Below, one piece after another: positions 1 through 64,000 of a stretch of DNA of 64,000 nt. Source of the DNA: Candidatus Omnitrophota bacterium (GTDB lineage Bacteria > Omnitrophota > Gorgyraeia > Gorgyraeales > Gorgyraeaceae). Made by a program: the position numbers and the translations under genes. Location: NCBI GenBank assembly GCA_018814825.1, contig JAHIYJ010000090.1, positions 1,321 through 65,320 on the forward strand. The letters are read 5' to 3'. The stretch's first letter is position 1. Every line of letters begins with the position of its first letter. Below the pieces are notes generated by a model. The model saw only the letters and a list, made by a program, of their open reading frames with translations. It did no database searches and had not been told where the DNA came from.

Positions 1-884
1 ACCCCAGATGCAGAGAGATACTTAAGGCCAGCCCGCATATTGACGAGATAATAGTATATGACGAGAAAGGACGCAATAGACACCTCTTATCCAAGTTCGC
101 AGTTATATCACAGCTGAAGTCGAAAAAATTCGACACTGCGTTCATATTACGCAAGTCCCTCTCCAGGAGCATGCTTCTGTTCCTGTCCAAGATACCGGAA
201 CGCATAGGGTATGACAATAAACGAGCGGGATTTTTGCTCACTAAGAAGATACCTTTACCAAAAGAGGTTTTGCATAAGGCGGAATATTTTTTAGGACTGG
301 CGAGGGCAGTTGGCATAGATCCGCAAAAAGCGGCTTATGAGTTTCGCGTATCAGACGCAGGCAGGGAGAAGGCGGCGGAGATATTAAAAGAGGCGGGTCT
401 TAAAGAGAAAGAAAGTTTTATAGCCATAAACGCCGGCGGAAACTGGGATTTAAAGAGATGGCCTGCCGAGAATTTTGCTGAGTTAGGAGGCAGGATTTAC
501 GATAAGCTAAATCTTAAAGTGGTTCTTACCGGAGCCGTAAAGGATATTGAGCTGTGTAAAAAGATATCAGGCCTCATGAGGCGTAAACCAATATTGTTGT
601 GCGGGAAGACAGATCTGAATACTCTAGGCGCGGTGTTTGAAAAGGCTAAGTGGGTTATTTCAAATGACTCAGGCCCTATGCATATAGCGGCTGGTATAGG
701 CGCGTCTCTGGTGGCCTTATTCGGCCCGACTTCCCCGGAGATAACAGGCCCTTATGGTAATGGCGTTTGCGTGGTGTTCCGTAAGGATACCGGGTGCACA
801 ATACCCTGTTACAGGCTTTCGTGTAATGATAATAAATGCATGAAGGCAATAACTGTAGAAGAAGTTTTAAGAGCCATATCGTGA
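1..884 (+). CDS. ADP-heptose:LPS heptosyltransferase (GT9 family), 5'-partial; the frame is open from the window edge into the listed 171..884 ORF
   Basis: Translating from nt 3 (..ILKASPHIDEIIVYDEKG..KFDTAFILRKSLSRSMLLFLSKIPERIGYD..) gives no stop before 884. C-terminal GT9 hallmarks are present (GPMHIAAGIGA..LFGPTSP). The true start lies upstream of the window. Confidence 0.8.
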   Translation, partial: PRCREILKASPHIDEIIVYDEKGRNRHLLSKFAVISQLKSKKFDTAFILRKSLSRSMLLFLSKIPERIGYDNKRAGFLLTKKIPLPKEVLHKAEYFLGLARAVGIDPQKAAYEFRVSDAGREKAAEILKEAGLKEKESFIAINAGGNWDLKRWPAENFAELGGRIYDKLNLKVVLTGAVKDIELCKKISGLMRRKPILLCGKTDLNTLGAVFEKAKWVISNDSGPMHIAAGIGASLVALFGPTSPEITGPYGNGVCVVFRKDTGCTIPCYRLSCNDNKCMKAITVEEVLRAIS

Positions 885-893
885 AAATCCAAA

Positions 894-1856
894 ATGCGAA
901 AAGTCCTATTTATTACGCTTAGTAATATCGGTGACGTGATCTTGACATTGCCTGTCCTGTCTGGGTTAAAGTACAGTTTCCCGACCGCCAGGATAGATGT
1001 TGTGGTGGGTCCAAGGCCAAGCGAAATATTCAAAAAAGACCCGAGGGTGGGGACTGTCTATGTATACGATAAACAGGACCCGTTAAAAGAAAGGCTCTAT
1101 TTTTTAAGAAAGCTGCGGAGTGAAAAATATGACCTGGCGGTTGACATGAAAACCAGCCTTGTTCCGCTTTTAATAGGAGCTAAAAAGAGGTCTTCTCTGG
1201 TCGCGAGACGCAGTAATGGCGGGAGACATAAAAGCGCGGTTCATCTGGATAAATTGAGAGAATTAGGCTTAGCTCATAGCCCTGAGCCTAGCATTTACAT
1301 TGATGATAGTGACAGAGAAAAGATAGAGGCTCTCCTTAAAAAACATGGCATTGGTAAACCTCACCTGATAGCAGGAATAAGCCCCTCCACGCGAGGCACG
1401 TTAAAGCAGTGGCATACAGACGGATTCATAGAAGTTATCCGGGGGCTCTTGAAGGATGAGAGGCTCAGGATAATCCTTATAGGTGATGGCAGTCAAGTTG
1501 ATATTTCCGGGAAGATAATGGATTACATAAAAAGCGGATCAGTGATAGATCTTACTGGAAAGATTGACCTGAATGGGCTGTTTGCCCTGATAGAGCGCAT
1601 GAGCGTTATGCTTACAGGGGATAGCGCCGCGCTGCATATAGCGTCCGACCTTAGGATAAAGACGGTCGCCTTATTCGGCCCGACTTCTCCGGAAGAATAT
1701 GGTCCCAGAGGCAAGGATGATATCGTGATCAGGAAAAAACTGAAATGTTCTCCCTGCAAGAAGGCTGCCTGTTCGTTTAACCACGAATGCATGAAAGAGA
1801 TAAAACCTGCTGAGGTATTAGAAGCATTAAAAAGACTCTTAAATGGATATTGCTAA
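894..1856 (+). CDS. ADP-heptose:LPS heptosyltransferase (GT9 family), paralog 2
   Basis: 320 aa. N-terminus MRKVLFITLSNIGDVILTLPVL and C-terminal GDSAALHIAS..LFGPTSP are typical of the RfaF/RfaC/RfaQ family. It follows the upstream paralog after a 9-nt gap. Confidence 0.8.
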   Translation: MRKVLFITLSNIGDVILTLPVLSGLKYSFPTARIDVVVGPRPSEIFKKDPRVGTVYVYDKQDPLKERLYFLRKLRSEKYDLAVDMKTSLVPLLIGAKKRSSLVARRSNGGRHKSAVHLDKLRELGLAHSPEPSIYIDDSDREKIEALLKKHGIGKPHLIAGISPSTRGTLKQWHTDGFIEVIRGLLKDERLRIILIGDGSQVDISGKIMDYIKSGSVIDLTGKIDLNGLFALIERMSVMLTGDSAALHIASDLRIKTVALFGPTSPEEYGPRGKDDIVIRKKLKCSPCKKAACSFNHECMKEIKPAEVLEALKRLLNGYC

Positions 1857-2880
1857 AGTCAAGAGAATACTGATAGTCAGGACTGACAGGATAGGCGATG
1901 TGGTGCTTTCAACGCCCGTGATTACGGCTGTAAGGGCCGCTTTTCCGGAAGCCTATATCGCGGTGATGGTTTCTCCCCAGACCAGGGAGATTGTTTCGGG
2001 CAACCCGTATCTTAATGAAGTCATAGCTTATGATAAAATCTCAAAACATAAAGAGTTCTTAAAAACTTTTTTATTCGCAAACTGGCTTAGGGGCAAGAGA
2101 TTTGATCTGGCTCTTATACTGCATTCCACGATAAGAATCAACATTATTTGCTGCCTCGCGGGTATCCCGAGAAGGATAGGCTATGCCAGGGGCAAGATGG
2201 ATTTTCTTTTAACCCATAGGCTGGAATATGTGAAACGGTTAGGAGAAAAGCATGAGATAGAATATTCGCTTGATGTATTACGTTCCTTAGGCGTAAAAGC
2301 GGAGCCATCGCCTCTTGTAATGCCTCTGAAAGAAAGCGTTGTTAAAGAGGCTGATAGTTTGCTATTCGAATCAGGTTTAAAAAAAGACGAGAGGTTCGTC
2401 GTTATCAGTCCCGGTGCCAGCTGTGTTTCCAGGATTTGGCCTTCCGCGAATTTTGCCAGATTGGCCGATATCCTGAAAGAGTGTTTTGGCCTGTCGACAG
2501 TTCTTGTTTCAGGTCCTGAGGAGGTAAAGATAGGAGAGAAGGTCAGGGAGTCGATGAGCAGTAAACCTGTTTTTTTATGCGGCAGGACGTCGCTGGGTGT
2601 TTTAGCGGCAGTATTGAAGCGTGCGTCATTATTAATCTCTAATGATTCAGGACCTGTCCATATAGCGTGCGTCGTTAAAACACCGGTTATTTCCATATTT
2701 TCAAGAAAACAAAAAGGGCTTAGTCCCACGAGGTGGGGGCCCTATGGCGAAAGAAACGCCATTATCCATAAAGACGTTGGATGCGTTAAATGCCTTGCGC
2801 ATAATTGCAGTAAAGGGTTTTTGTGCCTCTACTCGATAACCGTGGAAGAGGTGCTGGAGAAGGCAAGGGAGTTACTCTAA
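1843..2880 (+). CDS. ADP-heptose:LPS heptosyltransferase (GT9 family), paralog 3
   Basis: 345 aa. ILIVRTDRIGDVVLSTPVI, ..NDSGPVHIAC.. and a C-terminal Cys-rich motif. It overlaps the upstream gene by 14 nt, consistent with translational coupling. Confidence 0.8.
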   Translation: MDIAKVKRILIVRTDRIGDVVLSTPVITAVRAAFPEAYIAVMVSPQTREIVSGNPYLNEVIAYDKISKHKEFLKTFLFANWLRGKRFDLALILHSTIRINIICCLAGIPRRIGYARGKMDFLLTHRLEYVKRLGEKHEIEYSLDVLRSLGVKAEPSPLVMPLKESVVKEADSLLFESGLKKDERFVVISPGASCVSRIWPSANFARLADILKECFGLSTVLVSGPEEVKIGEKVRESMSSKPVFLCGRTSLGVLAAVLKRASLLISNDSGPVHIACVVKTPVISIFSRKQKGLSPTRWGPYGERNAIIHKDVGCVKCLAHNCSKGFLCLYSITVEEVLEKARELL

Positions 2881-2915
2881 CTTGACAAAACTTACATTGT
2901 AAGATTTGTCAAGTT
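2879..2915. repeat. 17-bp-arm palindrome AACTTGACAAAACTTAC-att-GTAAGATTTGTCAAGTT placed right after a stop codon and right before an SD (AAGGGGG)
   Basis: Read directly from the sequence. The arms have one mismatch. A second copy with compensatory changes is at 61984..62020. Confidence 0.6.
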
Positions 2916-2923
2916 AAGGGGGT

Positions 2924-3742
2924 ATGAAAATGGCAAGGCTTGTAGTTTTGGTTATTTTAGTGTGCTTGATGGTTGGGTGTGGGATAGCTGCTCAATATAG
3001 AATAGCGGAGCCTCCTGAGGATGTTTCAATAGAGGCCCCTGCCAAAAAACTGGACATCGGGGAAAAATTCACATACAAGGCGGAATGGCTTGGTATGGAT
3101 GTGGGCATTGCCACTTTGTCTGTGCAGGGCATTACGGAACGAAACGGCAGAAAAGTCTATCATATACTCGCCACGGCGGAAACAGTGCCTATTATCTCTA
3201 AGATCTATAAAGTCGAAGACAGGATTTCCAGTTACCTTGATACGGAGAAGCTTTACCCCGTAAGGTTTGAGAAGCAGCAGAGAGAAGGTGGTTATCGCTC
3301 AGATGAATATACTGATTTTGACCAGACTAAAGGAAAGGCTTATTATTTTTCCAGGCGGAACCACACCAAAAAAGAATATGAGATACCGGAAAAAGTCCAG
3401 GACCCCTTGAGCTGTATGTATTATTTCAGACTCCAGGACGTGGCCGTGGGAGAGTCTGTATTCGCGAATGTCAACACTGACGAGAAGAATTATCTGCTAG
3501 AGGCCAAGATACTCAAAAAAGGCATTGTCAGGATTGAGGGCGTGGGAGAATGGGAGGCTTTTATGGTTGAGCCTCTGCCCTGGTTCCAGGGTAAAGTGAC
3601 CAGAAAGGCGAAAGTCACTATGTGGCTTTCATCGGATGAGAAGAGGATACCCCTTTTACTGGTGACAAAAGGCATCCCTTTTGTGGGGACGGTTACCATA
3701 ACCCTCCAGAAAATAGAGTGCCTTGACACTGTGAAAGAATAA
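2924..3742 (+). CDS. Lipoprotein, DUF3108-like (LPS-locus associated), function unknown
   Basis: Signal peptide plus lipobox (MKMARLVVLVILVCLMVGCG). GEKFTYKAEWLGMDVGIATLSV resembles the DUF3108 motif. It sits inside the LPS core gene block. Confidence 0.45.
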   Translation: MKMARLVVLVILVCLMVGCGIAAQYRIAEPPEDVSIEAPAKKLDIGEKFTYKAEWLGMDVGIATLSVQGITERNGRKVYHILATAETVPIISKIYKVEDRISSYLDTEKLYPVRFEKQQREGGYRSDEYTDFDQTKGKAYYFSRRNHTKKEYEIPEKVQDPLSCMYYFRLQDVAVGESVFANVNTDEKNYLLEAKILKKGIVRIEGVGEWEAFMVEPLPWFQGKVTRKAKVTMWLSSDEKRIPLLLVTKGIPFVGTVTITLQKIECLDTVKE

Positions 3743-3776
3743 TGTTAAAATAGTCAGAATATAACGGGAATTATAA

Positions 3777-4715
3777 ATGTCCAAAGATATAAACTTAGAT
3801 AAACTCAAGACTTATCCAATAGCCAAAAGAAAAAGCGAGGTCTCTTACAAGGATTTTGCGAAACCTCCCTTAAAGAACGCCGCTTTCTCTGATTTTTATG
3901 ACTCCCTTCCCCGTATACTTTCGGGCACGAGCTTCAGGCAGGTCGTCGATGCCGTAATTTCAGCGCGCAAAAGGAAAAAACCCGTCATAGCCATGATGGG
4001 TTCGCACGTGATTAAATGCGGACTGAATCCGGTGATAATAGAACTAATAAACAGGAAAATAATTACCGCTATCGCATTGAACGGTTCTGGCGCTATACAT
4101 GATTTTGAGATCGCCCTTATCGGCAAGACATCGGAAGACGTGGAAGAGGCCCTCGAAGACGGCAGTTTTGGCATGGCTAAGGAAACAGCCCTGTATCTCA
4201 ATGGCGCGATGGGAGAGGCAGTGGAAAAGGATATAGGCGCCGGCCTCGCCATAGGTCAGGTTATAGAGGAAGAAAAGCTTTCTTTCAGGAAATTGAGCCT
4301 TCTGTATAACTGCGCCAGGCAGGGAATACCTGCCACCGTGCATATAGCCATAGGTACTGATATTATCCATCAGCACCCGAGTTCGGACGGCGCGGCTCTA
4401 GGAGAGGCTTCGTTGAGAGATTTTCATAATTTTATAGATGTAGTCGCGGGGCTGGGTGATGGAGGCGTGGTTCTGAACATTGGCTCATCAGTGATTCTGC
4501 CGGAGGTTTTCCTGAAGGCCCTTAATGTGGCCAGGAATCTAGGGCATAAAGTCAGGAATTTTACGGCATGCAATTTTGACATGATAAACCATTACAGGCC
4601 TTATCAGAATGTGGTTAAGCGTCCGACAAAATCAGGAGGTTCAGGATATACGATTATAGGCCATCACGAGATAATGATTCCGCTTCTGGCGCAGGCCGTT
4701 ATTGAGAAAATATGA
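3777..4715 (+). CDS. Deoxyhypusine synthase-like protein (DHS/homospermidine synthase fold)
   Basis: VIAMMGSHVIKCGLNPVIIELINRKIITAIALNGSGAIHDFEIAL aligns, from memory, with the DHS motif ..GYTSNLISSGIRE..VDVLVTTAGGVEEDLIKCL. IPATVHIAIGTD matches the later IP..A.TD segment. Confidence 0.4.
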   Translation: MSKDINLDKLKTYPIAKRKSEVSYKDFAKPPLKNAAFSDFYDSLPRILSGTSFRQVVDAVISARKRKKPVIAMMGSHVIKCGLNPVIIELINRKIITAIALNGSGAIHDFEIALIGKTSEDVEEALEDGSFGMAKETALYLNGAMGEAVEKDIGAGLAIGQVIEEEKLSFRKLSLLYNCARQGIPATVHIAIGTDIIHQHPSSDGAALGEASLRDFHNFIDVVAGLGDGGVVLNIGSSVILPEVFLKALNVARNLGHKVRNFTACNFDMINHYRPYQNVVKRPTKSGGSGYTIIGHHEIMIPLLAQAVIEKI

Positions 4716-5686
4716 GGAAGAACAGATTAAAAAAGATAATCCCGGCCTTTACCGATAAAAAGGTCCTTATAATAGGCGACCTGATACTGGATGAGTTTTT
4801 ATGGGGCGATGTCTCAAGGATATCACCGGAGGCGCCGGTGCCTGTCGTGTGGATCCGTTCTGAATCGTTTATGCCGGGCGGCGCGGCGAACGTGGCGAAT
4901 AACATTCAATCTTTCGGAGGTAAGACATATCTGGCCGGAGTAATCGGAATGGATGAACGGGGCAGGACGCTTAAAGAGCTCCTCAAAAAGAATGGCGTAG
5001 ATGTGGGAGGTATAGTTGTTGACAGCGAAAGGCCTACCATACTTAAGACAAGGGTCATTGCTCATCACCAGCAGGTTGTGAGGATTGACAAGGAAAAGAT
5101 GGATAACTTGAGCGCGGATCTTATAAGCCAGATTATAATGTATGTTAAGGCCATAATTATAGATATAGACGCCATTATAATAGAAGACTATGGCAAGGGT
5201 GTTATAACGCCCAGGTTATTACGCGAGGTCCTGAGGCTGGCAAAGAAGCATGGCAAAATAGTAATGGTAGACCCAAAAGAAGAGCATTTTAATTATTATA
5301 AAGGGGTGACAGGTATAACCCCAAATCATCACGAGGCGTCAAAGGCAACCGGCATAAAGGTAACGGACGATAAGAGCCTCATAAGAATAGGAAAGGAGTT
5401 CTTAAAAAAATTAAAATCAGAAAGTGTCCTCGTGACTCTTGGCGAGAACGGAATGCGGCTTTTTGAGAAAGGCGGCAGGATTACACATATACCAACCGTG
5501 GCACAGGACGTATTTGACGTATCAGGCGCGGGCGATACTGTCATAAGCACGTTTACGCTGGCGCTCGCGGCAGGGGCATCCATGATAGAGGCTGCCCATA
5601 TTTCTAATCTCGCGGCGGGTATAGTCGTGGGCAAGGTAGGCATCGCTACGGTAACGCAGGAAGAATTATTAAATAAGATAAAATAA
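4712..5686 (+). CDS. hldA: D-glycero-beta-D-manno-heptose-7-phosphate kinase (RfaE domain I, HldA-type; no adenylyltransferase domain)
   Basis: KVLIIGDLILDEFLWGDVSRISPEAPVPVVWI..MPGGAANVANNI is the RfaE/HldE kinase-domain signature. At 324 aa it is a kinase-only form. Confidence 0.8.
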   Translation: MRKNRLKKIIPAFTDKKVLIIGDLILDEFLWGDVSRISPEAPVPVVWIRSESFMPGGAANVANNIQSFGGKTYLAGVIGMDERGRTLKELLKKNGVDVGGIVVDSERPTILKTRVIAHHQQVVRIDKEKMDNLSADLISQIIMYVKAIIIDIDAIIIEDYGKGVITPRLLREVLRLAKKHGKIVMVDPKEEHFNYYKGVTGITPNHHEASKATGIKVTDDKSLIRIGKEFLKKLKSESVLVTLGENGMRLFEKGGRITHIPTVAQDVFDVSGAGDTVISTFTLALAAGASMIEAAHISNLAAGIVVGKVGIATVTQEELLNKIK

Positions 5687-5746
5687 AAAATGAGTGCTTG
5701 GTTATCAGCAGCTGATAGCTGATAACTGATAGCTGAAAGCTGATAT
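5687..5746. repeat. Heptamer-periodic inverted repeat, (AGCTGAT)n with a GTTATCAGC/GCTGATAAC stem
   Basis: The sequence reads gttatcagcagctgatagctgataactgatagctgaaagctgatat. The 7-nt register is visible by eye. Confidence 0.6.
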
Positions 5747-6505
5747 ATGGATGTTATAGGGATAATTCCGGCGAGATACGGCGCGACGCGATTTGAGGGC
5801 AAGCTTCTGGCTGACCTGTGCGGTAAGCCTGTTATACAGCACACATGGGAGAATGCCAAGAAGTCCAGATCAATAGAAGACCTTTTAATCGCTACTGACG
5901 ATAAGCGTATTTACAATACCGCTAAGGGCTTTGGCGCTAAAGCGGTATACACCTCAAAAGCTCACAAAAGCGGTTCAGACAGGCTGACAGAGATCGCCAG
6001 CCAGTTTGAGGCCAAAATCATCGTGAATATCCAGGCAGATGAGCCATTGCTGCACCCCTCGATGATCGACAATATAGTAGACCCTCTCCTTAGAGATAAG
6101 GATATTCAGATGGCAACTCTCTGTCATAAGATTGAATCAGAGCACGAGCTCTTTGACAGGAATACGGTAAAAGTCGTGCTCGACAGGAAGGGTTTCGCCC
6201 TGTATTTTTCCAGAGCGGCCATTCCTTATAAGCCGCGTTCTATCCATAACGGCAACAGGATCTCGAATTGTTATAAACATATCGGACTCTACGCTTATAC
6301 CAGGGATTTTCTTTTCACGTTCAAGAGCCTGCCTCAGTCAACGCTGGAGAAGATAGAGAAATTAGAGCAGTTAAGAGTGATAGAGAACGGATATAAGATA
6401 AAAGTGGTTGAGACAAAATACGATACGGTGGGCATAGATACTCCTGAGGACCTGGCCCGGGCGAGGGAATTGATACAGGGGTCAAAGCAGTTGAGTTTTT
6501 TGTAA
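5747..6505 (+). CDS. kdsB: 3-deoxy-manno-octulosonate cytidylyltransferase (CMP-Kdo synthetase)
   Basis: IIPARYGATRFEGKLLADLCGKPVIQHTWENA is a KdsB-type N-terminus. 252 aa. Confidence 0.85.
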   Translation: MDVIGIIPARYGATRFEGKLLADLCGKPVIQHTWENAKKSRSIEDLLIATDDKRIYNTAKGFGAKAVYTSKAHKSGSDRLTEIASQFEAKIIVNIQADEPLLHPSMIDNIVDPLLRDKDIQMATLCHKIESEHELFDRNTVKVVLDRKGFALYFSRAAIPYKPRSIHNGNRISNCYKHIGLYAYTRDFLFTFKSLPQSTLEKIEKLEQLRVIENGYKIKVVETKYDTVGIDTPEDLARARELIQGSKQLSFL

Positions 6506-6534
6506 ATAGAAGTTGGTTTATGGGTATGGAAACT

Positions 6535-6605
6535 GGTTAAGAAATTAGAAGTAGAAGCTGGGTACTGGATATCAGGCTTCCAGTACCCACTTCCAGCTTC
6601 CTAGC
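6535..6605. repeat. Hairpin repeat of the GAAGCTG/CAGCTTC heptamer family (GGGTACTGG-loop-CCAGTACCC core stem)
   Basis: The sequence reads gaagctgggtactggatatcaggcttccagtacccacttccagcttc, lying between kdsB and pyrG. Confidence 0.55.
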
Positions 6606-6649
6606 AAGCCTCCACAACAATAAACCAGCTTCAACAGCCTAAATTTAAT

Positions 6650-8272
6650 ATGCCAAAGTATATATTCATAACAGGGGGCGTTGTTTCCAGCCTCGGGAAA
6701 GGTATTACCTCAGCCTCTATAGGCAAGCTTCTTGAATCCAAGGGCCTGAAGATAACAATACAGAAATGCGACCCTTACATAAACGTGGATCCCGGGACCA
6801 TGAATCCATTCCAGCACGGCGAGGTATATGTGACAGACGACGGAGCCGAAACAGACCTGGACCTTGGCCATTACGAGCGTTTTACAAGTGTGCCTCTCGG
6901 CAAGGATAACAATATCACTACCGGGAAAATCTATGATTCAGTTATTACAAAGGAACGCAGGGGTGATTATCTCGGAGCGACCATCCAGGTCGTCCCTCAT
7001 ATAACGAACGAGATAATATCTAACATAAAAAAGGTATCGAGCGGCAAGGACGTTGATATTGTCATCTGCGAGATAGGGGGGACAGTAGGTGACATAGAAA
7101 GCCTTCCTTTTCTTGAGGCCATCAGGCAGTTCAAGCAGTACGTGGGCAGGGGCAATGCCATAAATATCCACCTGACCCTGGTCCCATATATCAAGGCCGC
7201 AGAGGAAGTAAAGACCAAGCCCACGCAGCACAGTGTCGGCAAGATGAGGGAAATAGGTATCCAGCCGGATATATTGATCTGCAGGACCGAGAAACCCATT
7301 TCAAAGAAGGTAAAACAGAAAATAGCCCTTTTCTGCAACGTGGATGAAGACGCTGTAATAGATACGCCTGACGTGAAAGATATATATGAGATCCCTTTAT
7401 TGTTCCAACAACAAGGACTGGGGAAGATTATATTAAGGCTGCTGGAATTGAGATATAGAGAAGGTGACCTGAGCGCGTGGCGCGATAAAGTGGTTAAAAG
7501 GGCGCTTCACCCGACAAAAAGGGTCACGATAGCCGTTGTCGGAAAATATATAGAGCTGAATGACGCGTATAAATCTATCTATGAGTCCTTAAAGCACGCA
7601 GGCGTGGAAAATGACGCTAAAGTGGACATCAGGAAGATAGATTCGGAGGAGATAGAGGAAAAAAACGTGGATAACTTTCTTAATGACGCGGACGGGATCC
7701 TTGTCCCGGGGGGATTCGGCTCACGCGGCATAGAGGGTAAGATCAGGGCAATAAAATTTGCCAGGGAAAATAATATACCCTTTTTTGGCATATGTCTAGG
7801 TATGCAGTGCGCTGTCGTAGAGTTTGCCAGAAACGTATGCAAGTTAAAAAAGGCCCATTCAACGGAATTTGACAAATCAACGCCCTTCCCTGTAATAAGC
7901 CTGCTCGAGGAACAAAAAAGAGTGAAAGATATGGGGGGCACCATGAGATTAGGCGCCTATCAATGCAGGCTGAAAAAGGCGACGCGCACGTACGAGGCGT
8001 ATGGTAAAGAGAGGATCTCAGAAAGACACAGGCACAGGTATGAGTTTGACACGCACTATAAAAGGAGCATGGAAAAAGAAGGCCTTGTCATATCAGGGAC
8101 TTCTCCTGATCTTAGGCTGATGGAGGTAGTCGAGATAAAAAACCATCCATGGTTTGTGGCGTGCCAGTTTCATCCTGAGTTTAAATCAAAACCTGATAAC
8201 TGCCATCCGCTGTTCAGGGATTTTGTAAAAGCGTCTCTGGCCCACGGGAAAAAAGGCAAGACAAGCAAATGA
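6650..8272 (+). CDS. pyrG: CTP synthase
   Basis: [64 protein letters not shown], plus a C-terminal GATase domain (GICLGMQ). 540 aa. Confidence 0.95.
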
Positions 8273-9105
8273 CGAAAGAGATAAAGATAGGGAATATAAA
8301 GATAGGCGGCAATAATACCATTACCTTAATCGCCGGGCCATGTGTTATCGAGAGCGAGCGGCACGCCATGCGTCACGCGGAAGCTATCAAAAAGATATGC
8401 GGTAAACAAGAGATATCTTTTATATACAAATCCAGCTATGACAAGGCGAACCGCTCAAATGTCAAATCTTACAGGGGGCCTGGCATAGAAAAGGGCCTTA
8501 AAATACTGGCGAAGGTAAAGAAAGAAACAGGTGTTCCTGTATTAAGCGATGTACACTGCAGGGCGGAGCTTTCAGAAGCGTCTGGTGTCCTTGATATCAT
8601 CCAGATACCGGCTTTTTTATGCAGGCAGACGGATTTCATAGTAGAAGCGGCAAAGACAAAAAAGGTCATCAATGTGAAAAAGGGCCAGTTCCTTGCGCCA
8701 TGGGACATAAAAAACATAGTAGAAAAAATAGAGGTCAGCGGCAATAAAAATATCATCATTACGGAACGCGGCACGATGTTCGGGTACAATAATTTAGTCA
8801 GTGATTTCAGGTCCCTGGATATAATGAGAGAGTTTGGCTATCCTGTGGTTTATGACGCGACTCACAGTGTCCAGCTGCCGGGGGGCAGAGGTTCTTCTTC
8901 GGGCGGAGATAGGAAGTTTGTGGCGTCTCTTTCCCGCGCGGCAGTAGCTGTCGGGTGCGATGGATTATTTTTGGAAGTACACGAAAACCCAGACAAAGCG
9001 CCATGCGATGGCCCGAATATGATTGATTTGAAGACGCTGGAAAAATTATTGAGTGAAGTCAAAGATATAAATCGGGTAATATTTCAAACCCGCATTGCAA
9101 TTTAA
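8269..9105 (+). CDS. kdsA: 2-dehydro-3-deoxyphosphooctonate aldolase (Kdo-8-P synthase)
   Basis: [46 protein letters not shown]. 278 aa. Confidence 0.9.
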
Positions 9106-9120
9106 TTGCAATGCGGGTTT
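9086..9120. repeat. Palindrome with 15-bp arms AAACCCGCATTGCAA and a 5-nt centre TTTAA, spanning the kdsA stop codon
   Basis: Read directly from the sequence. Identical arms recur at 59309..59343. Confidence 0.7.
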
Positions 9121-9130
9121 GAAAATAAGG

Positions 9131-10096
9131 ATGGATATGCTAAAACAACGCGCTAAACAGGTCCTTAAAATCGAGTCAGACTCGATAAAACGGCTAATAT
9201 CCAGGATAAACAAGGATTTTGAGAAGGCCGTTAACCTGATATTCGCCTCAAAAGGCAGGGTAGTTGTTACCGGCATGGGCAAGGCCGGTATTATCGGGGA
9301 AAAGATTTCCGCTACACTTGCATCCACTGGCACGCCGAGCCTGTGGATGCATTCAGCGGAGGCCATACACGGCGACCTGGGCCGGGTAAAAAAAGAAGAC
9401 CTGATAATAGCCATATCGAATAGCGGTGAAACAGAAGAAACCATAAGGCTTATCCCTCACATAAAGAAAATAGGAGCCAGGCTTATTGCCATAACAGGTA
9501 ATATGCGCTCCACTCTGGCGAAGAACAGCGACGCTGTTCTGGATGTCTCGATAAAAGAAGAGGCGTGTCCGTTAGGCCTTGCGCCTATGGCAAGCACTAC
9601 CACTATGCTCGCGATGGGCGACGCTCTTTGCGCGGCATTGATAGACAAGAGAGGTTTTAAAAAAAGTGATTTCGCCTTCCTCCATCCCGGCGGGAGCCTG
9701 GGCAAGCAATTGCTTCTTAAGGTGGAGGACATTATGAGAAAAGGCCCTTCAAACCCTATTGTAAAAGAGAATGTGAAAGTGAAAGACGTGCTGTTAAAGA
9801 TTACGACCGCGAGGGCCGGGAGCGCAACGGTGGTTGACAAAAAAGGCAGGTTGGCAGGTATATTCACGGACGGTGATTTGAGAAGGCATTTAGAGGAGGG
9901 GCTTGATCTTTCAAAGAAAAAAGTAAAAGACGTGATGACGAAAAAACCTAAGGCCATGAAAAAAGGAGCGCTTGCCGTTGAGGCGCTGAAGGTTTTGCAG
10001 GATTACAGGATTGACGAGATTCCGATAGTGGATGAGAAGGGCAGGGCAATAGGGCTGGTGGATGTGCAGGATCTGCTGAAAGCAGGGCTTATATGA
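9131..10096 (+). CDS. kdsD: Arabinose-5-phosphate isomerase (KdsD/KpsF; SIS domain plus tandem CBS domains)
   Basis: SIS motif VVVTGMGKAGIIGEKISATLASTGTP and a C-terminal CBS pair. The listed 9095 start lies inside the palindrome. ATG 9131/9137 after AGGA is the more plausible start. Confidence 0.85.
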   Translation: MDMLKQRAKQVLKIESDSIKRLISRINKDFEKAVNLIFASKGRVVVTGMGKAGIIGEKISATLASTGTPSLWMHSAEAIHGDLGRVKKEDLIIAISNSGETEETIRLIPHIKKIGARLIAITGNMRSTLAKNSDAVLDVSIKEEACPLGLAPMASTTTMLAMGDALCAALIDKRGFKKSDFAFLHPGGSLGKQLLLKVEDIMRKGPSNPIVKENVKVKDVLLKITTARAGSATVVDKKGRLAGIFTDGDLRRHLEEGLDLSKKKVKDVMTKKPKAMKKGALAVEALKVLQDYRIDEIPIVDEKGRAIGLVDVQDLLKAGLI

Positions 10097-10608
10097 TAAA
10101 AGAACGCGCTAAAAAAATCAAATTACTGATACTTGATGTAGACGGCGTCCTTACAGAAGGCCATATAATCTACGATAATTTCGGGGATGAGCTTAAATGT
10201 TTTAACGTCCAGGACGGGCTGGGCATGTTCCTTCTTAATAAGGCTGGCATAAAGTCCGTGATCATAACTGCTAAAAAAAGCAAGGCCGTAAAGCGCAGGG
10301 CCCATGACATGAGGGTCTCTGCGGTATATTCAGCCCACGATAAACTTAAAGTCTACCAGAAGGTTCTTAAGAGATTCAGGGTAAAGAATGAAGAAGTATG
10401 TTTTATGGGAGATGAGCTTTTGGACCTGCCATTGATAAAAAGGGCAGGGCTCGCTATAGCGCCGCCGAACGCGGCGGAAGAGGTGAAAAACACAGCCCAT
10501 TATGTTACCAAAGAACACGGTGGCAGAGGCGCGGTGCGCGAAGTAATAGAAATCATCCTGAAATCCCAGGGCCTTTGGGATAAGGTAATCGCGAGGTATA
10601 TGGTATGA
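10093..10608 (+). CDS. kdsC: 3-deoxy-D-manno-octulosonate 8-phosphate phosphatase (HAD family)
   Basis: LLILDVDGVLTEGHIIYDNFGDELKCFNVQDGLG..KSVIIT..LFMGDELLDLP. 171 aa. Confidence 0.85.
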   Translation: MIKERAKKIKLLILDVDGVLTEGHIIYDNFGDELKCFNVQDGLGMFLLNKAGIKSVIITAKKSKAVKRRAHDMRVSAVYSAHDKLKVYQKVLKRFRVKNEEVCFMGDELLDLPLIKRAGLAIAPPNAAEEVKNTAHYVTKEHGGRGAVREVIEIILKSQGLWDKVIARYMV

Positions 10609-11282
10609 CGCGGTTTTTCAGGTTTGTTATCGTAGGAAGCGCTATTTTTCCAGCGTTATTTTTTTGCCAGTGCGCCTTCGCGTTTGATGACGGCGACTGG
10701 CAATACTGGGATACAGAAAGCGCATCCGCAGAGCTCTCTCGTAAATGGAGGTTTGGCATTGAAGAGGAGTTTCGCCGGGGCGATGATATGAAAAATCCCT
10801 ACTATAACCATACCGATATAGAGGTTGTATATTCTGGGCTGGCAGACTGGTTTGACCTTGGATTGAATTACAGGCATATAAACGAGGAAAGAAGCGGGGG
10901 CTGGAAAACAGAATACAGGCCACATCTTAACGGCACTGTCAAATGGAAATGCCGCGGCTTTTCCTTAAGTAACCGCGGAAGGTTAGAATTTAGAGAGAGA
11001 GAGGATGCGGATGAGGCCTGGCAGTACAGGAATAAAATATCAGTTAAGCCGCCCATGTCGTTCACGAAACATCAGATCCAACCCTATATCGCGGATGAGA
11101 CATTTTTTGATTCTGATTCAAAAGAGCTCAATAGGAACAGGTTTTACTCAGGCTTTTCATTTCAAATATTCAAAAATATAAAAGCGGAACCATATTACCT
11201 GTGGCAACGCTCCAAATCGTCTTCCTCGGGTAAGTGGTCGGATTATAATATAATAGGGACAAAATGGAAGCTTTTGTTTTGA
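10605..11282 (+). CDS. Secreted, W/Y-rich hypothetical protein (possible outer-membrane protein)
   Basis: N-terminal signal peptide (FVIVGSAIFPALFFCQCAFA). No confident family assignment. Confidence 0.4.
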   Translation: MTRFFRFVIVGSAIFPALFFCQCAFAFDDGDWQYWDTESASAELSRKWRFGIEEEFRRGDDMKNPYYNHTDIEVVYSGLADWFDLGLNYRHINEERSGGWKTEYRPHLNGTVKWKCRGFSLSNRGRLEFREREDADEAWQYRNKISVKPPMSFTKHQIQPYIADETFFDSDSKELNRNRFYSGFSFQIFKNIKAEPYYLWQRSKSSSSGKWSDYNIIGTKWKLLF

Positions 11283-11311
11283 TGAGTCAGGCAGGGATGT
11301 GTTGGGGTTGA

Positions 11312-12469
11312 TTGAAAATGACAAAACAACAGAGAATAAATGAATTAGAGCAGGAGCTTTTAAAGGCACATCAGGACATTGAAAAGCTGGTCAGGATTAA
11401 ATCCGATTTCGTGTCCATAATCTCTCATGAATTACGCACGCCTCTAACGTCTATCAAGGAGAGCGTTTCCCTGGTTTTAGACGGGGTGACAGGCCCTCTA
11501 AATGAAAACCAGAGTGAGTTCCTGGCTATCGCCAAAAATAATATAGGCAGGCTCACCAGGCTTATAACAGACATACTTGATTTTTCAAAGCTGGAATCCG
11601 ACAGGATTAGTATGCGTAAAAGAAAAGTCAATATAAACGAGCTGATAAAAGAAGCCTATTCCATGGCCGGGACTGGCGCCGGTAAGAAGAAGCTGAGTTT
11701 TGATCTGGAGCTCTCTGACGCCTTGGAAGACGTATGGCTTGACCCCGAAAGGCTCGGCCAGGCCTTAAATCATCTCATATCTAATGCTATAAAGTTTAAC
11801 AGAGAAAATGGCAGGATAAAGATCATTAGCTCAATGGAAAATATTGACGGCCGCGGTGCGGTAAAAGTTGTCATAGAAGACACAGGCATAGGCATCATGG
11901 AGAACGATATCCCCAATCTTTTTAATCATTTCAGCCCGCTGGACACAAGCATGACGCGAGCCTCGAACGGTGTAGGGCTTGGCCTCGCCATAAGTAAGCA
12001 GATAATAGAGCTGCATGGCGGGGATATATGGGTGGAGTCAAAGAAAGACGTGGGGAGCAACTTTATTTTTACCCTGCCTGTATATAAGGAGGGCGAAGAG
12101 TTTGAATTTATCCTTGAAGAGTCTATAGAGCGCTCAGAGCAAAATGATATGAATTTAGCCCTTATCCTATTTGGGATTGATTCCCATAAAGATTCCAAAA
12201 AAGAGACATTAGACCGGATAGAGAAGATTATAAGCTCAAGCGTTAGAGGCCCTGAGGATAAAACCGTGAGATTTAAAAAAGGGGAGTTTGTGGCTGTTAT
12301 GGCCGGGACTGACAGGACAGGCGCGATGAAGATAATCAACAGGCTCAGAGGCAAGCTGGAAACGCCTGTATGTTTTGGGCTGGCCATCTATCCTGATGAA
12401 TCTCTGGATAAAGATAAGCTGGTAAAAAAGGCTGAAAAGGATTTAAAGACAGGTAAACATTTCATATAA
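11312..12469 (+). CDS. Cytoplasmic sensor histidine kinase (HisKA + HATPase_c) with a C-terminal degenerate GGDEF-like domain
   Basis: H-box SHELRTPLTSI. G-boxes DTGIGI and GVGLGLAIS. In the C-terminal segment the GG(D/E)EF position reads RFKKGEF and the upstream DxD reads GID, so cyclase activity is unlikely. Confidence 0.65.
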   Translation: MKMTKQQRINELEQELLKAHQDIEKLVRIKSDFVSIISHELRTPLTSIKESVSLVLDGVTGPLNENQSEFLAIAKNNIGRLTRLITDILDFSKLESDRISMRKRKVNINELIKEAYSMAGTGAGKKKLSFDLELSDALEDVWLDPERLGQALNHLISNAIKFNRENGRIKIISSMENIDGRGAVKVVIEDTGIGIMENDIPNLFNHFSPLDTSMTRASNGVGLGLAISKQIIELHGGDIWVESKKDVGSNFIFTLPVYKEGEEFEFILEESIERSEQNDMNLALILFGIDSHKDSKKETLDRIEKIISSSVRGPEDKTVRFKKGEFVAVMAGTDRTGAMKIINRLRGKLETPVCFGLAIYPDESLDKDKLVKKAEKDLKTGKHFI

Positions 12470-12481
12470 CGGGGGTGCGGG

Positions 12482-12847
12482 ATGGATAAGAAAAAGATAC
12501 TGGTGGTAGACGATGACCCTGATTTGCTTAGGATGCTGAAACTCAGGATGGAATCGGAAGGCTATGAGTTTTTGTCAGCTCAGGACGGAGAAGAGATGTT
12601 AAAGATAATGAAGGCTAAAAGGCCGGATGCCGTGCTTTTGGATATAATGCTTCCCAAGGTTGACGGGTATACTGCGTTACGCGAGATGAGAAAAGAAGAT
12701 TCCTTTAAAGATACACCTGTGATAGTTATGACCGCGAAAGAGCAAAAAAAAGTAGGAGATCTGTTTGCGCTCGAAAAAGTAGCATTTTTCGTGGAAAAAC
12801 CTTTTGATTCAAAAGACTTGTTAGAGAAAATAAAAGAGGTGTTATGA
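12482..12847 (+). CDS. Single-domain CheY-like response regulator (paralog 1 of 3)
   Basis: ILVVDDDPD..DAVLLDIMLPKVDGY..VIVMTAKE..EKPF. Confidence 0.8.
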   Translation: MDKKKILVVDDDPDLLRMLKLRMESEGYEFLSAQDGEEMLKIMKAKRPDAVLLDIMLPKVDGYTALREMRKEDSFKDTPVIVMTAKEQKKVGDLFALEKVAFFVEKPFDSKDLLEKIKEVL

Positions 12848-13215
12848 TGAACAGAAAAAGGATACTTATAGTGGATGATGAGGATGACCTGAGAAAGATG
12901 TTGAGGTTCAGGTTGGAGGCGGCGGGGTATGATATTGATGAAGCCGGCGATGGACAGGAAGGCCTTGATAAGGCGAGGTCTCACTGGCCGGATCTGATTC
13001 TGCTGGATCTTATGCTTCCCAAGATCGACGGTTACAAGGTATGCAGGATGCTCAAGTTTGATGAGAAGCATAAGCATAAACCTGTTATCATGTTCACTGC
13101 GCGCGCCCAGGAGAAAGACATGGAGCTCGGCAAAGAAATGGGGGCTGACGCGTATATAACCAAACCATTTGAGCCTAAGGTTCTTTTGGATAAGATAAAG
13201 GAATTATTAAAATAG
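12844..13215 (+). CDS. Single-domain CheY-like response regulator (paralog 2 of 3)
   Basis: ILIVDDEDD..DLILLDLMLPKIDGY..VIMFTAR..TKPF. The start overlaps the upstream stop. Confidence 0.8.
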   Translation: MMNRKRILIVDDEDDLRKMLRFRLEAAGYDIDEAGDGQEGLDKARSHWPDLILLDLMLPKIDGYKVCRMLKFDEKHKHKPVIMFTARAQEKDMELGKEMGADAYITKPFEPKVLLDKIKELLK

Positions 13216-13256
13216 CGTATAGCGGGCAGCGTTTAGCGGATAGGAAAAACTAAAAC

Positions 13257-13643
13257 ATGGAGGATAATATGCCAGGCCAAAAAAAGATTCTTGTGATTGA
13301 TGACGAAGAGGACATACTGAAGCTCCTTAAGATAAGGCTGGAGCAGGAAAATTTCAATATCATAACTGCCTCTGACGGTGACGTGGGCGTGAAGGCGGCT
13401 GAACAGGAAGTGCCGGATCTGATCATTCTTGATATCATGATGCCTAAGATGGACGGCTATAGCTGTCTTAAGGAGATAAGAGGCCTTCCGAAGACAAAGG
13501 ATATCCCTGTTCTTATGCTGAGCGGGAAGGAAGAGGAAAAGGTGCGGGATCTATTCGCATTTCAGAAAATAAGCGGTTATATAGAGAAGCCATTTGAGCT
13601 GGATAATGTAGTGGCAAAGGTAAAAGAGATACTTAATAGATAA
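13257..13643 (+). CDS. Single-domain CheY-like response regulator (paralog 3 of 3)
   Basis: ILVIDDEED..DLIILDIMMPKMDGY..VLMLSGK..EKPF. ATG 13269 is an alternative start. Confidence 0.8.
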   Translation: MEDNMPGQKKILVIDDEEDILKLLKIRLEQENFNIITASDGDVGVKAAEQEVPDLIILDIMMPKMDGYSCLKEIRGLPKTKDIPVLMLSGKEEEKVRDLFAFQKISGYIEKPFELDNVVAKVKEILNR

Positions 13644-13659
13644 GGAAAAAAAGGCTATT

Positions 13660-15354
13660 ATGTCAGGGAAACAGAAAAAAGCTTTAGGTGAGAGCCTTGT
13701 GGAAGAGGGCATAATAACAGCTGAGCAGTTGAAACAGGCTAAGACAGAAGAAAAACGTTCGGGTCTCAGGTTAAGAAAAGCCCTCGTGAAAACAGGGTTG
13801 ATTACGGAAGAAGACCTTGTAATGTTTCTGAGCGGTAAGCTAGGTATACCACGGATAGAGCTAGGCAGTTATTTGATAGACTCTAAAGTAACGGAATTGG
13901 TGTCGGAGGATCTGGCGCGGAAATACGAGCTTATACCGATATTTAAAATAGGCAATCGTCTCACCTGCGCCATGGTCGATCCCTGGAATGTATTTGCCCT
14001 GGATGAGATAAGGCTCAAGACAAATTTGATTATAGAGCCTGCGGTGGCGACAGAGGCTGAGATAAAAAAGGCCCTGGATGAACATTATGGCGCGAAGGGG
14101 ACCATGGAAGACGTGATAAAGTCTATTGATGAGAAAGGCATTGGCGCAAAGGACGGAAAAGAAATAGACCTCAAGGAATTAGAGGGAATCGCTGAAGAGC
14201 CAGTAGTCATAAAATTGGTAAATCTGATTATAATGAAGGCTGTCCGCGAAGGCGCCAGCGATATCCATATAGAGCCCGAAGAGGATACGCTAAAGACGAG
14301 ATTCAGGGTAGATGGCGTGTTACACGAGGTATCTGCCTCGCCTAAACATCTTCAATCAGCAATTATTTCAAGGATTAAGATAATGGCGAATCTGGACATA
14401 GCGGAGAGGAGGGCGCCTCAGGACGGCAGGTTCACGCTCAAGATGGAAGGCAGGGAGATCGATATACGGGTTTCCTGTATGCCTACCATATATGGAGAGA
14501 ATGTCGTATTGCGAATATTGGATGTATCGAGTGCCCTATTGGACTTCAAAGATACGGGTTTTTCAGAAGATATTTTAGAAAAATATCAGAAACTTATTTT
14601 TCATCCGCATGGCATGATATTGGTCACTGGACCGACAGGATGCGGGAAAACTACCACGCTTTATGTCTCATTGGACAAAATAAATACAGTTGAGAAGAAT
14701 ATTATAACTATTGAAGATCCCGTTGAGTATAAACTATCTGGTATAAGGCAAATGCAGGTGAATCCCAAGGTAGATCTGACGTTTGCCAATGGTTTGAGGT
14801 CGATGTTAAGACAGGATCCTGACGTGATAATGGTAGGCGAGATCAGAGATTTCCAGACAGCAGAGATAGCGATTCACGCTGCCCTGACCGGGCATCTGGT
14901 CTTTTCCACGCTCCACACGAATGACGCGGCAGGGGCATTAACGAGGATGATTGATATGGGTGTCGAGCCGTTTCTTGTCTCCTCTTCCCTAATTGCTGTC
15001 TTGGCGCAGAGGCTTGTGAGGACTATCTGTAAGGATTGCAAAGAAGAATATACCCCGACAGAGGAAACCATGCGAGACATCGGCCTTCTCGACGAGCGAC
15101 GAATAAAATTCTATCGCGGCAAAGGCTGTTCCAAATGCATGAATACAGGCTATAAAGGCAGGATCGGGATATTTGAGTTGATGCCAATAGATGAGAATAT
15201 ACGCAAACTGACTATAGCCAGAGCGCCGCATGATGAGGTCAAAAAACAGGCTATAGCCTCAGGCATGATAACGCTGAAACAGGACGGCATTAAAAAGGTA
15301 AAAGAAGGTATTACTACTGTTGAAGAGATGCTTCGCGTGATCCAGGAGGAGTAA
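13660..15354 (+). CDS. pilB: Type II/IV filament assembly ATPase (GspE/PilB family), copy 1
   Basis: N-terminal T2SSE_N-like domain. Walker A GPTGCGKTTT and a C-terminal tetracysteine motif (CKDC..CSKC). 564 aa. Confidence 0.9.
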   Translation: MSGKQKKALGESLVEEGIITAEQLKQAKTEEKRSGLRLRKALVKTGLITEEDLVMFLSGKLGIPRIELGSYLIDSKVTELVSEDLARKYELIPIFKIGNRLTCAMVDPWNVFALDEIRLKTNLIIEPAVATEAEIKKALDEHYGAKGTMEDVIKSIDEKGIGAKDGKEIDLKELEGIAEEPVVIKLVNLIIMKAVREGASDIHIEPEEDTLKTRFRVDGVLHEVSASPKHLQSAIISRIKIMANLDIAERRAPQDGRFTLKMEGREIDIRVSCMPTIYGENVVLRILDVSSALLDFKDTGFSEDILEKYQKLIFHPHGMILVTGPTGCGKTTTLYVSLDKINTVEKNIITIEDPVEYKLSGIRQMQVNPKVDLTFANGLRSMLRQDPDVIMVGEIRDFQTAEIAIHAALTGHLVFSTLHTNDAAGALTRMIDMGVEPFLVSSSLIAVLAQRLVRTICKDCKEEYTPTEETMRDIGLLDERRIKFYRGKGCSKCMNTGYKGRIGIFELMPIDENIRKLTIARAPHDEVKKQAIASGMITLKQDGIKKVKEGITTVEEMLRVIQEE

Positions 15355-15420
15355 CCTTATCGTTTACCGTGTACCGTTTACCGCACGAGACGGTACACGG
15401 TAAACTGTAAGCGAAACACG
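15355..15420. repeat. Heptamer-periodic hairpin (CGTTTAC/CGTGTAC units; 15-bp stem TTTACCGTGTACCGT / ACGGTACACGGTAAA)
   Basis: The sequence reads cgtttaccgtgtaccgtttaccgcacgagacggtacacggtaaactgtaagcgaaacacgg, lying between pilB and pilC. Confidence 0.65.
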
Positions 15421-15431
15421 GAGGTTTTAAG

Positions 15432-16646
15432 TTGCCTACTTACATTTATAAAGCCAGGGATGCCACAGGTAAGTTAGTGAAAGGCACCATGGACGCGTCC
15501 AATAGAGACGAACTTACAGAGAAACTCCAAAGAATGGGGTATATGACTACCTATGCCGCGGAGATCACTCCCGGAGTCAGGGTCGAATCTATATTTGAAA
15601 GGATGAGGAGGATAAGCGCCGAGGACATGATAATATTTAATGTCCAGCTCGCCAATATGATAAATTCAGGTATACCTATTCTGGTCTGCCTGGATACGCT
15701 GGATAAACAGATTGAAAACAGGACGCTGAGGATCACCGTCGGTAATGTGAAGAGAAATCTTGAGTCAGGCGACAGCTTCTCTCAGGCCCTGGCGAGGCAC
15801 CCGCGGGTATTCTCCAAGTTATTTATAAATATGGTAAAGACCGGTGAGGCCAGCGGAAAGCTGGATACTGTTTTGACCGGGTTTGCTGAATTTACTGAAC
15901 GACAGGAAGAGTTAAAGCAGAAGATTAAAGGTGCGCTTTTTTACCCGATCATACTTTTATTCGCCGGTATCGCGGTCACGATTTTCATAGTTACTTTTAT
16001 TATCCCTCAGTTTGCCGAGATTTTCATGAAGGTAGGCATAAAATTACCCGCGCCTACATTGATCCTTTATAGGATTGGGACGGCCATCAAGAGTTACTGG
16101 TATTTAATAGGCCTTTTTTTTGCGGTAACATGCATAGGCGTAAAATATTATATAAGGACAGAAAAAGGTAGATTTAATTTTGATAGACTTAAATTAAAAG
16201 CACCTGTGCTTGGCCCATTGTTTCGTAAAGTGGCGATATCGAGATTTGCCAGGACATTGGCGACGCTTGTCTCAAGCGGTGTTTCTATATTGGTATCACT
16301 GGATATTACAAAGGAGGTAATTGGGAATGAAGTACTGAGTCGTGTTATTACAAATGTCCGCGCTTCTGTTGAGAAAGGAGAAGGCATTGCCGAGAGCCTG
16401 AAGATAAGCGGGGAATTCCCCCAGGATACAGTGCAGATGATCTCGGTAGGAGAGGAGACAGGAAATTTAGAGGGCATGCTGAATAAGATCTCGGATTTTT
16501 ACAATATGTCTTTAGGATACACCATAAAAAAGTTGACTACTATAATAGAGCCTTTATTTTTGGTCATCATGGGGAGCATGGTGGGTTTTATCATGGCGTC
16601 GATGCTTTTACCGATGTTTGACATGATGAAGGTATTGAGACATTGA
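15432..16646 (+). CDS. pilC: Inner-membrane platform protein (GspF/PilC family), copy 1
   Basis: Apparent TTG start after GGAGG. MPTYIYKARDATGK.. plus two T2SSF repeats. 404 aa. Confidence 0.85.
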   Translation: MPTYIYKARDATGKLVKGTMDASNRDELTEKLQRMGYMTTYAAEITPGVRVESIFERMRRISAEDMIIFNVQLANMINSGIPILVCLDTLDKQIENRTLRITVGNVKRNLESGDSFSQALARHPRVFSKLFINMVKTGEASGKLDTVLTGFAEFTERQEELKQKIKGALFYPIILLFAGIAVTIFIVTFIIPQFAEIFMKVGIKLPAPTLILYRIGTAIKSYWYLIGLFFAVTCIGVKYYIRTEKGRFNFDRLKLKAPVLGPLFRKVAISRFARTLATLVSSGVSILVSLDITKEVIGNEVLSRVITNVRASVEKGEGIAESLKISGEFPQDTVQMISVGEETGNLEGMLNKISDFYNMSLGYTIKKLTTIIEPLFLVIMGSMVGFIMASMLLPMFDMMKVLRH

Positions 16647-16686
16647 TCTCGTATATCGTATGTAGTATGTCGTATATAGTATATCG
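16647..16686. repeat. Heptamer tandem repeat (TCGTATA/TCGTATG units), forward orientation
   Basis: The sequence reads tctcgtatatcgtatgtagtatgtcgtatatagtatatcg, immediately after the pilC stop. Confidence 0.65.
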
Positions 16687-16725
16687 TTTTTCATTGAACA
16701 CTGAATGCAAAAAAAGGGGGTGGTT

Positions 16726-17175
16726 ATGAGAAAAGGTTTTACACTAATTGAGCTATTGATAGTCATTGCGGTGATATCTATCCTGATCGGGATCGCTCTC
16801 CCGCGTTTTAAGGGGATGCAGGATGAAGGAAATATTGCCAAAGCAAAGGGAGAATTAAAAACGCTTCAAGTCGCAGTAGAGAGTTATTATATCCATAATA
16901 ATAATACCTATCCAGCCACAGGTTCTGCAGCGCTTGAGACAGCATTAGCCAGCGCCACCCCTAGCATCATAACTTCTGTGCCTACGGATCCTTTTCGTTC
17001 TACCGGGGCGGATTATGTATATGTAAGAGGTGGTACAAACGGCAAATACTATATTATTTATTCTGTGGGGCCGGGCGGCAATGGAAGCGCGTCTATATCG
17101 AGCAATGCAGTCAGCGAGACGAATGGCTCGAGCTGCATCTATGTCTCTAATATGGGGGAGGATGTACAGCCATAA
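16726..17175 (+). CDS. gspG: Major pseudopilin / type IV pilin, GspG-like (short MRKG leader, class III signal)
   Basis: MRKG|FTLIELLIVIAVISILIGIALP, then ..YP..LP/VPTDPF..YYIIYSVGPGGNG, which resembles the GspG C-terminal signature. The ATG at 16726 follows GGGGGTGG. The listed ORF starts earlier, at 16705. Confidence 0.65.
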   Translation: MRKGFTLIELLIVIAVISILIGIALPRFKGMQDEGNIAKAKGELKTLQVAVESYYIHNNNTYPATGSAALETALASATPSIITSVPTDPFRSTGADYVYVRGGTNGKYYIIYSVGPGGNGSASISSNAVSETNGSSCIYVSNMGEDVQP

Positions 17176-17210
17176 CTCGTATGTAGTATGTCGTACATAG
17201 CATATCGTAA
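17176..17210. repeat. Heptamer tandem repeat (forward type), left flank of the four-helix-bundle gene
   Basis: The sequence reads ctcgtatgtagtatgtcgtacatagcatatcgtaa. Confidence 0.6.
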
Positions 17211-17211
17211 T

Positions 17212-17574
17212 ATGGATAAGAAGATCAGAAGTTTTAAGGATTTGAAAATTTGGCGAAAAGGTATAGAGATTGTCAAAGATACTTACGGGCTAACAGAGAG
17301 CTTTCCAGATAAAGAATTATATGGTTTAACGTCTCAGATGAGAAAGGCAGCTGTATCTCTGCCGTCAAATATAGCTGAAGGATTTAAAAGGTATCATAAT
17401 AAAGAATATAAGCAATTTTTACATATAGCCTTAGGATCAGCGGCAGAATTGGAAACACAGTTTATAATAGCACAAGAGCTTGACTATATTAACAAGGAAG
17501 AACTCGAAAATATCTCAGAAAAGTTAGATCATCTTTCAAAGATGATAACTGCCTTAATACATAAGTTAAGATAA
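17212..17574 (+). CDS. Four-helix-bundle protein (23S rRNA intervening-sequence protein family, PF05635-like)
   Basis: FPDKELYGLTSQMRKAAVSLPSNIAEGFKR is the hallmark motif of this family. About 120 aa. It lies between inverted copies of the heptamer repeat. Confidence 0.75.
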   Translation: MDKKIRSFKDLKIWRKGIEIVKDTYGLTESFPDKELYGLTSQMRKAAVSLPSNIAEGFKRYHNKEYKQFLHIALGSAAELETQFIIAQELDYINKEELENISEKLDHLSKMITALIHKLR

Positions 17575-17963
17575 TGACATGCCTACGATATACGATATAC
17601 GATATACGATATACGAAATGTGGGTTCACTCTACTCGAGATCCTGATTACCATCATCATCCTCACAATAGGCGTGGTTACATTGACCAGCGCTTTTAGTT
17701 CAGGGCTCTTCGCCACTACCGATGTTGAGAATGTGGATCTGGCATTAAATATTGCGCAGGCAAAGATGGAGCAGATCAAGAATACAGCCTTTGCCAGTTT
17801 AGTTGACAGCGGGCCTACTGCTGATGCGAATTTCTCGAACTTTAACGTAACCGTAGATGTGGCCGAGGGCGATGATCCTATGCAGGTGGATGTTACAGTT
17901 AGTTGGAATGTTAAAGGCGGCTCGCCGAGCATTACGTTGACGACGCTGGTCGTTGATTACTGA
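17574..17963 (+). CDS. Minor pseudopilin, GspI/PilV-like; the predicted leader MTCLRYTIYDIRYTKCG is encoded by heptamer repeats
   Basis: The prepilin motif G|FTLLEILITIIILTIGVV is followed by ALNIAQAKMEQIKN. The only in-frame ATG upstream of the cleavage site is 17574, which overlaps the TAA of the previous gene as TAATG. Confidence 0.6.
   Translation: MTCLRYTIYDIRYTKCGFTLLEILITIIILTIGVVTLTSAFSSGLFATTDVENVDLALNIAQAKMEQIKNTAFASLVDSGPTADANFSNFNVTVDVAEGDDPMQVDVTVSWNVKGGSPSITLTTLVVDY
17583..17610. repeat. (CGATATA)n heptamer repeat, reverse orientation, inside the 5' coding end of the GspI-like gene
   Basis: The sequence reads cctacgatatacgatatacgatatacgaa. Confidence 0.65.
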
Positions 17964-17964
17964 T

Positions 17965-17985
17965 TATCGTATATAGTATATCGTA
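17965..17985. repeat. Heptamer repeat, forward type (TCGTATATAGTATATCG)
   Basis: Nearly the reverse complement of 18044..18060, with one mismatch. Confidence 0.6.
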
Positions 17986-17987
17986 AA

Positions 17988-18590
17988 ATGCAAAACCATA
18001 ATTCAAAACTAGGATTATTAAACCCCCAATTTTTACCCAAAAAGCGATATACGATATACGACATACGACATACGAAACAAGGTTTAACTCTCATTGAGCT
18101 AATGATAACAATCGCGATGTTCAGTATTCTGGCAGTAGTTACCGTATATATATTTCGAGCGGTTTTATTAAGCTGGTCAAGTCAGGAGACAAGGGCAGGG
18201 ATTGATATAGTCCTTGATAGAGGCATAGAAGAGATGGTGCGGGATTTAAGAGAGGCAAAAGAGATTCAATCCACTGGCGGTTATGACGAGATAAGATTTT
18301 CACAGGACCAGAGCACTTATTATATCTACTACCTTTATAATGCCAGAGATTCTTATGCTCCTCCGCCAGCCTTTGACCAGACTGTATACGAATTGAGGAA
18401 AGCGGTTTTAACAGGAGATATAAACGGAAGTTTTACGTATGGCTCAGGCCAGATTATAATAACCGATGTCCTTCCTCCTGCTGTTTCTGATTTGTCCTTG
18501 AGTGGTAATATAGTGGCTATTGACCTGAGTGTTGCCAGGGGCGATGAAGCGATTCGCTCGAGGACCGAAGTGATGCCGAGAAATCTTTGA
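17988..18590 (+). CDS. Minor pseudopilin, GspJ/PilW-like; long repeat-containing leader
   Basis: ..KKRYTIYDIRHTKQG|LTLIELMITIAMFSILAVV. The leader segment MQNHNSKLGLLNPQFLPKK is paralogous to the one in the next gene. Confidence 0.55.
   Translation: MQNHNSKLGLLNPQFLPKKRYTIYDIRHTKQGLTLIELMITIAMFSILAVVTVYIFRAVLLSWSSQETRAGIDIVLDRGIEEMVRDLREAKEIQSTGGYDEIRFSQDQSTYYIYYLYNARDSYAPPPAFDQTVYELRKAVLTGDINGSFTYGSGQIIITDVLPPAVSDLSLSGNIVAIDLSVARGDEAIRSRTEVMPRNL
18044..18078. repeat. (CGATATA/CGACATA)n heptamer repeat, reverse orientation, in-frame within the leader
   Basis: The sequence reads gcgatatacgatatacgacatacgacatacgaaac. Confidence 0.65.
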
Positions 18591-18629
18591 TTCGTATATA
18601 GCATATCGTATGTAGTATATTGTAAAATG
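18591..18629. repeat. Heptamer repeat, forward type
   Basis: The sequence reads ttcgtatatagcatatcgtatgtagtatattgtaaaatg. Confidence 0.6.
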
Positions 18630-19766
18630 ATAGACAAAAACTTAAAACCAGGATTTTTAAACAAATCTTTTTTACTACCAAACGATATACGATATACGAC
18701 ATACGATATACGAAACATGCGATATGCGAAACGAGGCTCTGTCCTGATCATGACTTTCATAATCATGGCAACTCTTATTTCTATAACTTTAGGCTTTTTA
18801 TTTATGATGTCTATACAGCTTAAAGGTTCGGGATATGATGTGGCGAGTTCAAAGGCCCTCTGGCTGGCTGAGGCGGGATTGCAGAAGGTTATTTATCAGA
18901 TCAAAAATAGCTCTAGTTTTAGAGATAATCCGACTACCATAACCGGAAATTTAGAAAATGGGGGTTATTCTGTGAGTGTGAGTAAAAATGGAATCACATA
19001 CTCGCTTAGCTCAACCGGGACAGAATCTGACATATCGAGAACAGTAGAGTTGGATGCAGTTGTCAGCTCAAATGGAGGTAGTTATCCCGATGGCGCCCCT
19101 GAGGCATTTAATTATGCCATGCATTCTTTTGGCAATCACATCAAGTTCAAAGATTCCGAGGGCACTATTAACGGAAATGTGGCCTCGGCCAACAGTGTGC
19201 AAAATTCAGGCGATCCAACGATAAACGGCATCGTAACCAGTAATTCCACCGTACCCACGCCTTTTACGGTTAATATGGCTGGTTATCAGTCTATAGCCGA
19301 TAACGTTGAGAGCAGTAATTATACTTTTACGGAAGGTAATACCTATGGCTCCTCTGGCAGCGAACAAATTTGGTATGTGCAGGGGAATGTTACGATAGAA
19401 GAAAATGTTGCTATCTATGGCACAGTTGTTGCTGAGCATAATGTCACTTTGGGCAGTGAAGATATAACAATCGATGCAGCATCTGGTTACCCCGCTCTCA
19501 TCGCAGGCAATAATATTAGCGGAGATGGATTAGAAAATAGTGCTATAAATGGGTTGATTGCCGCAGAAAACAATATTGATTTTGATAACATCAAAGATGC
19601 TACTATCAATGGGGCAATACTCGCCGGCAATAATATAACTATGAGAGATGGCGAAGATTTTACAGTTAATTACGACTCAGATATAACATCCAATCCGCCC
19701 CCATATTTTAGCGGCTATGGGGGCACTACTACTGTTACGACACAGGGTTGGAATGAGATTACATGA
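18627..19766 (+). CDS. Minor pseudopilin, GspK/PilX-like (PilX_N-like N-terminus, no Glu5), with a large N/G/T-rich C-terminal domain
   Basis: ..RYAKRGSVLIMTFIIMATLISITLGFLFMM..ALWLAEAGLQKV is PilX/GspK-type. An alternative internal start is ATG ~18717 (MRYAKRG..). Confidence 0.55.
   Translation: MIDKNLKPGFLNKSFLLPNDIRYTTYDIRNMRYAKRGSVLIMTFIIMATLISITLGFLFMMSIQLKGSGYDVASSKALWLAEAGLQKVIYQIKNSSSFRDNPTTITGNLENGGYSVSVSKNGITYSLSSTGTESDISRTVELDAVVSSNGGSYPDGAPEAFNYAMHSFGNHIKFKDSEGTINGNVASANSVQNSGDPTINGIVTSNSTVPTPFTVNMAGYQSIADNVESSNYTFTEGNTYGSSGSEQIWYVQGNVTIEENVAIYGTVVAEHNVTLGSEDITIDAASGYPALIAGNNISGDGLENSAINGLIAAENNIDFDNIKDATINGAILAGNNITMRDGEDFTVNYDSDITSNPPPYFSGYGGTTTVTTQGWNEIT
18683..18733. repeat. 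(CGATATA)n heptamer repeat, reverse orientation, 7 units
   Basis: The units read cgatata|cgatata|cgacata|cgatata|cgaaaca|tgcgata|tgcgaaa. Confidence 0.65.
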
Positions 19767-19835
19767 TCGTTTACCGTTACGGTTAACGGTAAACAGCGAG
19801 GCGAAGCCGAGCGGGTAAACGGTAAACGCAACAAG
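19767..19835. repeat. Hairpin repeats of the CGGTAAA/CGTTTAC heptamer family
   Basis: GTTTACCGTT-acggtt-AACGGTAAAC forms a perfect 10-bp stem. It is followed by gggtaaacggtaaacg. Confidence 0.6.
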
Positions 19836-19845
19836 GGATACATAA

Positions 19846-21438
19846 ATGAATGTAAGAGGGGTTTTTCAGAAAGATTACATAGTAGGGCTGGACATCGGAT
19901 CTTCTTCTATAAAATTGGCCAAATTTTTGAAAACTCCGGACGGTTTATGTCTTATAAAGACCGATATAGAAGAGGTTAGCAGCTATGCAGTTGATGAGGC
20001 CTTGCGCGGGAAAGAAATACAAAGTCTTCTAAAAAAAATTACCAGAGGGGTAGATGTAAGCAACTCTAAATTTATTGTCACTATCAATTGTCCCAAGACC
20101 GCCATAAAAAAAGCGATAGTGCCTTATATGCCAAGGACAGAATTGCGTAATGCCATAAGATTGGCGGTAAAGAATTATTTCCCGTTTCCAATAGACGACT
20201 CCTTGGTAGATTTTGAGATATCGGGCGAGGTGATTGAAAAAGGTGTTAAAAAATTTGAGGTCCTGGTCGCGACCTCCCCTAAAAAGACAGTTAACGAATT
20301 TTTATCTATATTGAAGGAAGCAGGTGTAAAACCAGTTTCATTCATTGCCGTTCCTTATGCGATGCAAAGATTAGCCCATGCATTTTATCCTGGCGAGGGC
20401 CAGACAAGGTGTTTTCTTGATATAGGCAGTTGTCATACAGAATTGGTTATATTAAAAGGAAAGGGCCTGGTTTTTTCCCGTAAGATCCCTGTTGCAGGCA
20501 ATGATATTACTAAAGAGATGACAGGAGTTTTGGTCTCGGACAAGGGCAGGACAGAGCTTTCATTGGACGAGGCTGAAAAAATAAAGCGGAAAATAGGGCT
20601 ACCTCCTGAAGGCGAATCAAAGATGATAAATGACAAGATTTCCACGACTCAAATTTTATCTATGATAAGGATGCCTTTGGAGCAATTAGTAAATGAGATA
20701 GAAAGATGTTTTGATTATTACAGGGAAGAGGCGGAAGGCGGAAAGATAGATTCGTTTGTTCTATTAGGCGGAGGCTCTTCTCTCAGGAGACTTACGGATT
20801 TTCTTTCTAAGGAATTAGGAATAGAAGTAAAGTTGTTAAGCTCCCTCGAGGGTATAAAAATTGAGCCTGGGGCAATAGACGGACGCGCGCCCGAACTACA
20901 TAGATTAGCCCTGGCTATAGGCGCGGGTTTAGGTGGGGTAAAGGGGCTTAATCTGCTGCCCCTGGAAATTAAAGAAGAGACGAAAAAAACCTTTAAACGA
21001 GCGGGCATTCAGGCCGTGGTTACAGGGGTTATTATTACTCTGGCCCTTGTCTATATCGGGATGAGAATACAGGTTACGAGTTTTCAGAAAAGGATCGCGG
21101 CCAGCAGGATAGAGATGTTAAGTTTAAAGCCCCAGATGGAACAGGTCAAGGCGCAGAATTTGACAAGCGAGATATTGCGAAATGAGCCATACTGGGAAGA
21201 CGTGTTTAGGGAGTTGAGTAATATAGTTCCTGACGATAGCTATCTTACACAATTTACCATGAAGGACAAGACCTTTAAGATGCGAGGCGTGGTTATATCC
21301 AGTGCGCCTGAAGAGATCTTGTCTGGTTTTATACTTGCGCTTGAAAAGGGTATATTTAAGGACGTGAGGCTTATTAGCACAAAAGAGATCAGAGATACGA
21401 CCGGCAATGAATTTGAATTAGAATGTCGAATCGATTAA
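19846..21438 (+). CDS. PilM-PilN fusion (MshI-like): actin-like ATPase-fold domain + TM + PilN domain
   Basis: IVGLDIGSSSIKLAKF is the PilM N-terminus. The C-terminal third has a TM segment (AVVTGVIITLALVYIG) followed by a PilN-like periplasmic domain. 530 aa. Confidence 0.75.
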   Translation: MNVRGVFQKDYIVGLDIGSSSIKLAKFLKTPDGLCLIKTDIEEVSSYAVDEALRGKEIQSLLKKITRGVDVSNSKFIVTINCPKTAIKKAIVPYMPRTELRNAIRLAVKNYFPFPIDDSLVDFEISGEVIEKGVKKFEVLVATSPKKTVNEFLSILKEAGVKPVSFIAVPYAMQRLAHAFYPGEGQTRCFLDIGSCHTELVILKGKGLVFSRKIPVAGNDITKEMTGVLVSDKGRTELSLDEAEKIKRKIGLPPEGESKMINDKISTTQILSMIRMPLEQLVNEIERCFDYYREEAEGGKIDSFVLLGGGSSLRRLTDFLSKELGIEVKLLSSLEGIKIEPGAIDGRAPELHRLALAIGAGLGGVKGLNLLPLEIKEETKKTFKRAGIQAVVTGVIITLALVYIGMRIQVTSFQKRIAASRIEMLSLKPQMEQVKAQNLTSEILRNEPYWEDVFRELSNIVPDDSYLTQFTMKDKTFKMRGVVISSAPEEILSGFILALEKGIFKDVRLISTKEIRDTTGNEFELECRID

Positions 21439-21448
21439 AGGGGCTGGG

Positions 21449-21958
21449 ATGGAACTTACTAAAGATAGAGCTGCGATAATTATAACGGGTGTGATTGCAG
21501 TAGTTACCTTGGGGGTATATCTATTTTTGTATAGGCCGGCTATTTCCAAATGCAGTGAGGCTGGTTGCGAGTGCAGGATGATTGAATCAGAAGTTTTAAG
21601 GGCCAGAGAGTCAATGTATCTTTTAAAACAGGATGCTGCGAAACGTGTATTCGTGTCAGAAAACAATATATCTGTTGCCATAGATGAGTTGACGAAACAA
21701 GGCAGGTCTAAAGGCATTAATTTTACCTCTATTACCCCGGGAAAAATCGAGAATCCTGGAGATGTCGGGTATAAGATCCTTCCTATAGACATGGAGATAG
21801 AGTCAACTTATAAGGAATTGGCGGTATTTCTGGGTTTACTGGAAGGGCTGAAGGAGAGCCTTGTTACAGTAAAGGATATTGATATTGCCTCCGAAGAGAT
21901 AAGAAGCGCAAAACTAAGGGCCAGATTGATACTGAATATGTATCTTTCATACCAATAG
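21449..21958 (+). CDS. pilO: PilO/GspM-like inner-membrane assembly protein
   Basis: N-terminal TM plus coiled-coil. Size and position match PilO (169 aa). Confidence 0.5.
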   Translation: MELTKDRAAIIITGVIAVVTLGVYLFLYRPAISKCSEAGCECRMIESEVLRARESMYLLKQDAAKRVFVSENNISVAIDELTKQGRSKGINFTSITPGKIENPGDVGYKILPIDMEIESTYKELAVFLGLLEGLKESLVTVKDIDIASEEIRSAKLRARLILNMYLSYQ

Positions 21959-22058
21959 CAGTTATACATGTTTCGTGTACCGTTAACCGCTAACCGTTTA
22001 CCGTAACGGTTCACGATAAACGCTAAACGCTACACGGTAAACGGTAAACGGTAAAGCA
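21959..22058. repeat. About 100-nt array of heptamer repeats (CGTTAAC, CGCTAAC, CGTTTAC ... CGGTAAA x3) with inverted halves
   Basis: The right half reads cgataaa|cgctaaa|cgctaca|cggtaaa|cggtaaa|cggtaaa. It lies between pilO and pilP. Confidence 0.65.
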
Positions 22059-22490
22059 ATGCAGAATAAGAAAATAATAACGTTGATTATTTTAGGGATC
22101 CTAGCTGTCTTTAGCCTGGTTTATGGGATAGTTACTCCTTCAAAGGCAAGGCGCGGGATTTCTCGAGGGCCTATCGAGACTAAAAAGAAAGTGACAATTA
22201 GTGCAGGGGCAGAGACAATTTCTGGGGTAGGACGGCCGCAAAGGACCAGTTTCTCCGACTGGGGCAGAGATCCTTTTTCCGCGGTTTCGACGCTATCCCT
22301 ATCAACAAATATTTCCGATATGAGCCTTACAGGCATACTGTGGGACGACGTGGCGCCTCTCGCCATGATCAATGACAATCTCATAGGAATAGGAGATAAG
22401 ATCGGTGAGTATACTGTGGCGGAGATTAAAAAAGATCGAGTAATCCTGACTGATGGCACCAATGATTATCAACTCACCCTTCCTTATTAA
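22059..22490 (+). CDS. pilP: PilP-like periplasmic protein
   Basis: TM anchor and a C-terminal beta domain (EYTVAEIKKDRVILTDGTNDYQLTL). Position follows PilO. Confidence 0.45.
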   Translation: MQNKKIITLIILGILAVFSLVYGIVTPSKARRGISRGPIETKKKVTISAGAETISGVGRPQRTSFSDWGRDPFSAVSTLSLSTNISDMSLTGILWDDVAPLAMINDNLIGIGDKIGEYTVAEIKKDRVILTDGTNDYQLTLPY

Positions 22491-22604
22491 GATGGAATTG
22501 GCGTAGATTTTATTTATCAGATACTAGGTGGTTAAAAACCAGGATTCAAGGATAGGGTTGCTTATCAAGGGAGATATAGAAAGGCTTATGAAAAAGGACA
22601 CGCC

Positions 22605-23360
22605 ATGAATAACTCTAAGGGCATTAGTTTATTCAGTACTGTTTTGCTGATCGTATTCCTGTTGATTGTGTTTTACCTCATGGGATTCTTTTTAAGTTTC
22701 CAGATAGGCAGTTTGGATGGAGTCAGTCTTGCCTTCCTATGTGTGTTCCTTATTTTAACTTCTTTTTCTTTAGGTACGCTTATAATTTCTTTAGACCCGC
22801 CGTTTTTTAAAAACAGTCTTTCACGGTATGTATCTTTTGTGGCCCTCTTGTTATCTGTCCTTACGCTCATTACCTCTGCAGGCACAGCTGTATTCAAGGT
22901 AATAGTTCTAATAGCCCTTCCCGCACTTTTCTTCCATCTTTTTATTCTAGCAGTTCATGTAGCAAATTTTTTAAGAGAAAGAATAAGTCTGAGGCCTAAG
23001 AGGATAGTGGATTTTAGCGAAAAAAGAAGATATATGCGTATCAAAGGTTATGCGACTGCGCAATATCTGTCAAATGGGAAGAATTGGAAGGGGCTGGGTG
23101 TCTATGATATCAGTGCCTCAGGCATGAGGTTAATTATGCGGGAGGAGATGAATGTAGGCCAGAATATAGAGTTGAAAATAATCATACCCTATGACACCAG
23201 GCCGATCTTTGCTAGAGGCGAGATAATCTGGAAAAGGGAGTTTCTTTTAGAAACAAAGGTATTCCATATCGGAGTAAGATTTATAAAGATTGATTCCTCA
23301 GATGTTTTGAGGTTGTCCCTTAAGCAAGTTTATAGCTTATTTCAGGAGCATGTAACCTGA
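22605..23360 (+). CDS. Polytopic membrane protein with a C-terminal PilZ (c-di-GMP receptor) domain
   Basis: Four or five N-terminal TM segments. The PilZ motifs RRYMR (RxxxR) and DISASG (D/NxSxxG) are intact. Confidence 0.7.
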   Translation: MNNSKGISLFSTVLLIVFLLIVFYLMGFFLSFQIGSLDGVSLAFLCVFLILTSFSLGTLIISLDPPFFKNSLSRYVSFVALLLSVLTLITSAGTAVFKVIVLIALPALFFHLFILAVHVANFLRERISLRPKRIVDFSEKRRYMRIKGYATAQYLSNGKNWKGLGVYDISASGMRLIMREEMNVGQNIELKIIIPYDTRPIFARGEIIWKREFLLETKVFHIGVRFIKIDSSDVLRLSLKQVYSLFQEHVT

Positions 23361-23494
23361 TATGAAGATAGCAATAAGTAGAAAGGTCAGTCTCTTGGTA
23401 TTGTTTTTATATCCATATAGAATTACAGGATTTCAGGGTAGGTATCCTTTCAAACCAGAAGAACTTTTGGCTAAGATAAAGGAAGTTTAAAAAA

Positions 23495-26029
23495 ATGACT
23501 GATTCTTCCCCCGATGACCTGAAGAATATAACCCCTGCCGGTTATGAAGATTTGATAAAGGCCTTAAACCTGGCAGTGATTCAGTATACTATGTATCCGC
23601 ATGAACATATCCTGGCCAAAGGTGCATTAGAGACTGCCTATAACTCCCTAACCGAGGCGTTAAAAGATAAAAAAGATCTTATATTTGGCATCGTGGAGAA
23701 CAGGTTGTTGGTGGAGGATGCTGTCCTTAATGACGCAGTCTCTTTAATTGCCAGATTTTTCGATAACTTTAAGAAATTAAAAATAGACTCATTGACTTTT
23801 TCTGCAGGCATAACAAAACAAGAATTAAGTTCGCTTATCGCTGTCATGGCAATGCGCGAAGATACCATTGAGGCCAGCGGAGGTGCAAAAAAACTCCTGG
23901 CTTCCAATGCCACCCCAAATATTAAATTAGAAAATGTGCGGTATGAGAGAGTTGGCGAGGGCGAGACTGTTGTTTCTTTGGAGGACGGGGAAAAGATAGT
24001 AAAGGTTAGCGAGGGGGAAAGACTGGTTGTTGAGAAGGCAGATGAGCATAAGGTGCAAAAGCAACCCTTTTATAAAACCATGCTTCGATATTTAAAGGGC
24101 GAGATTAAAAATTTGAAATCTGAAGTTGATGAAAAGAAATTATTGGCAGAATTGACAAAGAATCCCAAGCGCACTGTTACCCTGCTTCTTGAGGTAGGCA
24201 GGGAGATCAGAAATCTACAATTTGTCGTGGAGAGATTAGGCGATTGGCTTGCAGATTTAGTTCATCGCGAGGGGAGTTCGTTAAAAAAGGATATTTCTCA
24301 AGTAATGGCTATTTTTGGGAAAAGACTTCAGGAGGAGCTCTTGAGTTCAGGCAAGACTACAGAATCGCTGAAAACCTCTGAAACCCTGGGCACCATTGTT
24401 TCTCAATATGTGGATCGCATTAAGGTAGACATGATCACTTCTAAATTTAAGATGTCAAAAAAGAAATCACCTAAAGAGCTCGAGAGGATTATGGGAAAAG
24501 TTGTCCAGTCAAAAGATGAAATGGATAGAATTTTGCCTCAACTTTCCACTCGTCTTCAGGGTTCAGGGGTATTGAGCGATGCAGAATTTAATGATGCCAT
24601 AAAAAGGGTCAAAGAAACGCCGCTTAAAGAAAAGAAGGTAGAAATATCAGAGGTAGAGCTCAGGCGTTTATACGAACTTGAGAAGATAGCCAGGGGAAAA
24701 CAGGTACGGCCTGTGCCAGCTAAAAAAGAGACGGCGAAAATGCCACAGGCTGTTTCGGAAGACACTGATCCGGGAAAAGAAAAGACCGGTGAAAAGTCGA
24801 ATGCCCCCGAAGAAGGAAAACAGGCGATAATTAAATCCGACGAGGTGGTTGTTTCAAGGCAAGAATTAGAGAGGCTTCGTCATGGTTTTCATGGATTTGA
24901 GGATGAGATAGCGTCAAGGGTGAAGGCCGCAACTAAACACCTTGCAGAGCGCAATAGAGAGCTTAGCGCTGATTTGGAGAGGCAATACACTCTTTTGCAT
25001 GAATGTTCTTCAGGGATTATTGTTGTTGACAGGGAAGACAAGGTCATATTAATGAACCGCGCGGCAGAAGAGCTTTTGGGTGTCCCTAAAGAAAAGATGA
25101 TAGGGCATTATATTTTAGACCAGCTCAGAGAGGAACATCTTTTGGCCTTAACAAGGAGAAAGGAATTTTCATCAGATAAGACTATCAAGCAGGTTGAAGT
25201 CTCCGCCGTCAATTCCGGGACAAGAGATACGATTAAGGCATCTACAGCTGTGGTTGAAGATGAAGACGGCAAAACCATTGGCATGCTCTTTGTCCTTACC
25301 GATGTTATTAAGCAGAGAGAATTGGAGGAGATAAAGAAGAATTTTTTATCCAGGGTTTCTATTCATTTGCTAGGCCCTGCAACAAGTATTCGCGACAATC
25401 TTATTGTCCTGTTGAATCAGACTGCAGGAGATCTTAATGAAGAGCAGAAAAGGCTAGTTTCAATGGGCAGGGATAATGTAGAGCACCTGGCCAGGACTAT
25501 CGGCGAACTTTTGATTGCTTCAGAGATTCGAAAAAAGGAGCTTAAATTAAACCTGACTAGATTTGACCTTGTTTCCCTTATAGAAACTTCTATAACAGGG
25601 TTTCAGAGATTTGCAGTGGAGAAAAAGATATCTATAAAAAAGGAATTGCCTAAAACAACCTTGGAAATTAATGCAGACAGGGAAAAGGTTTTTATGGTAT
25701 TGGATAGTCTCATTGCCAATGGCCTTAAGGCTGCTTCTAATGGCGGAGAGGTGACCATAGGCACTGGCCCCTATATTGACGAACAACAGATGAAAACAGG
25801 CTTTGTGTTGGTTTATGTGGCAGATACAGGCAGTGGTATACCGGCTTCAGAAATCGATGAGATATTCGACGAGTTTTATAATGCCGGGATTAACGATGAG
25901 AAATTTAGCGGTTTGGGCCTTGGATTATCCTCCGCCAAAGAAATAATAAATATGCACGGAGGAAAGATTTGGGTAGAAACTAGGCGGGGGAAAGGAAGCA
26001 AGTTTAGTTTAATCCTGCCGGTTAAATAG
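23495..26029 (+). CDS. Large cytoplasmic sensor histidine kinase (coiled-coil N-terminal region, PAS, HisKA, HATPase_c)
   Basis: PAS-like segment SGIIVVDREDKVILMNRAAEELLG. HATPase motifs DTGSGIP and GLGLGLSSAK. 844 aa. No receiver domain. Confidence 0.7.
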   Translation: MTDSSPDDLKNITPAGYEDLIKALNLAVIQYTMYPHEHILAKGALETAYNSLTEALKDKKDLIFGIVENRLLVEDAVLNDAVSLIARFFDNFKKLKIDSLTFSAGITKQELSSLIAVMAMREDTIEASGGAKKLLASNATPNIKLENVRYERVGEGETVVSLEDGEKIVKVSEGERLVVEKADEHKVQKQPFYKTMLRYLKGEIKNLKSEVDEKKLLAELTKNPKRTVTLLLEVGREIRNLQFVVERLGDWLADLVHREGSSLKKDISQVMAIFGKRLQEELLSSGKTTESLKTSETLGTIVSQYVDRIKVDMITSKFKMSKKKSPKELERIMGKVVQSKDEMDRILPQLSTRLQGSGVLSDAEFNDAIKRVKETPLKEKKVEISEVELRRLYELEKIARGKQVRPVPAKKETAKMPQAVSEDTDPGKEKTGEKSNAPEEGKQAIIKSDEVVVSRQELERLRHGFHGFEDEIASRVKAATKHLAERNRELSADLERQYTLLHECSSGIIVVDREDKVILMNRAAEELLGVPKEKMIGHYILDQLREEHLLALTRRKEFSSDKTIKQVEVSAVNSGTRDTIKASTAVVEDEDGKTIGMLFVLTDVIKQRELEEIKKNFLSRVSIHLLGPATSIRDNLIVLLNQTAGDLNEEQKRLVSMGRDNVEHLARTIGELLIASEIRKKELKLNLTRFDLVSLIETSITGFQRFAVEKKISIKKELPKTTLEINADREKVFMVLDSLIANGLKAASNGGEVTIGTGPYIDEQQMKTGFVLVYVADTGSGIPASEIDEIFDEFYNAGINDEKFSGLGLGLSSAKEIINMHGGKIWVETRRGKGSKFSLILPVK

Positions 26030-26051
26030 TCAGCACGGTGTTATTGAAGCC

Positions 26052-27110
26052 ATGAAGAAGGCAAAAAAAATTTTCAGAAAGGACAATTTTAAGCTTCGCC
26101 TTGCAGTTATATTACCCTTATTGTTTGTCATTTTGATCTCCGGTTATGGGATAGCTGTTTTCTATAATCTGTCGCATTTTTTTAATTCACCAAAGGCGAT
26201 TTTTAACCCACGCATATACCTCATTATCACTATAATTAGCTCTTTTTGTATCGGGTTAGCCCTGACTTATGCAATACTCATGCCCATAAGGAGGTTAAGG
26301 CAGATGCTGAAAGATATAGAAAGGAATAATTTTAGTTTAACTAAGCATCCGAACGTTGAACAGGAGATCGAAGAGGTTTTTCAATCATTTGAGCATTTAC
26401 ACTCATCTCTAGAAATCAGGAGAAGACGAGAAGTGCTTCAAAGGCTTGCCTCGCTTGGCCAGCTTGCCGCAGGGGTCGCTCATGAGATTAGGAACCCCCT
26501 TGGCTCTATAAAGGGCCTTATGAATTTAATAGCTGAGAGTTTGCCTGATGGCGATCCGAGAAATGAGTATGCCGAGGTAATATTAAGAGAGGTTGGGCGC
26601 ATGGAAGGCATTATCAATAGATTCTTAAGCGTATCCCCGTCTAAATACATGGAGATAAATCAAGAAGAGATAAATCTGGATTTAATCTTGGACGAGGCTA
26701 TATCTTTGGCAAAACTTAGCTGCTCTCAGACTAACGAGATAGAGATTATTAAAGAAGGTAATCTCGATGTAAATATAATAGGTGACAGGGAAAAATTAGG
26801 CCAGGCCTTATTTAATGTCATACTAAATGCCCATCAAGCTATGCCTAAAGAAGGCGGAACTCTGAGAGTTTCTATTAAAAGATTAGAAGATAATAGTATA
26901 CAAGTGAAATTTTCAGATACGGGGATGGGCATTGCCGAAGAAAATATAGAGAGGATATTCGACCCATTCTATACAAGCAAGGAAGAAGGAGTAGGTTTGG
27001 GCTTGACAATTACACATCAAATTATAACAGCGCATAAAGGTGATATCAGGGTGGAAAGCATCAAAGGTAAGGGATCAGATTTTATTATTTCCCTGCCGGT
27101 TGGAGGTTAA
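26052..27110 (+). CDS. pilS: Membrane sensor histidine kinase, NtrB/PilS-like
   Basis: Two TM segments. H-box LAAGVAHEIRNPLGSIKG, then HATPase_c (DTGMGI, GVGLGL). It sits immediately upstream of a sigma-54 activator. Confidence 0.65.
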   Translation: MKKAKKIFRKDNFKLRLAVILPLLFVILISGYGIAVFYNLSHFFNSPKAIFNPRIYLIITIISSFCIGLALTYAILMPIRRLRQMLKDIERNNFSLTKHPNVEQEIEEVFQSFEHLHSSLEIRRRREVLQRLASLGQLAAGVAHEIRNPLGSIKGLMNLIAESLPDGDPRNEYAEVILREVGRMEGIINRFLSVSPSKYMEINQEEINLDLILDEAISLAKLSCSQTNEIEIIKEGNLDVNIIGDREKLGQALFNVILNAHQAMPKEGGTLRVSIKRLEDNSIQVKFSDTGMGIAEENIERIFDPFYTSKEEGVGLGLTITHQIITAHKGDIRVESIKGKGSDFIISLPVGG

Positions 27111-27112
27111 AA

Positions 27113-28486
27113 ATGAGTAAGGACAGGGTTCTAATAGTGGATGATGACAGATCAATGCGTTTCATGCTTTCCGAGGCACTAAAAAAAGATGGCTACGAGA
27201 TAACGGTTACCCCTGATGCCTTAGAGGCTATTGAAAAAGTCAAAAGCCAAGTTTTTTCTGTAATTATAATGGATATAAAGATGCCAAAGATGAATGGACT
27301 GGATGCGCTTCTGAATATCAGCCATATCAGGCCTTTTATATCTTCAATCGTCCTTACTGCTTATGGCTCGGAGCAGGTAAATTTTAAAGGACTCAAAGAA
27401 TTACCTTTTGCTTATTTTACCAAGCCATTTGATTTAGAGAAACTGCGTTTAACTGTCAGACATGCAGTAGAAAAATATAGGCTGTATGAGGATAAGGCTT
27501 GCCAGAATAATCTTGCCTACAAGGATATTATTGGTGAGAGCGCTGCCATGAGAGAGGTGCGGGATTTTATTGTTAAGGTTTCAGAGACGCCGGTTACCGT
27601 ACTGATTCAAGGAGAGAGCGGCACAGGAAAAGAACTTGTAGCCAGGGCTATACACCTTTGCAGTCCAAGAAGGGATAAACCATTTATACCAATTACCTGT
27701 TCAGCTATCCCTGAAACGCTTTTAGAAAGCGAATTATTTGGTTATAAGAAAGGCGCCTTTACTGATGCCAAAGAATCTAAACCGGGCAAATTTGAATTGG
27801 CAGATGAAGGGACGGTTTTCCTCGATGAGTTTGCAGATATGAGCCCGGCTTTACAAGCAAAACTCCTGAGGGTTCTTGAGCAGAAAGAGCTCGAGGTATT
27901 AGGAGCGGTTAAGCCAGTCAAAGTCGATGTGCGTATAGTTGCCGCTACAAATAAAGATTTGCACACTGAAGTGAGAGAGCAGAGATTCCGAGAGGATCTC
28001 TATTATAGAATAAATATTGCGTCTTTGAATTTACCCCCCTTGCGTCAACGAAAAGGGGATATTCCTCTTCTTTTGGAACATCTTATAGGCAAATTTAATA
28101 AAAAGTTTAATAGGAATATTGAAAGTGTTTCGGTTGAAACATTGGAGTTTCTGATTAATTACAGTTGGCCGGGCAATGTTCGAGAATTAGAAAATATCTT
28201 ACAGCGCTCAATGCTTTTAGAGACAGGGTCTATCCTGACGTATGAAGCCTTAACTTCTTCTCTGAAAAATTTAGAAGACATAACACAGAAGACAAGCCAA
28301 ATGGATTCAACTAGGTTCCTTTCTTTAAAACAGGCCGTGAAGCAGTCTGCCTATAAAATTGAAAAGGAAATGATCCAGAAATGCCTTATAAAGCATAATA
28401 TGAACCGTAACCTTGTCAGCAGAGAGCTGAAGATAAGTCGAAAGACACTCTATAGTAAGATGAAAGAACACGGACTTTATAGTTAA
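27113..28486 (+). CDS. pilR: Sigma-54-dependent response regulator (NtrC/PilR family: REC + AAA+ + Fis-type HTH)
   Basis: REC domain (LIVDDDRSMR..IIMDIKMPKMNG). Walker A GESGTGKE. GAFTDA is the sigma-54 contact motif. The C-terminal HTH is present. Confidence 0.85.
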   Translation: MSKDRVLIVDDDRSMRFMLSEALKKDGYEITVTPDALEAIEKVKSQVFSVIIMDIKMPKMNGLDALLNISHIRPFISSIVLTAYGSEQVNFKGLKELPFAYFTKPFDLEKLRLTVRHAVEKYRLYEDKACQNNLAYKDIIGESAAMREVRDFIVKVSETPVTVLIQGESGTGKELVARAIHLCSPRRDKPFIPITCSAIPETLLESELFGYKKGAFTDAKESKPGKFELADEGTVFLDEFADMSPALQAKLLRVLEQKELEVLGAVKPVKVDVRIVAATNKDLHTEVREQRFREDLYYRINIASLNLPPLRQRKGDIPLLLEHLIGKFNKKFNRNIESVSVETLEFLINYSWPGNVRELENILQRSMLLETGSILTYEALTSSLKNLEDITQKTSQMDSTRFLSLKQAVKQSAYKIEKEMIQKCLIKHNMNRNLVSRELKISRKTLYSKMKEHGLYS

Positions 28487-28577
28487 GCATATGGGTAATA
28501 ATTTACACATTTTTATAAAGGATTACCCAACTCTTAGTTTTTGTTAATGCCAAAAACTGACATATGGCAGAAATAGT

Positions 28578-28593
28578 GCTGTATTGCTGTATT
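28578..28593. promoter_or_regulatory. Candidate enhancer (UAS): perfect tandem 8-mer GCTGTATTGCTGTATT about 100 bp upstream of the sigma-54 promoter. A nearby inverted repeat TGCCA-N12-TGGCA is at 28547..28568.
   Basis: Read directly from the sequence. The distance is typical of bacterial enhancer-binding-protein sites. The binding specificity is unknown. Confidence 0.25.
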
Positions 28594-28678
28594 AATATAG
28601 TTGTATAACTAATTATTATTAAAATAGTTATAGCAAAATATACTTTATTAGTTAAAAAATCTTATAAAAAATGTAATT

Positions 28679-28694
28679 TTGGCACGATTTTTGC
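28679..28694 (+). promoter_or_regulatory. Sigma-54 (-24/-12) promoter TGGCACG-attt-TTGCT
   Basis: TTGGCACGATTTTTGCTT matches YTGGCACGrNNNTTGCW, with 10 nt between GG and GC. It lies 32 nt upstream of the pilA ATG. pilR and rpoN are both in this window. Confidence 0.8.
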
Positions 28695-28725
28695 TTATAA
28701 TTATAGTAAAAAGGAGGTGATATTT

Positions 28726-29061
28726 ATGAACAAGAAAGGTTTTACGTTAATTGAATTGATTATGGTCATCGTTATACTTGGTATCTTGGCAGCTGTAGCT
28801 ATCCCTAAATTTGTAGGGCTGCAGGATGAAGCCAAGCAGGCAAGCTGCGATGGAAATTTGGCCGCAGTCAGGTCAGCTCTATCTGCTTATTATGCTGTAA
28901 CAGCAGTTAGGATCGGCACAGCAACATTTCCAAGCGCGCTTACTAACACAACATTTACAGACAACTATTTTACAGAGCAGACATTGCCTGTTTGTCCGTT
29001 TGGCTCAACATGGAGCTACAACTCTGCGACCGGCGCAGTAAGCGGTCATGGCCACACATAG
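28726..29061 (+). CDS. pilA: Short type IVa major pilin (PilA-like)
   Basis: MNKKG|FTLIELIMVIVILGILAAVAIPKF, 111 aa. The C-terminal third is Ser/Thr-rich. The RBS AGGAGGTG precedes it. The listed 28717 start is a GTG inside the RBS. Confidence 0.8.
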   Translation: MNKKGFTLIELIMVIVILGILAAVAIPKFVGLQDEAKQASCDGNLAAVRSALSAYYAVTAVRIGTATFPSALTNTTFTDNYFTEQTLPVCPFGSTWSYNSATGAVSGHGHT

Positions 29062-29155
29062 TATGAATAGGACTTAACAAGCAGTATGATTTTACGATGG
29101 GGGAGAAAGAAAGGGGATAAACAAAGCCTTCGTTCTCCCCCTGTTTTTATGGCCT

Positions 29156-30307
29156 ATGGATAATAAGATAAATATTTTTTCTATCTTCGCAATTATATTA
29201 TTGGGCGTCATAATCTATTCTAATGCCCTGAAAGGTCCTTTTGTCTATGATGATTTTCACAGCATAACAGATAATCCCTATATAAAACAACCGAGTCTTC
29301 TTTCTTCCCTGTTCGATCTCTCTTATGTAACTCATCCATCTCAGGCAAGATCAATATACCGTCCAGTGTTGATGTTTACATTTTTTTTAAACTATGCATT
29401 TGGCAGTTTTAACCCCATAGGCTATCATTTAGTAAATATTTTTCTGCATATCATGAATGGATTCCTGGTCTTTTTCCTGATAAAGGAACTTTTAGGGCCG
29501 GCGTATATTTTTAGAGAGAGGATTGCCTTATTTTCTGCCCTGATTTTTATCAGTCACCCCGTACAAACTGAAACCGTAAATTATATTATCTGCCGCTCAG
29601 AGTTATTGGCCGGATTTTTTCTTCTTTTATCTTTCTCTCTTTATATAAAGGCAGTGCGCTCTACGAAAGAAAGGTATAGTTTTTATAGAGCTTCTCTTAT
29701 TGCCTTTGGCCTCGGGCTTTTGTCCAAAGAGACGGCTCTTATGCTGCCCCTAATAATCTTTTTCTACGAATGCCTGTTTATTGGTTGGAAAAATTTTAAG
29801 GAATTCCTATGGCGGTTAAAAAGATACTATTCTTTTTTTGCTGTTATGGCCGTCATATATATCCTTTTACGGACGTTTCTATTAGGGAATTTTTTGGGGA
29901 AGTTGAGCATAAGTTCTCCGGTGAGGCCCCTTTTTATAAATCTCCTGACCCAAGCCAAGGTATGTGTTTTTTATTATCTTCGGCTGCTCTTTTTCCCATT
30001 CGGACTTTCTATCGATCACTATGTCCCTGTAGCTAAGCCTATTTTTGAATTCCCTGTTTTAATGTCTATTATTTTAATCATTATTCTTTTAGCCTCTGCT
30101 TTTATACTGCGGCGCAAGAATAAAGCTGTATCATTTTTTATTCTTTGGTTTTTCATTAACCTTATCCCAACAGGCATTATTCCTCTGCACATTATTATGA
30201 ATGAACACAGACTTTACCTTTCTACCGTTAGTTTCGGTTTTCTTGTTTCCTTGGCCTTGATAAGCGCCCCCGTCCTAAAAAAAAACCGCAATTTCTTAGT
30301 CAGTTGA
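29156..30307 (+). CDS. TMTC-like (PMT_2/DUF1736) GT-C glycosyltransferase, membrane domain; apparently split from its TPR domain
   Basis: GPFVYDDFHSITDNP and YRPVLMFTFFLNYAFGSFNPIGYHLVNIFLHIMNGFLVFF match the GFVWDD / YRPL..LSF..GYHL.N..LH signature of TMTC-like O-mannosyltransferase-like proteins. About 10 TM segments. Confidence 0.6.
   Translation: MDNKINIFSIFAIILLGVIIYSNALKGPFVYDDFHSITDNPYIKQPSLLSSLFDLSYVTHPSQARSIYRPVLMFTFFLNYAFGSFNPIGYHLVNIFLHIMNGFLVFFLIKELLGPAYIFRERIALFSALIFISHPVQTETVNYIICRSELLAGFFLLLSFSLYIKAVRSTKERYSFYRASLIAFGLGLLSKETALMLPLIIFFYECLFIGWKNFKEFLWRLKRYYSFFAVMAVIYILLRTFLLGNFLGKLSISSPVRPLFINLLTQAKVCVFYYLRLLFFPFGLSIDHYVPVAKPIFEFPVLMSIILIIILLASAFILRRKNKAVSFFILWFFINLIPTGIIPLHIIMNEHRLYLSTVSFGFLVSLALISAPVLKKNRNFLVS
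30277..30285. repeat. A9 homopolymer 20 nt before the stop of the TMTC-like membrane-domain ORF
   Basis: An A10 tract would read ..LKKKPQFLSQLIPSLCVIFF.. and fuse 29156..30307 in-frame to 30304..31095. Confidence 0.7.
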
Positions 30308-31095
30308 TTCCCAGTCTATGCGTAATCTTTTTTTCTGTATTAACGCTAAACAGAAACCCCTATTGGCAGGATGGGATTGAGCTCTGGAAGGCATCTGTTA
30401 AGGTAACGCCCTATTCTAATCGCAGTCATCATAATCTGGGTATAGAATATCTTAAAAAAGAGAGATATGGCGAGGCAGAAGAAGAATTTAAAGAGGCTAT
30501 AAGGCTAAAGCCGGATTATTATTATGCCTATGCCTGCCTGGGTTATCTGTATCATAAGAAAGGTGATTACGGGAAGGCGATAGAGTGTTATCGCTATAGC
30601 CAGAAACTTCAGCCAAATTTGTTTATTACCTTTTATCTCTCAGGAAATATTTATGACGATGAAGGGAAGATTGATGAGGCTATAATCGAGTATCAGAAAG
30701 CCCTTTGGCTTAATCCGGATTTCGGGATGGGGCATTTTCGGCTGGGAGTGCTTCTTGACAAAAAGAGATTTTATTCTGATGCAGAAGCTGAGTATAAAAG
30801 GGCGATATACCTTGACCATAAGATCCCTGAGGCACATTATAATTTAGGCATTATTTACGGTAAACAGGGTAATGCCCTTGCAGTTGAGGAATTCAGAAAG
30901 GCGATAAAGATAAACCCAGGATACCCTGAGGCACATTATAATTTGGCCATAACTTACGCCGCCCTGATGCCCCCAGATCTTAGACTGGCCCGAGAACATT
31001 TCGACAAGGCAAGAGAATTAGGTTATAATGTCGATGAGGGATTGGTGGATACCTTGTTAAATTTTAATGACAAAGATGAAGACAAAAGGCCTTAA
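30304..31095 (+). CDS. TPR-repeat domain, probable C-terminal part of the TMTC-like glycosyltransferase; as annotated it has a TTG start overlapping the upstream stop by 4 nt
   Basis: A last TM helix (IPSLCVIFFSVLTL) is followed by RNPYWQDGIELWKASVKVTPYS..NLG and at least 5 TPR units. Confidence 0.55.
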   Translation: MIPSLCVIFFSVLTLNRNPYWQDGIELWKASVKVTPYSNRSHHNLGIEYLKKERYGEAEEEFKEAIRLKPDYYYAYACLGYLYHKKGDYGKAIECYRYSQKLQPNLFITFYLSGNIYDDEGKIDEAIIEYQKALWLNPDFGMGHFRLGVLLDKKRFYSDAEAEYKRAIYLDHKIPEAHYNLGIIYGKQGNALAVEEFRKAIKINPGYPEAHYNLAITYAALMPPDLRLAREHFDKARELGYNVDEGLVDTLLNFNDKDEDKRP

Positions 31096-31795
31096 TGCCG
31101 GTTTTCTAATTCTTGCATCTCTTCTTGTATTATTTTCATATCTCTCTATAAAGAGGAATATTATCTGGAGTGACCCGCTCAAGATATGGGAAGAAGCAGT
31201 GAGGCTCTCGCCATACTCTAGCATGGCTCATTATAACTTGGGTATAGTTTTAGATAAGGATGGACAGCTGGATCTGGCCATGGAGGAATTTCAGGAGGCA
31301 ATAAGGCTTAACCCTTCACATGCCCTTGCCCATACCTCCTTAGGGGTTGCCTATAACCAGAAAGGCCTTTTGGATTTAGCAATAGAAGAACATAAAAAAG
31401 CCATACTTTTAGATCCGGATCTGTCAGAGGCCTATAATAATTTAGGCCTTGCTTTCTCAGCGAGTTCTCAGTTTAATGAGGCCATTGAAAACTACAAGAT
31501 AGCATTGGGGTTAAATCCGTGGCTGCTGGAGGCCTATAACAATATAGGCATTGCTTACAGAAAGAACATGATGTTTAAAGAGGCTTTAGAAACCTACGAA
31601 AAGGCAATAACGATTGATCCAGGCTTTAGTGCGGCTTATAATGGTATTGGCGTCGTGTATACCAATCTGGGCAATTTTAAAGAGGCAGAATACTGGTTTA
31701 GAAAGACGATCGAGATATCGCCTGAAAGCAAGGCTGCTCAGCTCGCAGCTGATAATTTAGCCCGTCTTGATATATTGTTAAAAACCGGATATTGA
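31067..31795 (+). CDS. Membrane-anchored TPR-repeat protein, paralog of the preceding TPR segment
   Basis: A TM helix (FLILASLLVLFSYL) is followed by IWSDPLKIWEEAVRLSPYSSMAHYNLG and 5 to 6 TPRs. Confidence 0.55.
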   Translation: MTKMKTKGLNAGFLILASLLVLFSYLSIKRNIIWSDPLKIWEEAVRLSPYSSMAHYNLGIVLDKDGQLDLAMEEFQEAIRLNPSHALAHTSLGVAYNQKGLLDLAIEEHKKAILLDPDLSEAYNNLGLAFSASSQFNEAIENYKIALGLNPWLLEAYNNIGIAYRKNMMFKEALETYEKAITIDPGFSAAYNGIGVVYTNLGNFKEAEYWFRKTIEISPESKAAQLAADNLARLDILLKTGY

Positions 31796-32655
31796 AAGGA
31801 GGTATTGTGGCCAGGATAAGCATTGTCATCCCTGCATATAATGAGGAGGCTTCCATCAAACAGGTGTTGATGGGGCTGAAGAAACTGGATAATGATTATG
31901 AGGTTATTGTGGTTGATGATGGCTCAAAAGATAATACTTATTCTCTGGTAAAGGAGTCGGGGGTGAAGGTGATCCGCCATCCTTACAATAAGGGTTATGG
32001 AGCAGCAATTAAAACTGGAACGAAAGTGGCTGGTTCTGAGATAGTGTTTTTGATGGATGCCGACACACAGCATAATCCCGCGGACATCCCGCGGCTTTGT
32101 GAATACATGGAAGAATTTGACATGGTCGTGGGCCAGAGGAGTAAGGGCTCAAAGGCCCCATTGGCACGCAGGCTTGGTAAGTGGGCCTTAAAAAGGGCCG
32201 CTGTTTTTTTGGCAAGGATGGATATCCCTGATTTAAACTCAGGATTCAGGGTAGTTAAAAAAGAGGTTATCCTGAAATTTATGCATATTCTGCCAGATAC
32301 ATTTTCTCTTTCGACCACTTTAACTTTGGCAGTCATAAAAGGAGGGTATACAATTAAGTATGTCCCGATAACCACAAAAAAGAGGGTTGGTAAGAGTTCA
32401 CTAAACCTCTTTAGGGATGGCTATAGGACTATACTTTTAATATTATCAACCATTGCCCTTTTTGACCCATTAAGGGTATTTACTCCTTTGGCGATCAGCC
32501 TCTTTATTCCCGGATCCATCTACACCGGCTATCAATTGGTCTTTTTCCACAATGTCCCTGATTCAGGGATCTTACTGGTTATCTCCGGCATGTTAATCTT
32601 TTTTTTCGGAATATTGGCAGAGCAGATTAGTCAGATGAGACGTCAGATGAGATGA
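31792..32655 (+). CDS. GT2-family polyprenyl-phosphate sugar synthase-like glycosyltransferase (DPM1/ArnC/GtrB-like) with C-terminal TM helices
   Basis: ISIVIPAYNEEASI..YEVIVVDDGSKDNT and a DAD motif (LMDADTQH). Two C-terminal TM segments. Confidence 0.7.
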   Translation: MKGGIVARISIVIPAYNEEASIKQVLMGLKKLDNDYEVIVVDDGSKDNTYSLVKESGVKVIRHPYNKGYGAAIKTGTKVAGSEIVFLMDADTQHNPADIPRLCEYMEEFDMVVGQRSKGSKAPLARRLGKWALKRAAVFLARMDIPDLNSGFRVVKKEVILKFMHILPDTFSLSTTLTLAVIKGGYTIKYVPITTKKRVGKSSLNLFRDGYRTILLILSTIALFDPLRVFTPLAISLFIPGSIYTGYQLVFFHNVPDSGILLVISGMLIFFFGILAEQISQMRRQMR

Positions 32656-34064
32656 AGGCACTGTTAATTTACCCGCCCAAGCAGCACATGATCAAGACAA
32701 ACGTCCCTGAATTTGTTGATAAGGAGACAGGTTCATACCCGCCGTTAGGGCTTTTGTACATAGCCGGTTTTATTCAAAGGAACAGCAGTCACGAGGTCGA
32801 GGTTTTGGATACACAGGCTGAGGGATTGGATTATGTGCAGATCGAAGAAAAGATAAGAGAAAAAAGACCTGATATTGTGGGAATACAGGTCTTTACCTTT
32901 ACCCTCATAGATGCTATCCTGACTGCTGAAACAGTCAAGAAGGTGAGCAATAATATCCTGGTATGTTTTGGAGGGCCACATGTGAATATATATCCTGAAG
33001 AGACGATAAATATCCCTGAAGCCGACTTTCTTATTATGGGAGAGGGTGAGATCAGGTTTACGAGACTACTGGATGCCTTAGATAAAAGAGAAGGATTGAT
33101 GGATATAGATGGGATCATTTTTAAGGATAATTCCAGGATTATCAGGACGCCTCTAAGAGGATATATTGAAGATCTGGATTCCATTCCTTTTCCAGCCCGC
33201 AGACTCAGCCCGTATAAAAAATATTACTCCTTGCTGGCTAAACAGACGCCTGTTACCACGATGATAACATCCCGAGGCTGTCCATTCAGGTGTCTTTTTT
33301 GCGGCCGCCCGCACCTCGGAAAAAAGTTCCGTGCCAGGTCTGCCGCTAATGTGGTGGATGAGATAGAGGATTCTCTAAAGATAGGGATACGGGAATTCTT
33401 TTTTTATGACGACACATTTTCAGTAAATAGGGATAGGGCCTACGATATCTGTGACGAGATTTTAAAGAGGGGCCTGGAGGTCAGCTGGGATGTACGCACA
33501 CGCATTGATACAGTGGACGAGGGGCTGTTGAAGAGATTGAAAAAAGCAGGCTGTGAAAGGATACATTATGGAGTTGAGGCAGGAACAAAGGAGATATTAA
33601 ATGTTTTATGTAAAGATATCGATCTTAAAAAGGCAAAGGAGATTTTTAAAAAAACAAAGGATTTAGGGATAACTACTCTGGCCTATTTTATGATCGGTTC
33701 GCCTACGGAAACAAAAGACCAGATATTAAGGACAATAGATTTTGCAATCGAACTGGATCCTGATTTCGTTCATTTTTCTATTACCACGCCATTCCCTGCA
33801 ACCGAACTATATCGCCTCGGCCTGGAAAGAGGGGTTTTAAAAAAAGACTACTGGAGAGAATTTGCTTCAGAACCTAAAAAAAATTTTATCCCTGAGATGT
33901 GGGAAGAAAACCTCTCACGGGATGAGCTATCCGCATTATTAAAGTTTGCCTATAAGCGATTCTATGCCAGGCCCTGTTATATCATGAAAGAATTGGCCAA
34001 GGTCAGAGATGTCAGGGAATTATTGAGAAAGATAAAGGCTGGATTAAATGTAATCAAGAGTTAG
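32652..34064 (+). CDS. B12-binding-domain radical SAM enzyme (class B rSAM), copy 1
   Basis: N-terminal B12-binding Rossmann segment (PPLGLLYIAGFI..DIVGIQV). rSAM cluster MITSRGCPFRCLFCG. 470 aa. Confidence 0.7.
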   Translation: MKALLIYPPKQHMIKTNVPEFVDKETGSYPPLGLLYIAGFIQRNSSHEVEVLDTQAEGLDYVQIEEKIREKRPDIVGIQVFTFTLIDAILTAETVKKVSNNILVCFGGPHVNIYPEETINIPEADFLIMGEGEIRFTRLLDALDKREGLMDIDGIIFKDNSRIIRTPLRGYIEDLDSIPFPARRLSPYKKYYSLLAKQTPVTTMITSRGCPFRCLFCGRPHLGKKFRARSAANVVDEIEDSLKIGIREFFFYDDTFSVNRDRAYDICDEILKRGLEVSWDVRTRIDTVDEGLLKRLKKAGCERIHYGVEAGTKEILNVLCKDIDLKKAKEIFKKTKDLGITTLAYFMIGSPTETKDQILRTIDFAIELDPDFVHFSITTPFPATELYRLGLERGVLKKDYWREFASEPKKNFIPEMWEENLSRDELSALLKFAYKRFYARPCYIMKELAKVRDVRELLRKIKAGLNVIKS

Positions 34065-34066
34065 AA

Positions 34067-35494
34067 ATGAATATCGTCTTAATCAATGTCCCTTATTTAG
34101 AGGTATACGGTAAGTTAAACGTAGGAAAGAATTCAAGCTTTCCTTTGGGTTTGGGCTATATCGCCGCGGTTTTAAGACAGGCAGGGTATAATGTTAATTT
34201 GCTTGATCCAGAGCCGCAGGGAATGGACTTAATTAATATAAGGGCATATCTTCTGCAAAAGAGGCCTGATATGGTGGGCCTTTCCTGCGCTACAGCAAAC
34301 TTTAAGAATGCTTTAGCTATTGGGGCCATTGTCAAAGAAGCAATAGGCGTTACAGTAGTTCTTGGGGGGGTGCATGCCTCGGCATTACCCAGAGAAATTT
34401 TAAGTAACTTTTCCCAATTTGATTTTTTAGTAATCGGCGAGGGCGAAGAGACAATAGTCGGGCTTGCTGCTTTTTTGGAGAGCGGCTATGGAAGCCTGGA
34501 TGATATAAGGGGCATTGCCTATAGAAAAGACAAGATGATTAAACTAACAGCGCCGAGGCCTTTTATGTCCATAGAAAAGTTGGCAGAGCTCCCTTTTCCA
34601 GCAAGGGATTTGGTTGATATCAGCCTGTACCGTCCCCAGGCGCATTTGGATCGCGGTAAACCTGCGGCAAGCATGATTACCTCCAGGGGTTGTCCTGCCA
34701 GATGCACTTTTTGCGCATCTTACCTGACGACTGGATATGCCTTTCGCTGGCGCAGTCCTGAAAGTGTGGTCAGGGAAATCGAGGATTTGGTTTATAATTA
34801 TAGGATAGAACACATTATATTTGTAGATGATACATTTACTTTTCTTGAGGATAGGGCAAAAAAGATTTGCCAGCTTATTTTAGAAAAAGGCCTTGAGATT
34901 GACTGGTATTGCTTTGCCCGCGCAGACAAGGTTTCAGAGGAACTGCTGTTAGCAATGAAACAGGCAGGCTGCTTCAGTCTTTTATTTGGCGTAGAATCCG
35001 GGGATGAAGACATATTGAGGAATATTAAGAAAGGGATAACTCCCCAACAGTCTAAACAGGCATTGGATACGGCAAATAGAATGGGATTTAAGACCTTGGC
35101 AGGGTTTATGTTCGGTAATCCTGGCGAGACGCCTGAGACTGCGAAAAAAACACTGGATTTTGCTGTAGAACTTAATCCAACCATCGCTTCTTTTAATATC
35201 CTGGTGCCGTATCCAGGGACAGAGGTATTTAAAACGCATTACAGGGAGAGGTTTAAAGATCCTGCAACCTGGGATAGTTTTTTGCCCAGGGCAGTAGAAC
35301 CAGTTGCTGAAACAGAGGCCCTTACGAATAAAGATTTGACGCGCTGGGCTTCCTGGGCCTTTATAAGATTTTATGCGTTACGTCCTTGGCATGTTCTGGG
35401 TATGCTGAGGAAGATAAAGACATGGGGAGAGATCAAGTCTTATCTAAGAGGTGCATGGGGTTTGACGCAGAGGATCTGGGAGTGGAGAAAATGA
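34067..35494 (+). CDS. B12-binding-domain radical SAM enzyme (class B rSAM), copy 2
   Basis: FPLGLGYIAAVL..DMVGLS and MITSRGCPARCTFCAS. 475 aa. Paralogous to the preceding gene. Confidence 0.7.
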   Translation: MNIVLINVPYLEVYGKLNVGKNSSFPLGLGYIAAVLRQAGYNVNLLDPEPQGMDLINIRAYLLQKRPDMVGLSCATANFKNALAIGAIVKEAIGVTVVLGGVHASALPREILSNFSQFDFLVIGEGEETIVGLAAFLESGYGSLDDIRGIAYRKDKMIKLTAPRPFMSIEKLAELPFPARDLVDISLYRPQAHLDRGKPAASMITSRGCPARCTFCASYLTTGYAFRWRSPESVVREIEDLVYNYRIEHIIFVDDTFTFLEDRAKKICQLILEKGLEIDWYCFARADKVSEELLLAMKQAGCFSLLFGVESGDEDILRNIKKGITPQQSKQALDTANRMGFKTLAGFMFGNPGETPETAKKTLDFAVELNPTIASFNILVPYPGTEVFKTHYRERFKDPATWDSFLPRAVEPVAETEALTNKDLTRWASWAFIRFYALRPWHVLGMLRKIKTWGEIKSYLRGAWGLTQRIWEWRK

Positions 35495-36165
35495 TGACGG
35501 TAAAACAATTCCAGACGCACCAGAAACGTTATTGGGAAAGAAATGGCTTGGCAAAGAGAAGGCACCCTGCGCATCCTGTGATAGAAGCATATGTCCTCCC
35601 AAAGATTAACATTCTGCGCAGTTACGTTGACCTAAAACCCGAGACTCGACTTTTGGATGTTGGCTGCGGCAATGGCTTTTTTACTTTCTACTTTGACAAG
35701 ATCTGCAATGCTTATGGCATAGACTATTCTGAGATAATGTTACAGATGAACCCTGTTAAAAAGACCTCCATTATGAATGCCAGTGACTTGAGATTTGAAG
35801 ACAATTCATTCGACGCAGTCTTCTGCCATGCCTTGTTACACCATGTCGATGATATTGATAGAGTAATACAGGAGATGAGACGTGTTTCCAGAAGATATGT
35901 AATAATCCTTGAGCCAAACAGAAATAACCCTTTGATGTTTTTGTTTTCACTGCTAGTCAAGGAAGAAAGGCAGGCTATAAGGTTTTCACTGCCATATCTG
36001 ATAAGGGCACTCAATAGGAATGCCTTATCTGTCATAGCCTCTTTTTCATACGGCATGATTGCGCCTAATAAAACACCGGCATTTTTTATTCCATTGGCAG
36101 GCTTGTTCAATTTCAAGCATCCACTGGGAATCACAAATTTCATAATAGCGGAAAAGTTGCAATAG
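35491..36165 (+). CDS. Class I SAM-dependent methyltransferase
   Basis: LLDVGCGNGFFTFYF is the SAM-binding motif I. ATG 35491 overlaps the upstream stop (ATGA). The listed 35386 start is an in-frame upstream extension inside the preceding gene. Confidence 0.65.
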   Translation: MMTVKQFQTHQKRYWERNGLAKRRHPAHPVIEAYVLPKINILRSYVDLKPETRLLDVGCGNGFFTFYFDKICNAYGIDYSEIMLQMNPVKKTSIMNASDLRFEDNSFDAVFCHALLHHVDDIDRVIQEMRRVSRRYVIILEPNRNNPLMFLFSLLVKEERQAIRFSLPYLIRALNRNALSVIASFSYGMIAPNKTPAFFIPLAGLFNFKHPLGITNFIIAEKLQ

Positions 36166-36198
36166 CTATATGTGCAGAGAAAACACCCGTTCAGTTTG

Positions 36199-36226
36199 TT
36201 GATTTTGGTACGAGATGTGATATAAT
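36199..36226 (+). promoter_or_regulatory. Sigma-70-like promoter TTGATT-N16-(TGa)TATAAT upstream of the second minor-pilin operon
   Basis: The sequence reads ttgattttggtacgagatgtgatataat. It has an extended -10 TG and lies about 35 nt from the start. Confidence 0.4.
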
Positions 36227-36257
36227 TTATAAAACATTCGGGTTAAAGATCTGGGGT

Positions 36258-36782
36258 TTGTTTATGATGCGAAGGGGATTTACTATTATCGAACTTATAA
36301 TGGTGATGGTGATTATCGCCATTTTGGCAGTAATTGCCATACCTAGGTTTGAGAGTTTTTATGAGATAAAATTAAGAGGCACGGCAAATAGACTGGTTTT
36401 AGATATTAGGTATGCCCAAAGGGTGGCGATCTCCGAACATGAAAGCTATGGCTTGGAGTTTGATGCTGCAAACGAGAGATATCGGGTATACCAAGTGTCA
36501 ACAGATTTGCCAGCCAGAGATCCTTTGACTCGATCGACAGGCACGGCGCAATGGAACGGCGGCCTTGTTTTAGACTATAATTCAGATTCAGAATATGGCG
36601 GCATTGACCTGACTTCTGCTAATTTTAATGGAACAGACAGGCTGCGCTTTACTTCCTTAGGTGTCCCTCAAGATGCGAATGGCACTAACCTTAGTTCGAT
36701 AGGGACAGTATCTATTTCTTATGAGGGATCGAGCGAGACAGTCAATGTCACGCCTAATACAGGAAAAGTGACCCTACAATGA
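36258..36782 (+). CDS. Minor pseudopilin, GspH/FimT-like
   Basis: MFMMRRG|FTIIELIMVMVIIAILAVIAIPRF is followed by ..LVLDIRYAQRVAISE.. 174 aa. Confidence 0.6.
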   Translation: MFMMRRGFTIIELIMVMVIIAILAVIAIPRFESFYEIKLRGTANRLVLDIRYAQRVAISEHESYGLEFDAANERYRVYQVSTDLPARDPLTRSTGTAQWNGGLVLDYNSDSEYGGIDLTSANFNGTDRLRFTSLGVPQDANGTNLSSIGTVSISYEGSSETVNVTPNTGKVTLQ

Positions 36783-37264
36783 GACAGGAAGCAGGTATTA
36801 CCTTGATCGAACTGGTCTTAATTATTGTCCTTATCGGATTGGTCGTGCCGCCATTATTAACTGTATTTTCTGATATCACCAGAAGGAGTGCCCAGGCAGA
36901 ACTCATCTCTACGGCCAATGCTTTAACAAGGAGCTTGCTGGAAGAGATTGTTAGCAAGAAATATGATGAAAAGAATTCTTCTCCATGGAGCAATCCTTTA
37001 GGCGCTGATTCCGGGGAGACAAACCGGGATGCTTACGATGATGTCGATGATTTCGATGGATTTTCAGAGCCTTCTGTTCCTGGTTTTCCTGGTTTTTCCA
37101 GGAGTGTTACGGTTTATTACGTCAATCCCGACAGTTCTAATTTAGATACCCCTCAACCAGACTCCTGCAACACGTTGGATTATAAACGCGTAGATGTTAC
37201 AGTCAATCATCAATTAATAGGGGATTTAAAAATGTCTTCTATTGTTTCAAGGAGCCATTTTTGA
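36779..37264 (+). CDS. Minor pseudopilin, GspI/PilV-like
   Basis: MRQEAG|ITLIELVLIIVLIGLVV..AQAELISTANALTRSLLEEI. Confidence 0.55.
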   Translation: MRQEAGITLIELVLIIVLIGLVVPPLLTVFSDITRRSAQAELISTANALTRSLLEEIVSKKYDEKNSSPWSNPLGADSGETNRDAYDDVDDFDGFSEPSVPGFPGFSRSVTVYYVNPDSSNLDTPQPDSCNTLDYKRVDVTVNHQLIGDLKMSSIVSRSHF

Positions 37265-37265
37265 T

Positions 37266-37757
37266 ATGAATAAAGGCTTTACAATTATTGAATTAATCAT
37301 GGTGATTGTCATAGCAGGCGTATTGACAGCTGGAACAGCGCCGTATATTAATGCAGTGATAGAACGCTGGCAATTTTTGCAGTTTCGCAATGAAGCAGGG
37401 ACGCAGGCAAGGAATGCGCTTGATTGGATGGTCAGAGAGATAAGAGAGGTAAAGGACAACAATAGTTTTGATATTGCTGATAGCTCTCGGCTTAAATTTA
37501 CCAATAGCAGTGATATCTCCATTGACTATACTCTATCGGGTAATACGCTTATGCGTAACAGCGATGCATTGGTAAGCGGCGTAAATAGCCTGCAGTTTGA
37601 ATATAGAAACGTCCAGAATAACATTATGAGTTCTTTGCCTCTTTCCTCAGGACAGAGAAAACAGATATGGCGTATTAGGGTAATCTTGACACTGAGTAGC
37701 GGAGGAGAAACCCTGACCCTGGAAACCGATATCTTTCCTCGGAATCTGGGAAGTTGA
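37266..37757 (+). CDS. Minor pseudopilin, GspJ/PilW-like
   Basis: MNKG|FTIIELIMVIVIAGVL..NALDWMVREIREV. ATG 37266 is used. The listed 37242 start lies inside the previous gene. Confidence 0.55.
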   Translation: MNKGFTIIELIMVIVIAGVLTAGTAPYINAVIERWQFLQFRNEAGTQARNALDWMVREIREVKDNNSFDIADSSRLKFTNSSDISIDYTLSGNTLMRNSDALVSGVNSLQFEYRNVQNNIMSSLPLSSGQRKQIWRIRVILTLSSGGETLTLETDIFPRNLGS

Positions 37758-37760
37758 AAA

Positions 37761-38114
37761 ATGAAGAGACTATTTAAGGATTCAGATGGCGCAGCCTTAG
37801 TAATAATTGTGTTTGCAATGCTTGTTTTTGCAATGCTTGGAGCTGTTATTGCTTCGATGCAGTCTAGCTATTATGAAACATCTCGAACACACCTCCGTTC
37901 AAACCAGGCTTTTTTTATCTCAGATAGTGGTATGGAGAGAGGAAAGGAATTATTGAATGATAGTTTAGGCTCTTGGCGTCCGCCTGACCCTCCGGGCTAC
38001 TTAAGGGAATATATGACTGTGGGCGGAACCTTGGGCCACTACGATATCTACGTTGAAAGTGCTGGCGGGGGCAGTGTAAGACTGATAGTAGAAAGCGAAA
38101 TGAATGCAGAATAG
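37761..38114 (+). CDS. Short GspK/PilX-N-like minor pseudopilin (no Glu5)
   Basis: GAALVIIVFAMLVFAMLGAVIASM..QAFFISDSGMERG follows the PilX_N pattern. 117 aa. Confidence 0.5.
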   Translation: MKRLFKDSDGAALVIIVFAMLVFAMLGAVIASMQSSYYETSRTHLRSNQAFFISDSGMERGKELLNDSLGSWRPPDPPGYLREYMTVGGTLGHYDIYVESAGGGSVRLIVESEMNAE

Positions 38115-38118
38115 GGCT

Positions 38119-38147
38119 TGAAATAGTGTTAGAAATCAGGTATAATA
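38119..38147 (+). promoter_or_regulatory. Sigma-70-like promoter TTGAAA-N17-TATAAT. A second candidate, TTGACA-N17-TACCAT, is at 38234..38262.
   Basis: Read from the AT-rich 175-nt intergenic region upstream of 38291. Confidence 0.35.
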
Positions 38148-38290
38148 TATATATATGATGAGTAACTAAATACTGAGAAAAGAGGTTATTTTTATCTAGA
38201 TATTTTATGTTTTTTAAAATAGCAAATAAAGTCTTGACACACAATAGTAGCTCTGTTACCATAAAAAGAAGACTATGGGAGGCATAAAAG

Positions 38291-39868
38291 ATGAAGCTAA
38301 AAATACAATTGATTGTATGCACAATAATTGTTTCGGCATTTATTTTTATAGAGGCACAAGTTCAAGCTCAAGAGGCACGAAAGGTTTCTCTGGCAGGAAG
38401 AAAGATTTTAGTAAGCGAGGAATTACTCCCTTACTTGGGAGCCTTGACTTTTATTGTTCCGCAAGAAGCTGAACACCCGCGCCCTAAAGTTCATGGGATG
38501 GCCAAGAGCGCTGATCTGTCACGTATCAATGGTTATAATCATTCGCTCGAAGGAGAACCTGTTGGTTCTGGTGCAGCTATAGGCGGCCTACCAGGCATTG
38601 CTACCAATGCTAGAGAAAAAGAGCTTTCTGTGCACCGGGTCGTGGTAACAGGTGACCCAGTACCCATAAAAGATGAAATAGACTATATTGATATCCCTGT
38701 CCTGGTCGATTACCTTAAAGAACAAGCTGATATTACAATAACGCAGGATACGGTCTATAAAGGAGGCAATATAGGCACCAAAGAGGATCCTAAGATCGTT
38801 GTAGTCAATGGTTCGAGGCTTAAGCTCATGCATGACTTCGAAGGTTATGGTATTCTCATACTTACAGGAGAGAGGACAGATAATCCGCGCTGGGATGACG
38901 AATCTGAAGAAGACGATATTGATGCCGAAAAAAGCACATTATACCAGGTTATCCGTAAAATAGGCGACGAACTGGATCTTGACTTTCCTCGTGAACAGCG
39001 TGTGAAGAGAAGATTAAGGCTGGTTATGGAAGATACATCTTCGTGGTATGGGATGATTATCTCTGATATCGGCTCTGAAACACTCATAGAAACTGATATA
39101 GATAGAGAGATCAATGTCCATGAGCGCCGGATAAATGACCTTAAGAAAGGCCGCAGGAATGATTCTGAAGACGAAAGAAAACTGCGTGATAGATGGGAGA
39201 GAGAGGAAAGAGAATCTCCTTCCAGGCAAAGGGAATCTTCGAACAGGTCTTTTAGAGAATTGTTCGCGCGGTTATTCGATGTCCAGCTTGCCTATGCTGA
39301 AGATAAAGATGACGATAAAGCCAAAGAGGAAAAAGATAAAAAGGAAAAGAAACACTTTATAGTTTACCCTAAAAAAGAGATAAAATACCATAAACCGGTA
39401 TGGCATCGCCATGGGGCCAAAGGTGTAGTGATGATCTTAGGAAGGCAGCATGGCTATTGGCACCCGCCCTATCCATGGCCTGTTATAGAGGAGGATATGG
39501 TTCCTGATTCTCCAAGGTATAAATGGATACATAAGTTAAAATCTTCCTCAATGGATTACTGGAATAAGTGGAGAGATTTTATGTCAAGGCCTGCTTATGC
39601 AAAGAACGACAAGGATGAGGACGAGGATAAAGATAAAGATAAAGACAAAGAAAAAGAAGGCAAGAGTGAAAAGAAAGTGCCGCGTAGATCCGAAGCAAAA
39701 CCTGGAGACGGCGTCAGGGTGTATGGGGCAATGCTTATAGGTGGTGAAAGGCCAATGGTTATCATGAAACTCGCTGATGTTTTTTATTCGAAAGAGGCCA
39801 TTGATATGGTGGATAAAAAACTTTCGAGTCTGCGCTTTACCTGGAGTGAATATAAAGAAGAAGAATAA
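38291..39868 (+). CDS. Secreted protein with highly charged K/D/E low-complexity tracts, function unknown
   Basis: Signal peptide (LIVCTIIVSAFIFIEAQVQA). Tracts DKDDDKAKEEKDKKEKK and DKDEDEDKDKDKDKEKEGKSEKK. 525 aa. It sits directly after an H/I/J/K minor-pilin set. Confidence 0.5.
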   Translation: MKLKIQLIVCTIIVSAFIFIEAQVQAQEARKVSLAGRKILVSEELLPYLGALTFIVPQEAEHPRPKVHGMAKSADLSRINGYNHSLEGEPVGSGAAIGGLPGIATNAREKELSVHRVVVTGDPVPIKDEIDYIDIPVLVDYLKEQADITITQDTVYKGGNIGTKEDPKIVVVNGSRLKLMHDFEGYGILILTGERTDNPRWDDESEEDDIDAEKSTLYQVIRKIGDELDLDFPREQRVKRRLRLVMEDTSSWYGMIISDIGSETLIETDIDREINVHERRINDLKKGRRNDSEDERKLRDRWEREERESPSRQRESSNRSFRELFARLFDVQLAYAEDKDDDKAKEEKDKKEKKHFIVYPKKEIKYHKPVWHRHGAKGVVMILGRQHGYWHPPYPWPVIEEDMVPDSPRYKWIHKLKSSSMDYWNKWRDFMSRPAYAKNDKDEDEDKDKDKDKEKEGKSEKKVPRRSEAKPGDGVRVYGAMLIGGERPMVIMKLADVFYSKEAIDMVDKKLSSLRFTWSEYKEEE

Positions 39869-39890
39869 CTTGTTGGTTGTATGGAATTTT

Positions 39891-39936
39891 AATCCCCTTA
39901 TTATTTAGTCACTATTATAATAAGGGGATTTTTTAT
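39891..39936 (+). terminator. Rho-independent terminator: 14-bp perfect stem AATCCCCTTATTAT/ATAATAAGGGGATT, 12-nt loop, then TTTTT
   Basis: Read directly, 23 nt after the stop of 38291..39868. Confidence 0.7.
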
Positions 39937-40004
39937 CAATAAGAATTTACATTGTATCTAACATGGCATAGGTGTATAATTTTTATTAAAAAGGGGGCGA
40001 TATT

Positions 40005-40265
40005 ATGACTCATAAGATAACTGTAGGTTTACTATCAGCGGCGTTGATTTTTGTCCTAATAGGACTTGTCTATGCCGGCAGAGAGACCGGTTCGGTGCTT
40101 TTACCTGAAGAAACATTGCAAAAGATTTTTGAGAAACTAGACAAGATCTCAAGAGAGCAAGATGCCATGAAGAGCAGGATGAATACAAGGCTCGATCAGA
40201 TTCTTGCTAATCAGGAAGCGGCAAAGGATGAATTGAAGACAATTAGGATAAGGAGTTTCCGATGA
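40005..40265 (+). CDS. Small membrane-anchored coiled-coil protein (hypothetical)
   Basis: TM helix (VGLLSAALIFVLIGLVYA), then a charged helical region. 86 aa. Its own RBS is GGGGG. Confidence 0.4.
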   Translation: MTHKITVGLLSAALIFVLIGLVYAGRETGSVLLPEETLQKIFEKLDKISREQDAMKSRMNTRLDQILANQEAAKDELKTIRIRSFR

Positions 40266-40373
40266 AGTGGCCCTATTTAATACTTGTAAAAGTTATAGTA
40301 TATGATATACTTATTGGAAAGTATTAATAAGTATTAGTTACCTTTACATAATATTAAATAGGGGGTATCCAAT

Positions 40374-40631
40374 ATGACAATAGAAAAAAACATATTGACA
40401 ATTGATGAGGTATCTAAGTTATTCAGCCTTTCTAAAGCAAGCATTAACTATTATATCAATATGGGGCTGATCGATGTATCCATGCGCAGGGGGAATAAGC
40501 GTTTTTTTGAATATGATATAATTAAGCATCGCATGAATACGATACAGCAATTGCAAGAAAAAGGTTTCTTACTGCGCCAGATCAAGGAAAAGATAATGCA
40601 GGAGAAATACAGGGAAGTCTCGCCGCGATGA
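40374..40631 (+). CDS. Small MerR-type HTH DNA-binding protein
   Basis: LTIDEVSKLFSLSKASINYYINMGLI matches the MerR N-terminal HTH. 85 aa. It overlaps the start of the downstream mshI-like gene by 4 nt. Confidence 0.55.
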   Translation: MTIEKNILTIDEVSKLFSLSKASINYYINMGLIDVSMRRGNKRFFEYDIIKHRMNTIQQLQEKGFLLRQIKEKIMQEKYREVSPR

Positions 40632-42361
40632 AAAAACAAACCTTATTTCAGAGACCTTTATTTCATACACTGTTATTAGATAACCTGAAGACTTGCCTTA
40701 AGAGCATAGGTGTGGTAACGGGTTTGGATATAGGGGCTTCTTCCTTGAAGATTGTCGAGCTCAAAAAGACAAGAGAGGGATTTAGCGTAAACAATTTTGT
40801 CTTTGACGTTATACCTGCTTCTGTAAGGGCTGATGATAAGGAGCTCGCGCAGTTTATTATCAATAGTATAAGAGAGGCAGTAAGACAGGATAAGCTTATG
40901 ACTAGGGGGGGGTTTTTAGCCTTGAGCGGCAAAGAGGTAAAGATCTTTTCGCTGACCTTTCCTAAAATAGCCAGACGTGACTTGAAGAATGCCATCCCGC
41001 TTGAGATCAAAAAACAGATGGTATTTGACCCTAAAAAGAGCTTTTTTGACTTTCAGGTTTCTTCTGAGTTTTCTGATCGCACTGGGCCAAAATTACAGAT
41101 CATTGCCGCAGTAGCAGATAGGAATGTCGTGCAAGAAAAAATAGATATTTTGCAGAAGGCTGGTATACGGCCTTTGGGCATAAGTATCATCCCTAATGCG
41201 TTGGGCAGTGTGCTGGAGAGGATAAGCGGGATTAATCCTGAAGAGGTAGTTTCTGTATTAGATATGGGCGCCAAGTTTACTGCCTTATGCATATTTAAAG
41301 GATCTAAATTGGAATTCAGCAGGGATATTCCGGTCGGAGGAGATCATCTAACCCAGGGATTAGTAAGAAAGATAACCCTGCCAGACAGGGAGATTAATAT
41401 TACCCTTGAACAGGCAGAGATAATCAAGAAGGAATGCGGCATACCCAGAAAGGAAGAATTGGAGCAAAGCGTAGGCCCCTTGTCAAAATCGCATATACTG
41501 GCTATAATGAAACCGACCTTAGAACGCTTGACCAGTGACATCCTGCGTTCAATCAATTATTACCGCCAGTATTTTAAGATACCGAAGATTGATAGGCTAT
41601 TGCTTAGCGGGGGCGGCTCGAGACTCAAGAACATAGAAGAATTTTTATCAACGAACTTAAAAGATATAAAGGTTGATAGGCTTAATCCGTTAGCGACAGT
41701 GGCAGTATGGACAGACAAGGGAGTTTCAAATCAGGAGTTATTAGAGGAATTGGCGCCGCATCTCAGTGTTGGGTTTGGCCTGGCCTTTGGGAAAAAGGGC
41801 GCAAAAGTAGACCTTTTGCCTTTTGAGACAAGGCTTCAACAAAAAGTTGAAACAGTAAAATTTATACTTAAAACCACAGTCCCTGTTGTTACTGCAGTTA
41901 TTTTTCTTTTATATGTTGCCTTTTCTGCCCAATCTTCTCATTATCGCAGGCTTATTACGCAGGCCAAGGCATCCTTAGAATCATTTGAGTCGACAAGACA
42001 GTCTATTAATGAATACGATGCGTTAAAAGAGAGAATGGAGCAGAGAAAAAACCTTCTGGAAAAGGCCGTGGGCAGGCAGCCTCTTTGGCGCGGGGTTCTA
42101 AAGGAGTTAGGGCGGGTTGGACCCGAAGGCATAACCTTGCATAGATTAGCTGTAGTAAAAGGTCAAAGTCCTATTAAGCTGAGATTAAATGGGGAGATAG
42201 TACCTTCTTATACAAGCATAGACCTGGTACTTTCACAGTATCTTATGGCGCTGGATGAATCGCCCTTTTTTGAGAACGTAGAGCTGGTCTCTCAGGTACG
42301 GGATGCATATTCATCCACGCCAAAAGCAAGATTTGAGATTATGCTTAAATTGGTGTATTAG
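40628..42361 (+). CDS. PilM-PilN fusion (MshI-like), copy 2
   Basis: The actin-like N-terminal domain (VTGLDIGASSLKIVEL) is followed by a TM segment and a PilN-like domain. 577 aa. Confidence 0.7.
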   Translation: MKKQTLFQRPLFHTLLLDNLKTCLKSIGVVTGLDIGASSLKIVELKKTREGFSVNNFVFDVIPASVRADDKELAQFIINSIREAVRQDKLMTRGGFLALSGKEVKIFSLTFPKIARRDLKNAIPLEIKKQMVFDPKKSFFDFQVSSEFSDRTGPKLQIIAAVADRNVVQEKIDILQKAGIRPLGISIIPNALGSVLERISGINPEEVVSVLDMGAKFTALCIFKGSKLEFSRDIPVGGDHLTQGLVRKITLPDREINITLEQAEIIKKECGIPRKEELEQSVGPLSKSHILAIMKPTLERLTSDILRSINYYRQYFKIPKIDRLLLSGGGSRLKNIEEFLSTNLKDIKVDRLNPLATVAVWTDKGVSNQELLEELAPHLSVGFGLAFGKKGAKVDLLPFETRLQQKVETVKFILKTTVPVVTAVIFLLYVAFSAQSSHYRRLITQAKASLESFESTRQSINEYDALKERMEQRKNLLEKAVGRQPLWRGVLKELGRVGPEGITLHRLAVVKGQSPIKLRLNGEIVPSYTSIDLVLSQYLMALDESPFFENVELVSQVRDAYSSTPKARFEIMLKLVY

Positions 42362-42363
42362 AA

Positions 42364-42918
42364 ATGAATAACTTTAAAATTAAAGAGATAATTCTTGCTA
42401 CAGGGATTTCAATCATTGCCATTTCTATGACATATTACCTACTTTATGTGCCGAAGGCCAGGCAGATAGCAGGGCTTCAAAAGGAAACGAAAAGCTTTCA
42501 CGAAGACATAGAAGAAATGGAAAAGATGATTTGCCGCGTTCCTAATCCCAAGAAAGAAATAGAAGTCCTGGGAGAGAGGCTGCAAAAACTTAAAGAAAAG
42601 GCCACGGATAAAGAGCAGACTCCTCGGATCATACAGCAGTTATTTCAAAAAACAGGGGAATTGAATATAGAGGTTATTTCTATTAACCCGCGCGAAGAAA
42701 CAGGGGAGAGCTCCATAGATATACCTGAAGGGGTAGGCAAGATCTATGTTGAGATAAAGATACGTTGTTCATATAAAACCTTATTAGCATACATAGAGGC
42801 CTTAAATCACCTGCCTCTTTTATTTACGCTTGAGGATTTATCCATTGAAAAAGCTGGTAAAGAGGCATCAGAAAATGTAGAGGTCCTCTTGCTTTTGAGC
42901 GCCTATGTCATGGCTTAG
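42364..42918 (+). CDS. PilO/MshJ-like protein, copy 2
   Basis: TM anchor plus coiled-coil. 184 aa. Position follows the PilMN fusion. Confidence 0.5.
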   Translation: MNNFKIKEIILATGISIIAISMTYYLLYVPKARQIAGLQKETKSFHEDIEEMEKMICRVPNPKKEIEVLGERLQKLKEKATDKEQTPRIIQQLFQKTGELNIEVISINPREETGESSIDIPEGVGKIYVEIKIRCSYKTLLAYIEALNHLPLLFTLEDLSIEKAGKEASENVEVLLLLSAYVMA

Positions 42919-42930
42919 GAAGGCAGAAAG

Positions 42931-43428
42931 ATGACGTTAGATAAAAGCAGGAAACAATTAATTATTACAGGGATACTTGTCCTGGCGCTGGTATTCATCA
43001 GCATTAATACCTTTTCAAATTCAAAGAAAGGAAAGAGAGAGAAGGCAAAAAAACAAAACGCGAGAGTTTCAATAACCCAGGAGGCCCCAAGTGGAGGGTC
43101 AGGGGATATATCTGTTCAGAAAACTGCTATGGAGGGTTTTGCGCCACTGGATCATAGAACAATTCAATTGCAACTTGTCAGAATAGCAGAAGAGGAGCCT
43201 ATAAAAGATCCATTTTATCCGATGGAGAAAAAAGAAACATTTAAAAGAGGTTCTATAGTCTTAAAGGGGATTTCCTGGAAGGAAAAGGCCCCGTCATTTG
43301 CAATTATAAACGAACAAATTATAAAAGTAGGCGATAGCGTAGGAGATAGCAAGGTTATGCGTATCGAGGAAAAGTCAGTTGTGCTAGAAAAAGACAATCG
43401 GGAATATATCCTGGTTCTGGAGGAATAA
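42931..43428 (+). CDS. PilP/MshK-like protein, copy 2
   Basis: TM anchor and a C-terminal beta domain (GDSKVMRIEEKSVVLEKDNREYILVL). Confidence 0.45.
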   Translation: MTLDKSRKQLIITGILVLALVFISINTFSNSKKGKREKAKKQNARVSITQEAPSGGSGDISVQKTAMEGFAPLDHRTIQLQLVRIAEEEPIKDPFYPMEKKETFKRGSIVLKGISWKEKAPSFAIINEQIIKVGDSVGDSKVMRIEEKSVVLEKDNREYILVLEE

Positions 43429-43429
43429 A

Positions 43430-44866
43430 ATGAGAAAATTACCTGTTATATTGTTGTTTTTTTTCCTGATCTTTTACTTTTCTTCAGAAGTTTTTCCCCA
43501 GGAGGACAAAGATTTTATATCGGTTGATTTCAGGGATACCGAAATTGGTGATGCCTTGAGACTTTTGTCTAAACAGCACAACTTGAATATCATTATCTCA
43601 GAATACGTAAAAGGGCCGATAACTGCGCAGTTTTCCAATGTTACTGTGCAGGAGGCAATAGACGCAATCGTTACTATTAATGGGTATGCTTATACTAAAC
43701 GCGGTAATGTGATAAAGGTTACTTCTCCAGAGGCAGCTGAGCTTGAACCGGCTGTCACGCGCCTATTTAAGTTAAACAATGCCACGGCATCAGAGCTCAA
43801 AGAGTCGTTTGCAAAGGTGTTATCCGAGACAGGTAATATCGAGATAGATGAGCGTTCTAATGCTCTCATAGTCACTGATAACTCTAAGGTTATAGAGAAG
43901 ATTCAGGAATTGATTGAAGGATTGGATGGAATTACCCCTCAGATAATGATAGAGGCCAAGGTTATAGAGACAATCTTGTCAGATTCTGATAGACTGGGTA
44001 TCGACTGGACAACGCAGATAACCGCCACGGGCGCTAATCGGCCTACAACATTTCCTTTTGACAGGAAGTCACAAGGCGGCAGGTGGTTTCCGGTAGGCGA
44101 CGCAACAGCTGATGCAGGTGATAACGCAGGCACATTTCCGCCTGATCCAGCCACAGGCTTTCCCCTGGCATTGCCATCAAATTTTACCTTAGGTTCTCTT
44201 GATTTTACCCAGCTTCAGGCAGTGCTCGAGATACTGGAGTCAAGGTCTAACACAACCACCCTTTCTAATCCAAAGATCGTTACTATGAATAACAAAGAGG
44301 CGAGTGTATTGGTAGGAACGCGTATGCCGATTCCTATATATGAGCGCAATGAAGCAACAGGGACATTTGAGATCACTGGTTACGATGAAGAGAAAGTAGG
44401 TGTATCCCTGAAGGTGGTCCCTCAGGTTAATTCACAGGGTTATATAAAACTTAAATTATCTCCAGAGGTCAGTTCTATTACCAGCTATACAGGCCCCAAT
44501 AATGAGCGCCCTATTATTTCTACGCGCCAGGCGCAAACCGAAGTCCAGATCAAGGATGGGCACACAGTTGTCATTGGAGGCCTGATCAAAGAAGAAAATA
44601 TCAAGACAGTAAGAAGGGTGCCTATCTTGGGACACATACCTATCCTTAGCTTACTATTTAAAAAGACAGAAGATACTAAAGGTAAAACTGATTTGCTTAT
44701 TTTTGTTACAGCCCATATTATTTCTGAAGATAAAGCCAAGAGTTTCACCCAGGAGGCTATTTATAAATCAAAACGGCCGGATCTCTTTCCAGAAGAAAAA
44801 CAGAAAAAGAATCTTAAGCCGAAAAAAGAAACAACAGAGGCAAAATCGTATAAACCATTGAAATAA
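43430..44866 (+). CDS. pilQ: Secretin (PilQ/MshL/GspD family)
   Basis: Signal peptide. The N-terminal domain ISVDFRDTEIGDALRLLSK..NIII is MshL/PilQ-like. The C-terminal secretin core is GGLIKEENIKTVRRVPILGHIPILSLLFKK..DLLIFVTAHII. 478 aa. Confidence 0.8.
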   Translation: MRKLPVILLFFFLIFYFSSEVFPQEDKDFISVDFRDTEIGDALRLLSKQHNLNIIISEYVKGPITAQFSNVTVQEAIDAIVTINGYAYTKRGNVIKVTSPEAAELEPAVTRLFKLNNATASELKESFAKVLSETGNIEIDERSNALIVTDNSKVIEKIQELIEGLDGITPQIMIEAKVIETILSDSDRLGIDWTTQITATGANRPTTFPFDRKSQGGRWFPVGDATADAGDNAGTFPPDPATGFPLALPSNFTLGSLDFTQLQAVLEILESRSNTTTLSNPKIVTMNNKEASVLVGTRMPIPIYERNEATGTFEITGYDEEKVGVSLKVVPQVNSQGYIKLKLSPEVSSITSYTGPNNERPIISTRQAQTEVQIKDGHTVVIGGLIKEENIKTVRRVPILGHIPILSLLFKKTEDTKGKTDLLIFVTAHIISEDKAKSFTQEAIYKSKRPDLFPEEKQKKNLKPKKETTEAKSYKPLK

Positions 44867-44893
44867 TATTGGCAGAGCCTTAAAATTAAGGAG

Positions 44894-46219
44894 ATGAGGA
44901 TGAAAACAAAAAAGGACTGGATAATAATAGGTTTATTTTTAGCTTCTTTATTATTGGGATACAAGAGTTTAAATTTAGCAGGGGTTAATAAACATCTGAA
45001 ACATAAGTTTAAATCTAACCAAGAGGAGGTTATCCAGGCTAAAAGGCGGATAAGTCAGCTGTCCATGCTTAACACCTCCCTTAATTCAGAGATAGAAAAA
45101 TTAAACGCTCAGATTGAAGGCTTCCCCTTATCTTTACAGTCCAAGGAAGAAGAGAACAAAAGATTAAAAGAACAGATGGCCACGCTAAATATAGATTTTG
45201 ATGGGTTGAAAAGGGCCCTTGTGAATTTTGAATCAGAATTCCAAAAAAATCAAGAGCTGAAATTAATAGATTCTCTCAAACAGGAAAACAAGGCCTTTAA
45301 AAATGTCAACCAGGAACTGCAGAAGGAGATCAGGTTGTTTCAGGGGCAATTAATAGAAACAGATAAAGAATTCAGCTCTATGCAAAGGGATATGCAAGAA
45401 TTTGACAGGCGCTTAAAGGATAAGGATGAAGAATTGGCAAAAAAGGAAGAAGAGATAGGCCTGCTTAAGGATGAACTGGCTAAAGTGCGTTCAGAAAAAG
45501 ATGTAATCAAGGTGGGGACAGAGGCAATAAAAGCAGAGCTCGATACAGCTACCAAGGCTGCTGTGTTTTTAAATAACAAGAGCATGGAGCTTGATAGGTC
45601 GTTAAGCGAGAAATCTTCACAGTTGGCTAAGCTGCAGGAAGAGATAGAAGCGCTCAGGTCACAAAGGAATAGTCTTCAGGAAGAACTCTCCTCATCTTTG
45701 GCCAGTCAAAAACAAGCCAATGGCCAGCTTATCCAGACTATGCAAACTATTTCTTTATTGCAAGACAGGTTCAAGGGTCTGTCAGAGTTATTGGAAAACA
45801 AATCCCCTGAAACAAAATCAGCGGCTGAGGTGAATTTGCCAAAGATAGAGATATTAATACCTAGGACAGATATTGAAGCCAAGGGAAAGACAGAAGGCAG
45901 AGCTGGCTCTAGCGGCAGTAAAGAGAAACATAAGACTAGAGAAGAAGCTATCGAATGCTATAATAACGGCCTGAAATACGCAGTAGAAGAGAACTATAAA
46001 AAAGCTGAAGAGAGCTTCCTGAAGGCCATTAAGATCAACCCTGAAGATGCTGATAGTTGTTACAACTTGGCAATTATCTATGATGACCACCTGGGTAATA
46101 AAAAGAAGGCCGCCTATTATTACAGGAAATACCTGGAATTAAGGCCGGATTCAGAAGATCGGGATATGGTTATGGAATGGCTGAGAAAGACAGACCGTAA
46201 TATAAAAAAGGGGAGGTAG
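44894..46219 (+). CDS. TM-anchored long coiled-coil protein with C-terminal TPR repeats (FimV/pilotin-like?)
   Basis: N-terminal TM segment, about 300 aa of heptad-rich coiled coil, and a C-terminal TPR region (AIECYNNGLKY..SCYNLAIIYDD). Confidence 0.45.
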   Translation: MRMKTKKDWIIIGLFLASLLLGYKSLNLAGVNKHLKHKFKSNQEEVIQAKRRISQLSMLNTSLNSEIEKLNAQIEGFPLSLQSKEEENKRLKEQMATLNIDFDGLKRALVNFESEFQKNQELKLIDSLKQENKAFKNVNQELQKEIRLFQGQLIETDKEFSSMQRDMQEFDRRLKDKDEELAKKEEEIGLLKDELAKVRSEKDVIKVGTEAIKAELDTATKAAVFLNNKSMELDRSLSEKSSQLAKLQEEIEALRSQRNSLQEELSSSLASQKQANGQLIQTMQTISLLQDRFKGLSELLENKSPETKSAAEVNLPKIEILIPRTDIEAKGKTEGRAGSSGSKEKHKTREEAIECYNNGLKYAVEENYKKAEESFLKAIKINPEDADSCYNLAIIYDDHLGNKKKAAYYYRKYLELRPDSEDRDMVMEWLRKTDRNIKKGR

Positions 46220-46221
46220 GC

Positions 46222-46488
46222 ATGAAAGTGACAATGATTCTGTTTGTTTTAGGAGGCTTGAGTTTAGGGTTTAGCCTGCTGTTTTTTTTGGCCCCAAAAC
46301 AGATAAATTCACGACAGATATTGGATCTGTATATAGGTCCAAAGGCTAAACAGGAAGGATTAGAAGGGCTTATAAACAGGATTATTACTATTGATGATAA
46401 GATTACTATGGCAGCCCAAGCTATGGGGGTTTTTCTAGTTTTTTTTACATTGATTTTATTTTGGACTGGCCTGGCGTTGATCCAATAA
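46222..46488 (+). CDS. Small two-TM membrane protein (hypothetical)
   Basis: 88 aa with two hydrophobic helices. Good RBS (AAAAGGGGAGG). Confidence 0.4.
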   Translation: MKVTMILFVLGGLSLGFSLLFFLAPKQINSRQILDLYIGPKAKQEGLEGLINRIITIDDKITMAAQAMGVFLVFFTLILFWTGLALIQ

Positions 46489-46546
46489 AAAATATTGCGT
46501 ATAAGGTTATTAAAGGTTACAACACAAGAGAACAGCTGGCTTAGAA

Positions 46547-46921
46547 ATGACAAAAAAAATTCTAATAGCTGACAGTGATCCTTTATTTCTAGAGACCATA
46601 GCGACTCAGATAAAAGATAATAGGGGCTATGAAGTCATTACGGCTTTTGATGGCATGGAGGCATTAAAGAAGGCAAGAAGGGAGAATCCGGATATTATTA
46701 TACTTGAAGATACCCTTGTATTTATAGACGGATTTAAATTGTGCCGGTTCTTAAAATTTGATAAACAACGCAGGCATATCCCTATAATACTTTTAACACC
46801 ACATATTAGTGATGCAAATGTGGCCCTGGCGAAAGAGGTAGGCTCAGACGACTATTTGTTGCATTCGGTTAACGATAATCTTTTAGAGAAAATAGATTCT
46901 TATCTTTCAAAGACTGATTAA
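46547..46921 (+). CDS. Receiver-like domain protein with a degenerate active site (pseudo-receiver)
   Basis: Paralogous to the 12844 receiver (..CR.LKFD....H.P.I..T). The acidic pocket is DSD instead of DDD, the phospho-Asp region reads IIILEDTLVFIDG, and KPF is replaced by HSV. Confidence 0.5.
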   Translation: MTKKILIADSDPLFLETIATQIKDNRGYEVITAFDGMEALKKARRENPDIIILEDTLVFIDGFKLCRFLKFDKQRRHIPIILLTPHISDANVALAKEVGSDDYLLHSVNDNLLEKIDSYLSKTD

Positions 46922-46923
46922 TT

Positions 46924-48762
46924 ATGGAAGACACAGAGCTGATACAGGAACTTACTTCACAGGGGCTGCTTACTGCGGAACAGTTACAAAAAGCTGAGGC
47001 AGAGGCGACTAAGAGAAGGGTATCTCTTGCGCAGACAATCCTGGATTTGAAACTTGTCAGCAAAGAGGATTTTTATGGCATTATAGCGCAAGAGAAAGAG
47101 ATTATCTATGTAGATCTTGATACTTACCAGCCTGATGCAAACCTTAAAGAGTCTATTCCCGAAGAACTCTGCAGGGCCCATATTTTCTTCCCGATTTTTA
47201 AAATCAAGGAAACCTTAACCATAGCTACTCCAGATCCTCTGAATCTTATGATGTTGGACCAGATAGGTATGAAGATAAGCTTGCAGGTAGAGTGCGTTTA
47301 TAGCCCGGAACATGAGGTCTTAAGGGCAATAGATAGATATTACGGGAAGAAGGATTCTACCCAGGAATTGATTGAAAAGATGGGTGAGGTCTCTCTATCG
47401 CAATCAGGTACAGGCGTTTCTGCTGAAATAACAGCAGAATCGCCGATTGCCAAATTAGTAGATCTTATAATCACTCAGGCAGCCCGCGACCGCGCAAGTG
47501 ATGTTCATATTGAACCTGAAGTGGATTTCTTGCGTGTCCGTTTCCGTATTGATGGTATACTGCACGAGATCCCTTCTCCGCCGAAACACCTGGAATTAGC
47601 TATCATATCTCGGATAAAAGTCTTGTCTGGCATGGATATTGCTGAGAGCCGTGCCCCTCAAGACGGGCATTTTCAGATAGACGTAGACAATCGGGTGATT
47701 GATCTGCGTGTCTCAAGTTTTCCTACTGTAAATGGAGAGAATATAGTAATGCGTCTTTTAGACACAGGAGGTGTTCTTGCCGGGCTGGAGAAAATGGGTT
47801 TTGGTAAAGAGGCGTTAAGGAAATATGAGGAAGTTATTTTGAGTCCTTACGGGATAATTTTAAGCACCGGACCAACTGGCTCAGGTAAAACAACTACTTT
47901 ATATTCTGCTTTGATGCGGATCAACTCTGTAGATAGAAAGATTGTCACGATTGAAGATCCTGTAGAGTATCGTATTGGTCTGATTCGTCAGACGCAGGTA
48001 AATCCCAGAGCAGGACTTACCTTTGCCAATGGTTTGCGTTCTATCTTAAGGCAGGATCCGGATGTTATAATGGTTGGGGAAATCAGAGATTTGGAAACGG
48101 CAGTAATTGCTATACAGGCGGCTCTTACAGGGCATCTTGTTTTCTCTACTCTTCATACGAATGATGCGGCATCCTCCATTACCCGTTTAATCAATATGGG
48201 AGTAGAGCCTTTTCTTATCTCTGCTTCCTTGGCAGGTGTAATGGCGCAGCGTCTTATTCGTTTGATTTGTGAAGAATGCAAGGAGGCATACGAACCTTCC
48301 AAGTCCTTGGCGCAGAGATTAGGCTTGAGAAACAAAGGAAAGGTGCAATTCTTTAAGGGTAAAGGTTGCGGAAATTGCAAGGGTACAGGGTATAAAGGAC
48401 GCACCGGCATCTTTGAGCTCATGATCATGGATGATGAATTGAGAGAGATGGTTATTCAGGGTTCATCCGCACTCGCTATTAGAGAGAAGGCCTGCGAAAA
48501 AGGGATGAAACTTCTTCGCCAGGATGGTTTAGAAAAGGTGCTGGCAGGTTTAACTACCTGGGAAGAGGTTTCCAGGGTAACGGAAGAGAGATTGGATGTA
48601 AAGCCATCCATAGAGATATCGACGACACTAGAAAGAGTGGTGACAGTGCCGAAAGAGGAACCGCCGGTGTTCGAAACGACTAAGGCTGAAGTAAGAATAA
48701 AACCTGTAGAGGTCGAAGAATATCAGAAAAAGATCAGTAATTGGTTAGCCAGGAAGAAATGA
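46924..48762 (+). CDS. pilB: Type II/IV filament assembly ATPase (GspE/PilB/MshE family), copy 2
   Basis: Walker A GPTGSGKTTT. Tetracysteine motif (CEECK..CGNCKGTG). 612 aa with a C-terminal extension. Confidence 0.9.
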   Translation: MEDTELIQELTSQGLLTAEQLQKAEAEATKRRVSLAQTILDLKLVSKEDFYGIIAQEKEIIYVDLDTYQPDANLKESIPEELCRAHIFFPIFKIKETLTIATPDPLNLMMLDQIGMKISLQVECVYSPEHEVLRAIDRYYGKKDSTQELIEKMGEVSLSQSGTGVSAEITAESPIAKLVDLIITQAARDRASDVHIEPEVDFLRVRFRIDGILHEIPSPPKHLELAIISRIKVLSGMDIAESRAPQDGHFQIDVDNRVIDLRVSSFPTVNGENIVMRLLDTGGVLAGLEKMGFGKEALRKYEEVILSPYGIILSTGPTGSGKTTTLYSALMRINSVDRKIVTIEDPVEYRIGLIRQTQVNPRAGLTFANGLRSILRQDPDVIMVGEIRDLETAVIAIQAALTGHLVFSTLHTNDAASSITRLINMGVEPFLISASLAGVMAQRLIRLICEECKEAYEPSKSLAQRLGLRNKGKVQFFKGKGCGNCKGTGYKGRTGIFELMIMDDELREMVIQGSSALAIREKACEKGMKLLRQDGLEKVLAGLTTWEEVSRVTEERLDVKPSIEISTTLERVVTVPKEEPPVFETTKAEVRIKPVEVEEYQKKISNWLARKK

Positions 48763-48772
48763 GGTTCGCTGT

Positions 48773-49588
48773 ATGTATGAAAAATATTGGAAACTAGACG
48801 TTAAGCCTTTTAGCAATACCCCTGATCCTAGATTTCTTTACCTATCCAGCCAGCATGAAGATGTCATGATGAAGCTTAGTTATTGTATTGTGGAAAAGAT
48901 GGGTGCAGGGCTTTTGACTGGCGTATTTGGCTGCGGAAAGACGCTTCTGGGTAAGGCCATTTTAAAAGAGCTGGGGGAGGATAAATATAAGGCCGTCTTT
49001 ATTAATAATCCTCAGGTGACATACGTGGAACTGTTGCGGGCGATTGTGCGGAATTTGAAATCCAGTGCCTTGCCTTCTCGCGCTGATGAGCTGCTGGCCG
49101 ACCCGCTTTTAGAAACATTGCATAATATCTTATTGGATAACATGCGGGATGGCAAAGAAACCGTGATCATTATTGATGAGGCACATATTATTCAGGATGA
49201 AAGAATATTCGAGGAATTAAGGCTGTTGCTTAATTTCCAGCTAGAAGACCGGTTTTTGCTTACCCTTATACTTTCTGGCCAGCCAGAGCTTAAAAATAAG
49301 ATTGCAGATTTGAGGCAGTTTGAGCAACGGATTGCCATTTGTTGTCACTTGGATGCCTTGAGCGAAAAGGATACTCAGGAATATGTACTTCATCGGATAA
49401 AAATTGCTGGCGGGAAAAACAATATTTTTACCCTTGATGCAATAAAATTTATCCATGACCGCAGCGGAGGTATTCCCAGGCGCATAAATCGCATGTGCGA
49501 TCTGGCGCTTCTGACAGGTTTTGGCAAGAAGTTGACCAAGATCGATAAAGATGTGATAAAACAGGTTGGAGAAGATTTTGGAGTTTAA
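48773..49588 (+). CDS. ExeA/GspA/MshM-like AAA ATPase
   Basis: ..FSNTPDPRFLYLSSQHEDVMMKL.. with the P-loop GVFGCGKTLL. 271 aa. Confidence 0.65.
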   Translation: MYEKYWKLDVKPFSNTPDPRFLYLSSQHEDVMMKLSYCIVEKMGAGLLTGVFGCGKTLLGKAILKELGEDKYKAVFINNPQVTYVELLRAIVRNLKSSALPSRADELLADPLLETLHNILLDNMRDGKETVIIIDEAHIIQDERIFEELRLLLNFQLEDRFLLTLILSGQPELKNKIADLRQFEQRIAICCHLDALSEKDTQEYVLHRIKIAGGKNNIFTLDAIKFIHDRSGGIPRRINRMCDLALLTGFGKKLTKIDKDVIKQVGEDFGV

Positions 49589-49590
49589 AG

Positions 49591-50814
49591 ATGCCCACAT
49601 ATAAGTATAAAGCGCAGAACATGGAAGGTAAAATAGTCACAGGATCCATTGTTGCCCCTCGCGAGACAGTAGTAACTGCACGTCTGGATAAACAAGGTTA
49701 TTTACCTCTCTCTATCACCTTAGAGAAGGAACTCATCATTGACTTTAAAGCTTTCTTTAAGCCGCGAGAAAAGGTAAAGATGCGAGATCTAGTTACCTTT
49801 ACGCGGCAATTCGCTACTATTGTTAAAGCAGGCGTACCCATACTTACAGGTTTAAAAGCACTTTCCGAGCAGTCAGAGACCCCTGTATTTGCAAAGGTTT
49901 TAAAGAATATTGGGCAGGATATTGAAGGAGGCTCAAGCCTGTCTCAGGCAATTGATAAGCACCCTAATATATTTTCAGAGCTTTATGTAAACTCTGTGGT
50001 TGCTGGTGAGGCTGGGGGTGTTCTGGACAAGGTGTTATTGCGTTTGGCTGAGATGATGGAGCGTGATATGGAAACCGCTACTGATGTCAAAACTGCTATG
50101 CGTTATCCCGTATTGACAGTTTTTGCAATGATTATCGCTTCTTTTGTTTTGGTGATTTTTGTTGTTCCAAATTTCTCATCAATGTATGCGCGTTTCGAAA
50201 CACAACTCCCGCTTCCCACAAGGATTCTAATTGCCGCTAATTATTTTATCACTCGTCTCTGGTATATAGGCATCCCTTCATTGATAGCTGCCGGGTATGG
50301 TTTCTACCGTTTTATCAATACAAAGATCGGAAGATGGCAATTCGATAGCCTCAAGTTAAAGTTGCCGGTCTTTGGCAAGCTTTTTACCAAGGTAGCTATG
50401 CTGAGGTTTGCTACTATGCTCAATGTATTGAATGAAAGCGGCCTTCCTATATTAAGGACATTAGAGATAGTCTCTATTACCATTGGCAATGTTGTTATCG
50501 GAAAAGAGGTTGAAAACATGCGCCAGAGTGTGGCTGACGGGAGAGGTATCTCTGGCTCTATGATGAAAAGTAAGATATTTCCTCCTCTTATGGGGCACAT
50601 GGTTGCCATCGGAGAGAAGACAGGGGCGCTTTTAGATATGCTAAATGCCATTTCAGAATACTATGATTTAGAGATCAAATCAACGGTCAAGAATCTTACC
50701 ACTCTGATTGAGCCGATGATGACCGCCATACTGGGTATGGTTGTCCTGGGCATGGCCCTGGCCATATTTTTACCGCTCTGGAATATGATTAAATTATTCA
50801 GAGGGGCGGCTTAA
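49591..50814 (+). CDS. pilC: Inner-membrane platform protein (GspF/PilC/MshG family), copy 2
   Basis: MPTYKYKAQNMEGKIVTGS. 407 aa. Paralog of 15432..16646. Confidence 0.85.
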   Translation: MPTYKYKAQNMEGKIVTGSIVAPRETVVTARLDKQGYLPLSITLEKELIIDFKAFFKPREKVKMRDLVTFTRQFATIVKAGVPILTGLKALSEQSETPVFAKVLKNIGQDIEGGSSLSQAIDKHPNIFSELYVNSVVAGEAGGVLDKVLLRLAEMMERDMETATDVKTAMRYPVLTVFAMIIASFVLVIFVVPNFSSMYARFETQLPLPTRILIAANYFITRLWYIGIPSLIAAGYGFYRFINTKIGRWQFDSLKLKLPVFGKLFTKVAMLRFATMLNVLNESGLPILRTLEIVSITIGNVVIGKEVENMRQSVADGRGISGSMMKSKIFPPLMGHMVAIGEKTGALLDMLNAISEYYDLEIKSTVKNLTTLIEPMMTAILGMVVLGMALAIFLPLWNMIKLFRGAA

Positions 50815-50840
50815 TTTAATGAGCCATGTGAAGAAAGATA

Positions 50841-53024
50841 ATGACGATATGCAGAGGATGTAAAAGCGAGATAGATGAAAAAGAATTTTTTTGCAGTCTT
50901 TGCAATGAAAGGATTCAAAGAGATTTAGGTGAGGCAAAGGGATATTTAGGGCAGTATGATTTTAAAAAGGCCCTGGATAAATTAGGTCAAGTTTTAGCAG
51001 TCGATAAAGAAAATGCTGTTGCCAGGACCCTGAAAGAAGAGATAGAGAGTAAGCTTAAGGCTATACAGGAGAACAAGATTCAAGTAGATAGATGTTTTAA
51101 AAAGGGCCTCTATAAGGAGGCCATTTTTTATTTGGAAGAGATCTTAAAGATTATGCCTCTGGATGAAAACCTTAGATTACAAAAACAGATGTCGGAGGTT
51201 TTAAGCTTTGCTGAATCGCAGCATTCTATCCACGAACCCAGGCGTAGATCCAGATTGCCGGACTGGGCAAAGGCGAATCATTACATGCACTCCGGATGGT
51301 TGTTGCTGGTGATGGCCTTGATTGTAATTTCTATCATGGGGTTTTTTGGTGACCTTGTTTACAGAAACCACGTAAAGAAGACAAATGCTCAGGACCTTTA
51401 TCAGATCCTGCGCCAGAAGATTGCCAATAGGGAGTATTATGGCAATGGTTTTATGGATGATTACAGCAGGCTGATAAAGGATTATAGCAAGACTAAGTAT
51501 GCCCGGAAGATAAAGGAGGAATTTTTAGATGCATCGCGTCAGATAATTCAGGGATATATAGACAAAGGAAATGAATATTTTAATCAAGGCAGGTACCGCG
51601 AGGCATTAGAGACTTATTCAAAGATCCTGGAAATAGAGCCTTTTTCCAGAGAGGCGTTTTCTTTAATTCAGGAGGCAAAAGAAAAAATTACCCTGAAAAA
51701 GTTACCGTCTTTTAGGCCAAAGATAAGATTGGATCAAGCCCGTTCTTCGCGTACTACCGCTGAAGATAAACCAGTGTCTCCTCAAGAAACACCTTTGGCT
51801 GAAACAGATGCTGCCAAAAGGCATATACTAAAAGGCCAGATTTATTTTGAAGAGGCGAGATATAATGATGCCATAGATGAATGGAACAAGGCAAAGGACT
51901 TAATGCCCCCTGAAGATAATGCAAAAATACAGGCCTTTATTGACAAGGCAGAGGAGTTTTCTTTAAGAAAAGAAGAGAATTATAATGCCCTAATCAAACA
52001 GGGGCATAAATTTATGGAGGCAGAAGATTGGGAAGAAGCGCTGCCTGTCTTTAAAACGGCGCTTAAGATTAAGCAGAATGATCCAGATGTCTTGCAGAAA
52101 ATAAACATAATTAAATCAAGATTAACGCCTGCCAAAACATCCGATGTAATCATAAAGAAGGCGCCTTCTGTGAATGTAGAAGAGAAAAATTTCATTTTTA
52201 AAATAATAGAGTCTTTAAAAGAAAAATATCAGCAGAAAAAACAGCATAGGGCCCGTTCCTATTATAATAGGGCATTAGAGGAGGAAAAAAGAGGGAGATT
52301 GCTCAAAGCGAATTATTATTATGATAAGTCAAGCCAGTATAAATTTAACCCACTGATTATTAAACAGATAAAGATAAACCGCATGATTGAGGCATTACGA
52401 AGACAGGAGGCGCTCTACCCCAAGGACCCTATTGTAAAAATTTCTCTGGGGAACCTTTATTATGCTAAGGGCTGGCTGGATAAAGCAGAGAGTATATGGG
52501 ACAGTATCCTTTTTGCGCATCCAGATGCATCGTCATTAGACCCGCTGATTCTTGGCCTGAAGGCAAAGATTTATGAAAAGAGAGGCCAGTTTATTGAAGC
52601 CAAAAGTAGGTATGAAGAATCTCTGGACAAGGCCGAGATATTCTATATAAGAAATAGTCTGGCAAAGATGCTTTACGAAGAAGGTTTTTATGATGAGGCA
52701 ATTGGATGTTGGAGGAAAATACTTGAGTCTAATCCATTTCAGCTCGATGTGATAAATTCTTTAGCAGAGGCCTATATTATTTTTGGCAGATTTGAAGAAG
52801 CCAGACTCTTGTTAAAACCCATCCCTCAATTAAGCCCTTTTGAATTAAGAAAGAGGCAGATCTATCCACTAGAGGTTGATCCTGAATATTTTGTGGGCAT
52901 TGTTCAAGAAAAGGATTATTTTTCCCGAAATACGTTTTTACTTAGCCAGTTCTATTCCTCTTTAGGAGATATAGCTGAGGAAATTCATTGGAATATCATT
53001 TCCGTGCAGATACAAGGGCAGTAA
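50841..53024 (+). CDS. Zinc-ribbon + single TM + extensive TPR-like repeat protein (MshN-like?)
   Basis: N-terminal CxxC..CxxC (MTICRGCKSE..FFCSLCNE). TM segment (LLLVMALIVISIMGFF). TPR-like helical repeats throughout. 727 aa. Confidence 0.5.
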   Translation: MTICRGCKSEIDEKEFFCSLCNERIQRDLGEAKGYLGQYDFKKALDKLGQVLAVDKENAVARTLKEEIESKLKAIQENKIQVDRCFKKGLYKEAIFYLEEILKIMPLDENLRLQKQMSEVLSFAESQHSIHEPRRRSRLPDWAKANHYMHSGWLLLVMALIVISIMGFFGDLVYRNHVKKTNAQDLYQILRQKIANREYYGNGFMDDYSRLIKDYSKTKYARKIKEEFLDASRQIIQGYIDKGNEYFNQGRYREALETYSKILEIEPFSREAFSLIQEAKEKITLKKLPSFRPKIRLDQARSSRTTAEDKPVSPQETPLAETDAAKRHILKGQIYFEEARYNDAIDEWNKAKDLMPPEDNAKIQAFIDKAEEFSLRKEENYNALIKQGHKFMEAEDWEEALPVFKTALKIKQNDPDVLQKINIIKSRLTPAKTSDVIIKKAPSVNVEEKNFIFKIIESLKEKYQQKKQHRARSYYNRALEEEKRGRLLKANYYYDKSSQYKFNPLIIKQIKINRMIEALRRQEALYPKDPIVKISLGNLYYAKGWLDKAESIWDSILFAHPDASSLDPLILGLKAKIYEKRGQFIEAKSRYEESLDKAEIFYIRNSLAKMLYEEGFYDEAIGCWRKILESNPFQLDVINSLAEAYIIFGRFEEARLLLKPIPQLSPFELRKRQIYPLEVDPEYFVGIVQEKDYFSRNTFLLSQFYSSLGDIAEEIHWNIISVQIQGQ

Positions 53025-53186
53025 AGTTTATTTTTCATGTTGGAAGAATTGATGATTTGGAGTATTTTTTAAATGTTATTAAAAATTTTTTAAATTAGTT
53101 GAAAATCAAGAATTAGTATGTTAAAATATATAATGTATAATTTAACCCATGTAGGTAGTTAAATAATCAATAATCTGGAGGTAATC

Positions 53187-54161
53187 ATGAACGAGAAAAG
53201 AAAATCCGTCCGTTTAAATCTTCCGACAAAAGTAGAGAGCAGATTATTAAAGGAAAACTCGATAACTGCTTCTAGTTGCTTAGGCACGGATATTAGCGCG
53301 GGAGGGATGCGCCTACGTGTCAAAAGGAGAATCGAGGCCCTGTCTCCTTTAGGGCTAAGAGTTTATCTACCTGATGAATGGCAGCCTATTTTAGTCGAAG
53401 GAGAAATTGCCTGGTTCAGGGCAATAGCCGACAGAGAGGAAGGGGATCTGCAGGGGGATTATGAGGCAGGTGTGAGGTTTTCTGAAATAAGCGGCTTCGA
53501 TAGATCTCGTATAGTAAGGTTAGTAACTATGGAAATGGAAAGACAAAGGTCTTGTGACACCAGTCCTTTGAGTAGGATTACCAGGGTAGAATTGGAGGAT
53601 AAAGAAGAGATGCTGTTGCTTGTGAAAAAAGGTATTGGAACCATAGAGCAGGGATTAAGGATAATAGATGAAAAAATAAATCTGAAAGAAGGAGGTATGC
53701 TAGATCTATTAGGCCTGGATTCGAGCGGTCAGTTGGTCATTATTAAATTAACGATTGAAGAAAACGAATCTATGCTTATCGAAGCACTGAAACACTATGA
53801 TTGGATCTTACGTAATGTATCTTTGCTAGGGCGCATTTACCGCGAAGACATTGATTTTAAACAAAATCCAAAGATAATTCTTATCGGGCCGTTATTTTCT
53901 GAGTTCTTTAAACGCCAGATTTCATACATTAAGCCGCTAAAGATAGAAGTTTTTGACTATTATTGTCTCAGTATTGACGGGCAAAAGGCCTTATTTTTTG
54001 AAAACAAAGAAACTAAAAGAGAAAGCTTTAATAGACAGGAATGGGCAGAGGACTTGTCTTTTACAGATGAACAACGATCTGTTTCGCTGGACTCAGAAGA
54101 GATTGCTGGTATAGATGAACAGCACAAAAAGATTGTGCGATGGCTTTGGAAAAGAAGGTGA
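53187..54161 (+). CDS. PilZ domain fused to a NucS/DUF91-like (PD-(D/E)xK fold) domain
   Basis: The N-terminal PilZ motifs are intact: RKSVR (RxxxR) and DISAGG (DxSxGG). The C-terminal segment is GTIEQGLRIIDEKINLKEGGMLDLLGLDSSGQLVIIKLT..LIEALKHYDWI, described in findings. Confidence 0.55.
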   Translation: MNEKRKSVRLNLPTKVESRLLKENSITASSCLGTDISAGGMRLRVKRRIEALSPLGLRVYLPDEWQPILVEGEIAWFRAIADREEGDLQGDYEAGVRFSEISGFDRSRIVRLVTMEMERQRSCDTSPLSRITRVELEDKEEMLLLVKKGIGTIEQGLRIIDEKINLKEGGMLDLLGLDSSGQLVIIKLTIEENESMLIEALKHYDWILRNVSLLGRIYREDIDFKQNPKIILIGPLFSEFFKRQISYIKPLKIEVFDYYCLSIDGQKALFFENKETKRESFNRQEWAEDLSFTDEQRSVSLDSEEIAGIDEQHKKIVRWLWKRR

Positions 54162-55921
54162 AGATAAAGGCGTTTCATCTAGCCATAGGCTTTATTTTTA
54201 TTGGCTTGAGTACTATTTTTTCTTTAAGCGGCATAAGCAGTATGCCCCGACAGTGGGAATCCAAAGCCCTGAGCTTATTGGCCAGCATTAATCCTGGGAC
54301 AAGATCTCAATCTGATATTGTGACCGTAGAAACAGATAAGTATTTTTTTCAGAAATATAACAATTTCCCTGGTGACAAAAAATTAATTCAACTTATAGAC
54401 TTACTTTTAAGGCAAGGCGTGTATTCGATTGGAATAACGACTATGCCAAGCAGAGAGAGACCTTTACTATTTCATGGCGGGTTAGAGAACCGTGTCTTTT
54501 ACTCAATTTTATTTAGAAAAATTGGTATCTTAGAGAAAAAAAAGGGTATATTTTTAGCCAAAGAAGTAAGGAGGCCTTCTCCTGCGCAGAGCTTTAAAAT
54601 AACAGAAAATATCGGCCATATAAATTATAAAGCCGAAGGTCCTCTTATAAGTTTTCCGCCAATAGTCAGTTATAAAAAGAACGATTATTTTGCATTGCCT
54701 GTAGTTTTAGCGGCTGACTATTTACATACCAGACCTTCTAATATTAAAATTCCCGTGGACAGCAAATCTGGCGCAGCATTTGTCAATATCCAGAAAAGGA
54801 GATTCGATAATTATTTGTATAAAGAAATAGAACAATCGGACTCGTTAAATCTAAAAGGTAAGATTTGCCTGATCGGTTTATCGGGAGTTGTGCAGGCACA
54901 GGCCAATTCTTTAAGTTCTATTCTTGCGGGGGATATTATCCGTTTTTGTCCTGAAGGCGTAGCTGTATCAATAAGCCTGATCTTAGGTTTGACCCTAAAT
55001 ACCCTTTTATTAAGGGTTAGACTTGTAAGATTTATCTTATTCGATCTCGGACTTTTGGTATTTTATATTTTAGTAGTTAGCCTATTGTTTATCTCCATGC
55101 ATATCTATTTCTATACGCTGGGGCCTGTGATGATTTGCCTTGGCTTTCTGCTGATCTCAGGCATAGATTGTTTGCTTAAGACAAAGAAACTGCATGGGAT
55201 TTTAAAGCCTAACTGCAAGGTAAAGATAATGTCACAGACTTTGCCACAGATTAAAGGTTTTGGTATTGGGTTTATGTATTGTCTATCCGGAGCTGATGCG
55301 CAGAAGGGTTTATGTGAGTTCGCAGTACTGTCGGATAATTGCACGGGCCTATTGATAGGAGACGTCCCTAAAAACGGGAGAGAAGCAGATATGTATAAAA
55401 AGAAATTAAGAACCGTTTTTAAGAATCAGGCCTCTCCTGATTTGGAAGCAAATCAAACTTTAGCAATAATAAATGATTTCTTGATTAAAGAGAATAAAAA
55501 GTTGTTTGCCAGCGTGGTCTATTTAATTTTAGAATCTGAAACAAAATCAGTTAGATTTTCTAATGCTGGAAGTAACCCCATAATTATATTCCGCTCTAAA
55601 CATAAGATTTTTGAGATTTTTTCTCAGGATGATATAACACCTTTAGGGGTAGTGAAGGGGGCTATCTTTCCTGAAGGATGTATTCAGCTTGAAGAAGAAG
55701 ATATAATTCTGTTATGTAATAATGGAGTAATAAAGGCAAGAAATAAACAGGAGAGGCTATTTGGCGTGGAAGGGCTGAAGGAATCTTTTGGAGCAGATGA
55801 TAAGGCCCTTTCTGCCCAAGAGCTGGCAAGAAAGGTCTTTGAGCAAATATGTAGCTTTAGTAAAGACAAGATTCTGGAAGGTGATTTACTACTTGTAACA
55901 ATAAAACCATTCAAGTCATGA
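54140..55921 (+). CDS. Membrane sensor (CHASE2-like extracytoplasmic domain + TM helices) fused to a PP2C/SpoIIE-type Ser/Thr phosphatase
   Basis: N-terminal TM segment and a roughly 250-aa extracytoplasmic domain. Three TM helices (~aa 270-330). The C-terminal PP2C-like motifs are LLIGDVPKNGREAD, NAGSNPIIIF and LLCNNGVIKARN..ERLFG. Confidence 0.55.
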   Translation: MALEKKVKIKAFHLAIGFIFIGLSTIFSLSGISSMPRQWESKALSLLASINPGTRSQSDIVTVETDKYFFQKYNNFPGDKKLIQLIDLLLRQGVYSIGITTMPSRERPLLFHGGLENRVFYSILFRKIGILEKKKGIFLAKEVRRPSPAQSFKITENIGHINYKAEGPLISFPPIVSYKKNDYFALPVVLAADYLHTRPSNIKIPVDSKSGAAFVNIQKRRFDNYLYKEIEQSDSLNLKGKICLIGLSGVVQAQANSLSSILAGDIIRFCPEGVAVSISLILGLTLNTLLLRVRLVRFILFDLGLLVFYILVVSLLFISMHIYFYTLGPVMICLGFLLISGIDCLLKTKKLHGILKPNCKVKIMSQTLPQIKGFGIGFMYCLSGADAQKGLCEFAVLSDNCTGLLIGDVPKNGREADMYKKKLRTVFKNQASPDLEANQTLAIINDFLIKENKKLFASVVYLILESETKSVRFSNAGSNPIIIFRSKHKIFEIFSQDDITPLGVVKGAIFPEGCIQLEEEDIILLCNNGVIKARNKQERLFGVEGLKESFGADDKALSAQELARKVFEQICSFSKDKILEGDLLLVTIKPFKS

Positions 55922-56006
55922 TGCCCCTTTTTATGTCCTCCTATACTGTCTGTAATTAACTTAGTAGCATTATTCGTGCCAAGAACTATTTTAGTTGTAA
56001 AAAAGC

Positions 56007-56034
56007 TTTACAAAAGCCTGTAACATGTTATAAT
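56007..56034 (+). promoter_or_regulatory. Sigma-70-like promoter TTTACA-N16-TATAAT upstream of rpoN
   Basis: The sequence reads ctttacaaaagcctgtaacatgttataat. A 7-bp hairpin (GACACTT..AAGTGTC) lies at ~56114..56134, just before the ORF. Confidence 0.35.
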
Positions 56035-56131
56035 ATCTTTACATTAAAATTTATAAAAAACCTTAAAAATTACCTGAAATAATTATTTATCATTCAAAAA
56101 TTGTTACTTTAAATAGACACTTTTAGGTAAA

Positions 56132-57457
56132 GTGTCGAGATTTTTGAACACTCATATGGAACAGAGACTGGTTCAAAAGCAGGTGCAGAAACTAATCTTC
56201 GGGCAAAAGATGCAGGAGTCCATGCACATCCTGCAGATGCCTTTGATAGAGCTCAAGAATCTCATAGAAAACGAAATGGAGACCAATCCCCTCCTTGAAG
56301 AAAGCCAGCTTCCTCCTTCTTCTCCGGATAGACTAAGGCATAAAATAGATAAAAACGATGTCAGGAGAGAGCTGCGGTTGACAAAACCCCTTACCCTGCA
56401 GGATCATTTGTTGAGGCAGTTGGGATTACTGGCTGCTACAGAGGAAGAGAGCGATATAGGCGAAGAGATTATAGGCAATATCGATGATGACGGGTATTTA
56501 AAGGCCGGGCTTGACGAGATCGCCCAGCCCCTGGGAGTGAACATATTAAAGATAGAGGCCATGGTAGTGGTGATACAGAGTTTTGAACCGGCAGGCGTGT
56601 GCGCAAGAGACCTGAAGGAATGTTTATTGATACAGCTAGAGGCCAATGGCAAGGAAGGTTCTATTGCATGGAAGATCGTTGAAGCCCACCTGGATGAGTG
56701 CGGTAAAAAACAGTACGCTAAGATAGCAAAGGCATTGGGGGTATCTATGGACAAGGTGCAGGCCGCCGTGGCAGAGATTGCCAGGCTCGAGCCCAAACCA
56801 GGAAGAAAATACTCTGATAAGGCTGAAACGCAATATATCGTGCCTGATATATTTGTAAAGAAAGTGGATGACGAATACCAGATATTGAGCAACCAGTTTG
56901 ATATCCCGAGCGTAAGGGTAAGTTCATTATACAGGGATATATTGAACGATAAGAATTCTGATGAGAAAACGCAGGATTATATAAGGGAAAAATTGACTGC
57001 CGCCAATTTTATGATAAAGTGCATCCGCCAGCGCCAGGAAACCATGCGCAAGATCACTGAATTCCTGGTCAAGGAACAGGGCGAATGCCTGGAAAAGGGC
57101 CGCTCGTTTATGAAGCCCCTGAACTTCGAAACCATAGCAAAGGCCATTGGCAGGCACCAGTCCACTATCTCAAGGGCCATAGCCAATAAATATATAGATA
57201 CGCCTTCCGGGATTTATGAATTAAGGGAATTTTTCAACGGCAAGATAGCACATACGAGTTCGGAAGATGACCATTCATCCACCAGCGTAAAGCTGGAGCT
57301 CAAGAATATAATAGACAATGAAGACAAGCGAAAGCCCCTGAGCGACCAGAAGCTCCAGAAGATACTGACTGATAAGGAGATAAAAATATCCCGCAGAACC
57401 ATCGCCAAATACCGCGAAGAGCTAAAGATCCTCCCGTCTTACCTTAGAAAGAACTGA
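56132..57457 (+). CDS. rpoN: RNA polymerase sigma-54 factor
   Basis: Region I is Q/L-rich (LVQKQVQKLIFGQKMQESMHILQMPLIEL). HTH is HQSTISRAIANKYI. RpoN box is SRRTIAKYREEL. 441 aa. The start could be ATG 56156. Confidence 0.9.
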   Translation: MSRFLNTHMEQRLVQKQVQKLIFGQKMQESMHILQMPLIELKNLIENEMETNPLLEESQLPPSSPDRLRHKIDKNDVRRELRLTKPLTLQDHLLRQLGLLAATEEESDIGEEIIGNIDDDGYLKAGLDEIAQPLGVNILKIEAMVVVIQSFEPAGVCARDLKECLLIQLEANGKEGSIAWKIVEAHLDECGKKQYAKIAKALGVSMDKVQAAVAEIARLEPKPGRKYSDKAETQYIVPDIFVKKVDDEYQILSNQFDIPSVRVSSLYRDILNDKNSDEKTQDYIREKLTAANFMIKCIRQRQETMRKITEFLVKEQGECLEKGRSFMKPLNFETIAKAIGRHQSTISRAIANKYIDTPSGIYELREFFNGKIAHTSSEDDHSSTSVKLELKNIIDNEDKRKPLSDQKLQKILTDKEIKISRRTIAKYREELKILPSYLRKN

Positions 57458-57575
57458 TAGGACACCAAGTCACCTCTGTTATATTAGACACACAAGGCGG
57501 TCCTTTTCTTTAAAATTATTACACACAGAACATTTCGTAAAGTTATTGACTTATGTGTGATATATATGCTAATAT

Positions 57576-58481
57576 ATGGCGGTTATGGCAAGGAAAAAGC
57601 CAAGAAGGTACTCTATCTTTCTGCTCTTTAGGGGGCTTAGTTTTATCGTATATATCCTACCCATGCGGTTAGGGATTTTTATAGGTAAGGCACTTGGGGC
57701 TCTGGCCTTTTGTATTCTCAAAAAAGAGAGAAACCTGGCTTTCTTGAATCTTGAAAGTGCGTTTGGGAATACCAAGAGCAAAAAGGAGAAAAGGCTTATT
57801 GCCAGAAAGGTCTTTGAAAACCTGGGAAAGAATTTTGTCGAGGTCATATCTCTTTCAAAATTCAATAAGGATAATATAGACGCCTATGTTAAGTGCCGGG
57901 GCCGGGAAGTGATAGACAGTCTTGTCCGACAGGGCAAGGGTGGCATAGTGCTTACGGCTCATTTCGGCAACTGGGAACTCCTGGCGCATTATTTTGCCAT
58001 AAAAGGCTACAGGGTAAATGTAATAGCCAGGCATGTCCGCATGGAGTATTTTGAGAAAATCCTGGATGGTATAAGGAAAAAGCACGGCGTTAATGTCCTT
58101 TACAGGGACTCTTCCGCCAAGGATGTCATCAGGCTGCTTAAGAATAATGAGTTCGTGGGCATAATACCGGACCAGGACATGGATAGTGTTTCAGGTGTGT
58201 TCGTGGATTTTTTCGGCAAACAAACGTATACTCCCAGCGGACCGGCTATTCTGAATCTCTTGACGGGCGTTTCCATTATTCCGTGTTTTATCGTTCGGAA
58301 TACAACCGGACATGAGATAATAATGGAACGACCTCTTGAGCTAAACTCTACAGGGGATAAAGAGAGAGATATACTGGAAAGTACTCAGCTCTACACAAAG
58401 GTCATAGAGAGTTATATAAAAAAATCTCCCGAACAATGGGTATGGTTTCACGAAAGATGGAAAACTTCCCGGGAATCATGA
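57576..58481 (+). CDS. lpxL: Kdo-lipid A secondary (lauroyl/myristoyl) acyltransferase, LpxL/LpxM family
   Basis: The HX4E active-site motif is TAHFGNWEL. N-terminal membrane anchor. 301 aa. Confidence 0.7.
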   Translation: MAVMARKKPRRYSIFLLFRGLSFIVYILPMRLGIFIGKALGALAFCILKKERNLAFLNLESAFGNTKSKKEKRLIARKVFENLGKNFVEVISLSKFNKDNIDAYVKCRGREVIDSLVRQGKGGIVLTAHFGNWELLAHYFAIKGYRVNVIARHVRMEYFEKILDGIRKKHGVNVLYRDSSAKDVIRLLKNNEFVGIIPDQDMDSVSGVFVDFFGKQTYTPSGPAILNLLTGVSIIPCFIVRNTTGHEIIMERPLELNSTGDKERDILESTQLYTKVIESYIKKSPEQWVWFHERWKTSRES

Positions 58482-59326
58482 TAAAAGTGAAGGTCTTGTT
58501 TTTGATATCGGCCGTGATTATATGCCCTGTATGCATGGCGCAGGAGGATAATAAGGCGGCTGATCAGGAGATCAACGGTTTTTCTCTTGTGCAATATAGT
58601 GACTCCGGTGACAAGAAGTGGGAACTGAACGGACGATCAGCGGAACTGGAAGAAAATAGCGTAAAGATAGATGATGTCTCCATCTTAGCGTCAGGAGATG
58701 AAACGTTTCTTAAATTAAAGGCGAGAGAGGGTAATTTTGACAGGGATGAGAGCCTAGCGCGTCTTAAGAAAGACGTTGTCCTGAAAACAACAGACGGCAT
58801 TACTATCAAAACAGACGCGCTCAACTGGGATGCTGAGGCAAAGAACGTTTTTACGGAAGAACCTGTAAACATAAAAAGGGCGGATTTCGAGGTCAATGGC
58901 AGGGGCGCCACCTGTGATCTGGAGAATAAGACAGCTGAGGTAAAAAAAGACGTGACGGCAAACATTAACGCCGCTATGCCAGCGTATATGGCTGCTGTAA
59001 GCGGTGATAGACAGAAAACAGTAATAACCTGTGACGGCCCGCTCGAGATAAATTACAGCAAAAACAAAGCCTCTTTTCTAAATAACGTTAAAGTCGAAGA
59101 TTCTCAGGGTAATATACTGGCGGACAGGATAGATGTTTATTTCGATGCTGGCTCAAGACGCGTAAAGTGCGTTGTGGCGAGAGGCGGCGTGGAGATTATT
59201 AACGGAGGAAATGTTACTTACAGTGAAAAGGCCATATATCTTGTTGATGAGGGCCGGGTGATTTTGCCAAAAAGGCCCAAATTAGTAATCCAAAGCGAAC
59301 CAAATCTCAAACCCGCATTGCAATAG
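58478..59326 (+). CDS. lptA: Periplasmic LPS-transport protein of the LptA/LptC (OstA-like) family
   Basis: Signal peptide (MIKVKVLFLISAVIICPVCMA). The OstA-like beta-jellyroll repeats have the ..TGN..L pattern, and the gene sits immediately upstream of lptB. At 283 aa it is longer than a typical LptA and may be an LptC-LptA fusion. ATG 58478 overlaps the upstream stop. The listed 58436 start is inside the preceding gene. Confidence 0.6.
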   Translation: MIKVKVLFLISAVIICPVCMAQEDNKAADQEINGFSLVQYSDSGDKKWELNGRSAELEENSVKIDDVSILASGDETFLKLKAREGNFDRDESLARLKKDVVLKTTDGITIKTDALNWDAEAKNVFTEEPVNIKRADFEVNGRGATCDLENKTAEVKKDVTANINAAMPAYMAAVSGDRQKTVITCDGPLEINYSKNKASFLNNVKVEDSQGNILADRIDVYFDAGSRRVKCVVARGGVEIINGGNVTYSEKAIYLVDEGRVILPKRPKLVIQSEPNLKPALQ

Positions 59327-59343
59327 ATTTGCAATGCGGGTTT
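59309..59343. repeat. Second copy of the AAACCCGCATTGCAA 15-bp-arm palindrome (centre TAGAT), spanning the lptA stop codon
   Basis: Identical arms to 9086..9120. Both copies sit at junctions within LPS operons. Confidence 0.7.
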
Positions 59344-59358
59344 GATGAGGATAAAGAC

Positions 59359-60093
59359 ATGATAGACAATATTCATTTGTTGACTATAGAAAACCTCAGG
59401 AAGGCCTATGACGGCAAGACAGTCGTGGATGGCGTAAACATGAAGATCAAGAGAGGAGAGGTCGTGGGGCTGCTCGGGCCTAATGGCGCTGGGAAGACTA
59501 CCACGTTTTATATGGTGGTAGGTATGCTCAGGCCTGATGACGGAAGGATAATATTTGACGGTAATGATATAACCAAGCTGCCCATGCATATGCGTTCGCG
59601 AAACGGAATAGGCTATCTGTCTCAGGAACCTTCCGTATTCAGGAAGCTTACGGTCGAGGAAAATATAATGGCTATACTGGAGACCCTGGATCTACCGCGG
59701 TCTGTCAGGAAGAAAAGGCTGGAAGAGTTACTGAACGAATTAGACATAGCCCGACTTGCCGAGAAAAAGGCGTATATGCTTTCAGGAGGTGAGCGAAGGC
59801 GCCTGGAAATAACAAGGGCTCTCGTGACGAACCCTTTGTTTATACTGCTTGATGAGCCTTTCAGCGGCATAGACCCTATCGCGGTTTCTGACGCCCAGGA
59901 GATAATATCCGACCTGAAAAGAAAAGGCCTTGGCATTCTTCTTACCGACCACAACGTTAGAGAAACACTTGAAATAACGGACTATTCGTATATAATGGCA
60001 GAGGGAAGAATACTTATATCAGGCAATGCCGAGGAATTGACAAAAGATCCAAAGGCGCGCGAGATTTATCTGGGCGAGAAGTTTAGGATGTAA
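59359..60093 (+). CDS. lptB: LPS export ABC transporter ATP-binding protein
   Basis: Walker A GPNGAGKTT. Signature LSGGERRRLEI. 244 aa. ATG 59359 follows GAGGA. The listed 59329 start lies inside the palindrome. Confidence 0.85.
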   Translation: MIDNIHLLTIENLRKAYDGKTVVDGVNMKIKRGEVVGLLGPNGAGKTTTFYMVVGMLRPDDGRIIFDGNDITKLPMHMRSRNGIGYLSQEPSVFRKLTVEENIMAILETLDLPRSVRKKRLEELLNELDIARLAEKKAYMLSGGERRRLEITRALVTNPLFILLDEPFSGIDPIAVSDAQEIISDLKRKGLGILLTDHNVRETLEITDYSYIMAEGRILISGNAEELTKDPKAREIYLGEKFRM

Positions 60094-60101
60094 GTGAGGC
60101 C

Positions 60102-60136
60102 ATAAGTTACGTCAATCTTTGATTGACGTAACTTAT
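60102..60136. repeat. Perfect 16-bp-arm palindrome ATAAGTTACGTCAATC-ttt-GATTGACGTAACTTAT, 9 nt after the lptB stop
   Basis: Read directly. It probably acts as a terminator or stability hairpin. No U-tract follows. Confidence 0.6.
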
Positions 60137-60312
60137 TCGGCCGAACTTATCCTTGACATTTTCTGGTGCTTGAAATTGTTTTATATGGTAAGCATACCAG
60201 AAGATGTCAAGGATGAACGCAGCGCAAGGCGCTGCAGCTACAACTTCACACTTTTTTGTGTGTCACGGATGTGTGAAGTAATTGCTTTGCTCGCAATGAC
60301 AGGTGGTGTATA

Positions 60313-61365
60313 GTGAAATCCAGCATTAAAAAGCTAAAAAATTGCAAAAAGATAGTAGAAGTTAAACTTGCCCCCGATAAAGTTAAAGAGGAATTTGACA
60401 GGGTCTACGAGGGCATCAAAAAGGTCGCGAATGTGCCAGGTTTCAGGCCCGGGATGGCCCCGCGGGATCTACTGGAAAAACACTACAATGAGACCGCCAG
60501 GGAAGAGGTGATAAAAAAACTAGTGCCGGATACCTATAAGATGATCATCGAAGAACATAAGCTCGACCCCATAGGCTACCCTGAGATAACGGACTTGAAG
60601 CTTGATCTGGATGGGGGGTTCTCCTATACCGCCAGTATTGAAACCAGGCCGGAGCTTAGTCTTAAGAATTACAGAGGCATTAAACTAAAAAAGAAAAAAA
60701 GAGAGGCGAAGGAAGAGGATGTCCAGAAGAACCTCCAGGCCCTGAGAGAGACATATGCCCAGAAGGCGCCCAAAGAGGGAGGAGAGGAAAAGGAAAAGAT
60801 ATTGCCTAAACTGGATGATGACTTTGCGAAAGACCTGGGACTGGAAAATCTGGAGAAGCTGAAGGAAGCCGTAAAGTTAAATTTACAGCATAGGCTTGAG
60901 CAGGAAAGCCGGGCTGACCTGGAGATGCAGGTCATAAGTTACCTTACAGACGGCGTTAATTGCGAGGTACCGAATTCCCTGGTAAATTCAGAAAAAGATA
61001 GATTATTAAAGGACGCTAACAGCCGCATCGCGTACATACAGGCTACGCAGAAAAAACAAACTCCTGATAAAAAATTCGAACTCAGCGATAAAGAGAGAAA
61101 AGAGCTGGAGGAAAATTCCCGTAAACAGGCGATCCGTCAGGTAAAGACGTTTTTTATACTCGATAAAATAGCCCATGCCGAGAAGATATATATTAAAAGC
61201 GAAGAGCTTGACAGGGAGATAGAAAATATGGCGGAAGAGTATCAAAAGCCGAAAAAAGAGATAGAGGATTACCTTGAAAAAAATCACAAGATGGATGAGA
61301 TAGCGGTTAATATGCGTAACGCGAAGGTCATGGAGTTTTTATTAAAGGAGGCGAAAGTCTCCTAA
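60313..61365 (+). CDS. tig: Trigger factor (ribosome-associated chaperone), short form apparently lacking the FKBP/PPIase domain
   Basis: The N-terminal ribosome-binding domain carries the GFRPG motif (VPGFRPGMAPRDLL). A C-terminal arm domain is present. At 350 aa it is about 80 aa short of typical TF. clpP follows. Confidence 0.7.
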   Translation: MKSSIKKLKNCKKIVEVKLAPDKVKEEFDRVYEGIKKVANVPGFRPGMAPRDLLEKHYNETAREEVIKKLVPDTYKMIIEEHKLDPIGYPEITDLKLDLDGGFSYTASIETRPELSLKNYRGIKLKKKKREAKEEDVQKNLQALRETYAQKAPKEGGEEKEKILPKLDDDFAKDLGLENLEKLKEAVKLNLQHRLEQESRADLEMQVISYLTDGVNCEVPNSLVNSEKDRLLKDANSRIAYIQATQKKQTPDKKFELSDKERKELEENSRKQAIRQVKTFFILDKIAHAEKIYIKSEELDREIENMAEEYQKPKKEIEDYLEKNHKMDEIAVNMRNAKVMEFLLKEAKVS

Positions 61366-61377
61366 AGAGGAGGAAAC

Positions 61378-61977
61378 ATGTCTATGCTAGTCCCCATAGT
61401 CGTTGAGCAGTCAGATCGAGGCGAACGCGCGTATGATATTTACTCAAGATTATTAAAAGACAGGATCATATTCATAGGATCCGCCATAGATGACGTTGTG
61501 GCGAATCTTGTCATTGCCCAGATGCTCTTCTTACAGACAGAGGATCCTGATAGGGACATCAATATATATATAAATACCCCGGGAGGCATGGTAACATCCG
61601 GGCTTGCCATATATGATACCATGCAGTTCGTTAAGCCGGATATCTGCACTTATTGTATGGGACAGGCCACCAGCATGGGCGCCGTACTCCTGGGCGCGGG
61701 CACCAAGGGTAAACGCCTTGCCCTCCCTAACTCCAGGGTAATGATACATCAGCCATGGGGCGGAGTGCAAGGCCAGGCAGCCGACATCAATATACAGGCA
61801 AAGGAGATCCTGAAGATGCGAGACAGGATTAATGATATACTCGCGAATCACACTGGACAGAATCTGGATAAGATACAAAAAGACACTGACAGGGATTATT
61901 TCATGTCAGCCGAAGAGGCAAAAGAGTATGGGATTATAGACGAGGTAATAGTAAGCACCAAGAAAAACAAAAAATAA
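61378..61977 (+). CDS. clpP: ATP-dependent Clp protease proteolytic subunit
   Basis: [44 protein letters not shown] carries the Ser-His-Asp triad context. 199 aa. Confidence 0.9.
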
Positions 61978-61983
61978 CCGCTT

Positions 61984-62020
61984 AACTTGACGAAAGTTAC
62001 AATGTAACTTTCGTCAAGTT
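61984..62020. repeat. Perfect 17-bp-arm palindrome AACTTGACGAAAGTTAC-aat-GTAACTTTCGTCAAGTT, placed right before the SD of the aminotransferase gene
   Basis: Second member of the family seen at 2879..2915. The two copies differ by two compensatory base-pair changes. Confidence 0.65.
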
Positions 62021-62037
62021 AAGGTTTAAGGAGAGTT

Positions 62038-63174
62038 ATGAAAAACTATTTACTTACACCAGGGCCGACTCCTGTGCCTCCCGAAGCTCTGGAGTCGATG
62101 GCAAGGCCGATAATACACCACAGGACGCCGCAGTTTCAGGAGATCTTGAAGGAAGTGGAAGACAACCTGAAATATGTATTCCAGACCACAAACCCGGTTC
62201 TTATATTTTCTTCAAGCGGTACAGGCGCAATGGAAGGCGCGGTTACCAGCCTCCTTTCCCCTGGAGATAAGGCCATAGTGGTAAGGGGCGGAAAATTCGG
62301 AGAAAGATGGGGGGAGCTTTGCGCGGCTTACGGCATAGAATTTATCCCCGTGGATGTGGAATGGGGCAAATCGGTTAGTCCGCAGGAGATAAAGAAAATT
62401 CTTGAAGCTGAAGGCTCAAGGCTGAAGGCTGTATATGTAACGCTATGCGAGACTTCAACAGGCGTTACGACTGATATAGAGGCTCTCGCGAAGATCACAA
62501 AAAGTTCCGAGGCTGTCTTGGTGGTTGATGCAATAAGCGCTCTGGGAGCCGTTCCTTTAAAGACTGATGAATGGGGGATTGACGTCGTGGTGTCAGGTTC
62601 GCAGAAGGGGCTGATGATCCCACCCGGGCTCGCGTTTGTAAGCCTGAGTGAAAAGGCCTGGAAACTGGCCGAGGAGTCCACATTGCCAAAGTATTATTTC
62701 AATTTCAAGGCATATAAAAAATCTATCGAGAAAAACGATACGCCTTACACACCGGCCGTGAATCTTATCATGGCCTTAAGAGAGGTTTTAAAACTGATAA
62801 GAAAAGAAGGCATTGATAACCTGATAAACCGCCACAGAAAAAACAGTAAGGCGGTACGGGACGCCGTTAAGGCTCTTGGCCTTGAGCTATTCGCTCCTCA
62901 GGCGTATTCAGAGGCGGTTACCGCGGTCATGGTACCAGAAGGTGTTGACGGAGGCAAACTTGTAAAGACCATGCGTGATAAGTACGGTGTGGCGATCGCC
63001 GGCGGCCAGTCACAGCTAAAAGGGAAAATATTCAGGATAGCCACCATGGGTTACATAACAGAGGATGATTTGAAAAAGGGTTTTGAGGTCCTGGAGATAG
63101 TCCTTGCGGAGCTGGGATATAAATTCGAGAAGAGCGCAGGAGTTAAAGCGCTGGAAAGAGGATTAGCAAGTTAG
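62038..63174 (+). CDS. Class V PLP-dependent aminotransferase (AGXT/SerC-like); possibly the phosphoserine aminotransferase, given the adjacent serA
   Basis: MKNYLLTPGPTPVP.. 378 aa. It is contiguous with a D-3-phosphoglycerate dehydrogenase gene. Confidence 0.65.
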   Translation: MKNYLLTPGPTPVPPEALESMARPIIHHRTPQFQEILKEVEDNLKYVFQTTNPVLIFSSSGTGAMEGAVTSLLSPGDKAIVVRGGKFGERWGELCAAYGIEFIPVDVEWGKSVSPQEIKKILEAEGSRLKAVYVTLCETSTGVTTDIEALAKITKSSEAVLVVDAISALGAVPLKTDEWGIDVVVSGSQKGLMIPPGLAFVSLSEKAWKLAEESTLPKYYFNFKAYKKSIEKNDTPYTPAVNLIMALREVLKLIRKEGIDNLINRHRKNSKAVRDAVKALGLELFAPQAYSEAVTAVMVPEGVDGGKLVKTMRDKYGVAIAGGQSQLKGKIFRIATMGYITEDDLKKGFEVLEIVLAELGYKFEKSAGVKALERGLAS

Positions 63175-63180
63175 AATTAG

Positions 63181-63250
63181 TGAGCTTTCAGCCTTCAGCC
63201 ATCAGCCTTCAGCAGCTGACAGCTGAAAACTGGAAGCTGATGGCTAACAT
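63181..63250. repeat. Heptamer-periodic inverted repeat (YTTCAGC)x4 then (AGCTGAN)x4, forming a hairpin
   Basis: The units read tttcagc|cttcagc|catcagc|cttcagc|agctgac|agctgaa|aactgga|agctgat. Confidence 0.65.
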
Positions 63251-63262
63251 TAGGAGAAGCAT

Positions 63263-64000
63263 ATGTACAAGATACTAATTAGCGATTCACTGGCAGAAGA
63301 AGGTATTGAGATACTGAAAAAAGTAAAGGAGTTTCAGGTGGATGTGAAGCTCAAACTTCCGCCCGATGAGCTTAAAAAAGTCATAACGGATTATGACTGC
63401 CTTCTGGTTAGGAGCGGGACAAAGGTGACAAAAGAGATTATTGAGGCTGCTGATAAATTAAAGGTTATAGGCCGCGCTGGGGTCGGGCTTGACAATGTCG
63501 ACCTTGAGACTGCTTCAAAGCGGGGCATTATAGTAATGAATACACCTGGCGGAAATACTATCTCCACCGCGGAGCATACCATGTCCTTGATTCTGGCCCT
63601 TTCAAGGAATATACCCGCGGCAGACGCGTCCACAAAAAAAGGCGGATGGGAGAGGAAGAAATTCATGGGAGTGGAGTTATACGGCAAGATACTCGGTATC
63701 ATAGGCCTTGGCAGGATCGGGAGCGAGGTCGCGAAGCGCGCCGGAGCGTTTGGTATGAAAATAATAGCCTATGACCCGTTTCTCGCGCTCGAGAAGGCAA
63801 AAGAATTGGGGATAGAGTCCGTTGAGTTGAATGATATATTCAAGAGGTCGGACTACATAACCACACACACGCCAATGACAGAGGAAACAAGGCATATTAT
63901 CGACAAAAAGGCGATAAAGGCCATGAAAAAAGGTGTTCGCATAGTAAATTGCGCTAGAGGCGGCATTGTTGACGAAACCGCTCTTATAGAAGGAATAAAA
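63263..64000 (+). CDS. serA: D-3-phosphoglycerate dehydrogenase, 3'-partial (runs off the window)
   Basis: MYKILISDSLAEEGIEIL..VIGRAGVGLDNVDLETASKRGIIVMNTPGGN..GKILGIIGLGRIGSEVAKRA. The ATG at 63263 follows GGAGAAG. The frame is open to the end of the window. Confidence 0.75.
   Translation, partial: MYKILISDSLAEEGIEILKKVKEFQVDVKLKLPPDELKKVITDYDCLLVRSGTKVTKEIIEAADKLKVIGRAGVGLDNVDLETASKRGIIVMNTPGGNTISTAEHTMSLILALSRNIPAADASTKKGGWERKKFMGVELYGKILGIIGLGRIGSEVAKRAGAFGMKIIAYDPFLALEKAKELGIESVELNDIFKRSDYITTHTPMTEETRHIIDKKAIKAMKKGVRIVNCARGGIVDETALIEGIK

Follow-up and report, generated by a model that had tools for sequence, protein, structure and literature searches.

In Coxiella burnetii, the heptamer GACAGAT is repeated two to three times directly upstream of the S23p open reading frame (ORF) in the intervening sequence (IVS) of 23S rRNA, and the first of these repeats is a site of RNase III cleavage (PMC4990558). 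IVSs with an S23p (PF05635) ORF and complementary, stem-forming ends are likewise found in Leptospira and Brucella. Tandem heptamers also occur between genes in Xanthomonas, where arrays of GGGAATC hold about four units, often form convergent pairs and are of unknown function (PMC4692102); that text makes no mention of a link between the heptamer repeats and S23p or four-helix-bundle (4HB) genes. The heptanucleotide repeats of Nostoc and Calothrix share the tandem 7-nt units, about four per array, the intergenic position and the frequent inverted pairing. Other features of the locus described here recall (i) SSR contingency loci, such as the 7-bp repeats of the Haemophilus influenzae hmw promoters, in which a unit whose length is not a multiple of 3 lies in or near a gene for a surface structure; (ii) REP/BIME and Correia-type elements, small gene-less inverted repeats that sit in operon gaps and are cotranscribed, the Correia elements being reported targets of RNase III; and (iii) type IVb prepilins, in which prepilin peptidase cuts off a leader of 15 to 30 residues that precedes the Gly(-1) cleavage site.

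We analyzed a 64,000-nt stretch of DNA (the window) in which seven period-7 blocks, four left-hand (TCGTATR/TAGTATR) and three right-hand (CGATATA/CGACATA), are distributed through a type II secretion/type IV pilus-like operon of an Omnitrophota-type metagenome-assembled genome (MAG); all Omnitrophota-type sequences compared are MAGs or metagenome contigs. The explanation that we favor as a whole, with moderate confidence, is that the blocks represent inverted arms that belong to an IVS-type 4HB cassette and its remnants, the right arms being translated into disposable prepilin leaders. The features are as follows (a slash marks the cleavage site).

15356 to 15415, + strand: heptamer hairpin, unit family TTACCGT/ACGGTAA, between GspE and GspF, followed by a Shine-Dalgarno (SD) sequence and TTG; folding z = -5.2
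16646 to 16689, + strand: F1, left arm of TCGTATR/TAGTATR heptamers, directly 3' of the GspF stop codon; orphan, with no adjacent right arm
16726 to 17175, + strand: GspG-like major pseudopilin, SD AGGGGG, ATG at 16726, canonical leader MRKG/FTLIE, the same leader as in relatives
17177 to 17210, + strand: F2, left arm of the complete cassette, forming the closing stem with R1
17212 to 17574, + strand: cassette gene, 120-aa 4HB/23S rRNA intervening-sequence protein (PF05635, TIGR02436)
17574 to 17963, + strand: GspI/PilV-like minor pseudopilin, leader MTCLRYTIYDIRYTKCG before /FTLLE, Gly(-1) codon at 17622 to 17624
17584 to 17619, + strand: R1, right arm, 4.7 perfect copies of CGATATA within the region coding for the GspI-like leader
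17965 to 17985, + strand: F3, left arm of mini element 1
17988 to 18590, + strand: GspJ-like minor pseudopilin, ATG just 3' of F3, leader MQNHNSKLGLLNPQFLPKKRYTIYDIRHTKQG before /LTLIE, Gly(-1) codon at 18081 to 18083
18045 to 18078, + strand: R2, right arm of mini element 1, two copies of CGATATA and two of CGACATA
18592 to 18624, + strand: F4, left arm of mini element 2
18627 to 19766, + strand: PilX/GspK-like gene, starting at 18627 (via the spacer and R3) or at 18717 (MRYAKRG/SVLIM)
18682 to 18732, + strand: R3, right arm of mini element 2, main block at 18682 to 18713, then two degenerate units
19767 to 19830 (approximately), + strand: heptamer hairpin, GTTTACC/GGTAAAC family, between PilX-like and PilMN
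21975 to 22058, + strand: heptamer hairpin, ACCGTTA/AACGGTA, between PilO and the next gene

All seven blocks reported in the initial annotation are present where it placed them and stand far above chance, with 13 period-7 blocks in the window where shuffled sequence contains 0.76 on average. In the left arms, TCGTATR and TAGTATR units alternate, which gives a 14-nt super-period. The 120-aa ORF lying between F2 and R1 had been overlooked. Its product matches PF05635 at 6e-40 (136 bits; cut-off, 33.8) and TIGR02436 at 1e-37, and it has more than 2,200 homologues at an E value of 1e-10 or less. We picture the full cassette as a left array of about 4 to 5 heptamers, a 4HB (PF05635) gene of about 120 aa and a right array of reverse-complement heptamers; the window would then contain one complete cassette (F2-4HB-R1), two gene-less minis (F3-R2 and F4-R3) and one orphan arm (F1), and all of these are built on one common unit. 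The cassette and its derivatives sit exactly between stop and start codons of the operon. At a related locus, L116, a left arm, 20 codons of a 4HB gene and a right arm are fused in frame to G/FTLLE, and because of this remnant we take the gene-less minis to be deletion derivatives of the cassette. A complete mini element occupies, in locus L064, the junction where the window has only the orphan F1.

The cassette thus has the family ORF, the closing stem and the border heptamers of an IVS, but it lies between gspG-like and gspI-like genes of a protein operon rather than in helix 25 or 45 of 23S rRNA, and an Rfam scan of positions 15000 to 22500 found no rRNA and no other family. It differs further in that gene-less derivatives adjoin it, in that its right arm has been absorbed into downstream ORFs and in that an RNase III step would be assumed here by analogy. 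The cassette is selfish-looking in character; no mobility machinery, transposase or target-site duplication was identified for it. Avd, the DGR accessory protein of the same four-helix-bundle fold family, was considered for the cassette product and rejected (PF22296, 4.6e-7, 30.7 bits against a cut-off of 40; NF033474, 2.9e-7, 30.7 against a cut-off of 80). There is no further ORF between the flanking pilin genes, so the reverse transcriptase and the template/variable repeat pair of a DGR are both missing from the neighborhood.

Inverted tandem-heptamer arms flank the 4HB gene family across phyla. Period-7 arrays were found in 108 of the 154 flanks of 80 metagenomic 4HB loci, against 25 of 995 control windows (2.5%) and none of 770 shuffles, while periods of 4 to 6 and 8 to 10 appeared in at most 1 of the 154 flanks. 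In 60 of 82 4HB loci, the left arm has a complementary right arm, and such arms average 29 nt; the median array comprises 4.3 units, and most arrays are imperfect. Polarity is consistent, the left arm being G+T-rich in 45 of 54 cases, and a [C/A]GT core is found in 45 of the 54 left arms. The unit sequence varies by locus and covaries with the 4HB protein (Mantel r = 0.29, a value reached in 0 of 2,000 permutations). On finished plasmids of Nostoc, Geminocystis, Stanieria, Pseudanabaena and Riemerella, 8 of 10 4HB genes have a period-7 array in at least one flank; the two arrays of the Pseudanabaena gene are direct and not inverted, so that the count of inverted arms is 7 or 8 of 10. The arrays described here differ from those of Xanthomonas and the cyanobacteria in flanking 4HB genes (those of Nostoc plasmids included) and in being, in part, probably translated.

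The initial annotation had offered purely structural hairpins as its own alternative. In the form considered here, a very unlikely reading, the blocks would act between genes as structures alone, like REP/BIME or MITE elements, and tune mRNA stability and stoichiometry within the operon, with the 4HB gene and the open frames incidental. This reading draws on the hairpins of other units that lie in untranslated junctions of this operon, before SD-bearing starts, on the presence of 10 of the window's 13 period-7 blocks in this operon and on the convergent pairs, mostly of four units, known from intergenic regions of Xanthomonas (PMC4692102). It leaves unexplained, however, the phylum-spanning linkage to PF05635, the covariation of unit and protein and the conserved in-frame starts at the prepilin genes. 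In contrast to REP/BIME and Correia elements, the arms are tandem heptamers of variable sequence and not a fixed consensus, and a protein-coding master copy (4HB) exists. What survives is a structural role at the RNA level in addition to translation, with which the evidence is compatible; the opposition of hairpins to translation does not, since the two are not exclusive.

The potential to form hairpins, as had been claimed, is borne out by folding. The two mini-element pairs fold with z = -2.9 and -5.8, and in the 471-nt cassette RNA, the F2:R1 stem (duplex dG, -31 kcal/mol) closes both the MFE and the centroid structure. Arm pairing yields imperfect stems of 25 to 45 bp; every combination of F and R arms can pair (dG, -21 to -51 kcal/mol), and even the orphan F1 is able to pair with R1 to R3 (dG, -40 to -51). 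A wobble test gave no sign of pairing selected specifically in the sense RNA, with 67 sense and 74 antisense G-U-compatible transitions (171 transversions). By analogy with rRNA IVSs, the stems would probably serve as substrates of RNase III within the polycistronic transcript. A cut in the F2:R1 stem would part ATG 17574 from the body of the GspI-like gene, so that processing and use of this start would be mutually exclusive on any one molecule; stem folding or cleavage would, by the same analogy, compete with translation of the minor pseudopilins.

Very probably, the prepilin leaders include the translation products of the right-hand arrays. Matches to TIGR02532 and PF07963 were obtained in the GspG-, GspI- and GspJ-like ORFs, which have the G(-1)/hydrophobic(+1)/E(+5) motif and the hydrophobic helix. 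The GspI- and GspJ-like genes, at dN/dS ratios of 0.07 to 0.10, are under purifying selection and must therefore be translated. Neither gene opens with a canonical start and a short basic leader: their sole canonical in-frame starts lie upstream of the right block, giving leaders of 17 aa (GspI-like, from the nearest canonical start) and 32 aa (GspJ-like, through the spacer and R2). The initial annotation had read both leaders, which start at ATG 17574 and ATG 17988, correctly, as it had the canonical 4-aa leader of the major pseudopilin; its statement that no in-frame start exists downstream of the repeats holds for these two genes but not for the third, where the last two R3 units have decayed to ATGCGAT ATGCGAA and so supply an in-frame ATG at 18717, after the perfect repeats. 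In the public annotation, the GspJ-like gene is just 162 aa long, from an internal ATG.

Comparison with other loci points the same way. An in-frame start is retained in all 120 of the closest GspI homologues, none of which has a broken frame; about 50 of the 120 have leaders of at least 13 aa, several visibly heptamer encoded, and leader length is bimodal. Two GspI homologues that appeared truncated are gene-calling errors. In L064, where the unit is different (CGAATCA), the major pseudopilin GspG has a good SD sequence and an ATG upstream of the array, and the GspI ATG overlaps the cassette-gene stop codon (ATGA), an arrangement also seen in the window (TAATG). Among the loci examined, an upstream in-frame start was present in 5 of 5 prepilin genes abutted by arrays, while 33 of 45 nonprepilin genes downstream of arrays have a canonical start 1 to 25 nt after the array.

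These observations suggest a course of events in which the insertions would have cost the GspI- and GspJ-like genes their native ribosome-binding site and ATG, and translation of both genes would now start at ATGs supplied by the element. The GspI start would be coupled to the 4HB stop through the TAATG overlap and the GspJ start would be a relic start of a deleted cassette ORF; the ribosome would read on through the right arm, and prepilin peptidase would cut off the extra residues along with the leader. Such removal would explain why arrays within ORFs are tolerated only in prepilin genes. A six-frame motif search of the window revealed no real ORF with a peptidase A24-like GxGD(V/I/F)K site.

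An unlikely alternative is that the arrays are untranslated and that the minor pseudopilins start at an in-frame AUA that closely precedes the cleavage motif, perhaps on mRNAs that RNase III has trimmed to very short 5' ends, which would give 7-aa leaders, (M)RYTKCG and (M)RHTKQG. The codons ATA CGA TAT ACG AAA TGT GGG and ATA CGA CAT ACG AAA CAA GGT indeed parallel ATG CGA TAT GCG AAA CGA GGC of the third gene, the upstream ATGs 17574 and 17988 lack an SD sequence, canonical leaders in relatives are 3 to 7 aa long and the Coxiella IVS is cleaved at its first heptamer (PMC4990558). On the other hand, if the upstream frame were irrelevant, about half of the independent lineages should be without an in-frame start, whereas this is so in 0 of 120, with at least 15 distinct leader types; the strong SD sequence and ATG ahead of the array in L064 GspG, and the overlap of ATG and 4HB stop, shared by the window and L064 despite their different cassettes, also argue against it. 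AUA is, furthermore, a poor initiator in the bacteria studied so far.

Translation of the arrays would permit ON/OFF phase variation of individual minor pseudopilins, as put forward in the initial annotation, with slipped-strand mispairing adding or removing one 7-nt unit and so shifting the frame. We consider this quite improbable. It is true that R1 is a perfect 4.7-copy tract inside the sole canonical ORF (17574 to 17963), that 7 is not a multiple of 3, that heptamer copy number beside the S23p ORF is 2 or 3 depending on the Coxiella strain (PMC4990558) and that unit number differs among homologue leaders, as with nine units of ACGGAAT in L117. Leader length is, however, constant within diverged groups (15 aa in about five RITNHES-type and about eight LSNVTHQ-type leaders, 14 aa in about five RTPGRTPSR-type leaders), and no homologue among the 120 is out of frame. 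The assembly GCA_018824945.1 differs from the window by 22 SNPs over 21.7 kb and by no indels, and its arrays are the same. Unlike those of SSR contingency loci, the tracts are short, with a median of 4.3 units, and seldom perfect; copy number is conserved among homologues, and no length polymorphism is seen in the assemblies compared. Most arrays are found at untranslated junctions and are matched by an inverted partner, which a slippage switch does not need.

Nor is there support for a duplicated, dedicated coding leader, as had been proposed from the likeness of the leaders to one another. On the cassette reading, that likeness arises because one kind of inserted element, the 4HB cassette with its deletion derivatives, supplies them, and the 4HB remnant in L116 agrees with this origin. 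Orthologous minor pseudopilins in relatives carry short canonical leaders: L003, L004 and L005, with leaders MNG, MKKG, MHKG and MNKG, have no such elements at these junctions, and orthologue leaders there measure 3 to 10 aa. The long leaders also differ from those of type IVb prepilins, since they belong to T2SS-type or type IVa-like minor pseudopilins with orthologue leaders of 3 to 7 aa, are repeat encoded and undergo concerted evolution as DNA. In the PilX/GspK-like leader, the relatives do carry heptamers, of the unit AGCTATC. The hairpins of other units in further junctions of the operon had not been mentioned in the initial annotation; elsewhere in the window, such hairpins occur at positions 5690 to 5746 and 63180 to 63250.

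The heptamer region of the pilus operon (gene order GspE/PilB, GspF/PilC, GspG-like, GspI/PilV-like, GspJ-like, PilX/GspK-like, PilMN, PilO) is a cassette of the intervening-sequence (IVS) type, carrying a four-helix-bundle (4HB, S23p) gene, together with its remnants, which lies in an mRNA operon and has probably been co-opted as leader-coding sequence. The seven blocks of 7-nt period described in the initial annotation were confirmed in region 16640-18740, and comprise four left arms and three right arms:

16646-16689: left arm F1, an orphan
17177-17210: left arm F2, of the complete cassette
17212-17574: 4HB open reading frame (ORF) of 120 aa, between F2 and R1
17584-17619: right arm R1, of the complete cassette
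17965-17985: left arm F3, of a gene-less mini
18045-18078: right arm R2, pairing with F3
18592-18624: left arm F4, of a second gene-less mini
18682-18732: right arm R3, pairing with F4

Left arms alternate the units TCGTATR and TAGTATR, of which the right-arm units, CGATATA/CGACATA, are the reverse complement. The window as a whole holds 13 period-7 blocks against 0.76 expected from shuffled sequences, and 10 of the 13 fall inside the pilus operon. Any left arm can pair with any right arm (dG -21 to -51 kcal/mol), and the hairpins proposed earlier were borne out, with folding z-scores of -2.9 and -5.8 for the two minis and an F2:R1 stem that closes the 471-nt F2...R1 stretch whether the MFE or the centroid structure is taken. 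The ORFs had also been read correctly, but the 4HB gene, encoding a full-length family member (PF05635, 6e-40; TIGR02436, 1e-37), was missed. An Rfam scan of 15000-22500 returned no family, even at E<=1, promoter-like and terminator-like sites did not exceed shuffled expectation, and a wobble (G-U) asymmetry test for pairing selected in the sense RNA found no bias (67 vs 74). Two other explanations were rejected: (i) a DGR/Avd identity of the 4HB gene, since its scores fell short of the cut-off and it has no reverse transcriptase next to it, and (ii) an assembly artefact, since the arrangement is found again in finished plasmids and in many assemblies made independently.

The association between the 4HB gene and heptamer arms was evaluated in 80 metagenome loci encoding relatives of the window protein. 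Period-7 arrays were found in 108 of 154 4HB flanks, compared with 25 of 995 control windows drawn from those contigs and none of 770 flanks after shuffling, and period 7 was the only one enriched among periods 4-10. Upstream and downstream arrays proved mutually complementary at 60 of 82 loci (mean length 29 nt), and the median array had 4.3 units. While the heptamer varies by locus (CGTATGT, GCGTATT, CGTGAAG, TCGTTGC, AGTGAAT, TTTTCCG and others), a [C/A]GT core in fixed phase is present in 45/54 left arms, and the two arms differ in composition, which gives the element a polarity: the left one is G+T-rich (45/54), the right one A+C-rich (45/53). The unit co-varies with the 4HB protein (Mantel r = 0.29, reached by 0 of 2000 permutations), and the arms and gene have therefore been inherited or moved together. 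Finished plasmids from Nostoc (four plasmids), Geminocystis, Stanieria, Pseudanabaena and Riemerella gave the same picture, with heptamer arrays on one or both sides of 8 of the 10 4HB genes examined, mostly inverted (e.g., GGGAGTA/TCCCTAC, GGGAACA/TGTTCCC and GGTTTAA/AAACCTT); the two 4HB genes of Nostoc PCC 7120 have a clear array downstream only. On the Pseudanabaena galeata plasmid pPg_01 (45862-47015), cas6 and cas4 enclose the 4HB gene, and the heptamer AAAAGCT / AAAAGCC is repeated about 15 times on one side of it and about 10 times on the other, in direct, not inverted, arrays. The association is thus neither an artefact of metagenome-assembled genomes (MAGs) nor limited to one phylum.

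As a separate observation, dnaJ (MAKRDYYEVLGV) stands immediately downstream of many 4HB cassettes (loci L048, L051, L060, L061, L067, L072, L090 and L097; at about 2860-2900 in loci with the full 2.5-kb flank), with its ATG 2-26 nt past the right arm and a Shine-Dalgarno (SD) sequence usually absent; insertion just ahead of dnaJ has recurred across unrelated contigs.

The nearest described system is the 23S rRNA IVS of Coxiella burnetii, where two or three tandem GACAGAT heptamers, whose copy number varies among strains, lie just upstream of the S23p ORF, and RNase III cleaves at the first heptamer repeat (PMC4990558). The window cassette is of this type but is located in an mRNA operon. Tandem heptamers are also over-represented in bacterial intergenic regions, the Xanthomonas arrays having mostly four units and forming about 70 convergent pairs (PMC4692102); no function is assigned to them in that paper, and a search of its text found no mention of S23p or 4HB. 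Our literature search, itself incomplete, found no paper linking 4HB genes with heptamer repeats beyond the Coxiella case.

Relatives retrieved via GspF, labelled Omnitrophota or mislabelled Planctomycetia, point to a history of insertion. The closest one (L004, 81% GspF identity) has no heptamer block across 21 kb and encodes the leaders MRKG|F, MNG|F and MHKG|L, where the bar denotes the prepilin cleavage site. Leaders of two others are MKKG|F and MNKG|L (L003) and (GTG)MVTVTNNKQG|F and MKKG|L (L005), and the GspE/GspF junction of L005 holds a 4HB cassette built of another unit. The orthologous GspG-4HB-GspI locus, L064, carries the unit CGAATCA, and its 4HB protein is only 55% identical to that of the window, whereas 4HB proteins on unrelated contigs are 75-83% identical; cassettes therefore turn over at pilin junctions. 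We interpret the heptamer elements at these junctions as insertions. In a further locus (L116), a left arm is followed by an ATG, 4HB codons 1-20 (MKVKSFKALNVWKKGIKTVD) and a right arm, fused in frame to G|FTLLE, an arrangement that illustrates how minis would arise from 4HB cassettes. The derivation is drawn from this locus and not from the two mini-spacers of the window, which have at most a possible homology to the 4HB 5' end. The previously suggested dedicated, duplicated coding leader is thus not supported, the blocks being a 4HB cassette and its remnants. Relatives additionally contain AGCTATC / GCTGAAG heptamers at two places, the PilX-like leader and the GspI/GspJ junction, with unit numbers varying from 1 to 4 (L005 12724-12765; L003 6448-6500; L064 2085-2110; L112 1835-1888), those of L005 and L003 lying inside an ORF overlapping the upstream stop codon.

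Translation through the right arms is likely. The absence of an in-frame start past the repeats holds for the GspI-like and GspJ-like genes, whose only canonical in-frame starts (ATG 17574 and ATG 17988) are upstream of the right arm, but not for the third, PilX/GspK-like gene, where an in-frame ATG (18717) gives MRYAKRG|S. As judged from sequence, these minor pseudopilins are functional genes, dN/dS between the window and relatives being 0.08-0.10 for GspI (dS about 1 against L064) and 0.07-0.08 for GspJ. Among the 120 closest GspI homologues, leader length is bimodal, about 50 having 3-7 aa and about 50 at least 13 aa with a peak at 14-15 aa, and heptamers visibly encode many of the long ones (MIRITNHESRITECG, MSKMKNGIRNTEYGIRNTLYGIRNTNHG, MHNRNSYQLSAISYQQLKG). 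All 120 retain an in-frame start. With at least 15 distinct leader types, and with chance alone making it about equally likely that a start or a stop is met first, such retention would be improbable in the absence of selection. In L064, moreover, the major pseudopilin has AAGGAGG and an ATG upstream of the array (MAKRITNHESRITNNG|F), and the GspI ATG overlaps the 4HB stop both there (ATGA) and in the window (TAATG). Non-prepilin genes downstream of 4HB loci have a canonical start 1-25 nt past the array in 33/45 cases, while both prepilin genes of the set start upstream and lack a canonical start near the array end; across the loci compared, array-abutted prepilin genes have an upstream in-frame start in 5/5 cases. 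Initiation at in-frame AUA codons would instead give leaders of 7 aa, which would parallel MRYAKRG of the third gene, and the upstream ATGs of the GspI-like and GspJ-like genes have no SD; the starts kept in all 120 homologues argue for the upstream ATGs.

If the arms are translated from these ATGs, the N-terminal extension would presumably be removed together with the leader, and the array would be tolerated inside the ORF; a search for prepilin peptidase motifs within the window gave nothing usable. By analogy only, RNase III may process the stems, and cleavage within F2:R1 would leave ATG 17574 on a different fragment from the gene body; folding/cleavage and translation would therefore be in competition. 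An out-of-frame ATG was also noted exactly where the right arm meets the prepilin motif (AAATGTGGG, GAATGTGGA, CAATGGTTTT, TCATGGTTTT; window 17617-17619, L064 1219-1221 and 349-351, L117 ~294-296), resembling, but for its shifted frame, the ATG that non-pilin genes usually have right behind the array.

The geometry permits ON/OFF phase variation by heptamer gain or loss, as the initial annotation had proposed. This mechanism is not supported, however: the arrays are short, leader length is kept within diverged groups of GspI homologues, where the repeats change together in their DNA (RIT...RIT to RTT...RTT) and not in number, and no OFF alleles were found. Two 'truncated' GspI homologues (P0137 and P0238), considered as out-of-frame OFF alleles, were rejected as mis-called genes, their DNA encoding ordinary MLKKCG|F and MVQRS|F leaders. 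Nor was copy-number polymorphism seen in the related assembly GCA_018824945.1 (contig L001), which differs from window 3660-25354 (21.7 kb) by 22 substitutions and no indel, with identical arrays. Some of these substitutions cluster (8734-8736, 13355-13403), pointing to local recombination or to two populations that are closely related.

These results assign the odd pilus-operon repeats to a defined element, one that could seize the translation start of a host gene without killing it, because the added residues would sit in a cleaved-off leader. They also carry a warning to annotators, as gene callers truncate such pilin genes and the leaders may be dismissed as artefacts: the public GspJ-like call (GCA_018824945.1, L001 14443-14931) uses an internal ATG (window 18102; 162 aa) and omits the prepilin motif, whereas the frame is open back to 17988 (200 aa, 38 codons more), and public calls of GspG and 4HB use starts other than those preferred here. 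The broader lead, worth follow-up, is the connection between function-unknown 4HB/S23/IVS genes and the unexplained intergenic heptamer over-representation, treated separately in the papers found; as it holds in 80 metagenome loci and in finished plasmids of cultured cyanobacteria and Riemerella, it is testable in tractable organisms. A much wider proposal, tentative and on balance rather doubtful, is that (i) 4HB genes with inverted heptamer arms form an unrecognised, phylum-spanning class of intergenic cassette, with rRNA IVSs as one special case; (ii) these cassettes and their gene-less remnants lie behind much of the bacterial heptamer excess, including the Xanthomonas GGGAATC and cyanobacterial heptanucleotide repeats; (iii) a pentameric 4HB protein recognises 4-5-unit arrays as RNA or ssDNA, driving spread or processing; and (iv) arms were co-opted in pilus operons as cleavable leader-coding sequence.

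Gaps elsewhere in the window hold heptamer hairpins of other units (15356-15415, ~19767-19830, 21975-22058, 5690-5746 and 63180-63250; units TTACCGT/ACGGTAA, GTTTACC/GGTAAAC, ACCGTTA/AACGGTA, AGCTGAT and TCAGCCT/AGCTGAA), all with no 4HB gene between the arms and several placed right before a start codon, which may or may not have an SD. A GAAGGCT block (x3.5, 62404-62434) within an aminotransferase-like ORF (62038-63174) and an intergenic AGCCTTC block 750 nt further downstream (63183-63213) are reverse complements, either by chance or as a long-range pair. The + strand carries 46 of the 47 window ORFs of at least 180 aa (1-64000), the sole opposite-strand ORF (2181-2729, 182 aa) overlapping a longer + strand ORF. 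The pilus operon is preceded by a histidine kinase and three tandem single-domain response regulators (12482-13643) and followed by a PilZ-domain protein (22605-23360).

Follow-up and report, generated by a model that had tools for sequence, protein, structure and literature searches.

A four-helix-bundle gene between inverted heptamer arrays in a type IV filament operon of an Omnitrophota bacterium: a probable IVS-type hairpin cassette

A gene of the four-helix-bundle (4HB) family, found between two pseudopilin genes of an Omnitrophota bacterium, quite probably belongs to an IVS-type hairpin cassette, that is, a promoter-less 4HB gene placed between inverted heptamer arrays and carried in mRNA. 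The operon around it is of the type IV filament type (T2SS/T4P-like), and the whole stretch of DNA analysed, here called the window, has a length of 64,000 nucleotides. In a second assembly (GCA_018824945.1), which is 99.9% identical overall, the cassette region is identical. The host organism is known from MAGs alone. The family, also named S23p, was reportedly first found in the rRNA of Leptospira in 1993; the annotation "four helix bundle protein" is used thousands of times, and we know of no function assigned to these proteins since their discovery.

The gene, its arms and the operon

The first-pass annotation had placed the ORF between the gspG-like and gspI-like genes in the 23S rRNA IVS family, and the profile searches bear this out, with 136.2 bits against PF05635 (cut-off 33.8), 128.6 bits against TIGR02436 (cut-off 24) and 152.7 bits against NF008911 (cut-off 137). 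Residues 6-120 match the solved structure 2GSC (XCC0516; E=4.7e-27), and the S-x3-N-x2-E motif given for the family (PMC3936711) is present as S49-LPS-N53-IA-E56; 31 columns are invariant in an alignment of 30 4HB sequences. By homology to 2GSC, the protein is expected to be a homopentamer of four-helix bundles. It is under purifying selection, with a dN/dS of at most about 0.16 against the nearest relatives. The nearest relative, 78% identical, is found in a MAG labelled Planctomycetia and has an array unit of the same type. The public record calls a protein of 116 aa, against the 120 aa given here. In the profile search only 4HB-family domains were matched, and no nuclease or transposase domain was recognised. 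Other 4HB copies were not found within the 64-kb window, and a phage origin of the gene was considered and rejected, with just one relative among 2.9 million viral contigs. No cassette promoter or terminator stands out (19 promoter-like sites against 13 +/- 3.4 expected, none well placed), and no Rfam family matches positions 15300-22200 at E<=1.

Table 1. Coordinates of the cassette, its neighbours and the gene-less repeats in the window.
Feature	Position	Strand	Description
Small hairpin	15358..15417	+	unit TTACCGT / ACGGTAA; between gspE stop and gspF Shine-Dalgarno
F1, solo forward heptamer array	16649..16687	+	directly after gspF stop; own gap without reverse partner
gspG-like major pseudopilin gene	16726..17175	+	PF08334 and PF07963 matches; start MRKGFTLIELL
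Upstream arm F2	17176-17209	+	CGTATGT/AGTATGT-type heptamers; arm score 36; duplex with R2
4HB gene	17212-17574	+	"23S rRNA IVS protein" family (S23p), 120 aa; PF05635 / TIGR02436
ATG overlapping 4HB stop (TAATG)	17574..17576	+	only in-frame canonical start left for gspI-like gene
gspI-like minor pseudopilin ORF	17574..17963	+	PF07963; array-encoded 17-aa leader MTCLRYTIYDIRYTKCG, then FTLLEIL
Downstream arm R2	17584-17618	+	perfect (CGATATA) units, final CGAAA; 100% matches
Sister hairpin 1, gene-less	17965..18078	+	F3 17965-17985, spacer 17986-18044, R3 18045-18078; fold z=-3.1
Sister hairpin 2, gene-less	18592..18716	+	F4 18592-18624, spacer 18625-18681, R4 18682-18716; fold z=-5.2
TTACCGT-type heptamer hairpin	21970..22055	+	fills gap from pilO-like stop to ATG 22059

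The gspG-like gene has its own Shine-Dalgarno sequence (AAGGGGG), ends in TAA at 17173-75, and its product has homologues in Omnitrophica that are 74-89% identical. Arm F2 begins one base past this stop and finishes 2 nt ahead of the 4HB ATG; no Shine-Dalgarno sequence was found in front of that ATG, the spacing from arm to ATG being just those 2 nt. The arrays on both sides of the 4HB ORF have 4-5 heptamers each with a period of 7. Inverted heptamer repeats had been claimed on both flanks from the beginning, and they are present, but the downstream array ends at 17618 and not at 17610. The alignment of F2 with R2 scores 36, against 27 for the 99th percentile of position controls, and the corresponding RNA duplex has a predicted energy of -31.4 kcal/mol, against -7.4 +/- 2.9 for shuffles. 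F2 and R2 are able to build a stem of about 33 bp, and they pair with each other in the full-length fold, with the 4HB ORF in the loop. Allowing at most one mismatch, CGATATACGA has 21 occurrences in the window where 2.3 would be expected, and 19 of them lie within 16649-18729. R2 closes none of the three frames with a stop codon and would be translated as the leader ...LRYTIYDIRYTK, in agreement with the earlier proposal that the gspI-like gene keeps a short repeat-encoded leader. F2 closes two frames; for upstream arms in general, a three-frame stop device is a trend only (a mean of 1.63 frames closed against 1.29 in shuffles).

The same arms are found nearby without a gene. The sister hairpins fill the next two intergenic gaps, as expected from the first-pass view that the cassette occupies the slot where other minor pseudopilin genes have a forward-spacer-reverse element. 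Their spacers, of about 57-59 nt, resemble each other, and at all three sites the forward array is followed by "CGTAA(A/T)ATG" or "TGTAAAATG". ATG 17988, in sister hairpin 1, opens the next pseudopilin ORF with a 32-aa leader, while after sister hairpin 2 there is an ancestral-type start at 18717 (MRYAKRG; compare MIREKRG in the related operon L208). Remnants of a deleted 4HB gene were sought in the two spacers and rejected, as the local alignment scores did not rise above the shuffled ones (p=0.15 and 0.99). As RNA, the solo array F1 pairs with any of the three downstream reverse arrays at -40 to -51 kcal/mol. Further away, the small hairpin upstream of gspF shows the gene-less order of stop, hairpin, CGAAAC, Shine-Dalgarno and start, and the relative L007 is alike; between the hairpin after the pilO-like gene and its ATG, no Shine-Dalgarno sequence was found. 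In total, there are about 11 intergenic arrays in the window per one 4HB gene. Among 120 metagenome loci with CGAYATACGAYATACGA, a 4HB gene is present in 2 and a gene-less inverted pair, defined by an alignment score >=27, in 23, the remaining loci having solo arrays or a weak partner.

The insertion can be judged from orthologous operons. In six of them from Omnitrophota (L002-L007, L208), whose GspG proteins are 86-89% identical to that of the window, the 4HB gene is absent between gspG and the gspI-like gene, and the junction ranges from a 4-nt overlap to a 99-nt gap. L208 and L002 have GTGA at this junction, an overlap of the gspG stop with the gspI-like start, and in the closest orthologues the gspI-like gene starts with GTG or ATG 2 codons ahead of the G-F-T motif. 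In the window that start position is overwritten, and the codons preceding G-F-T are array sequence. Judged against these six related operons, the cassette is an insertion at the junction of two originally overlapping genes, as the first-pass annotation had suspected for a small cassette, and it removed the original start codon of the gspI-like gene; the short repeat-encoded leader of this gene is explained by that loss. No target-site duplication is clearly visible at the junctions in comparison with L208, L002 and L004, the start-codon region being replaced. L208, the closest relative, has no hairpins anywhere in this operon.

4HB loci and related elements elsewhere

Inverted flanking arrays were found at 64 of 76 4HB genes from many phyla and at 13 of 188 other genes of the same loci (p=2e-28), and the arm alignment lies above the 95th percentile of position controls in 70 of 77 4HB loci. 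A period of 7 fits best in 59 of 67 upstream and 60 of 67 downstream arms, and the median array copy number in the family is 4.4. As judged from these loci, the inverted-array layout is a general rule of the 4HB family and not particular to the window; it is also present in the finished genomes of cultured Nostoc, Geminocystis, Anabaena, Riemerella, and Azospirillum. A minority of loci make exceptions, with direct arrays (Pseudanabaena, Gemmatirosa) or no clear partner (plasmids of Nostoc PCC 7120). The neighbours of 4HB genes are co-directional in 73 of 80 cases upstream and 67 of 79 downstream, against 200 of 269 other adjacent pairs, with median flanking gaps of 55 and 52 nt. Upstream arms rich in G+T are seen at 50 of 61 loci, which means a fixed polarity relative to the ORF, the downstream arm often starts at, or overlaps, the 4HB stop codon, and an SD-like motif, scored with a crude pattern, is present in only 34 of 82 members.

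The array unit co-varies with the protein. In a Mantel test of array-unit distance against protein distance, the observed value was reached in none of 2000 permutations, and nearest-protein neighbours have a common unit in 13 of 53 cases against a background of 6%. This co-variation suggests that the cassette, which is putatively mobile, moves as a unit. Tandem cassettes within one genome (loci L040 and L022) have their own unit each, and gene-less arrays nearby share the unit of the local gene-bearing copy in 16 of 46 cases, against 2.6 expected. The earlier suggestion that the repeat element is a carrier of this gene family is therefore well in line with the survey, given the inverted arrays at most members and their co-varying units. 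Elsewhere, members of the family are located at cas6/cas4, cmr2/cmr3, ribonucleotide reductase genes, and 23S rRNA, and plasmid-borne 4HB genes are concentrated in Nostoc, Calothrix, and Anabaena.

Only one of 93 4HB loci lies within rRNA. This locus, L224 of Azospirillum lipoferum 4B, is a helix-45 IVS of 23S rRNA, between E. coli 23S positions 1163 and 1186, and it combines heptamer-array arms with a 4HB ORF (fold z=-8.9). The 23S rRNA IVSs of Coxiella burnetii and Leptospira resemble the window element in that a member of the 4HB family is encoded in the loop, inverted repeats at the ends form a stem of about 28-33 bp, and there is no promoter of their own. In the Coxiella IVS, tandem GACAGAT heptamers lie ahead of the S23p start, so that heptamers adjoin the ORF start as they do in the window; its 28-bp terminal stem is cleaved by RNase III in vitro, the heptamer copy number differs among strains, and the S23p homologue has not been detected in vivo (PMC4990558). 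[quoted passage not shown] Unlike classical IVSs, which are located in 23S rRNA helix 9, 25 or 45, the element of the window is placed between two protein-coding genes, gspG-like and gspI-like, where a cut in the mRNA would have effects that a cut in rRNA does not have and where the downstream arm doubles as coding sequence of the next gene.

Several heptamer families described before share features with the window arrays. GGGAATC in Xanthomonas, and GGGGA(C/T)T together with STRR in Nostoc and Calothrix, are over-represented (PMC4692102), as are TAACTGA heptamers in Beggiatoaceae (PMC4679880). Like those of the window, they are tandem 7-mers in 2-6 copies, intergenic and often arranged as convergent pairs, of which there are 70-75 in Xanthomonas (PMC4692102); the Beggiatoaceae heptamers also often end directly at a start codon without a Shine-Dalgarno sequence (PMC4679880). 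The units differ from the CGTATAT type of the window, and the earlier papers viewed the repeats as G-quadruplexes or regulatory motifs and left their cross-phylum spread unexplained (PMC4692102, PMC4679880). Term searches found no mention of the 4HB family in either paper, and a literature search found no stated link of the family to heptamer arrays, except for the Coxiella remark. One of the repeats listed for Xanthomonas, #15, overlaps the beginning of XCC0516, the 4HB protein that was crystallised.

REP/RAYT systems (REPtrons) and MITEs are similar to the window element in that a short repeat borders one protein gene in inverted copies and is also dispersed in many more gene-less intergenic copies. 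Unlike REP/RAYT, the 4HB cassette has no recognisable transposase or nuclease, and its repeats are tandem heptamer arrays rather than single palindromes. The likeness to intercistronic hairpins processed by RNase III is a long stem between cistrons that are required in different amounts, in this case the major and minor pseudopilins. To our knowledge, such hairpins normally have no gene in the loop and do not provide the start codon of the next gene; unlike theirs, processing at the window locus is something that we infer only.

Proposed mechanism and alternative explanations

In the preferred reading, the cassette would be transcribed by read-through from the operon promoter, and its stem would be a substrate of RNase III, by analogy with the Coxiella IVS. 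With such a cut, the 4HB message would be excised, and the abundant major pseudopilin would no longer be coupled to the minor ones. On uncleaved transcripts translation would continue through the cassette: ribosomes ending the 4HB ORF may re-initiate at the overlapping TAATG and then cross the stop-free downstream arm, and prepilin peptidase would remove the array-encoded leader of the resulting prepilin, so that the host would tolerate the insertion. An efficient RNase III cut would sever the gspI-like coding region from the one canonical start that it has; either cleavage would be incomplete, or the minor pseudopilins would be impaired. The sister hairpins and the solo forward array may derive locally from the same element or recombine with it.

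A different history would be that heptamer hairpins are a host-wide feature in their own right and that an armless 4HB ORF was swapped into an existing loop, for instance by recombination between arrays. We consider this rather unlikely, even if gene-less hairpins and arrays far exceed the gene-bearing ones, the two adjoining gaps carry the same arms around spacers unrelated to the 4HB gene, and L007 has hairpins with another unit at the same junctions. Against it, nearly every 4HB gene has arms, across phyla with differing units; the unit follows the 4HB protein and not just the host, and tandem cassettes have their separate units; the tie of the downstream arm to the 4HB stop and the fixed arm polarity point the same way, as does the hairpin-free operon of L208. 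The most fitting view is that the arms are termini belonging to the cassette itself, like those of the classical 23S rRNA IVS in Coxiella (PMC4990558) and Azospirillum (L224). It is also conceivable, with a somewhat low probability, that the arrays act at the DNA level, as cruciforms or ssDNA hairpins, by slippage or as recombination hot spots, RNA processing being irrelevant and the tight co-directional placement merely marking where insertions are tolerated. Among arm mismatches there is no signal of a sense-strand G-U excess (89 of G-U type against 82 of A-C type), and the antisense arm duplex equals the sense duplex in stability; for these two reasons the arms could act as DNA, and selection on an RNA stem is only putative. 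The prevalence of transversion-type mismatches (237 of 408), the variable heptamer copy number among Coxiella strains (PMC4990558), and the direct arrays of some loci, which are incapable of forming a stem, fit this possibility as well. However, experiments have demonstrated that RNase III excises the Coxiella IVS at a stem of exactly this kind, and the same has been reported for that of Leptospira (PMC4990558); the arm polarity, together with the shared orientation of gene and neighbours, points to a strand-specific constraint linked to the transcript.

Two further explanations concern the protein. That it serves pseudopilus assembly and belongs at this position of the operon is very improbable: in its favour are the intact gene, the purifying selection on it and its translational link through TAATG to the gene that follows, but the family is found between unrelated genes elsewhere and the gene is missing from all six orthologous operons examined, so it is not a conserved operon member. 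The same comparison answers the objection, raised in the first-pass annotation, that the gene might be conserved at this position in relatives without repeats. Avd, the accessory protein of DGRs, has a homologous four-helix-bundle fold, and bAvd and XCC0516 are both homopentamers. Nevertheless, it is extremely improbable that the gene is an Avd left by, or serving, a nearby reverse transcriptase. Its similarity to bAvd is weak and under the cut-offs (30.7 bits against 40 for PF22296, and 30.7 against 80 for NF033474), a single relative is found in the viral contigs, no reverse transcriptase (RVT) domain is present in genes called up to 10 kb away in both directions, and the locus has no template/variable repeats.

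Meaning for the 4HB family

On this evidence, a 4HB gene normally sits between inverted heptamer arrays, co-directional within operons and rarely in rRNA. An intergenic excess of heptamers has reportedly been described several times without a cause, as STRR in cyanobacteria, GGGAATC in Xanthomonas, and TAACTGA in Beggiatoaceae, and the comparison of loci indicates that the 4HB family and this excess are two sides of one element. A bolder proposal, which we regard as doubtful, is that the 4HB homopentamer is a trans-acting partner reading about five 7-nt units, as RNA or ssDNA, and driving or stabilising their spread, processing or recombination. If true, 4HB genes would be to heptamer hairpins what RAYT genes are to REP sequences, the 4HB family would have left its footprint as the heptamer excess of Xanthomonas, heterocystous cyanobacteria, Beggiatoaceae, Omnitrophota, and others, and the rRNA IVS would be a special case.

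There are also practical implications for annotation, as start codons beside heptamer arrays are easily miscalled and pilin leaders may be array-encoded. Likewise, the 4HB genes in cas operons have probably been inserted in the same manner rather than being Cas components. Finally, two questions become testable, namely whether the 4HB protein binds its own arrays and whether RNase III cuts the hairpin.

A four-helix-bundle gene between inverted heptamer arrays

The source of the window is a Candidatus Omnitrophica MAG, and a second assembly (GCA_018824945.1), 99.9% identical overall, shows no difference in the region. The gene for a four-helix-bundle (4HB) protein lies within a type IV filament operon and is the only one of its kind found across the 64 kb. 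Its assignment to the family of the 23S rRNA intervening-sequence (IVS) proteins, proposed in the first-pass annotation, is borne out by secure matches to PF05635/TIGR02436 (136 and 129 bits) and by similarity to the crystallised XCC0516 (PDB 2GSC; E=4.7e-27). Purifying selection acts on the protein (dN/dS <= ~0.16), and 31 alignment columns are invariant.

Positions of the features in the window and in related loci
Sequence	Feature	Position	Strand	Remarks
Window	Type IV filament (T2SS/T4P-like) operon	13660-21958	+	gspE, gspF, gspG-like, three minor pseudopilins, pilM/N-like, pilO-like; gene calls and domain matches
Window	gspG-like major pseudopilin	16726-17175	+	
Window	Forward heptamer array (upstream arm)	17176-17209		First base past gspG stop to 2 nt before 4HB ATG
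Window	4HB ORF	17212-17574	+	Between gspG-like and gspI-like
Window	Reverse array (downstream arm)	17584-17618		Perfect CGATATA units; starts 9 nt past 4HB stop
Window	gspI-like stop to next pseudopilin ATG	17961-17990		TGA stop in frame with next pseudopilin ATG, 8 codons on
Window	Complete heptamer hairpin	15358-15417		TTACCGT/ACGGTAA, a second unit; no cargo
Window	Complete heptamer hairpin	21970-22055		Same second unit; no cargo
Window	Intergenic array	5706-5750		AGCTGAT
Window	Intergenic array	63178-63241		AGCCTTC, then AGCTGAN
Window	Array-like stretch (TGAAGGC)	62400-62436		Within aminotransferase ORF (…EAEGSRLKA…)
L002	gspE variable loop between two CxxC motifs	4458-4541		Array-like DNA (AGCTATC…, GCTGAAA…)
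L224	23S rRNA helix-45 IVS with 4HB ORF	552-1024		Azospirillum lipoferum 4B plasmid AZO_p2
L217	4HB gene with direct arrays	490-1100		Pseudanabaena galeata plasmid pPg_01
L040	Three tandem cassettes	1280-3360		
L022	Two tandem cassettes	2216-3366		

Inverted heptamer arrays had been noticed on both sides of this gene. Matches to the array motif are about 9 times as frequent in the window as expected, and nearly all fall within the operon (19/21 in 16649-18729). Period-7 arrays number 13 across the window, compared with 0.44 in shuffles. Aligned as inverted repeats, the two arms score 36 (control 99th percentile, 27); their duplex reaches -31.4 kcal/mol against -7.4 +/- 2.9 in shuffles, and they pair with one another in the full-length fold. 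A stem of about 33 bp could form. These results confirm the observation, except that the reverse array extends slightly further than described. Arms of the same type enclose similar spacers of 59 and 57 nt in the following two intergenic gaps, and a solo forward array lies directly past gspF.

Other arrays are found in the window as well. Of the two hairpins built on the second unit, that at 15358-15417 has its CGAAAC end directly before the gspF Shine-Dalgarno sequence; that at 21970-22055 reaches 3 nt short of the next ATG (22059), without a Shine-Dalgarno sequence. This unit recurs in the relative L007 at the gspF/gspG and gspG/gspI junctions. The AGCTGAT and AGCCTTC/AGCTGAN arrays have no cognate 4HB gene in the window, and the stretch inside the aminotransferase ORF, read in reverse complement, roughly matches the intergenic array that lies some 750 nt further downstream, shortly beyond the end of that gene.

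Insertion at the gspG/gspI junction

The first-pass annotation read the gene as a cassette inserted into, or carried by, the repeats, and comparison with orthologous loci supports this reading. The 4HB gene is absent from the gspG/gspI junction of six orthologous operons of relatives (GspG 86-89% identical), in which the genes are tightly packed: the gspG stop and the gspI-like start overlap (GTGA) in L208 and L002, and the ATG lies 4 nt past the gspG stop in L004. In the window the cassette fills this junction, and the codons ahead of G-F-T-L-L-E are array sequence (ACG AAA TGT GGG). The gspI-like gene retains a single in-frame canonical start, ATG 17574; it shares bases with the stop codon of the 4HB ORF (TAATG) and gives the leader MTCLRYTIYDIRYTKCG. 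As judged from this comparison, the cassette was inserted at the stop/start junction and the host start codon was thereby lost. The next pseudopilin also relies on an ATG directly after its own forward array (32-aa leader), whilst in the third a start of ancestral type is preserved at 18717 (MRYAKRG vs MIREKRG).

Prepilin leaders are cleaved after a glycine, and it is plausible that pseudopilin genes tolerate junk-encoded leaders because these are removed. Array-encoded leaders (KRITNHESRITS-KGFTLIE) are present in some GspG homologues of other Omnitrophota, and others carry 1-3 tandem 14-aa modules (MNCVxLKEQKGxxK) upstream of the normal start (proteins P0035, P0067, P0017, P0100, and P0101 together). 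Read-through of the gspI-like TGA would fuse two pseudopilins, which is probably a coincidence. The GspE loop of L002 encoded by array-like DNA is 3 residues longer than that of the window.

Inverted arrays across the 4HB family

When a 30-sequence 4HB alignment was used to scan genomes, one per species, 80 loci were recovered, distributed among bacteria (Planctomycetota, Atribacterota, Omnitrophota, Nitrospirota, Desulfobacterota, Bacillota, Bacteroidota, and Patescibacteria) and archaea (ANME-1 and Methanomicrobiales groups). The 150 nt on the upstream side of each gene were compared with the reverse-complemented 150 nt on its downstream side; among 77 4HB genes, 70 scored above the 95th percentile of position-matched controls, and 56 above the 99th. 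Inverted flanking arrays accompany 64/76 4HB genes and 13/188 other genes of the same loci (p=2e-28), one of the 13 being itself a divergent 4HB gene. The arms are tandem arrays with a best period of 7 (59/67 upstream, 60/67 downstream) and a median of 4.4 copies, and their units vary by locus (AGATGCC, CGTGAAG, AGTTACG, GTTTTCG, TAGGGGT, and others). Inverted arrays also flank 8 of 12 4HB genes on finished plasmids (alignment score >= 29), including those of Nostoc, Geminocystis, Anabaena, Picosynechococcus, Riemerella, and Azospirillum; the layout is therefore not an artefact of MAG assembly. The inverted-array layout is the rule for the family. A few plasmid loci have direct arrays or no clear partner. 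In L217, for instance, the 4HB gene is set between cas6 and cas4, with long direct arrays of about 14 AAAGCTA copies upstream and about 10 AAAGCCA copies downstream.

The cassettes are wedged into strings of co-directional genes: 73/80 upstream and 67/79 downstream neighbours share the strand of the 4HB gene, against 200/269 other adjacent pairs, and the median gaps (55 and 52 nt) are occupied by the arms. Consistent with this are published 4HB genes between cmr3 and cmr2 (PMC3936711) and those found here between cas6/cas4 and cas10/cmr3. The G+T-rich version of the array is upstream on the coding strand in 50/61 loci, and the downstream arm frequently begins at, or overlaps, the 4HB stop codon. 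Unit similarity follows protein similarity (Mantel test, 0/2000 permutations), a unit being common to nearest-protein neighbours in 13/53 cases (background 6%). Tandem cassettes each have their own unit, and their proteins are divergent (identity to the query is 39-59% for those of L040 and 61-64% for those of L022).

The density of arrays beside 4HB genes is about 8 times that in the remaining parts of these loci, where they still number 65 in 366 kb; shuffles gave 1, and a 50-kb stretch of E. coli gave 0. Gene-less arrays within the same 6-kb locus share the unit of the local cassette in 16/46 cases (2.6 expected), as some do in the window. The loops of CGTATAT-type hairpins in metagenome loci (L090, L127, L158, L165) often hold arrays of other units, such as CTTCTGG, GTTGCAA, and GGTAACT; the arrays are therefore nested or clustered.

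A probable IVS-type cassette in mRNA

Among 93 4HB loci only one, L224, is in rRNA. E. coli 23S numbering places this locus between positions 1163 and 1186, the classical helix-45 IVS site; it has heptamer-array arms (fold z=-8.9) and is a true 23S rRNA helix-45 IVS, in a stretch with no annotated features in the database record. The Coxiella IVS has a 28-bp terminal stem cut at the middle by RNase III, a loop holding the S23p ORF, and three or four tandem GACAGAT heptamers ahead of the start (PMC4990558). The element of the window is therefore best read as an object of this kind in another host molecule, namely an IVS-type cassette in mRNA.

By analogy with the IVS, the cassette would be transcribed by read-through from the operon promoter, and a putative RNase III cut in the stem would release the 4HB message and part the gspG transcript from that of the minor pseudopilins. 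Where the transcript stays uncut, ribosomes that have completed the 4HB ORF may re-initiate at TAATG and continue across the downstream arm, which is free of stop codons. Cleavage and translation would then be in competition: the first would silence the genes further downstream, and the second would melt the stem. Some observations speak against an exclusive role of the arms as RNA: a sense-strand G-U excess is absent, the antisense strand pairs equally well, and a minority of loci have direct arrays. The cassette encodes no transposase, and no clear target duplication was seen in the junction comparison. Recombination between arrays of like unit would be the simplest route of movement, and would also explain how a spacer is swapped for a gene at otherwise identical hairpins.

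Heptamer repeats have been reported independently in Xanthomonas and Nostoc (PMC4692102), and in Beggiatoaceae they often stop 1 nt short of the start codon (PMC4679880). A term search of both papers gave no mention of the 4HB family; the Xanthomonas supplement places a GGGAATC array over the start of XCC0516 (PMC4692102). The 4HB genes carried on plasmids are concentrated in Nostoc, Calothrix, and Anabaena. Within the literature covered, which was incomplete, no statement of a general link was found. It is conceivable, but rather unlikely, that the heptamer repeat families owe their existence to the 4HB protein, a putative pentamer that would recognise arrays of about five heptamers. Unreported as far as we found, the array-flanked layout is a general property of a large orphan family.

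Follow-up and report, generated by a model that had tools for sequence, protein, structure and literature searches.

A probable pilin-accessory cassette in Candidatus Omnitrophota with an unusual lipid-linked sugar donor module and a conserved A9 run at a glycosyltransferase junction

On which molecule do the glycosyltransferases and radical SAM enzymes encoded behind pilA in a Candidatus Omnitrophota bacterium act? The window analysed here, a stretch of 64,000 nt from contig JAHIYJ010000090.1 (GCA_018814825.1), indicates that the locus is probably a pilin-accessory cassette like those known from Pseudomonas, equipped with an unusual lipid-linked sugar donor. From gene context, a pilin glycosylation set is the best-supported hypothesis, to which we give a little better than an even chance. 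The open reading frame listing returned every gene named in the initial annotation at its expected place on the + strand (Table 1), with seven genes 3' of pilA instead of the eight counted initially. These seven genes (29156-36165) are translationally coupled, with 4-nt overlaps or 2-nt gaps between neighbours, and encode, in this order, a GT-C core, a TM+TPR protein, its TM+TPR paralog, a GT2 enzyme, two B12-domain radical SAM enzymes and a SAM methyltransferase. The original domain calls also held: the GT-C belongs to the TMTC/PMT clan, the GT2 is of the DPM1/GtrB/ArnC type, the radical SAM enzymes are class-B-type and the methyltransferase is class I. The cassette is located between pilA and the minor pilins, within a full pilMNOPQ/pilB/pilC type IV pilus cluster, a context that fits the logic first proposed (a polyprenyl-phosphate-sugar donor, a periplasmic GT-C and the pilin as the likely acceptor). 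The minor-pilin-like genes start directly 3' of the cassette.

Table 1. Coordinates of the features described, as positions in the 64,000-nt window.
Feature	Position	Strand	Evidence or remark
Two histidine kinases, 5' of pilR	23495-26029 and 26052-27110		
pilR, sigma-54-dependent response regulator	27113..28486	+	Pfam Response_reg, Sigma54_activat, HTH_8 on the identical protein in L002
Sigma-54 -24/-12 promoter TGGCACGATTTTTGC	28680..28694	+	31 nt 5' of the pilA ATG; exact consensus
pilA, 111-aa prepilin (106 aa mature)	28726..29061	+	N_methyl E=1e-8
Intrinsic-terminator-like hairpin GGGGGAGAA...UUCUCCCCC, then UGUUUUUA	29099..29149	+	Between pilA and accessory operon
GT-C glycosyltransferase core, 383 aa, ~10 TM	29156..30307	+	
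A9 run (CTA AAA AAA AAC)	30277..30285	+	GT-C/TPR junction
TM11 + TPR domain, 263 aa as ORF from TTG	30304..31095	+	TPR_1, TPR_2, TPR_11, E down to 1e-34
Stand-alone TM-anchored TPR protein, 242 aa	31067..31795	+	TPR_1 E=1e-45
GT2 polyprenyl-phosphate sugar synthase, DPM1/AglJ/ArnC/GtrB type, C-terminal TM helices	31792..32655	+	Glycos_transf_2 E=2.5e-33
B12-binding-domain radical SAM enzyme 1 (rSAM1), 470 aa	32652..34064	+	CPFRCLFC at residue 210; Pfam B12-binding + Radical_SAM
B12-binding-domain radical SAM enzyme 2 (rSAM2), 475 aa	34067..35494	+	36% identical to enzyme 1
Class I SAM-dependent methyltransferase, 224 aa	35491..36165	+	Methyltransf_11 E=4e-20; L002 gene call
Four minor-pilin-like genes (GspH/FimT-like and three others)	36258..38114	+	N_methyl and GspH matches, prepilin motifs
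rpoN	56132-57457		Inside the window

The regulatory frame of pilA was as initially described, with its consensus promoter and with both pilR and rpoN in the window. The -24/-12 consensus has just two exact matches across the 64 kb, and the element TGGCACG-N4-TTGCT was also found 5' of pilA in L010, L001, L080, L152 and L157. The pilin itself, first labelled Geobacter-type, is short but is not of the truncated Geobacter type: it has a conserved Cys pair, as well as a C-terminal HxH, and its orthologues in L010, L001 and L080 are 66-86% identical. Its last third is indeed enriched in Ser/Thr, as had been noted, but moderately so (11/36). Between pilA and the operon lies a terminator-like hairpin that had gone unmentioned in the initial annotation (fold energy -29.1 kcal/mol, z = -2.35). 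An equivalent hairpin with a U-tract lies 3' of pilA in L010 and L001, and the terminator is absent at this position in L080. Such a pilin-terminator-accessory design has been described in P. aeruginosa, with a terminator placement that matches the hairpin found here (PMC11841053).

The first product of the operon carries a DD motif at residues 32-33 in the first periplasmic loop, SIYRP at 66-70, LSKETA at 189-194 and Y274-x6-PF. The TMTC motifs M1, M2 and M4 were found in it, and a confident structural model confirmed a GT-C fold with the catalytic DD motif. A Pfam search gave no match to DUF1736 and a PMT_2 score below threshold. The initial gene list had this enzyme followed by a TPR paralog; the GT-C and its TPR domain are split over two reading frames that are joined at an A9 run, the only run of at least nine A or T in the window. 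A -1 shift at this run, or an additional A in the mRNA, would yield a 646-aa fusion of GT-C, TM11 and TPR. The second ORF probably encodes the C-terminal portion of the GT-C, to be read via frameshift or slippage, and its product is colinear with the C-terminal halves of the homologues P0004, P0006 and P0008. About 60 homologues carry GT-C and TPR in one frame, colinear with the shifted product. The run occurs at the identical site, with the identical frame relation, in L082 and L080, hence in three lineages in all. In L162 the matching site carries A7 and the TPR frame lies at +1, and in L163 the TPR part has been lost. Since A9 is shared with two related organisms and the -1 shift gives the 646-aa fusion, the run suggests recoding or phase variation; this conserved run is one of two new features at the locus. 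Judging from its sequence, the third gene encodes a paralog of the TM11 + TPR module, with an N-terminal TM helix followed by KRNIIWSD..LKIWEEA, parallel to NRNPYWQD..ELWKAS in the preceding ORF.

An interrupted ORF followed by TPR proteins within a pilus cluster could also be read as a decaying pseudogene accompanied by TM+TPR proteins that are PilF/PilW/Tgl-type pilus assembly factors and not enzymes. The JGI name of one homologue is indeed "Tfp pilus assembly protein PilF", and the TPR ORFs match PilW and Tgl models, below their cut-offs. We nevertheless regard this explanation as very improbable, given the confident GT-C fold model and the catalytic DD, YRP and KET motifs kept at ≥90% across the family, and given that A9 and both frames are preserved among relatives with 62-74% amino-acid identity, which is not expected of a decaying gene. 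Moreover, the role of PilF/Tgl-type factors could fall to separate TPR proteins encoded further downstream, at 44894 and 50841.

The closest known parallel is TfpW of P. aeruginosa group IV strains (Pa5196/PA7), a 646-aa GT-C with 11 TM helices and a TPR domain, encoded directly 3' of pilA, which glycosylates pilin with D-Araf from a polyprenyl-phosphate donor (bioRxiv 10.1101/2020.04.19.049825); homologues occur in Azotobacter, Acinetobacter, Teredinibacter and Kingella. The initial annotation held that known pilin O-glycosylation does not involve TMTC-like enzymes, which TfpW contradicts, and its claim of novelty was overstated in this light. Compared by description, the two systems share a length of 646 aa (predicted here for the fused product), about 11 TM helices with a C-terminal TPR, a position directly behind a PilSR/sigma-54-controlled pilA and after a terminator, a DDx motif in periplasmic loop 1 and Y-x6-PF in a late periplasmic loop, and, as we infer for the present locus, a polyprenyl-phosphate monosaccharide donor. 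TfpW donor genes are clustered with pilA-tfpW in some species, but they specify an unrelated route (DPPR synthase, DprE1/DprE2 and a GtrA-like protein), in contrast to the GT2, two B12-radical SAM enzymes and methyltransferase found here. The present locus, which belongs to another phylum, also differs in having the TPR domain in another frame behind A9 and an additional stand-alone TM-TPR paralog. Eukaryotic TMTC1-4 protein O-mannosyltransferases (GT-C/PMT clan), whose motifs are a first-loop DD, (S)YRP and KET (PMC7801869), likewise combine 11 TM helices with lumenal or periplasmic TPR repeats; they share these motifs and the expectation of a polyprenyl-phosphate-monosaccharide donor, but the enzyme described here is bacterial, departs from them in its DUF1736 and PMT_2 results and would have an acceptor unrelated to cadherins. 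Given the tailoring enzymes, unmodified mannose is unlikely as its donor sugar. PglL/TfpO (PilO) enzymes also glycosylate pilins, and tfpO too lies directly 3' of pilA, but they are Wzy_C-family proteins using Und-PP-oligosaccharide donors, whereas a Pfam domain search found no Wzy_C protein in the cassette.

The second new feature is the donor module itself, a GT2 followed by a B12-radical SAM enzyme, which is highly conserved, uncharacterised and present in at least 590 GTDB species of bacteria and archaea. The best NCBIfam match of the GT2 is AglJ (full length, E=1e-34, below cut-off), and its nearest solved relatives are DPMS (5mlz, 2.6e-20), ArnC and GtrB. Homologues of rSAM1 are of equal length and 55-78% identical, all NCBIfam families scoring far below their cut-offs against it; orthologues of rSAM2 occur in L082 (77%), L107 and L128. 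The methyltransferase probably starts at an ATG at 35491, overlapping the rSAM2 stop. GT2 and rSAM1 are adjacent in 28-40/80 genomes, usually with a 4-nt overlap, and PMT_2-type GT-Cs dominate among their polytopic neighbours. Pairing of a polyprenyl-phosphate-sugar synthase with a GT-C is known from GtrABC, ArnC/ArnD/ArnEF/ArnT and polyprenyl-phosphate-pentofuranose systems (Kelly et al. 2024), and the ArnD-type deacetylases in some orthologous cassettes would likewise act on a lipid-linked sugar; the present cassette differs from these systems in having no flippase gene (GtrA, MATE or ArnEF-type), and they offer no precedent for radical SAM tailoring of such a sugar. The order of a GT2 and then a B12-domain radical SAM enzyme, working on a sugar of the lipid-anchored or aminoglycoside kind, recalls the HpnI/HpnK/HpnJ hopanoid side-chain pathway and AprD4, although the HpnJ score was 219 bits against a cut-off of 578, hopanoid genes are absent and the lipid carrier is presumably polyprenyl phosphate. 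Top matches of the radical SAM enzymes were HpnJ and BchE in NCBIfam and AprD4 in the PDB; these nearest characterised relatives are respectively a ring-contraction enzyme, a cyclase and a diol dehydratase, and do not point to the C-methylation initially proposed.

These enzymes might instead modify the pilin polypeptide, by RiPP-like C-methylation or other side-chain chemistry together with the methyltransferase and independently of the glycosyltransferases. Several B12-radical SAM families do methylate peptides, a distant NCBIfam similarity to ApyD and RiPP C-methyltransferases was seen, and cytoplasmic enzymes would have access to the prepilin N-terminus. We find this improbable, as the conserved partner of rSAM1 across phyla is the GT2, including in archaea and in pilin-free loci, while the ArnD-type deacetylases point to a lipid-linked sugar substrate and AprD4, the nearest solved relative, acts on a sugar.

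From a mechanistic point of view, pilin glycosylation would proceed as follows. PilS/PilR and sigma-54 would switch on pilA, and a fraction of transcripts would reach the seven-gene operon by readthrough of the terminator. The GT2 would move a sugar from a nucleotide sugar to polyprenyl phosphate at the cytoplasmic membrane face, and the radical SAM enzymes and the methyltransferase may tailor the lipid-linked monosaccharide (C-methylation, deoxygenation and rearrangement are candidates). [quoted passage not shown] This domain would join the GT-C core only upon a -1 shift at A9 (transcriptional slippage or ribosomal frameshifting) or a change of the run's length in the DNA, so that the cell should make two forms, a core of 383 aa and a fusion of 646 aa.

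Orthologous donor cassettes, also found in archaea and CPR bacteria, lie mostly in pilin-free surface-glycan loci (Wzy_C, Polysacc_synt, ABC2/Wzt and NeuB neighbours), with a pilin or PilSR within 10 kb in about 2-5/80 genome loci, a modest enrichment; the acceptor is therefore not intrinsically pilin. It had been stated at the outset that clusters never linked to pilins would speak against the proposal, and this is partly the case, most GT2-rSAM orthologues being pilin-free and some pilA-linked. The cassette may accordingly decorate LPS or another glycan, S-layer or secreted proteins, minor pilins or the product of a 525-aa ORF, with the adjacency to pilA due to co-regulation or island insertion. 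The varied settings of the TPR-GT-C family, among them arrays with as many as nine tandem paralogues, and the terminator dividing pilA from the operon agree with this, but we consider it rather unlikely: a terminator after pilA is normal pilin-accessory design (PMC11841053), pilA and the minor pilins flank the cassette, and the GT-C relatives with 47-79% identity and available upstream DNA all lie 3' of a sigma-54 pilA. On the initial question of whether pilA is always adjacent, linkage was seen in all three relatives at ≥45% identity for which upstream DNA was available (L010, 79% identical; L080, 62%; L001, 47%), each with a sigma-54 promoter, and in 0/68 more distant homologues. The pilA-linked lineages may be fairly closely related, in which case part of this synteny may simply be inherited. 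Beyond them, a Desulfobacterota MAG (L152) and an Aminicenantes MAG (L157) carry pilSR, a sigma-54 pilA, a GT-C and the GT2-rSAM-methyltransferase set together, which is an independent co-location of pilin, GT-C and donor cassette in two other phyla.

Open reading frames and domain matches bore out the central observation of the initial annotation, a pilin gene followed by candidate genes for sugar tailoring. Seven genes spanning 29156-36165, which overlap by 4-29 nt or are spaced by 2 nt, form this cassette: a GT-C core, two TPR proteins, a GT2 enzyme, two B12-radical SAM enzymes (rSAM1 and rSAM2) and a methyltransferase. The region is embedded in a complete type IV pilus cluster, to which further TPR proteins also belong. 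The overall design is already known, being that of a pilin-accessory cassette of the type of TfpW, the group IV pilin arabinosyltransferase of Pseudomonas aeruginosa. Two elements are new, namely the radical SAM-tailored donor module, a widespread uncharacterised cassette of bacteria and archaea, and the conserved A9 junction of GT-C and TPR.

Positions of the pilin gene, the cassette and the surrounding pilus genes in the window
Feature	Position	Strand	Remarks
Pilus/T2SS-like set one, separate	13660-21958		GspE/F/G-like genes, PilMN, PilO
PilZ-domain proteins	22605 and 53187
Two histidine kinases	23495-26029, 26052-27110	+
pilR	27113-28486	+	sigma-54-dependent response regulator
Sigma-54 -24/-12 element	28680-28694	+	TGGCACGATTTTTGC, exact consensus
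pilA	28726-29061	+	N_methyl E=1e-8
Hairpin	29099-29149		GGGGGAGAA...UUCUCCCCC then UGUUUUUA; between pilA and operon
GT-C core	29156-30307	+
A9 run	30277-30285		CTA AAA AAA AAC
TM11+TPR protein	30304-31095	+
TM+TPR protein	31067-31795	+
GT2	31792-32655	+
rSAM1	32652-34064	+
rSAM2	34067-35494	+
Class I SAM methyltransferase	35491-36165	+
Minor pilins	36258-38114
525-aa ORF	38291-39868		no Pfam family match; usual PilY1 position, after minor pilins
Pilus set two	40628-50814		PilMN, PilO, PilP-like, secretin, PilB-type ATPase, AAA_22 protein, PilC
rpoN	56132-57457

The sigma-54 element of pilA is one of two exact -24/-12 matches in the 64 kb, where six matches were found, vs 2.5 expected, when one mismatch was allowed. 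The other exact consensus, TGGCACAGTTGTTGC at 19418-19432, falls within ORF 18627-19766 or at its end and precedes the first PilMN gene (19846) by about 410 nt. The hairpin that follows pilA was absent from the initial annotation; pilin-accessory cassettes are described as commonly having a Rho-independent terminator past the pilin gene, which attenuates expression of the accessory genes (PMC11841053). Rfam families gave no match across the whole window, and therefore no riboswitch appears to govern the cassette. Its composition displayed no clear anomaly, so a recent horizontal insertion is not indicated.

The GT-C core was modelled with AlphaFold on 43 homologues (pLDDT 91.4, pTM 0.92), and the model matched GT-C enzymes only, with Foldseek in agreement. 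On this predicted structure, the core belongs to the GT-C superfamily and would adopt the polytopic fold common to ArnT, PglB/AglB/STT3 and PMT. It comprises about 10 TM helices; the ORF that follows the A9 run, in the -1 frame, encodes TM11 and the TPR repeats. The first extracytoplasmic loop carries FVYDDF (residues 29-34), in which D32 and D33 are kept in at least 90% of the 43 homologues; further motifs are SIYRP (66-70, R69 invariant), LSKETA (189-194, K191 invariant) and a late Y274-x6-P281-F282-x8-P291. Conservation across the whole family concerns FxYDD (D32, D33), YRP (R69), LSKE (K191) and Y274-x6-P281, where Y274 and P281 are invariant. Motifs M1 (DD), M2 (SxxSYRP) and M4 (KETxxT) of human TMTC1-4 (PMC7801869) have their equivalents in DD 32-33, SIYRP 66-70 and LSKETA 189-194. 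The modelled fold and these three motifs uphold the proposed TMTC/PMT-type assignment, though Pfam gave no DUF1736 match to the core. PMT_2 stayed below threshold on the core (19.5 bits vs a cut-off of 26.1, which several of the homologues passed), and a PDB profile search with the GT-C alignment was dominated by TPR matches and silent on the membrane domain.

TfpW of P. aeruginosa Pa5196/PA7 is a 646-aa protein with 11 TM helices, a periplasmic TPR domain, and the motifs DDx in loop 1 and Y-x6-PF-x7-P in loop 4; its gene lies immediately downstream of pilA, it is needed to transfer D-Araf, made as a polyprenyl-P-sugar, onto pilin Ser/Thr, and in some species the donor genes cluster with pilA-tfpW (bioRxiv 10.1101/2020.04.19.049825). 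The earlier statement that pilin O-glycosylation uses no TMTC-like enzymes was thus wrong, TfpW being an 11-TM pilin glycosyltransferase with TPR repeats. Compared with the published description of TfpW (AAM52060.1), the window cassette agrees with this design point by point. The DD is common to both, while the spacing from Y-x6-PF to the final proline is x7 in TfpW and x8 in the window. The two systems differ in their donor pathway, and the TPR domain is frame-split in the window. None of the seven cassette proteins matched a DPPR-synthase or DprE1/DprE2 family in Pfam or NCBIfam; the donor enzymes among them were assigned to GT2, B12-binding/radical-SAM and methyltransferase families only. 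Whereas PglL/TfpO O-oligosaccharyltransferases possess a Wzy_C domain, no cassette protein matched Wzy_C. Three-component extracytoplasmic systems include a flippase (GtrA, MATE or ArnEF type), but none is encoded in the cassette, whose seven ORFs fill its whole length with no space for another gene and include no small multi-TM transporter. A literature search on TfpW together with TMTC gave nothing relevant.

Linkage of the pilin gene to the GT-C gene was also found in relatives. The distance between the two is 94 nt in the window, and the arrangement is comparable in loci L010 and L080. Directly upstream of the GT-C gene of L010 (GT-C 79% identical) lies a pilA 86% identical, with promoter and terminator as in the window; in L080 (62%), a 119-aa prepilin gene ends 8 nt ahead of the GT-C gene. 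A third locus, L001 (47%), presents pilS, pilR, pilA and a terminator, then a glycosylation island with five GT-Cs, GT2s, a GT9, a methyltransferase and a B12-rSAM. The element TGGCACG-N4-TTGCT is present at every pilA of these GT-C-linked loci. No prepilin gene was found upstream of the GT-C in the 68 homologues below 45% identity that had upstream DNA. The pilA-GT-C linkage is conserved within the GT-C's own clade. The expected adjacency of pilA held for this clade (L010, L080, L001) and did not generally hold for the donor cassette, which mostly occurs in surface-glycan loci devoid of pilins. That the pilin is the acceptor of the glycosylation, as initially proposed, is a well-founded, context-based hypothesis that we consider slightly more probable than the contrary.

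In most GT-C homologues (about 60 in the loci covered), a single protein of 600-670 aa contains the TM domain and, after it, the TPR repeats. The window splits these halves between two reading frames, which meet at CTA AAA AAA AAC, its sole run of at least nine A or T over 64 kb. In conceptual translation, a -1 shift or one added A yields ...APVLKKKPQFLSQLIPSLCVIFFSVLTLNRNPYWQD... and a product of 646 aa, to which the fused homologues are colinear. The same frame relation was found around an A9 run in L082, an Omnitrophota MAG (GT-C 74% identical; 404-412), and in L080 (1941-1949), where diverged DNA flanks the run and the 0-frame stop lies 4-12 codons past it in both. As the identical run is present in independent assemblies of other organisms, an assembly error was ruled out. 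In a further relative, L162 (55%), an A7 run (about 1194-1200) occupies the equivalent Leu-Lys-Lys site, the TPR frame is +1, and there is no start codon between the preceding stop and TM11; in L163 (53%), the gene terminates at this site, without the TPR part. The junction is, in our reading, probably a conserved site of recoding; the alternative is a phase-variable tract. The run suggests that 383-aa and 646-aa products may arise by transcriptional slippage, -1 frameshift or phase variation. In Thermus, dnaX gives two products by transcriptional slippage on an A9 run. A stimulated ribosomal frameshift of the dnaX style was unsupported here, because neither a conserved Shine-Dalgarno-like sequence upstream of A9 nor a conserved structure downstream was found flanking the run; slippage and phase variation are the likelier mechanisms.

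Both TPR proteins open with one TM helix, then an RNxxW...LW motif, the second (TM+TPR) being a paralog of the TM11+TPR module. It may, speculatively, serve as an alternative, non-fused acceptor-recognition subunit for the 383-aa GT-C core.

Concerning the donor, the GT2 protein matched Glycos_transf_2 (E=2.5e-33) and was covered over its full length by the AglJ model. Its nearest models and structures were AglJ, Dol-P-hexose synthases, P. furiosus DPMS (5mlz), ArnC and GtrB, and its tail is hydrophobic from about residue 215. It fell below every NCBIfam equivalog cut-off. From these relatives it is predicted to be a polyprenyl-phosphate sugar synthase (DPM1/AglJ/ArnC/GtrB), and the closest models, PDB relatives and hydrophobic tail agree with the DPM1/GtrB/ArnC type first proposed. 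The two radical SAM enzymes (36% mutual identity) both contain an N-terminal B12-binding domain (PF02310) and a radical SAM core (PF04055), with CxxxCxxC as CPFRCLFC from residue 210 in rSAM1 and CPARCTFC from residue 209 in rSAM2, which confirms them as a class B (cobalamin) pair. None of the known B12-rSAM families (HpnJ, BchE, HpnR, ladderane, PhpK, GenK-like methylases) scored above its trusted cut-off: the best scores were 218.7 vs 577.6 for HpnJ and 217.7 vs 481 for BchE, with 140 vs 650 for HpnR and 151 vs 360 for ladderane, and ApyD, also among the top matches, was far under its own. On these scores we reject a lipid role of the hopanoid, ladderane or tetraether type, the known function that would have told against the initial proposal. 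The closest solved relative is AprD4, a sugar diol dehydratase; this and the low family scores make methylation one among several possible chemistries. The literature search found no paper connecting B12-rSAM enzymes with polyprenyl-P-sugar or GT-C systems.

The donor module is widely distributed. A search of the GTDB representative genomes for relatives of rSAM1 gave 590 matched stretches, for which "590 species" is an approximation; the best 80 of these 590 loci are 43-78% identical and nearly all distinct MAGs. Listed members are of near-equal length and 55-78% identical, and all relatives in the sampled loci L082-L161 are MAGs. They belong to Omnitrophota, CPR, Chloroflexota, Planctomycetota, Elusimicrobiota, Desulfobacterota and Acidobacteriota among bacteria, and to DPANN archaea, Promethearchaeota and Methanosarcinales among archaea. 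Within 6 kb of rSAM1, a window-type GT2 was found in 39 of the best 80 loci (immediately upstream in at least 28); a further B12-rSAM (19), a methyltransferase (20) and a protein with at least eight TM helices (37) also occurred nearby in these 80. Polytopic neighbours matched PMT_2 (34/78), TMEM260-like (3/78) or PMT (3/78), and had TPR repeats in 8/78. Annotated examples place the cassette amid surface-glycan genes (Wzy_C, flippase, ABC2/Wzt, NeuB), with no pilins. In L152 (Ca. Desulfaltia) and L157 (Aminicenantes), it adjoins pilS-pilR-sigma54-pilA and GT-Cs, and L082 reproduces the gene order of the window at 66-80% identity, which makes an Omnitrophota origin of the window probable.

From a mechanistic point of view, the tightly coupled GT2/B12-rSAM pair, with the second rSAM and the methyltransferase, would constitute an unrecognised route common to bacteria and archaea, in which polyprenyl-phosphate-linked monosaccharides would be tailored by radical chemistry and then transferred by GT-Cs of the protein-O-mannosyltransferase clan. 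In the lineage of the window, the product would be a pilin O-glycan of a new kind, and the conserved A9 slippage site would add or omit the acceptor-binding TPR domain, so that the enzyme would exist in two forms or pilus glycosylation would be switched on and off. Taken jointly, these steps form a tentative reading, which we consider rather improbable as a whole. If true, unusual sugars would be made by an unstudied route in which radical SAM enzymes act on a monosaccharide linked to a lipid; hundreds of uncultured lineages of bacteria and archaea would possess it, usually beside GT-C transferases, and the window supplies a concrete, testable candidate acceptor, a small pilin. TfpW-type pilin glycosylation, known from a few Proteobacteria, would then also occur in Omnitrophota, Desulfobacterota and Aminicenantes, where type IV pili are probably central in attachment and in host or prey interactions. 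The A9 junction may offer a new case of recoding or phase variation setting the domain make-up of a glycosyltransferase.

Several further observations concern the relatives and the pilus genes. The rSAM1 family spans bacteria and archaea at 45-59% identity, which implies that a conserved function, never studied in a cultured organism, has spread horizontally. A Polysacc_deac_1 (ArnD-type) deacetylase lies between GT2 and rSAM in L083 (8344-13966), L007 (9144-14954) and L122, an indication that the lipid-linked sugar of these lineages is an amino sugar; in L083, the GT-C adjoining the cassette matches TMEM260-like (E=3.5e-46) and has TPR repeats. Another locus, L004 (1-17824; ENA ERZ24794640, a 114-kb contig), harbours at least eight, probably nine, TM+TPR GT-C paralogues of 599-715 aa in tandem, head to tail, an array that suggests a battery of acceptor-specific transferases. 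The 525-aa ORF after the minor pilins has a signal-like segment at its N-terminus and contains long low-complexity stretches of acidic/basic residues (KDEDEDKDKDKDKEKE). Finally, an alignment of PilA orthologues (A4) revealed a C-terminal H-x-H conserved in all four (HGHT, HSHT, HAH, HSHV; window 29035-29058), with a Ser/Thr cluster of variable sequence (NSAT, STTT, DSSL, NTTT) ahead of it, and this H-x-H could be a candidate metal-binding tail adjoining the likely glycosylation region.
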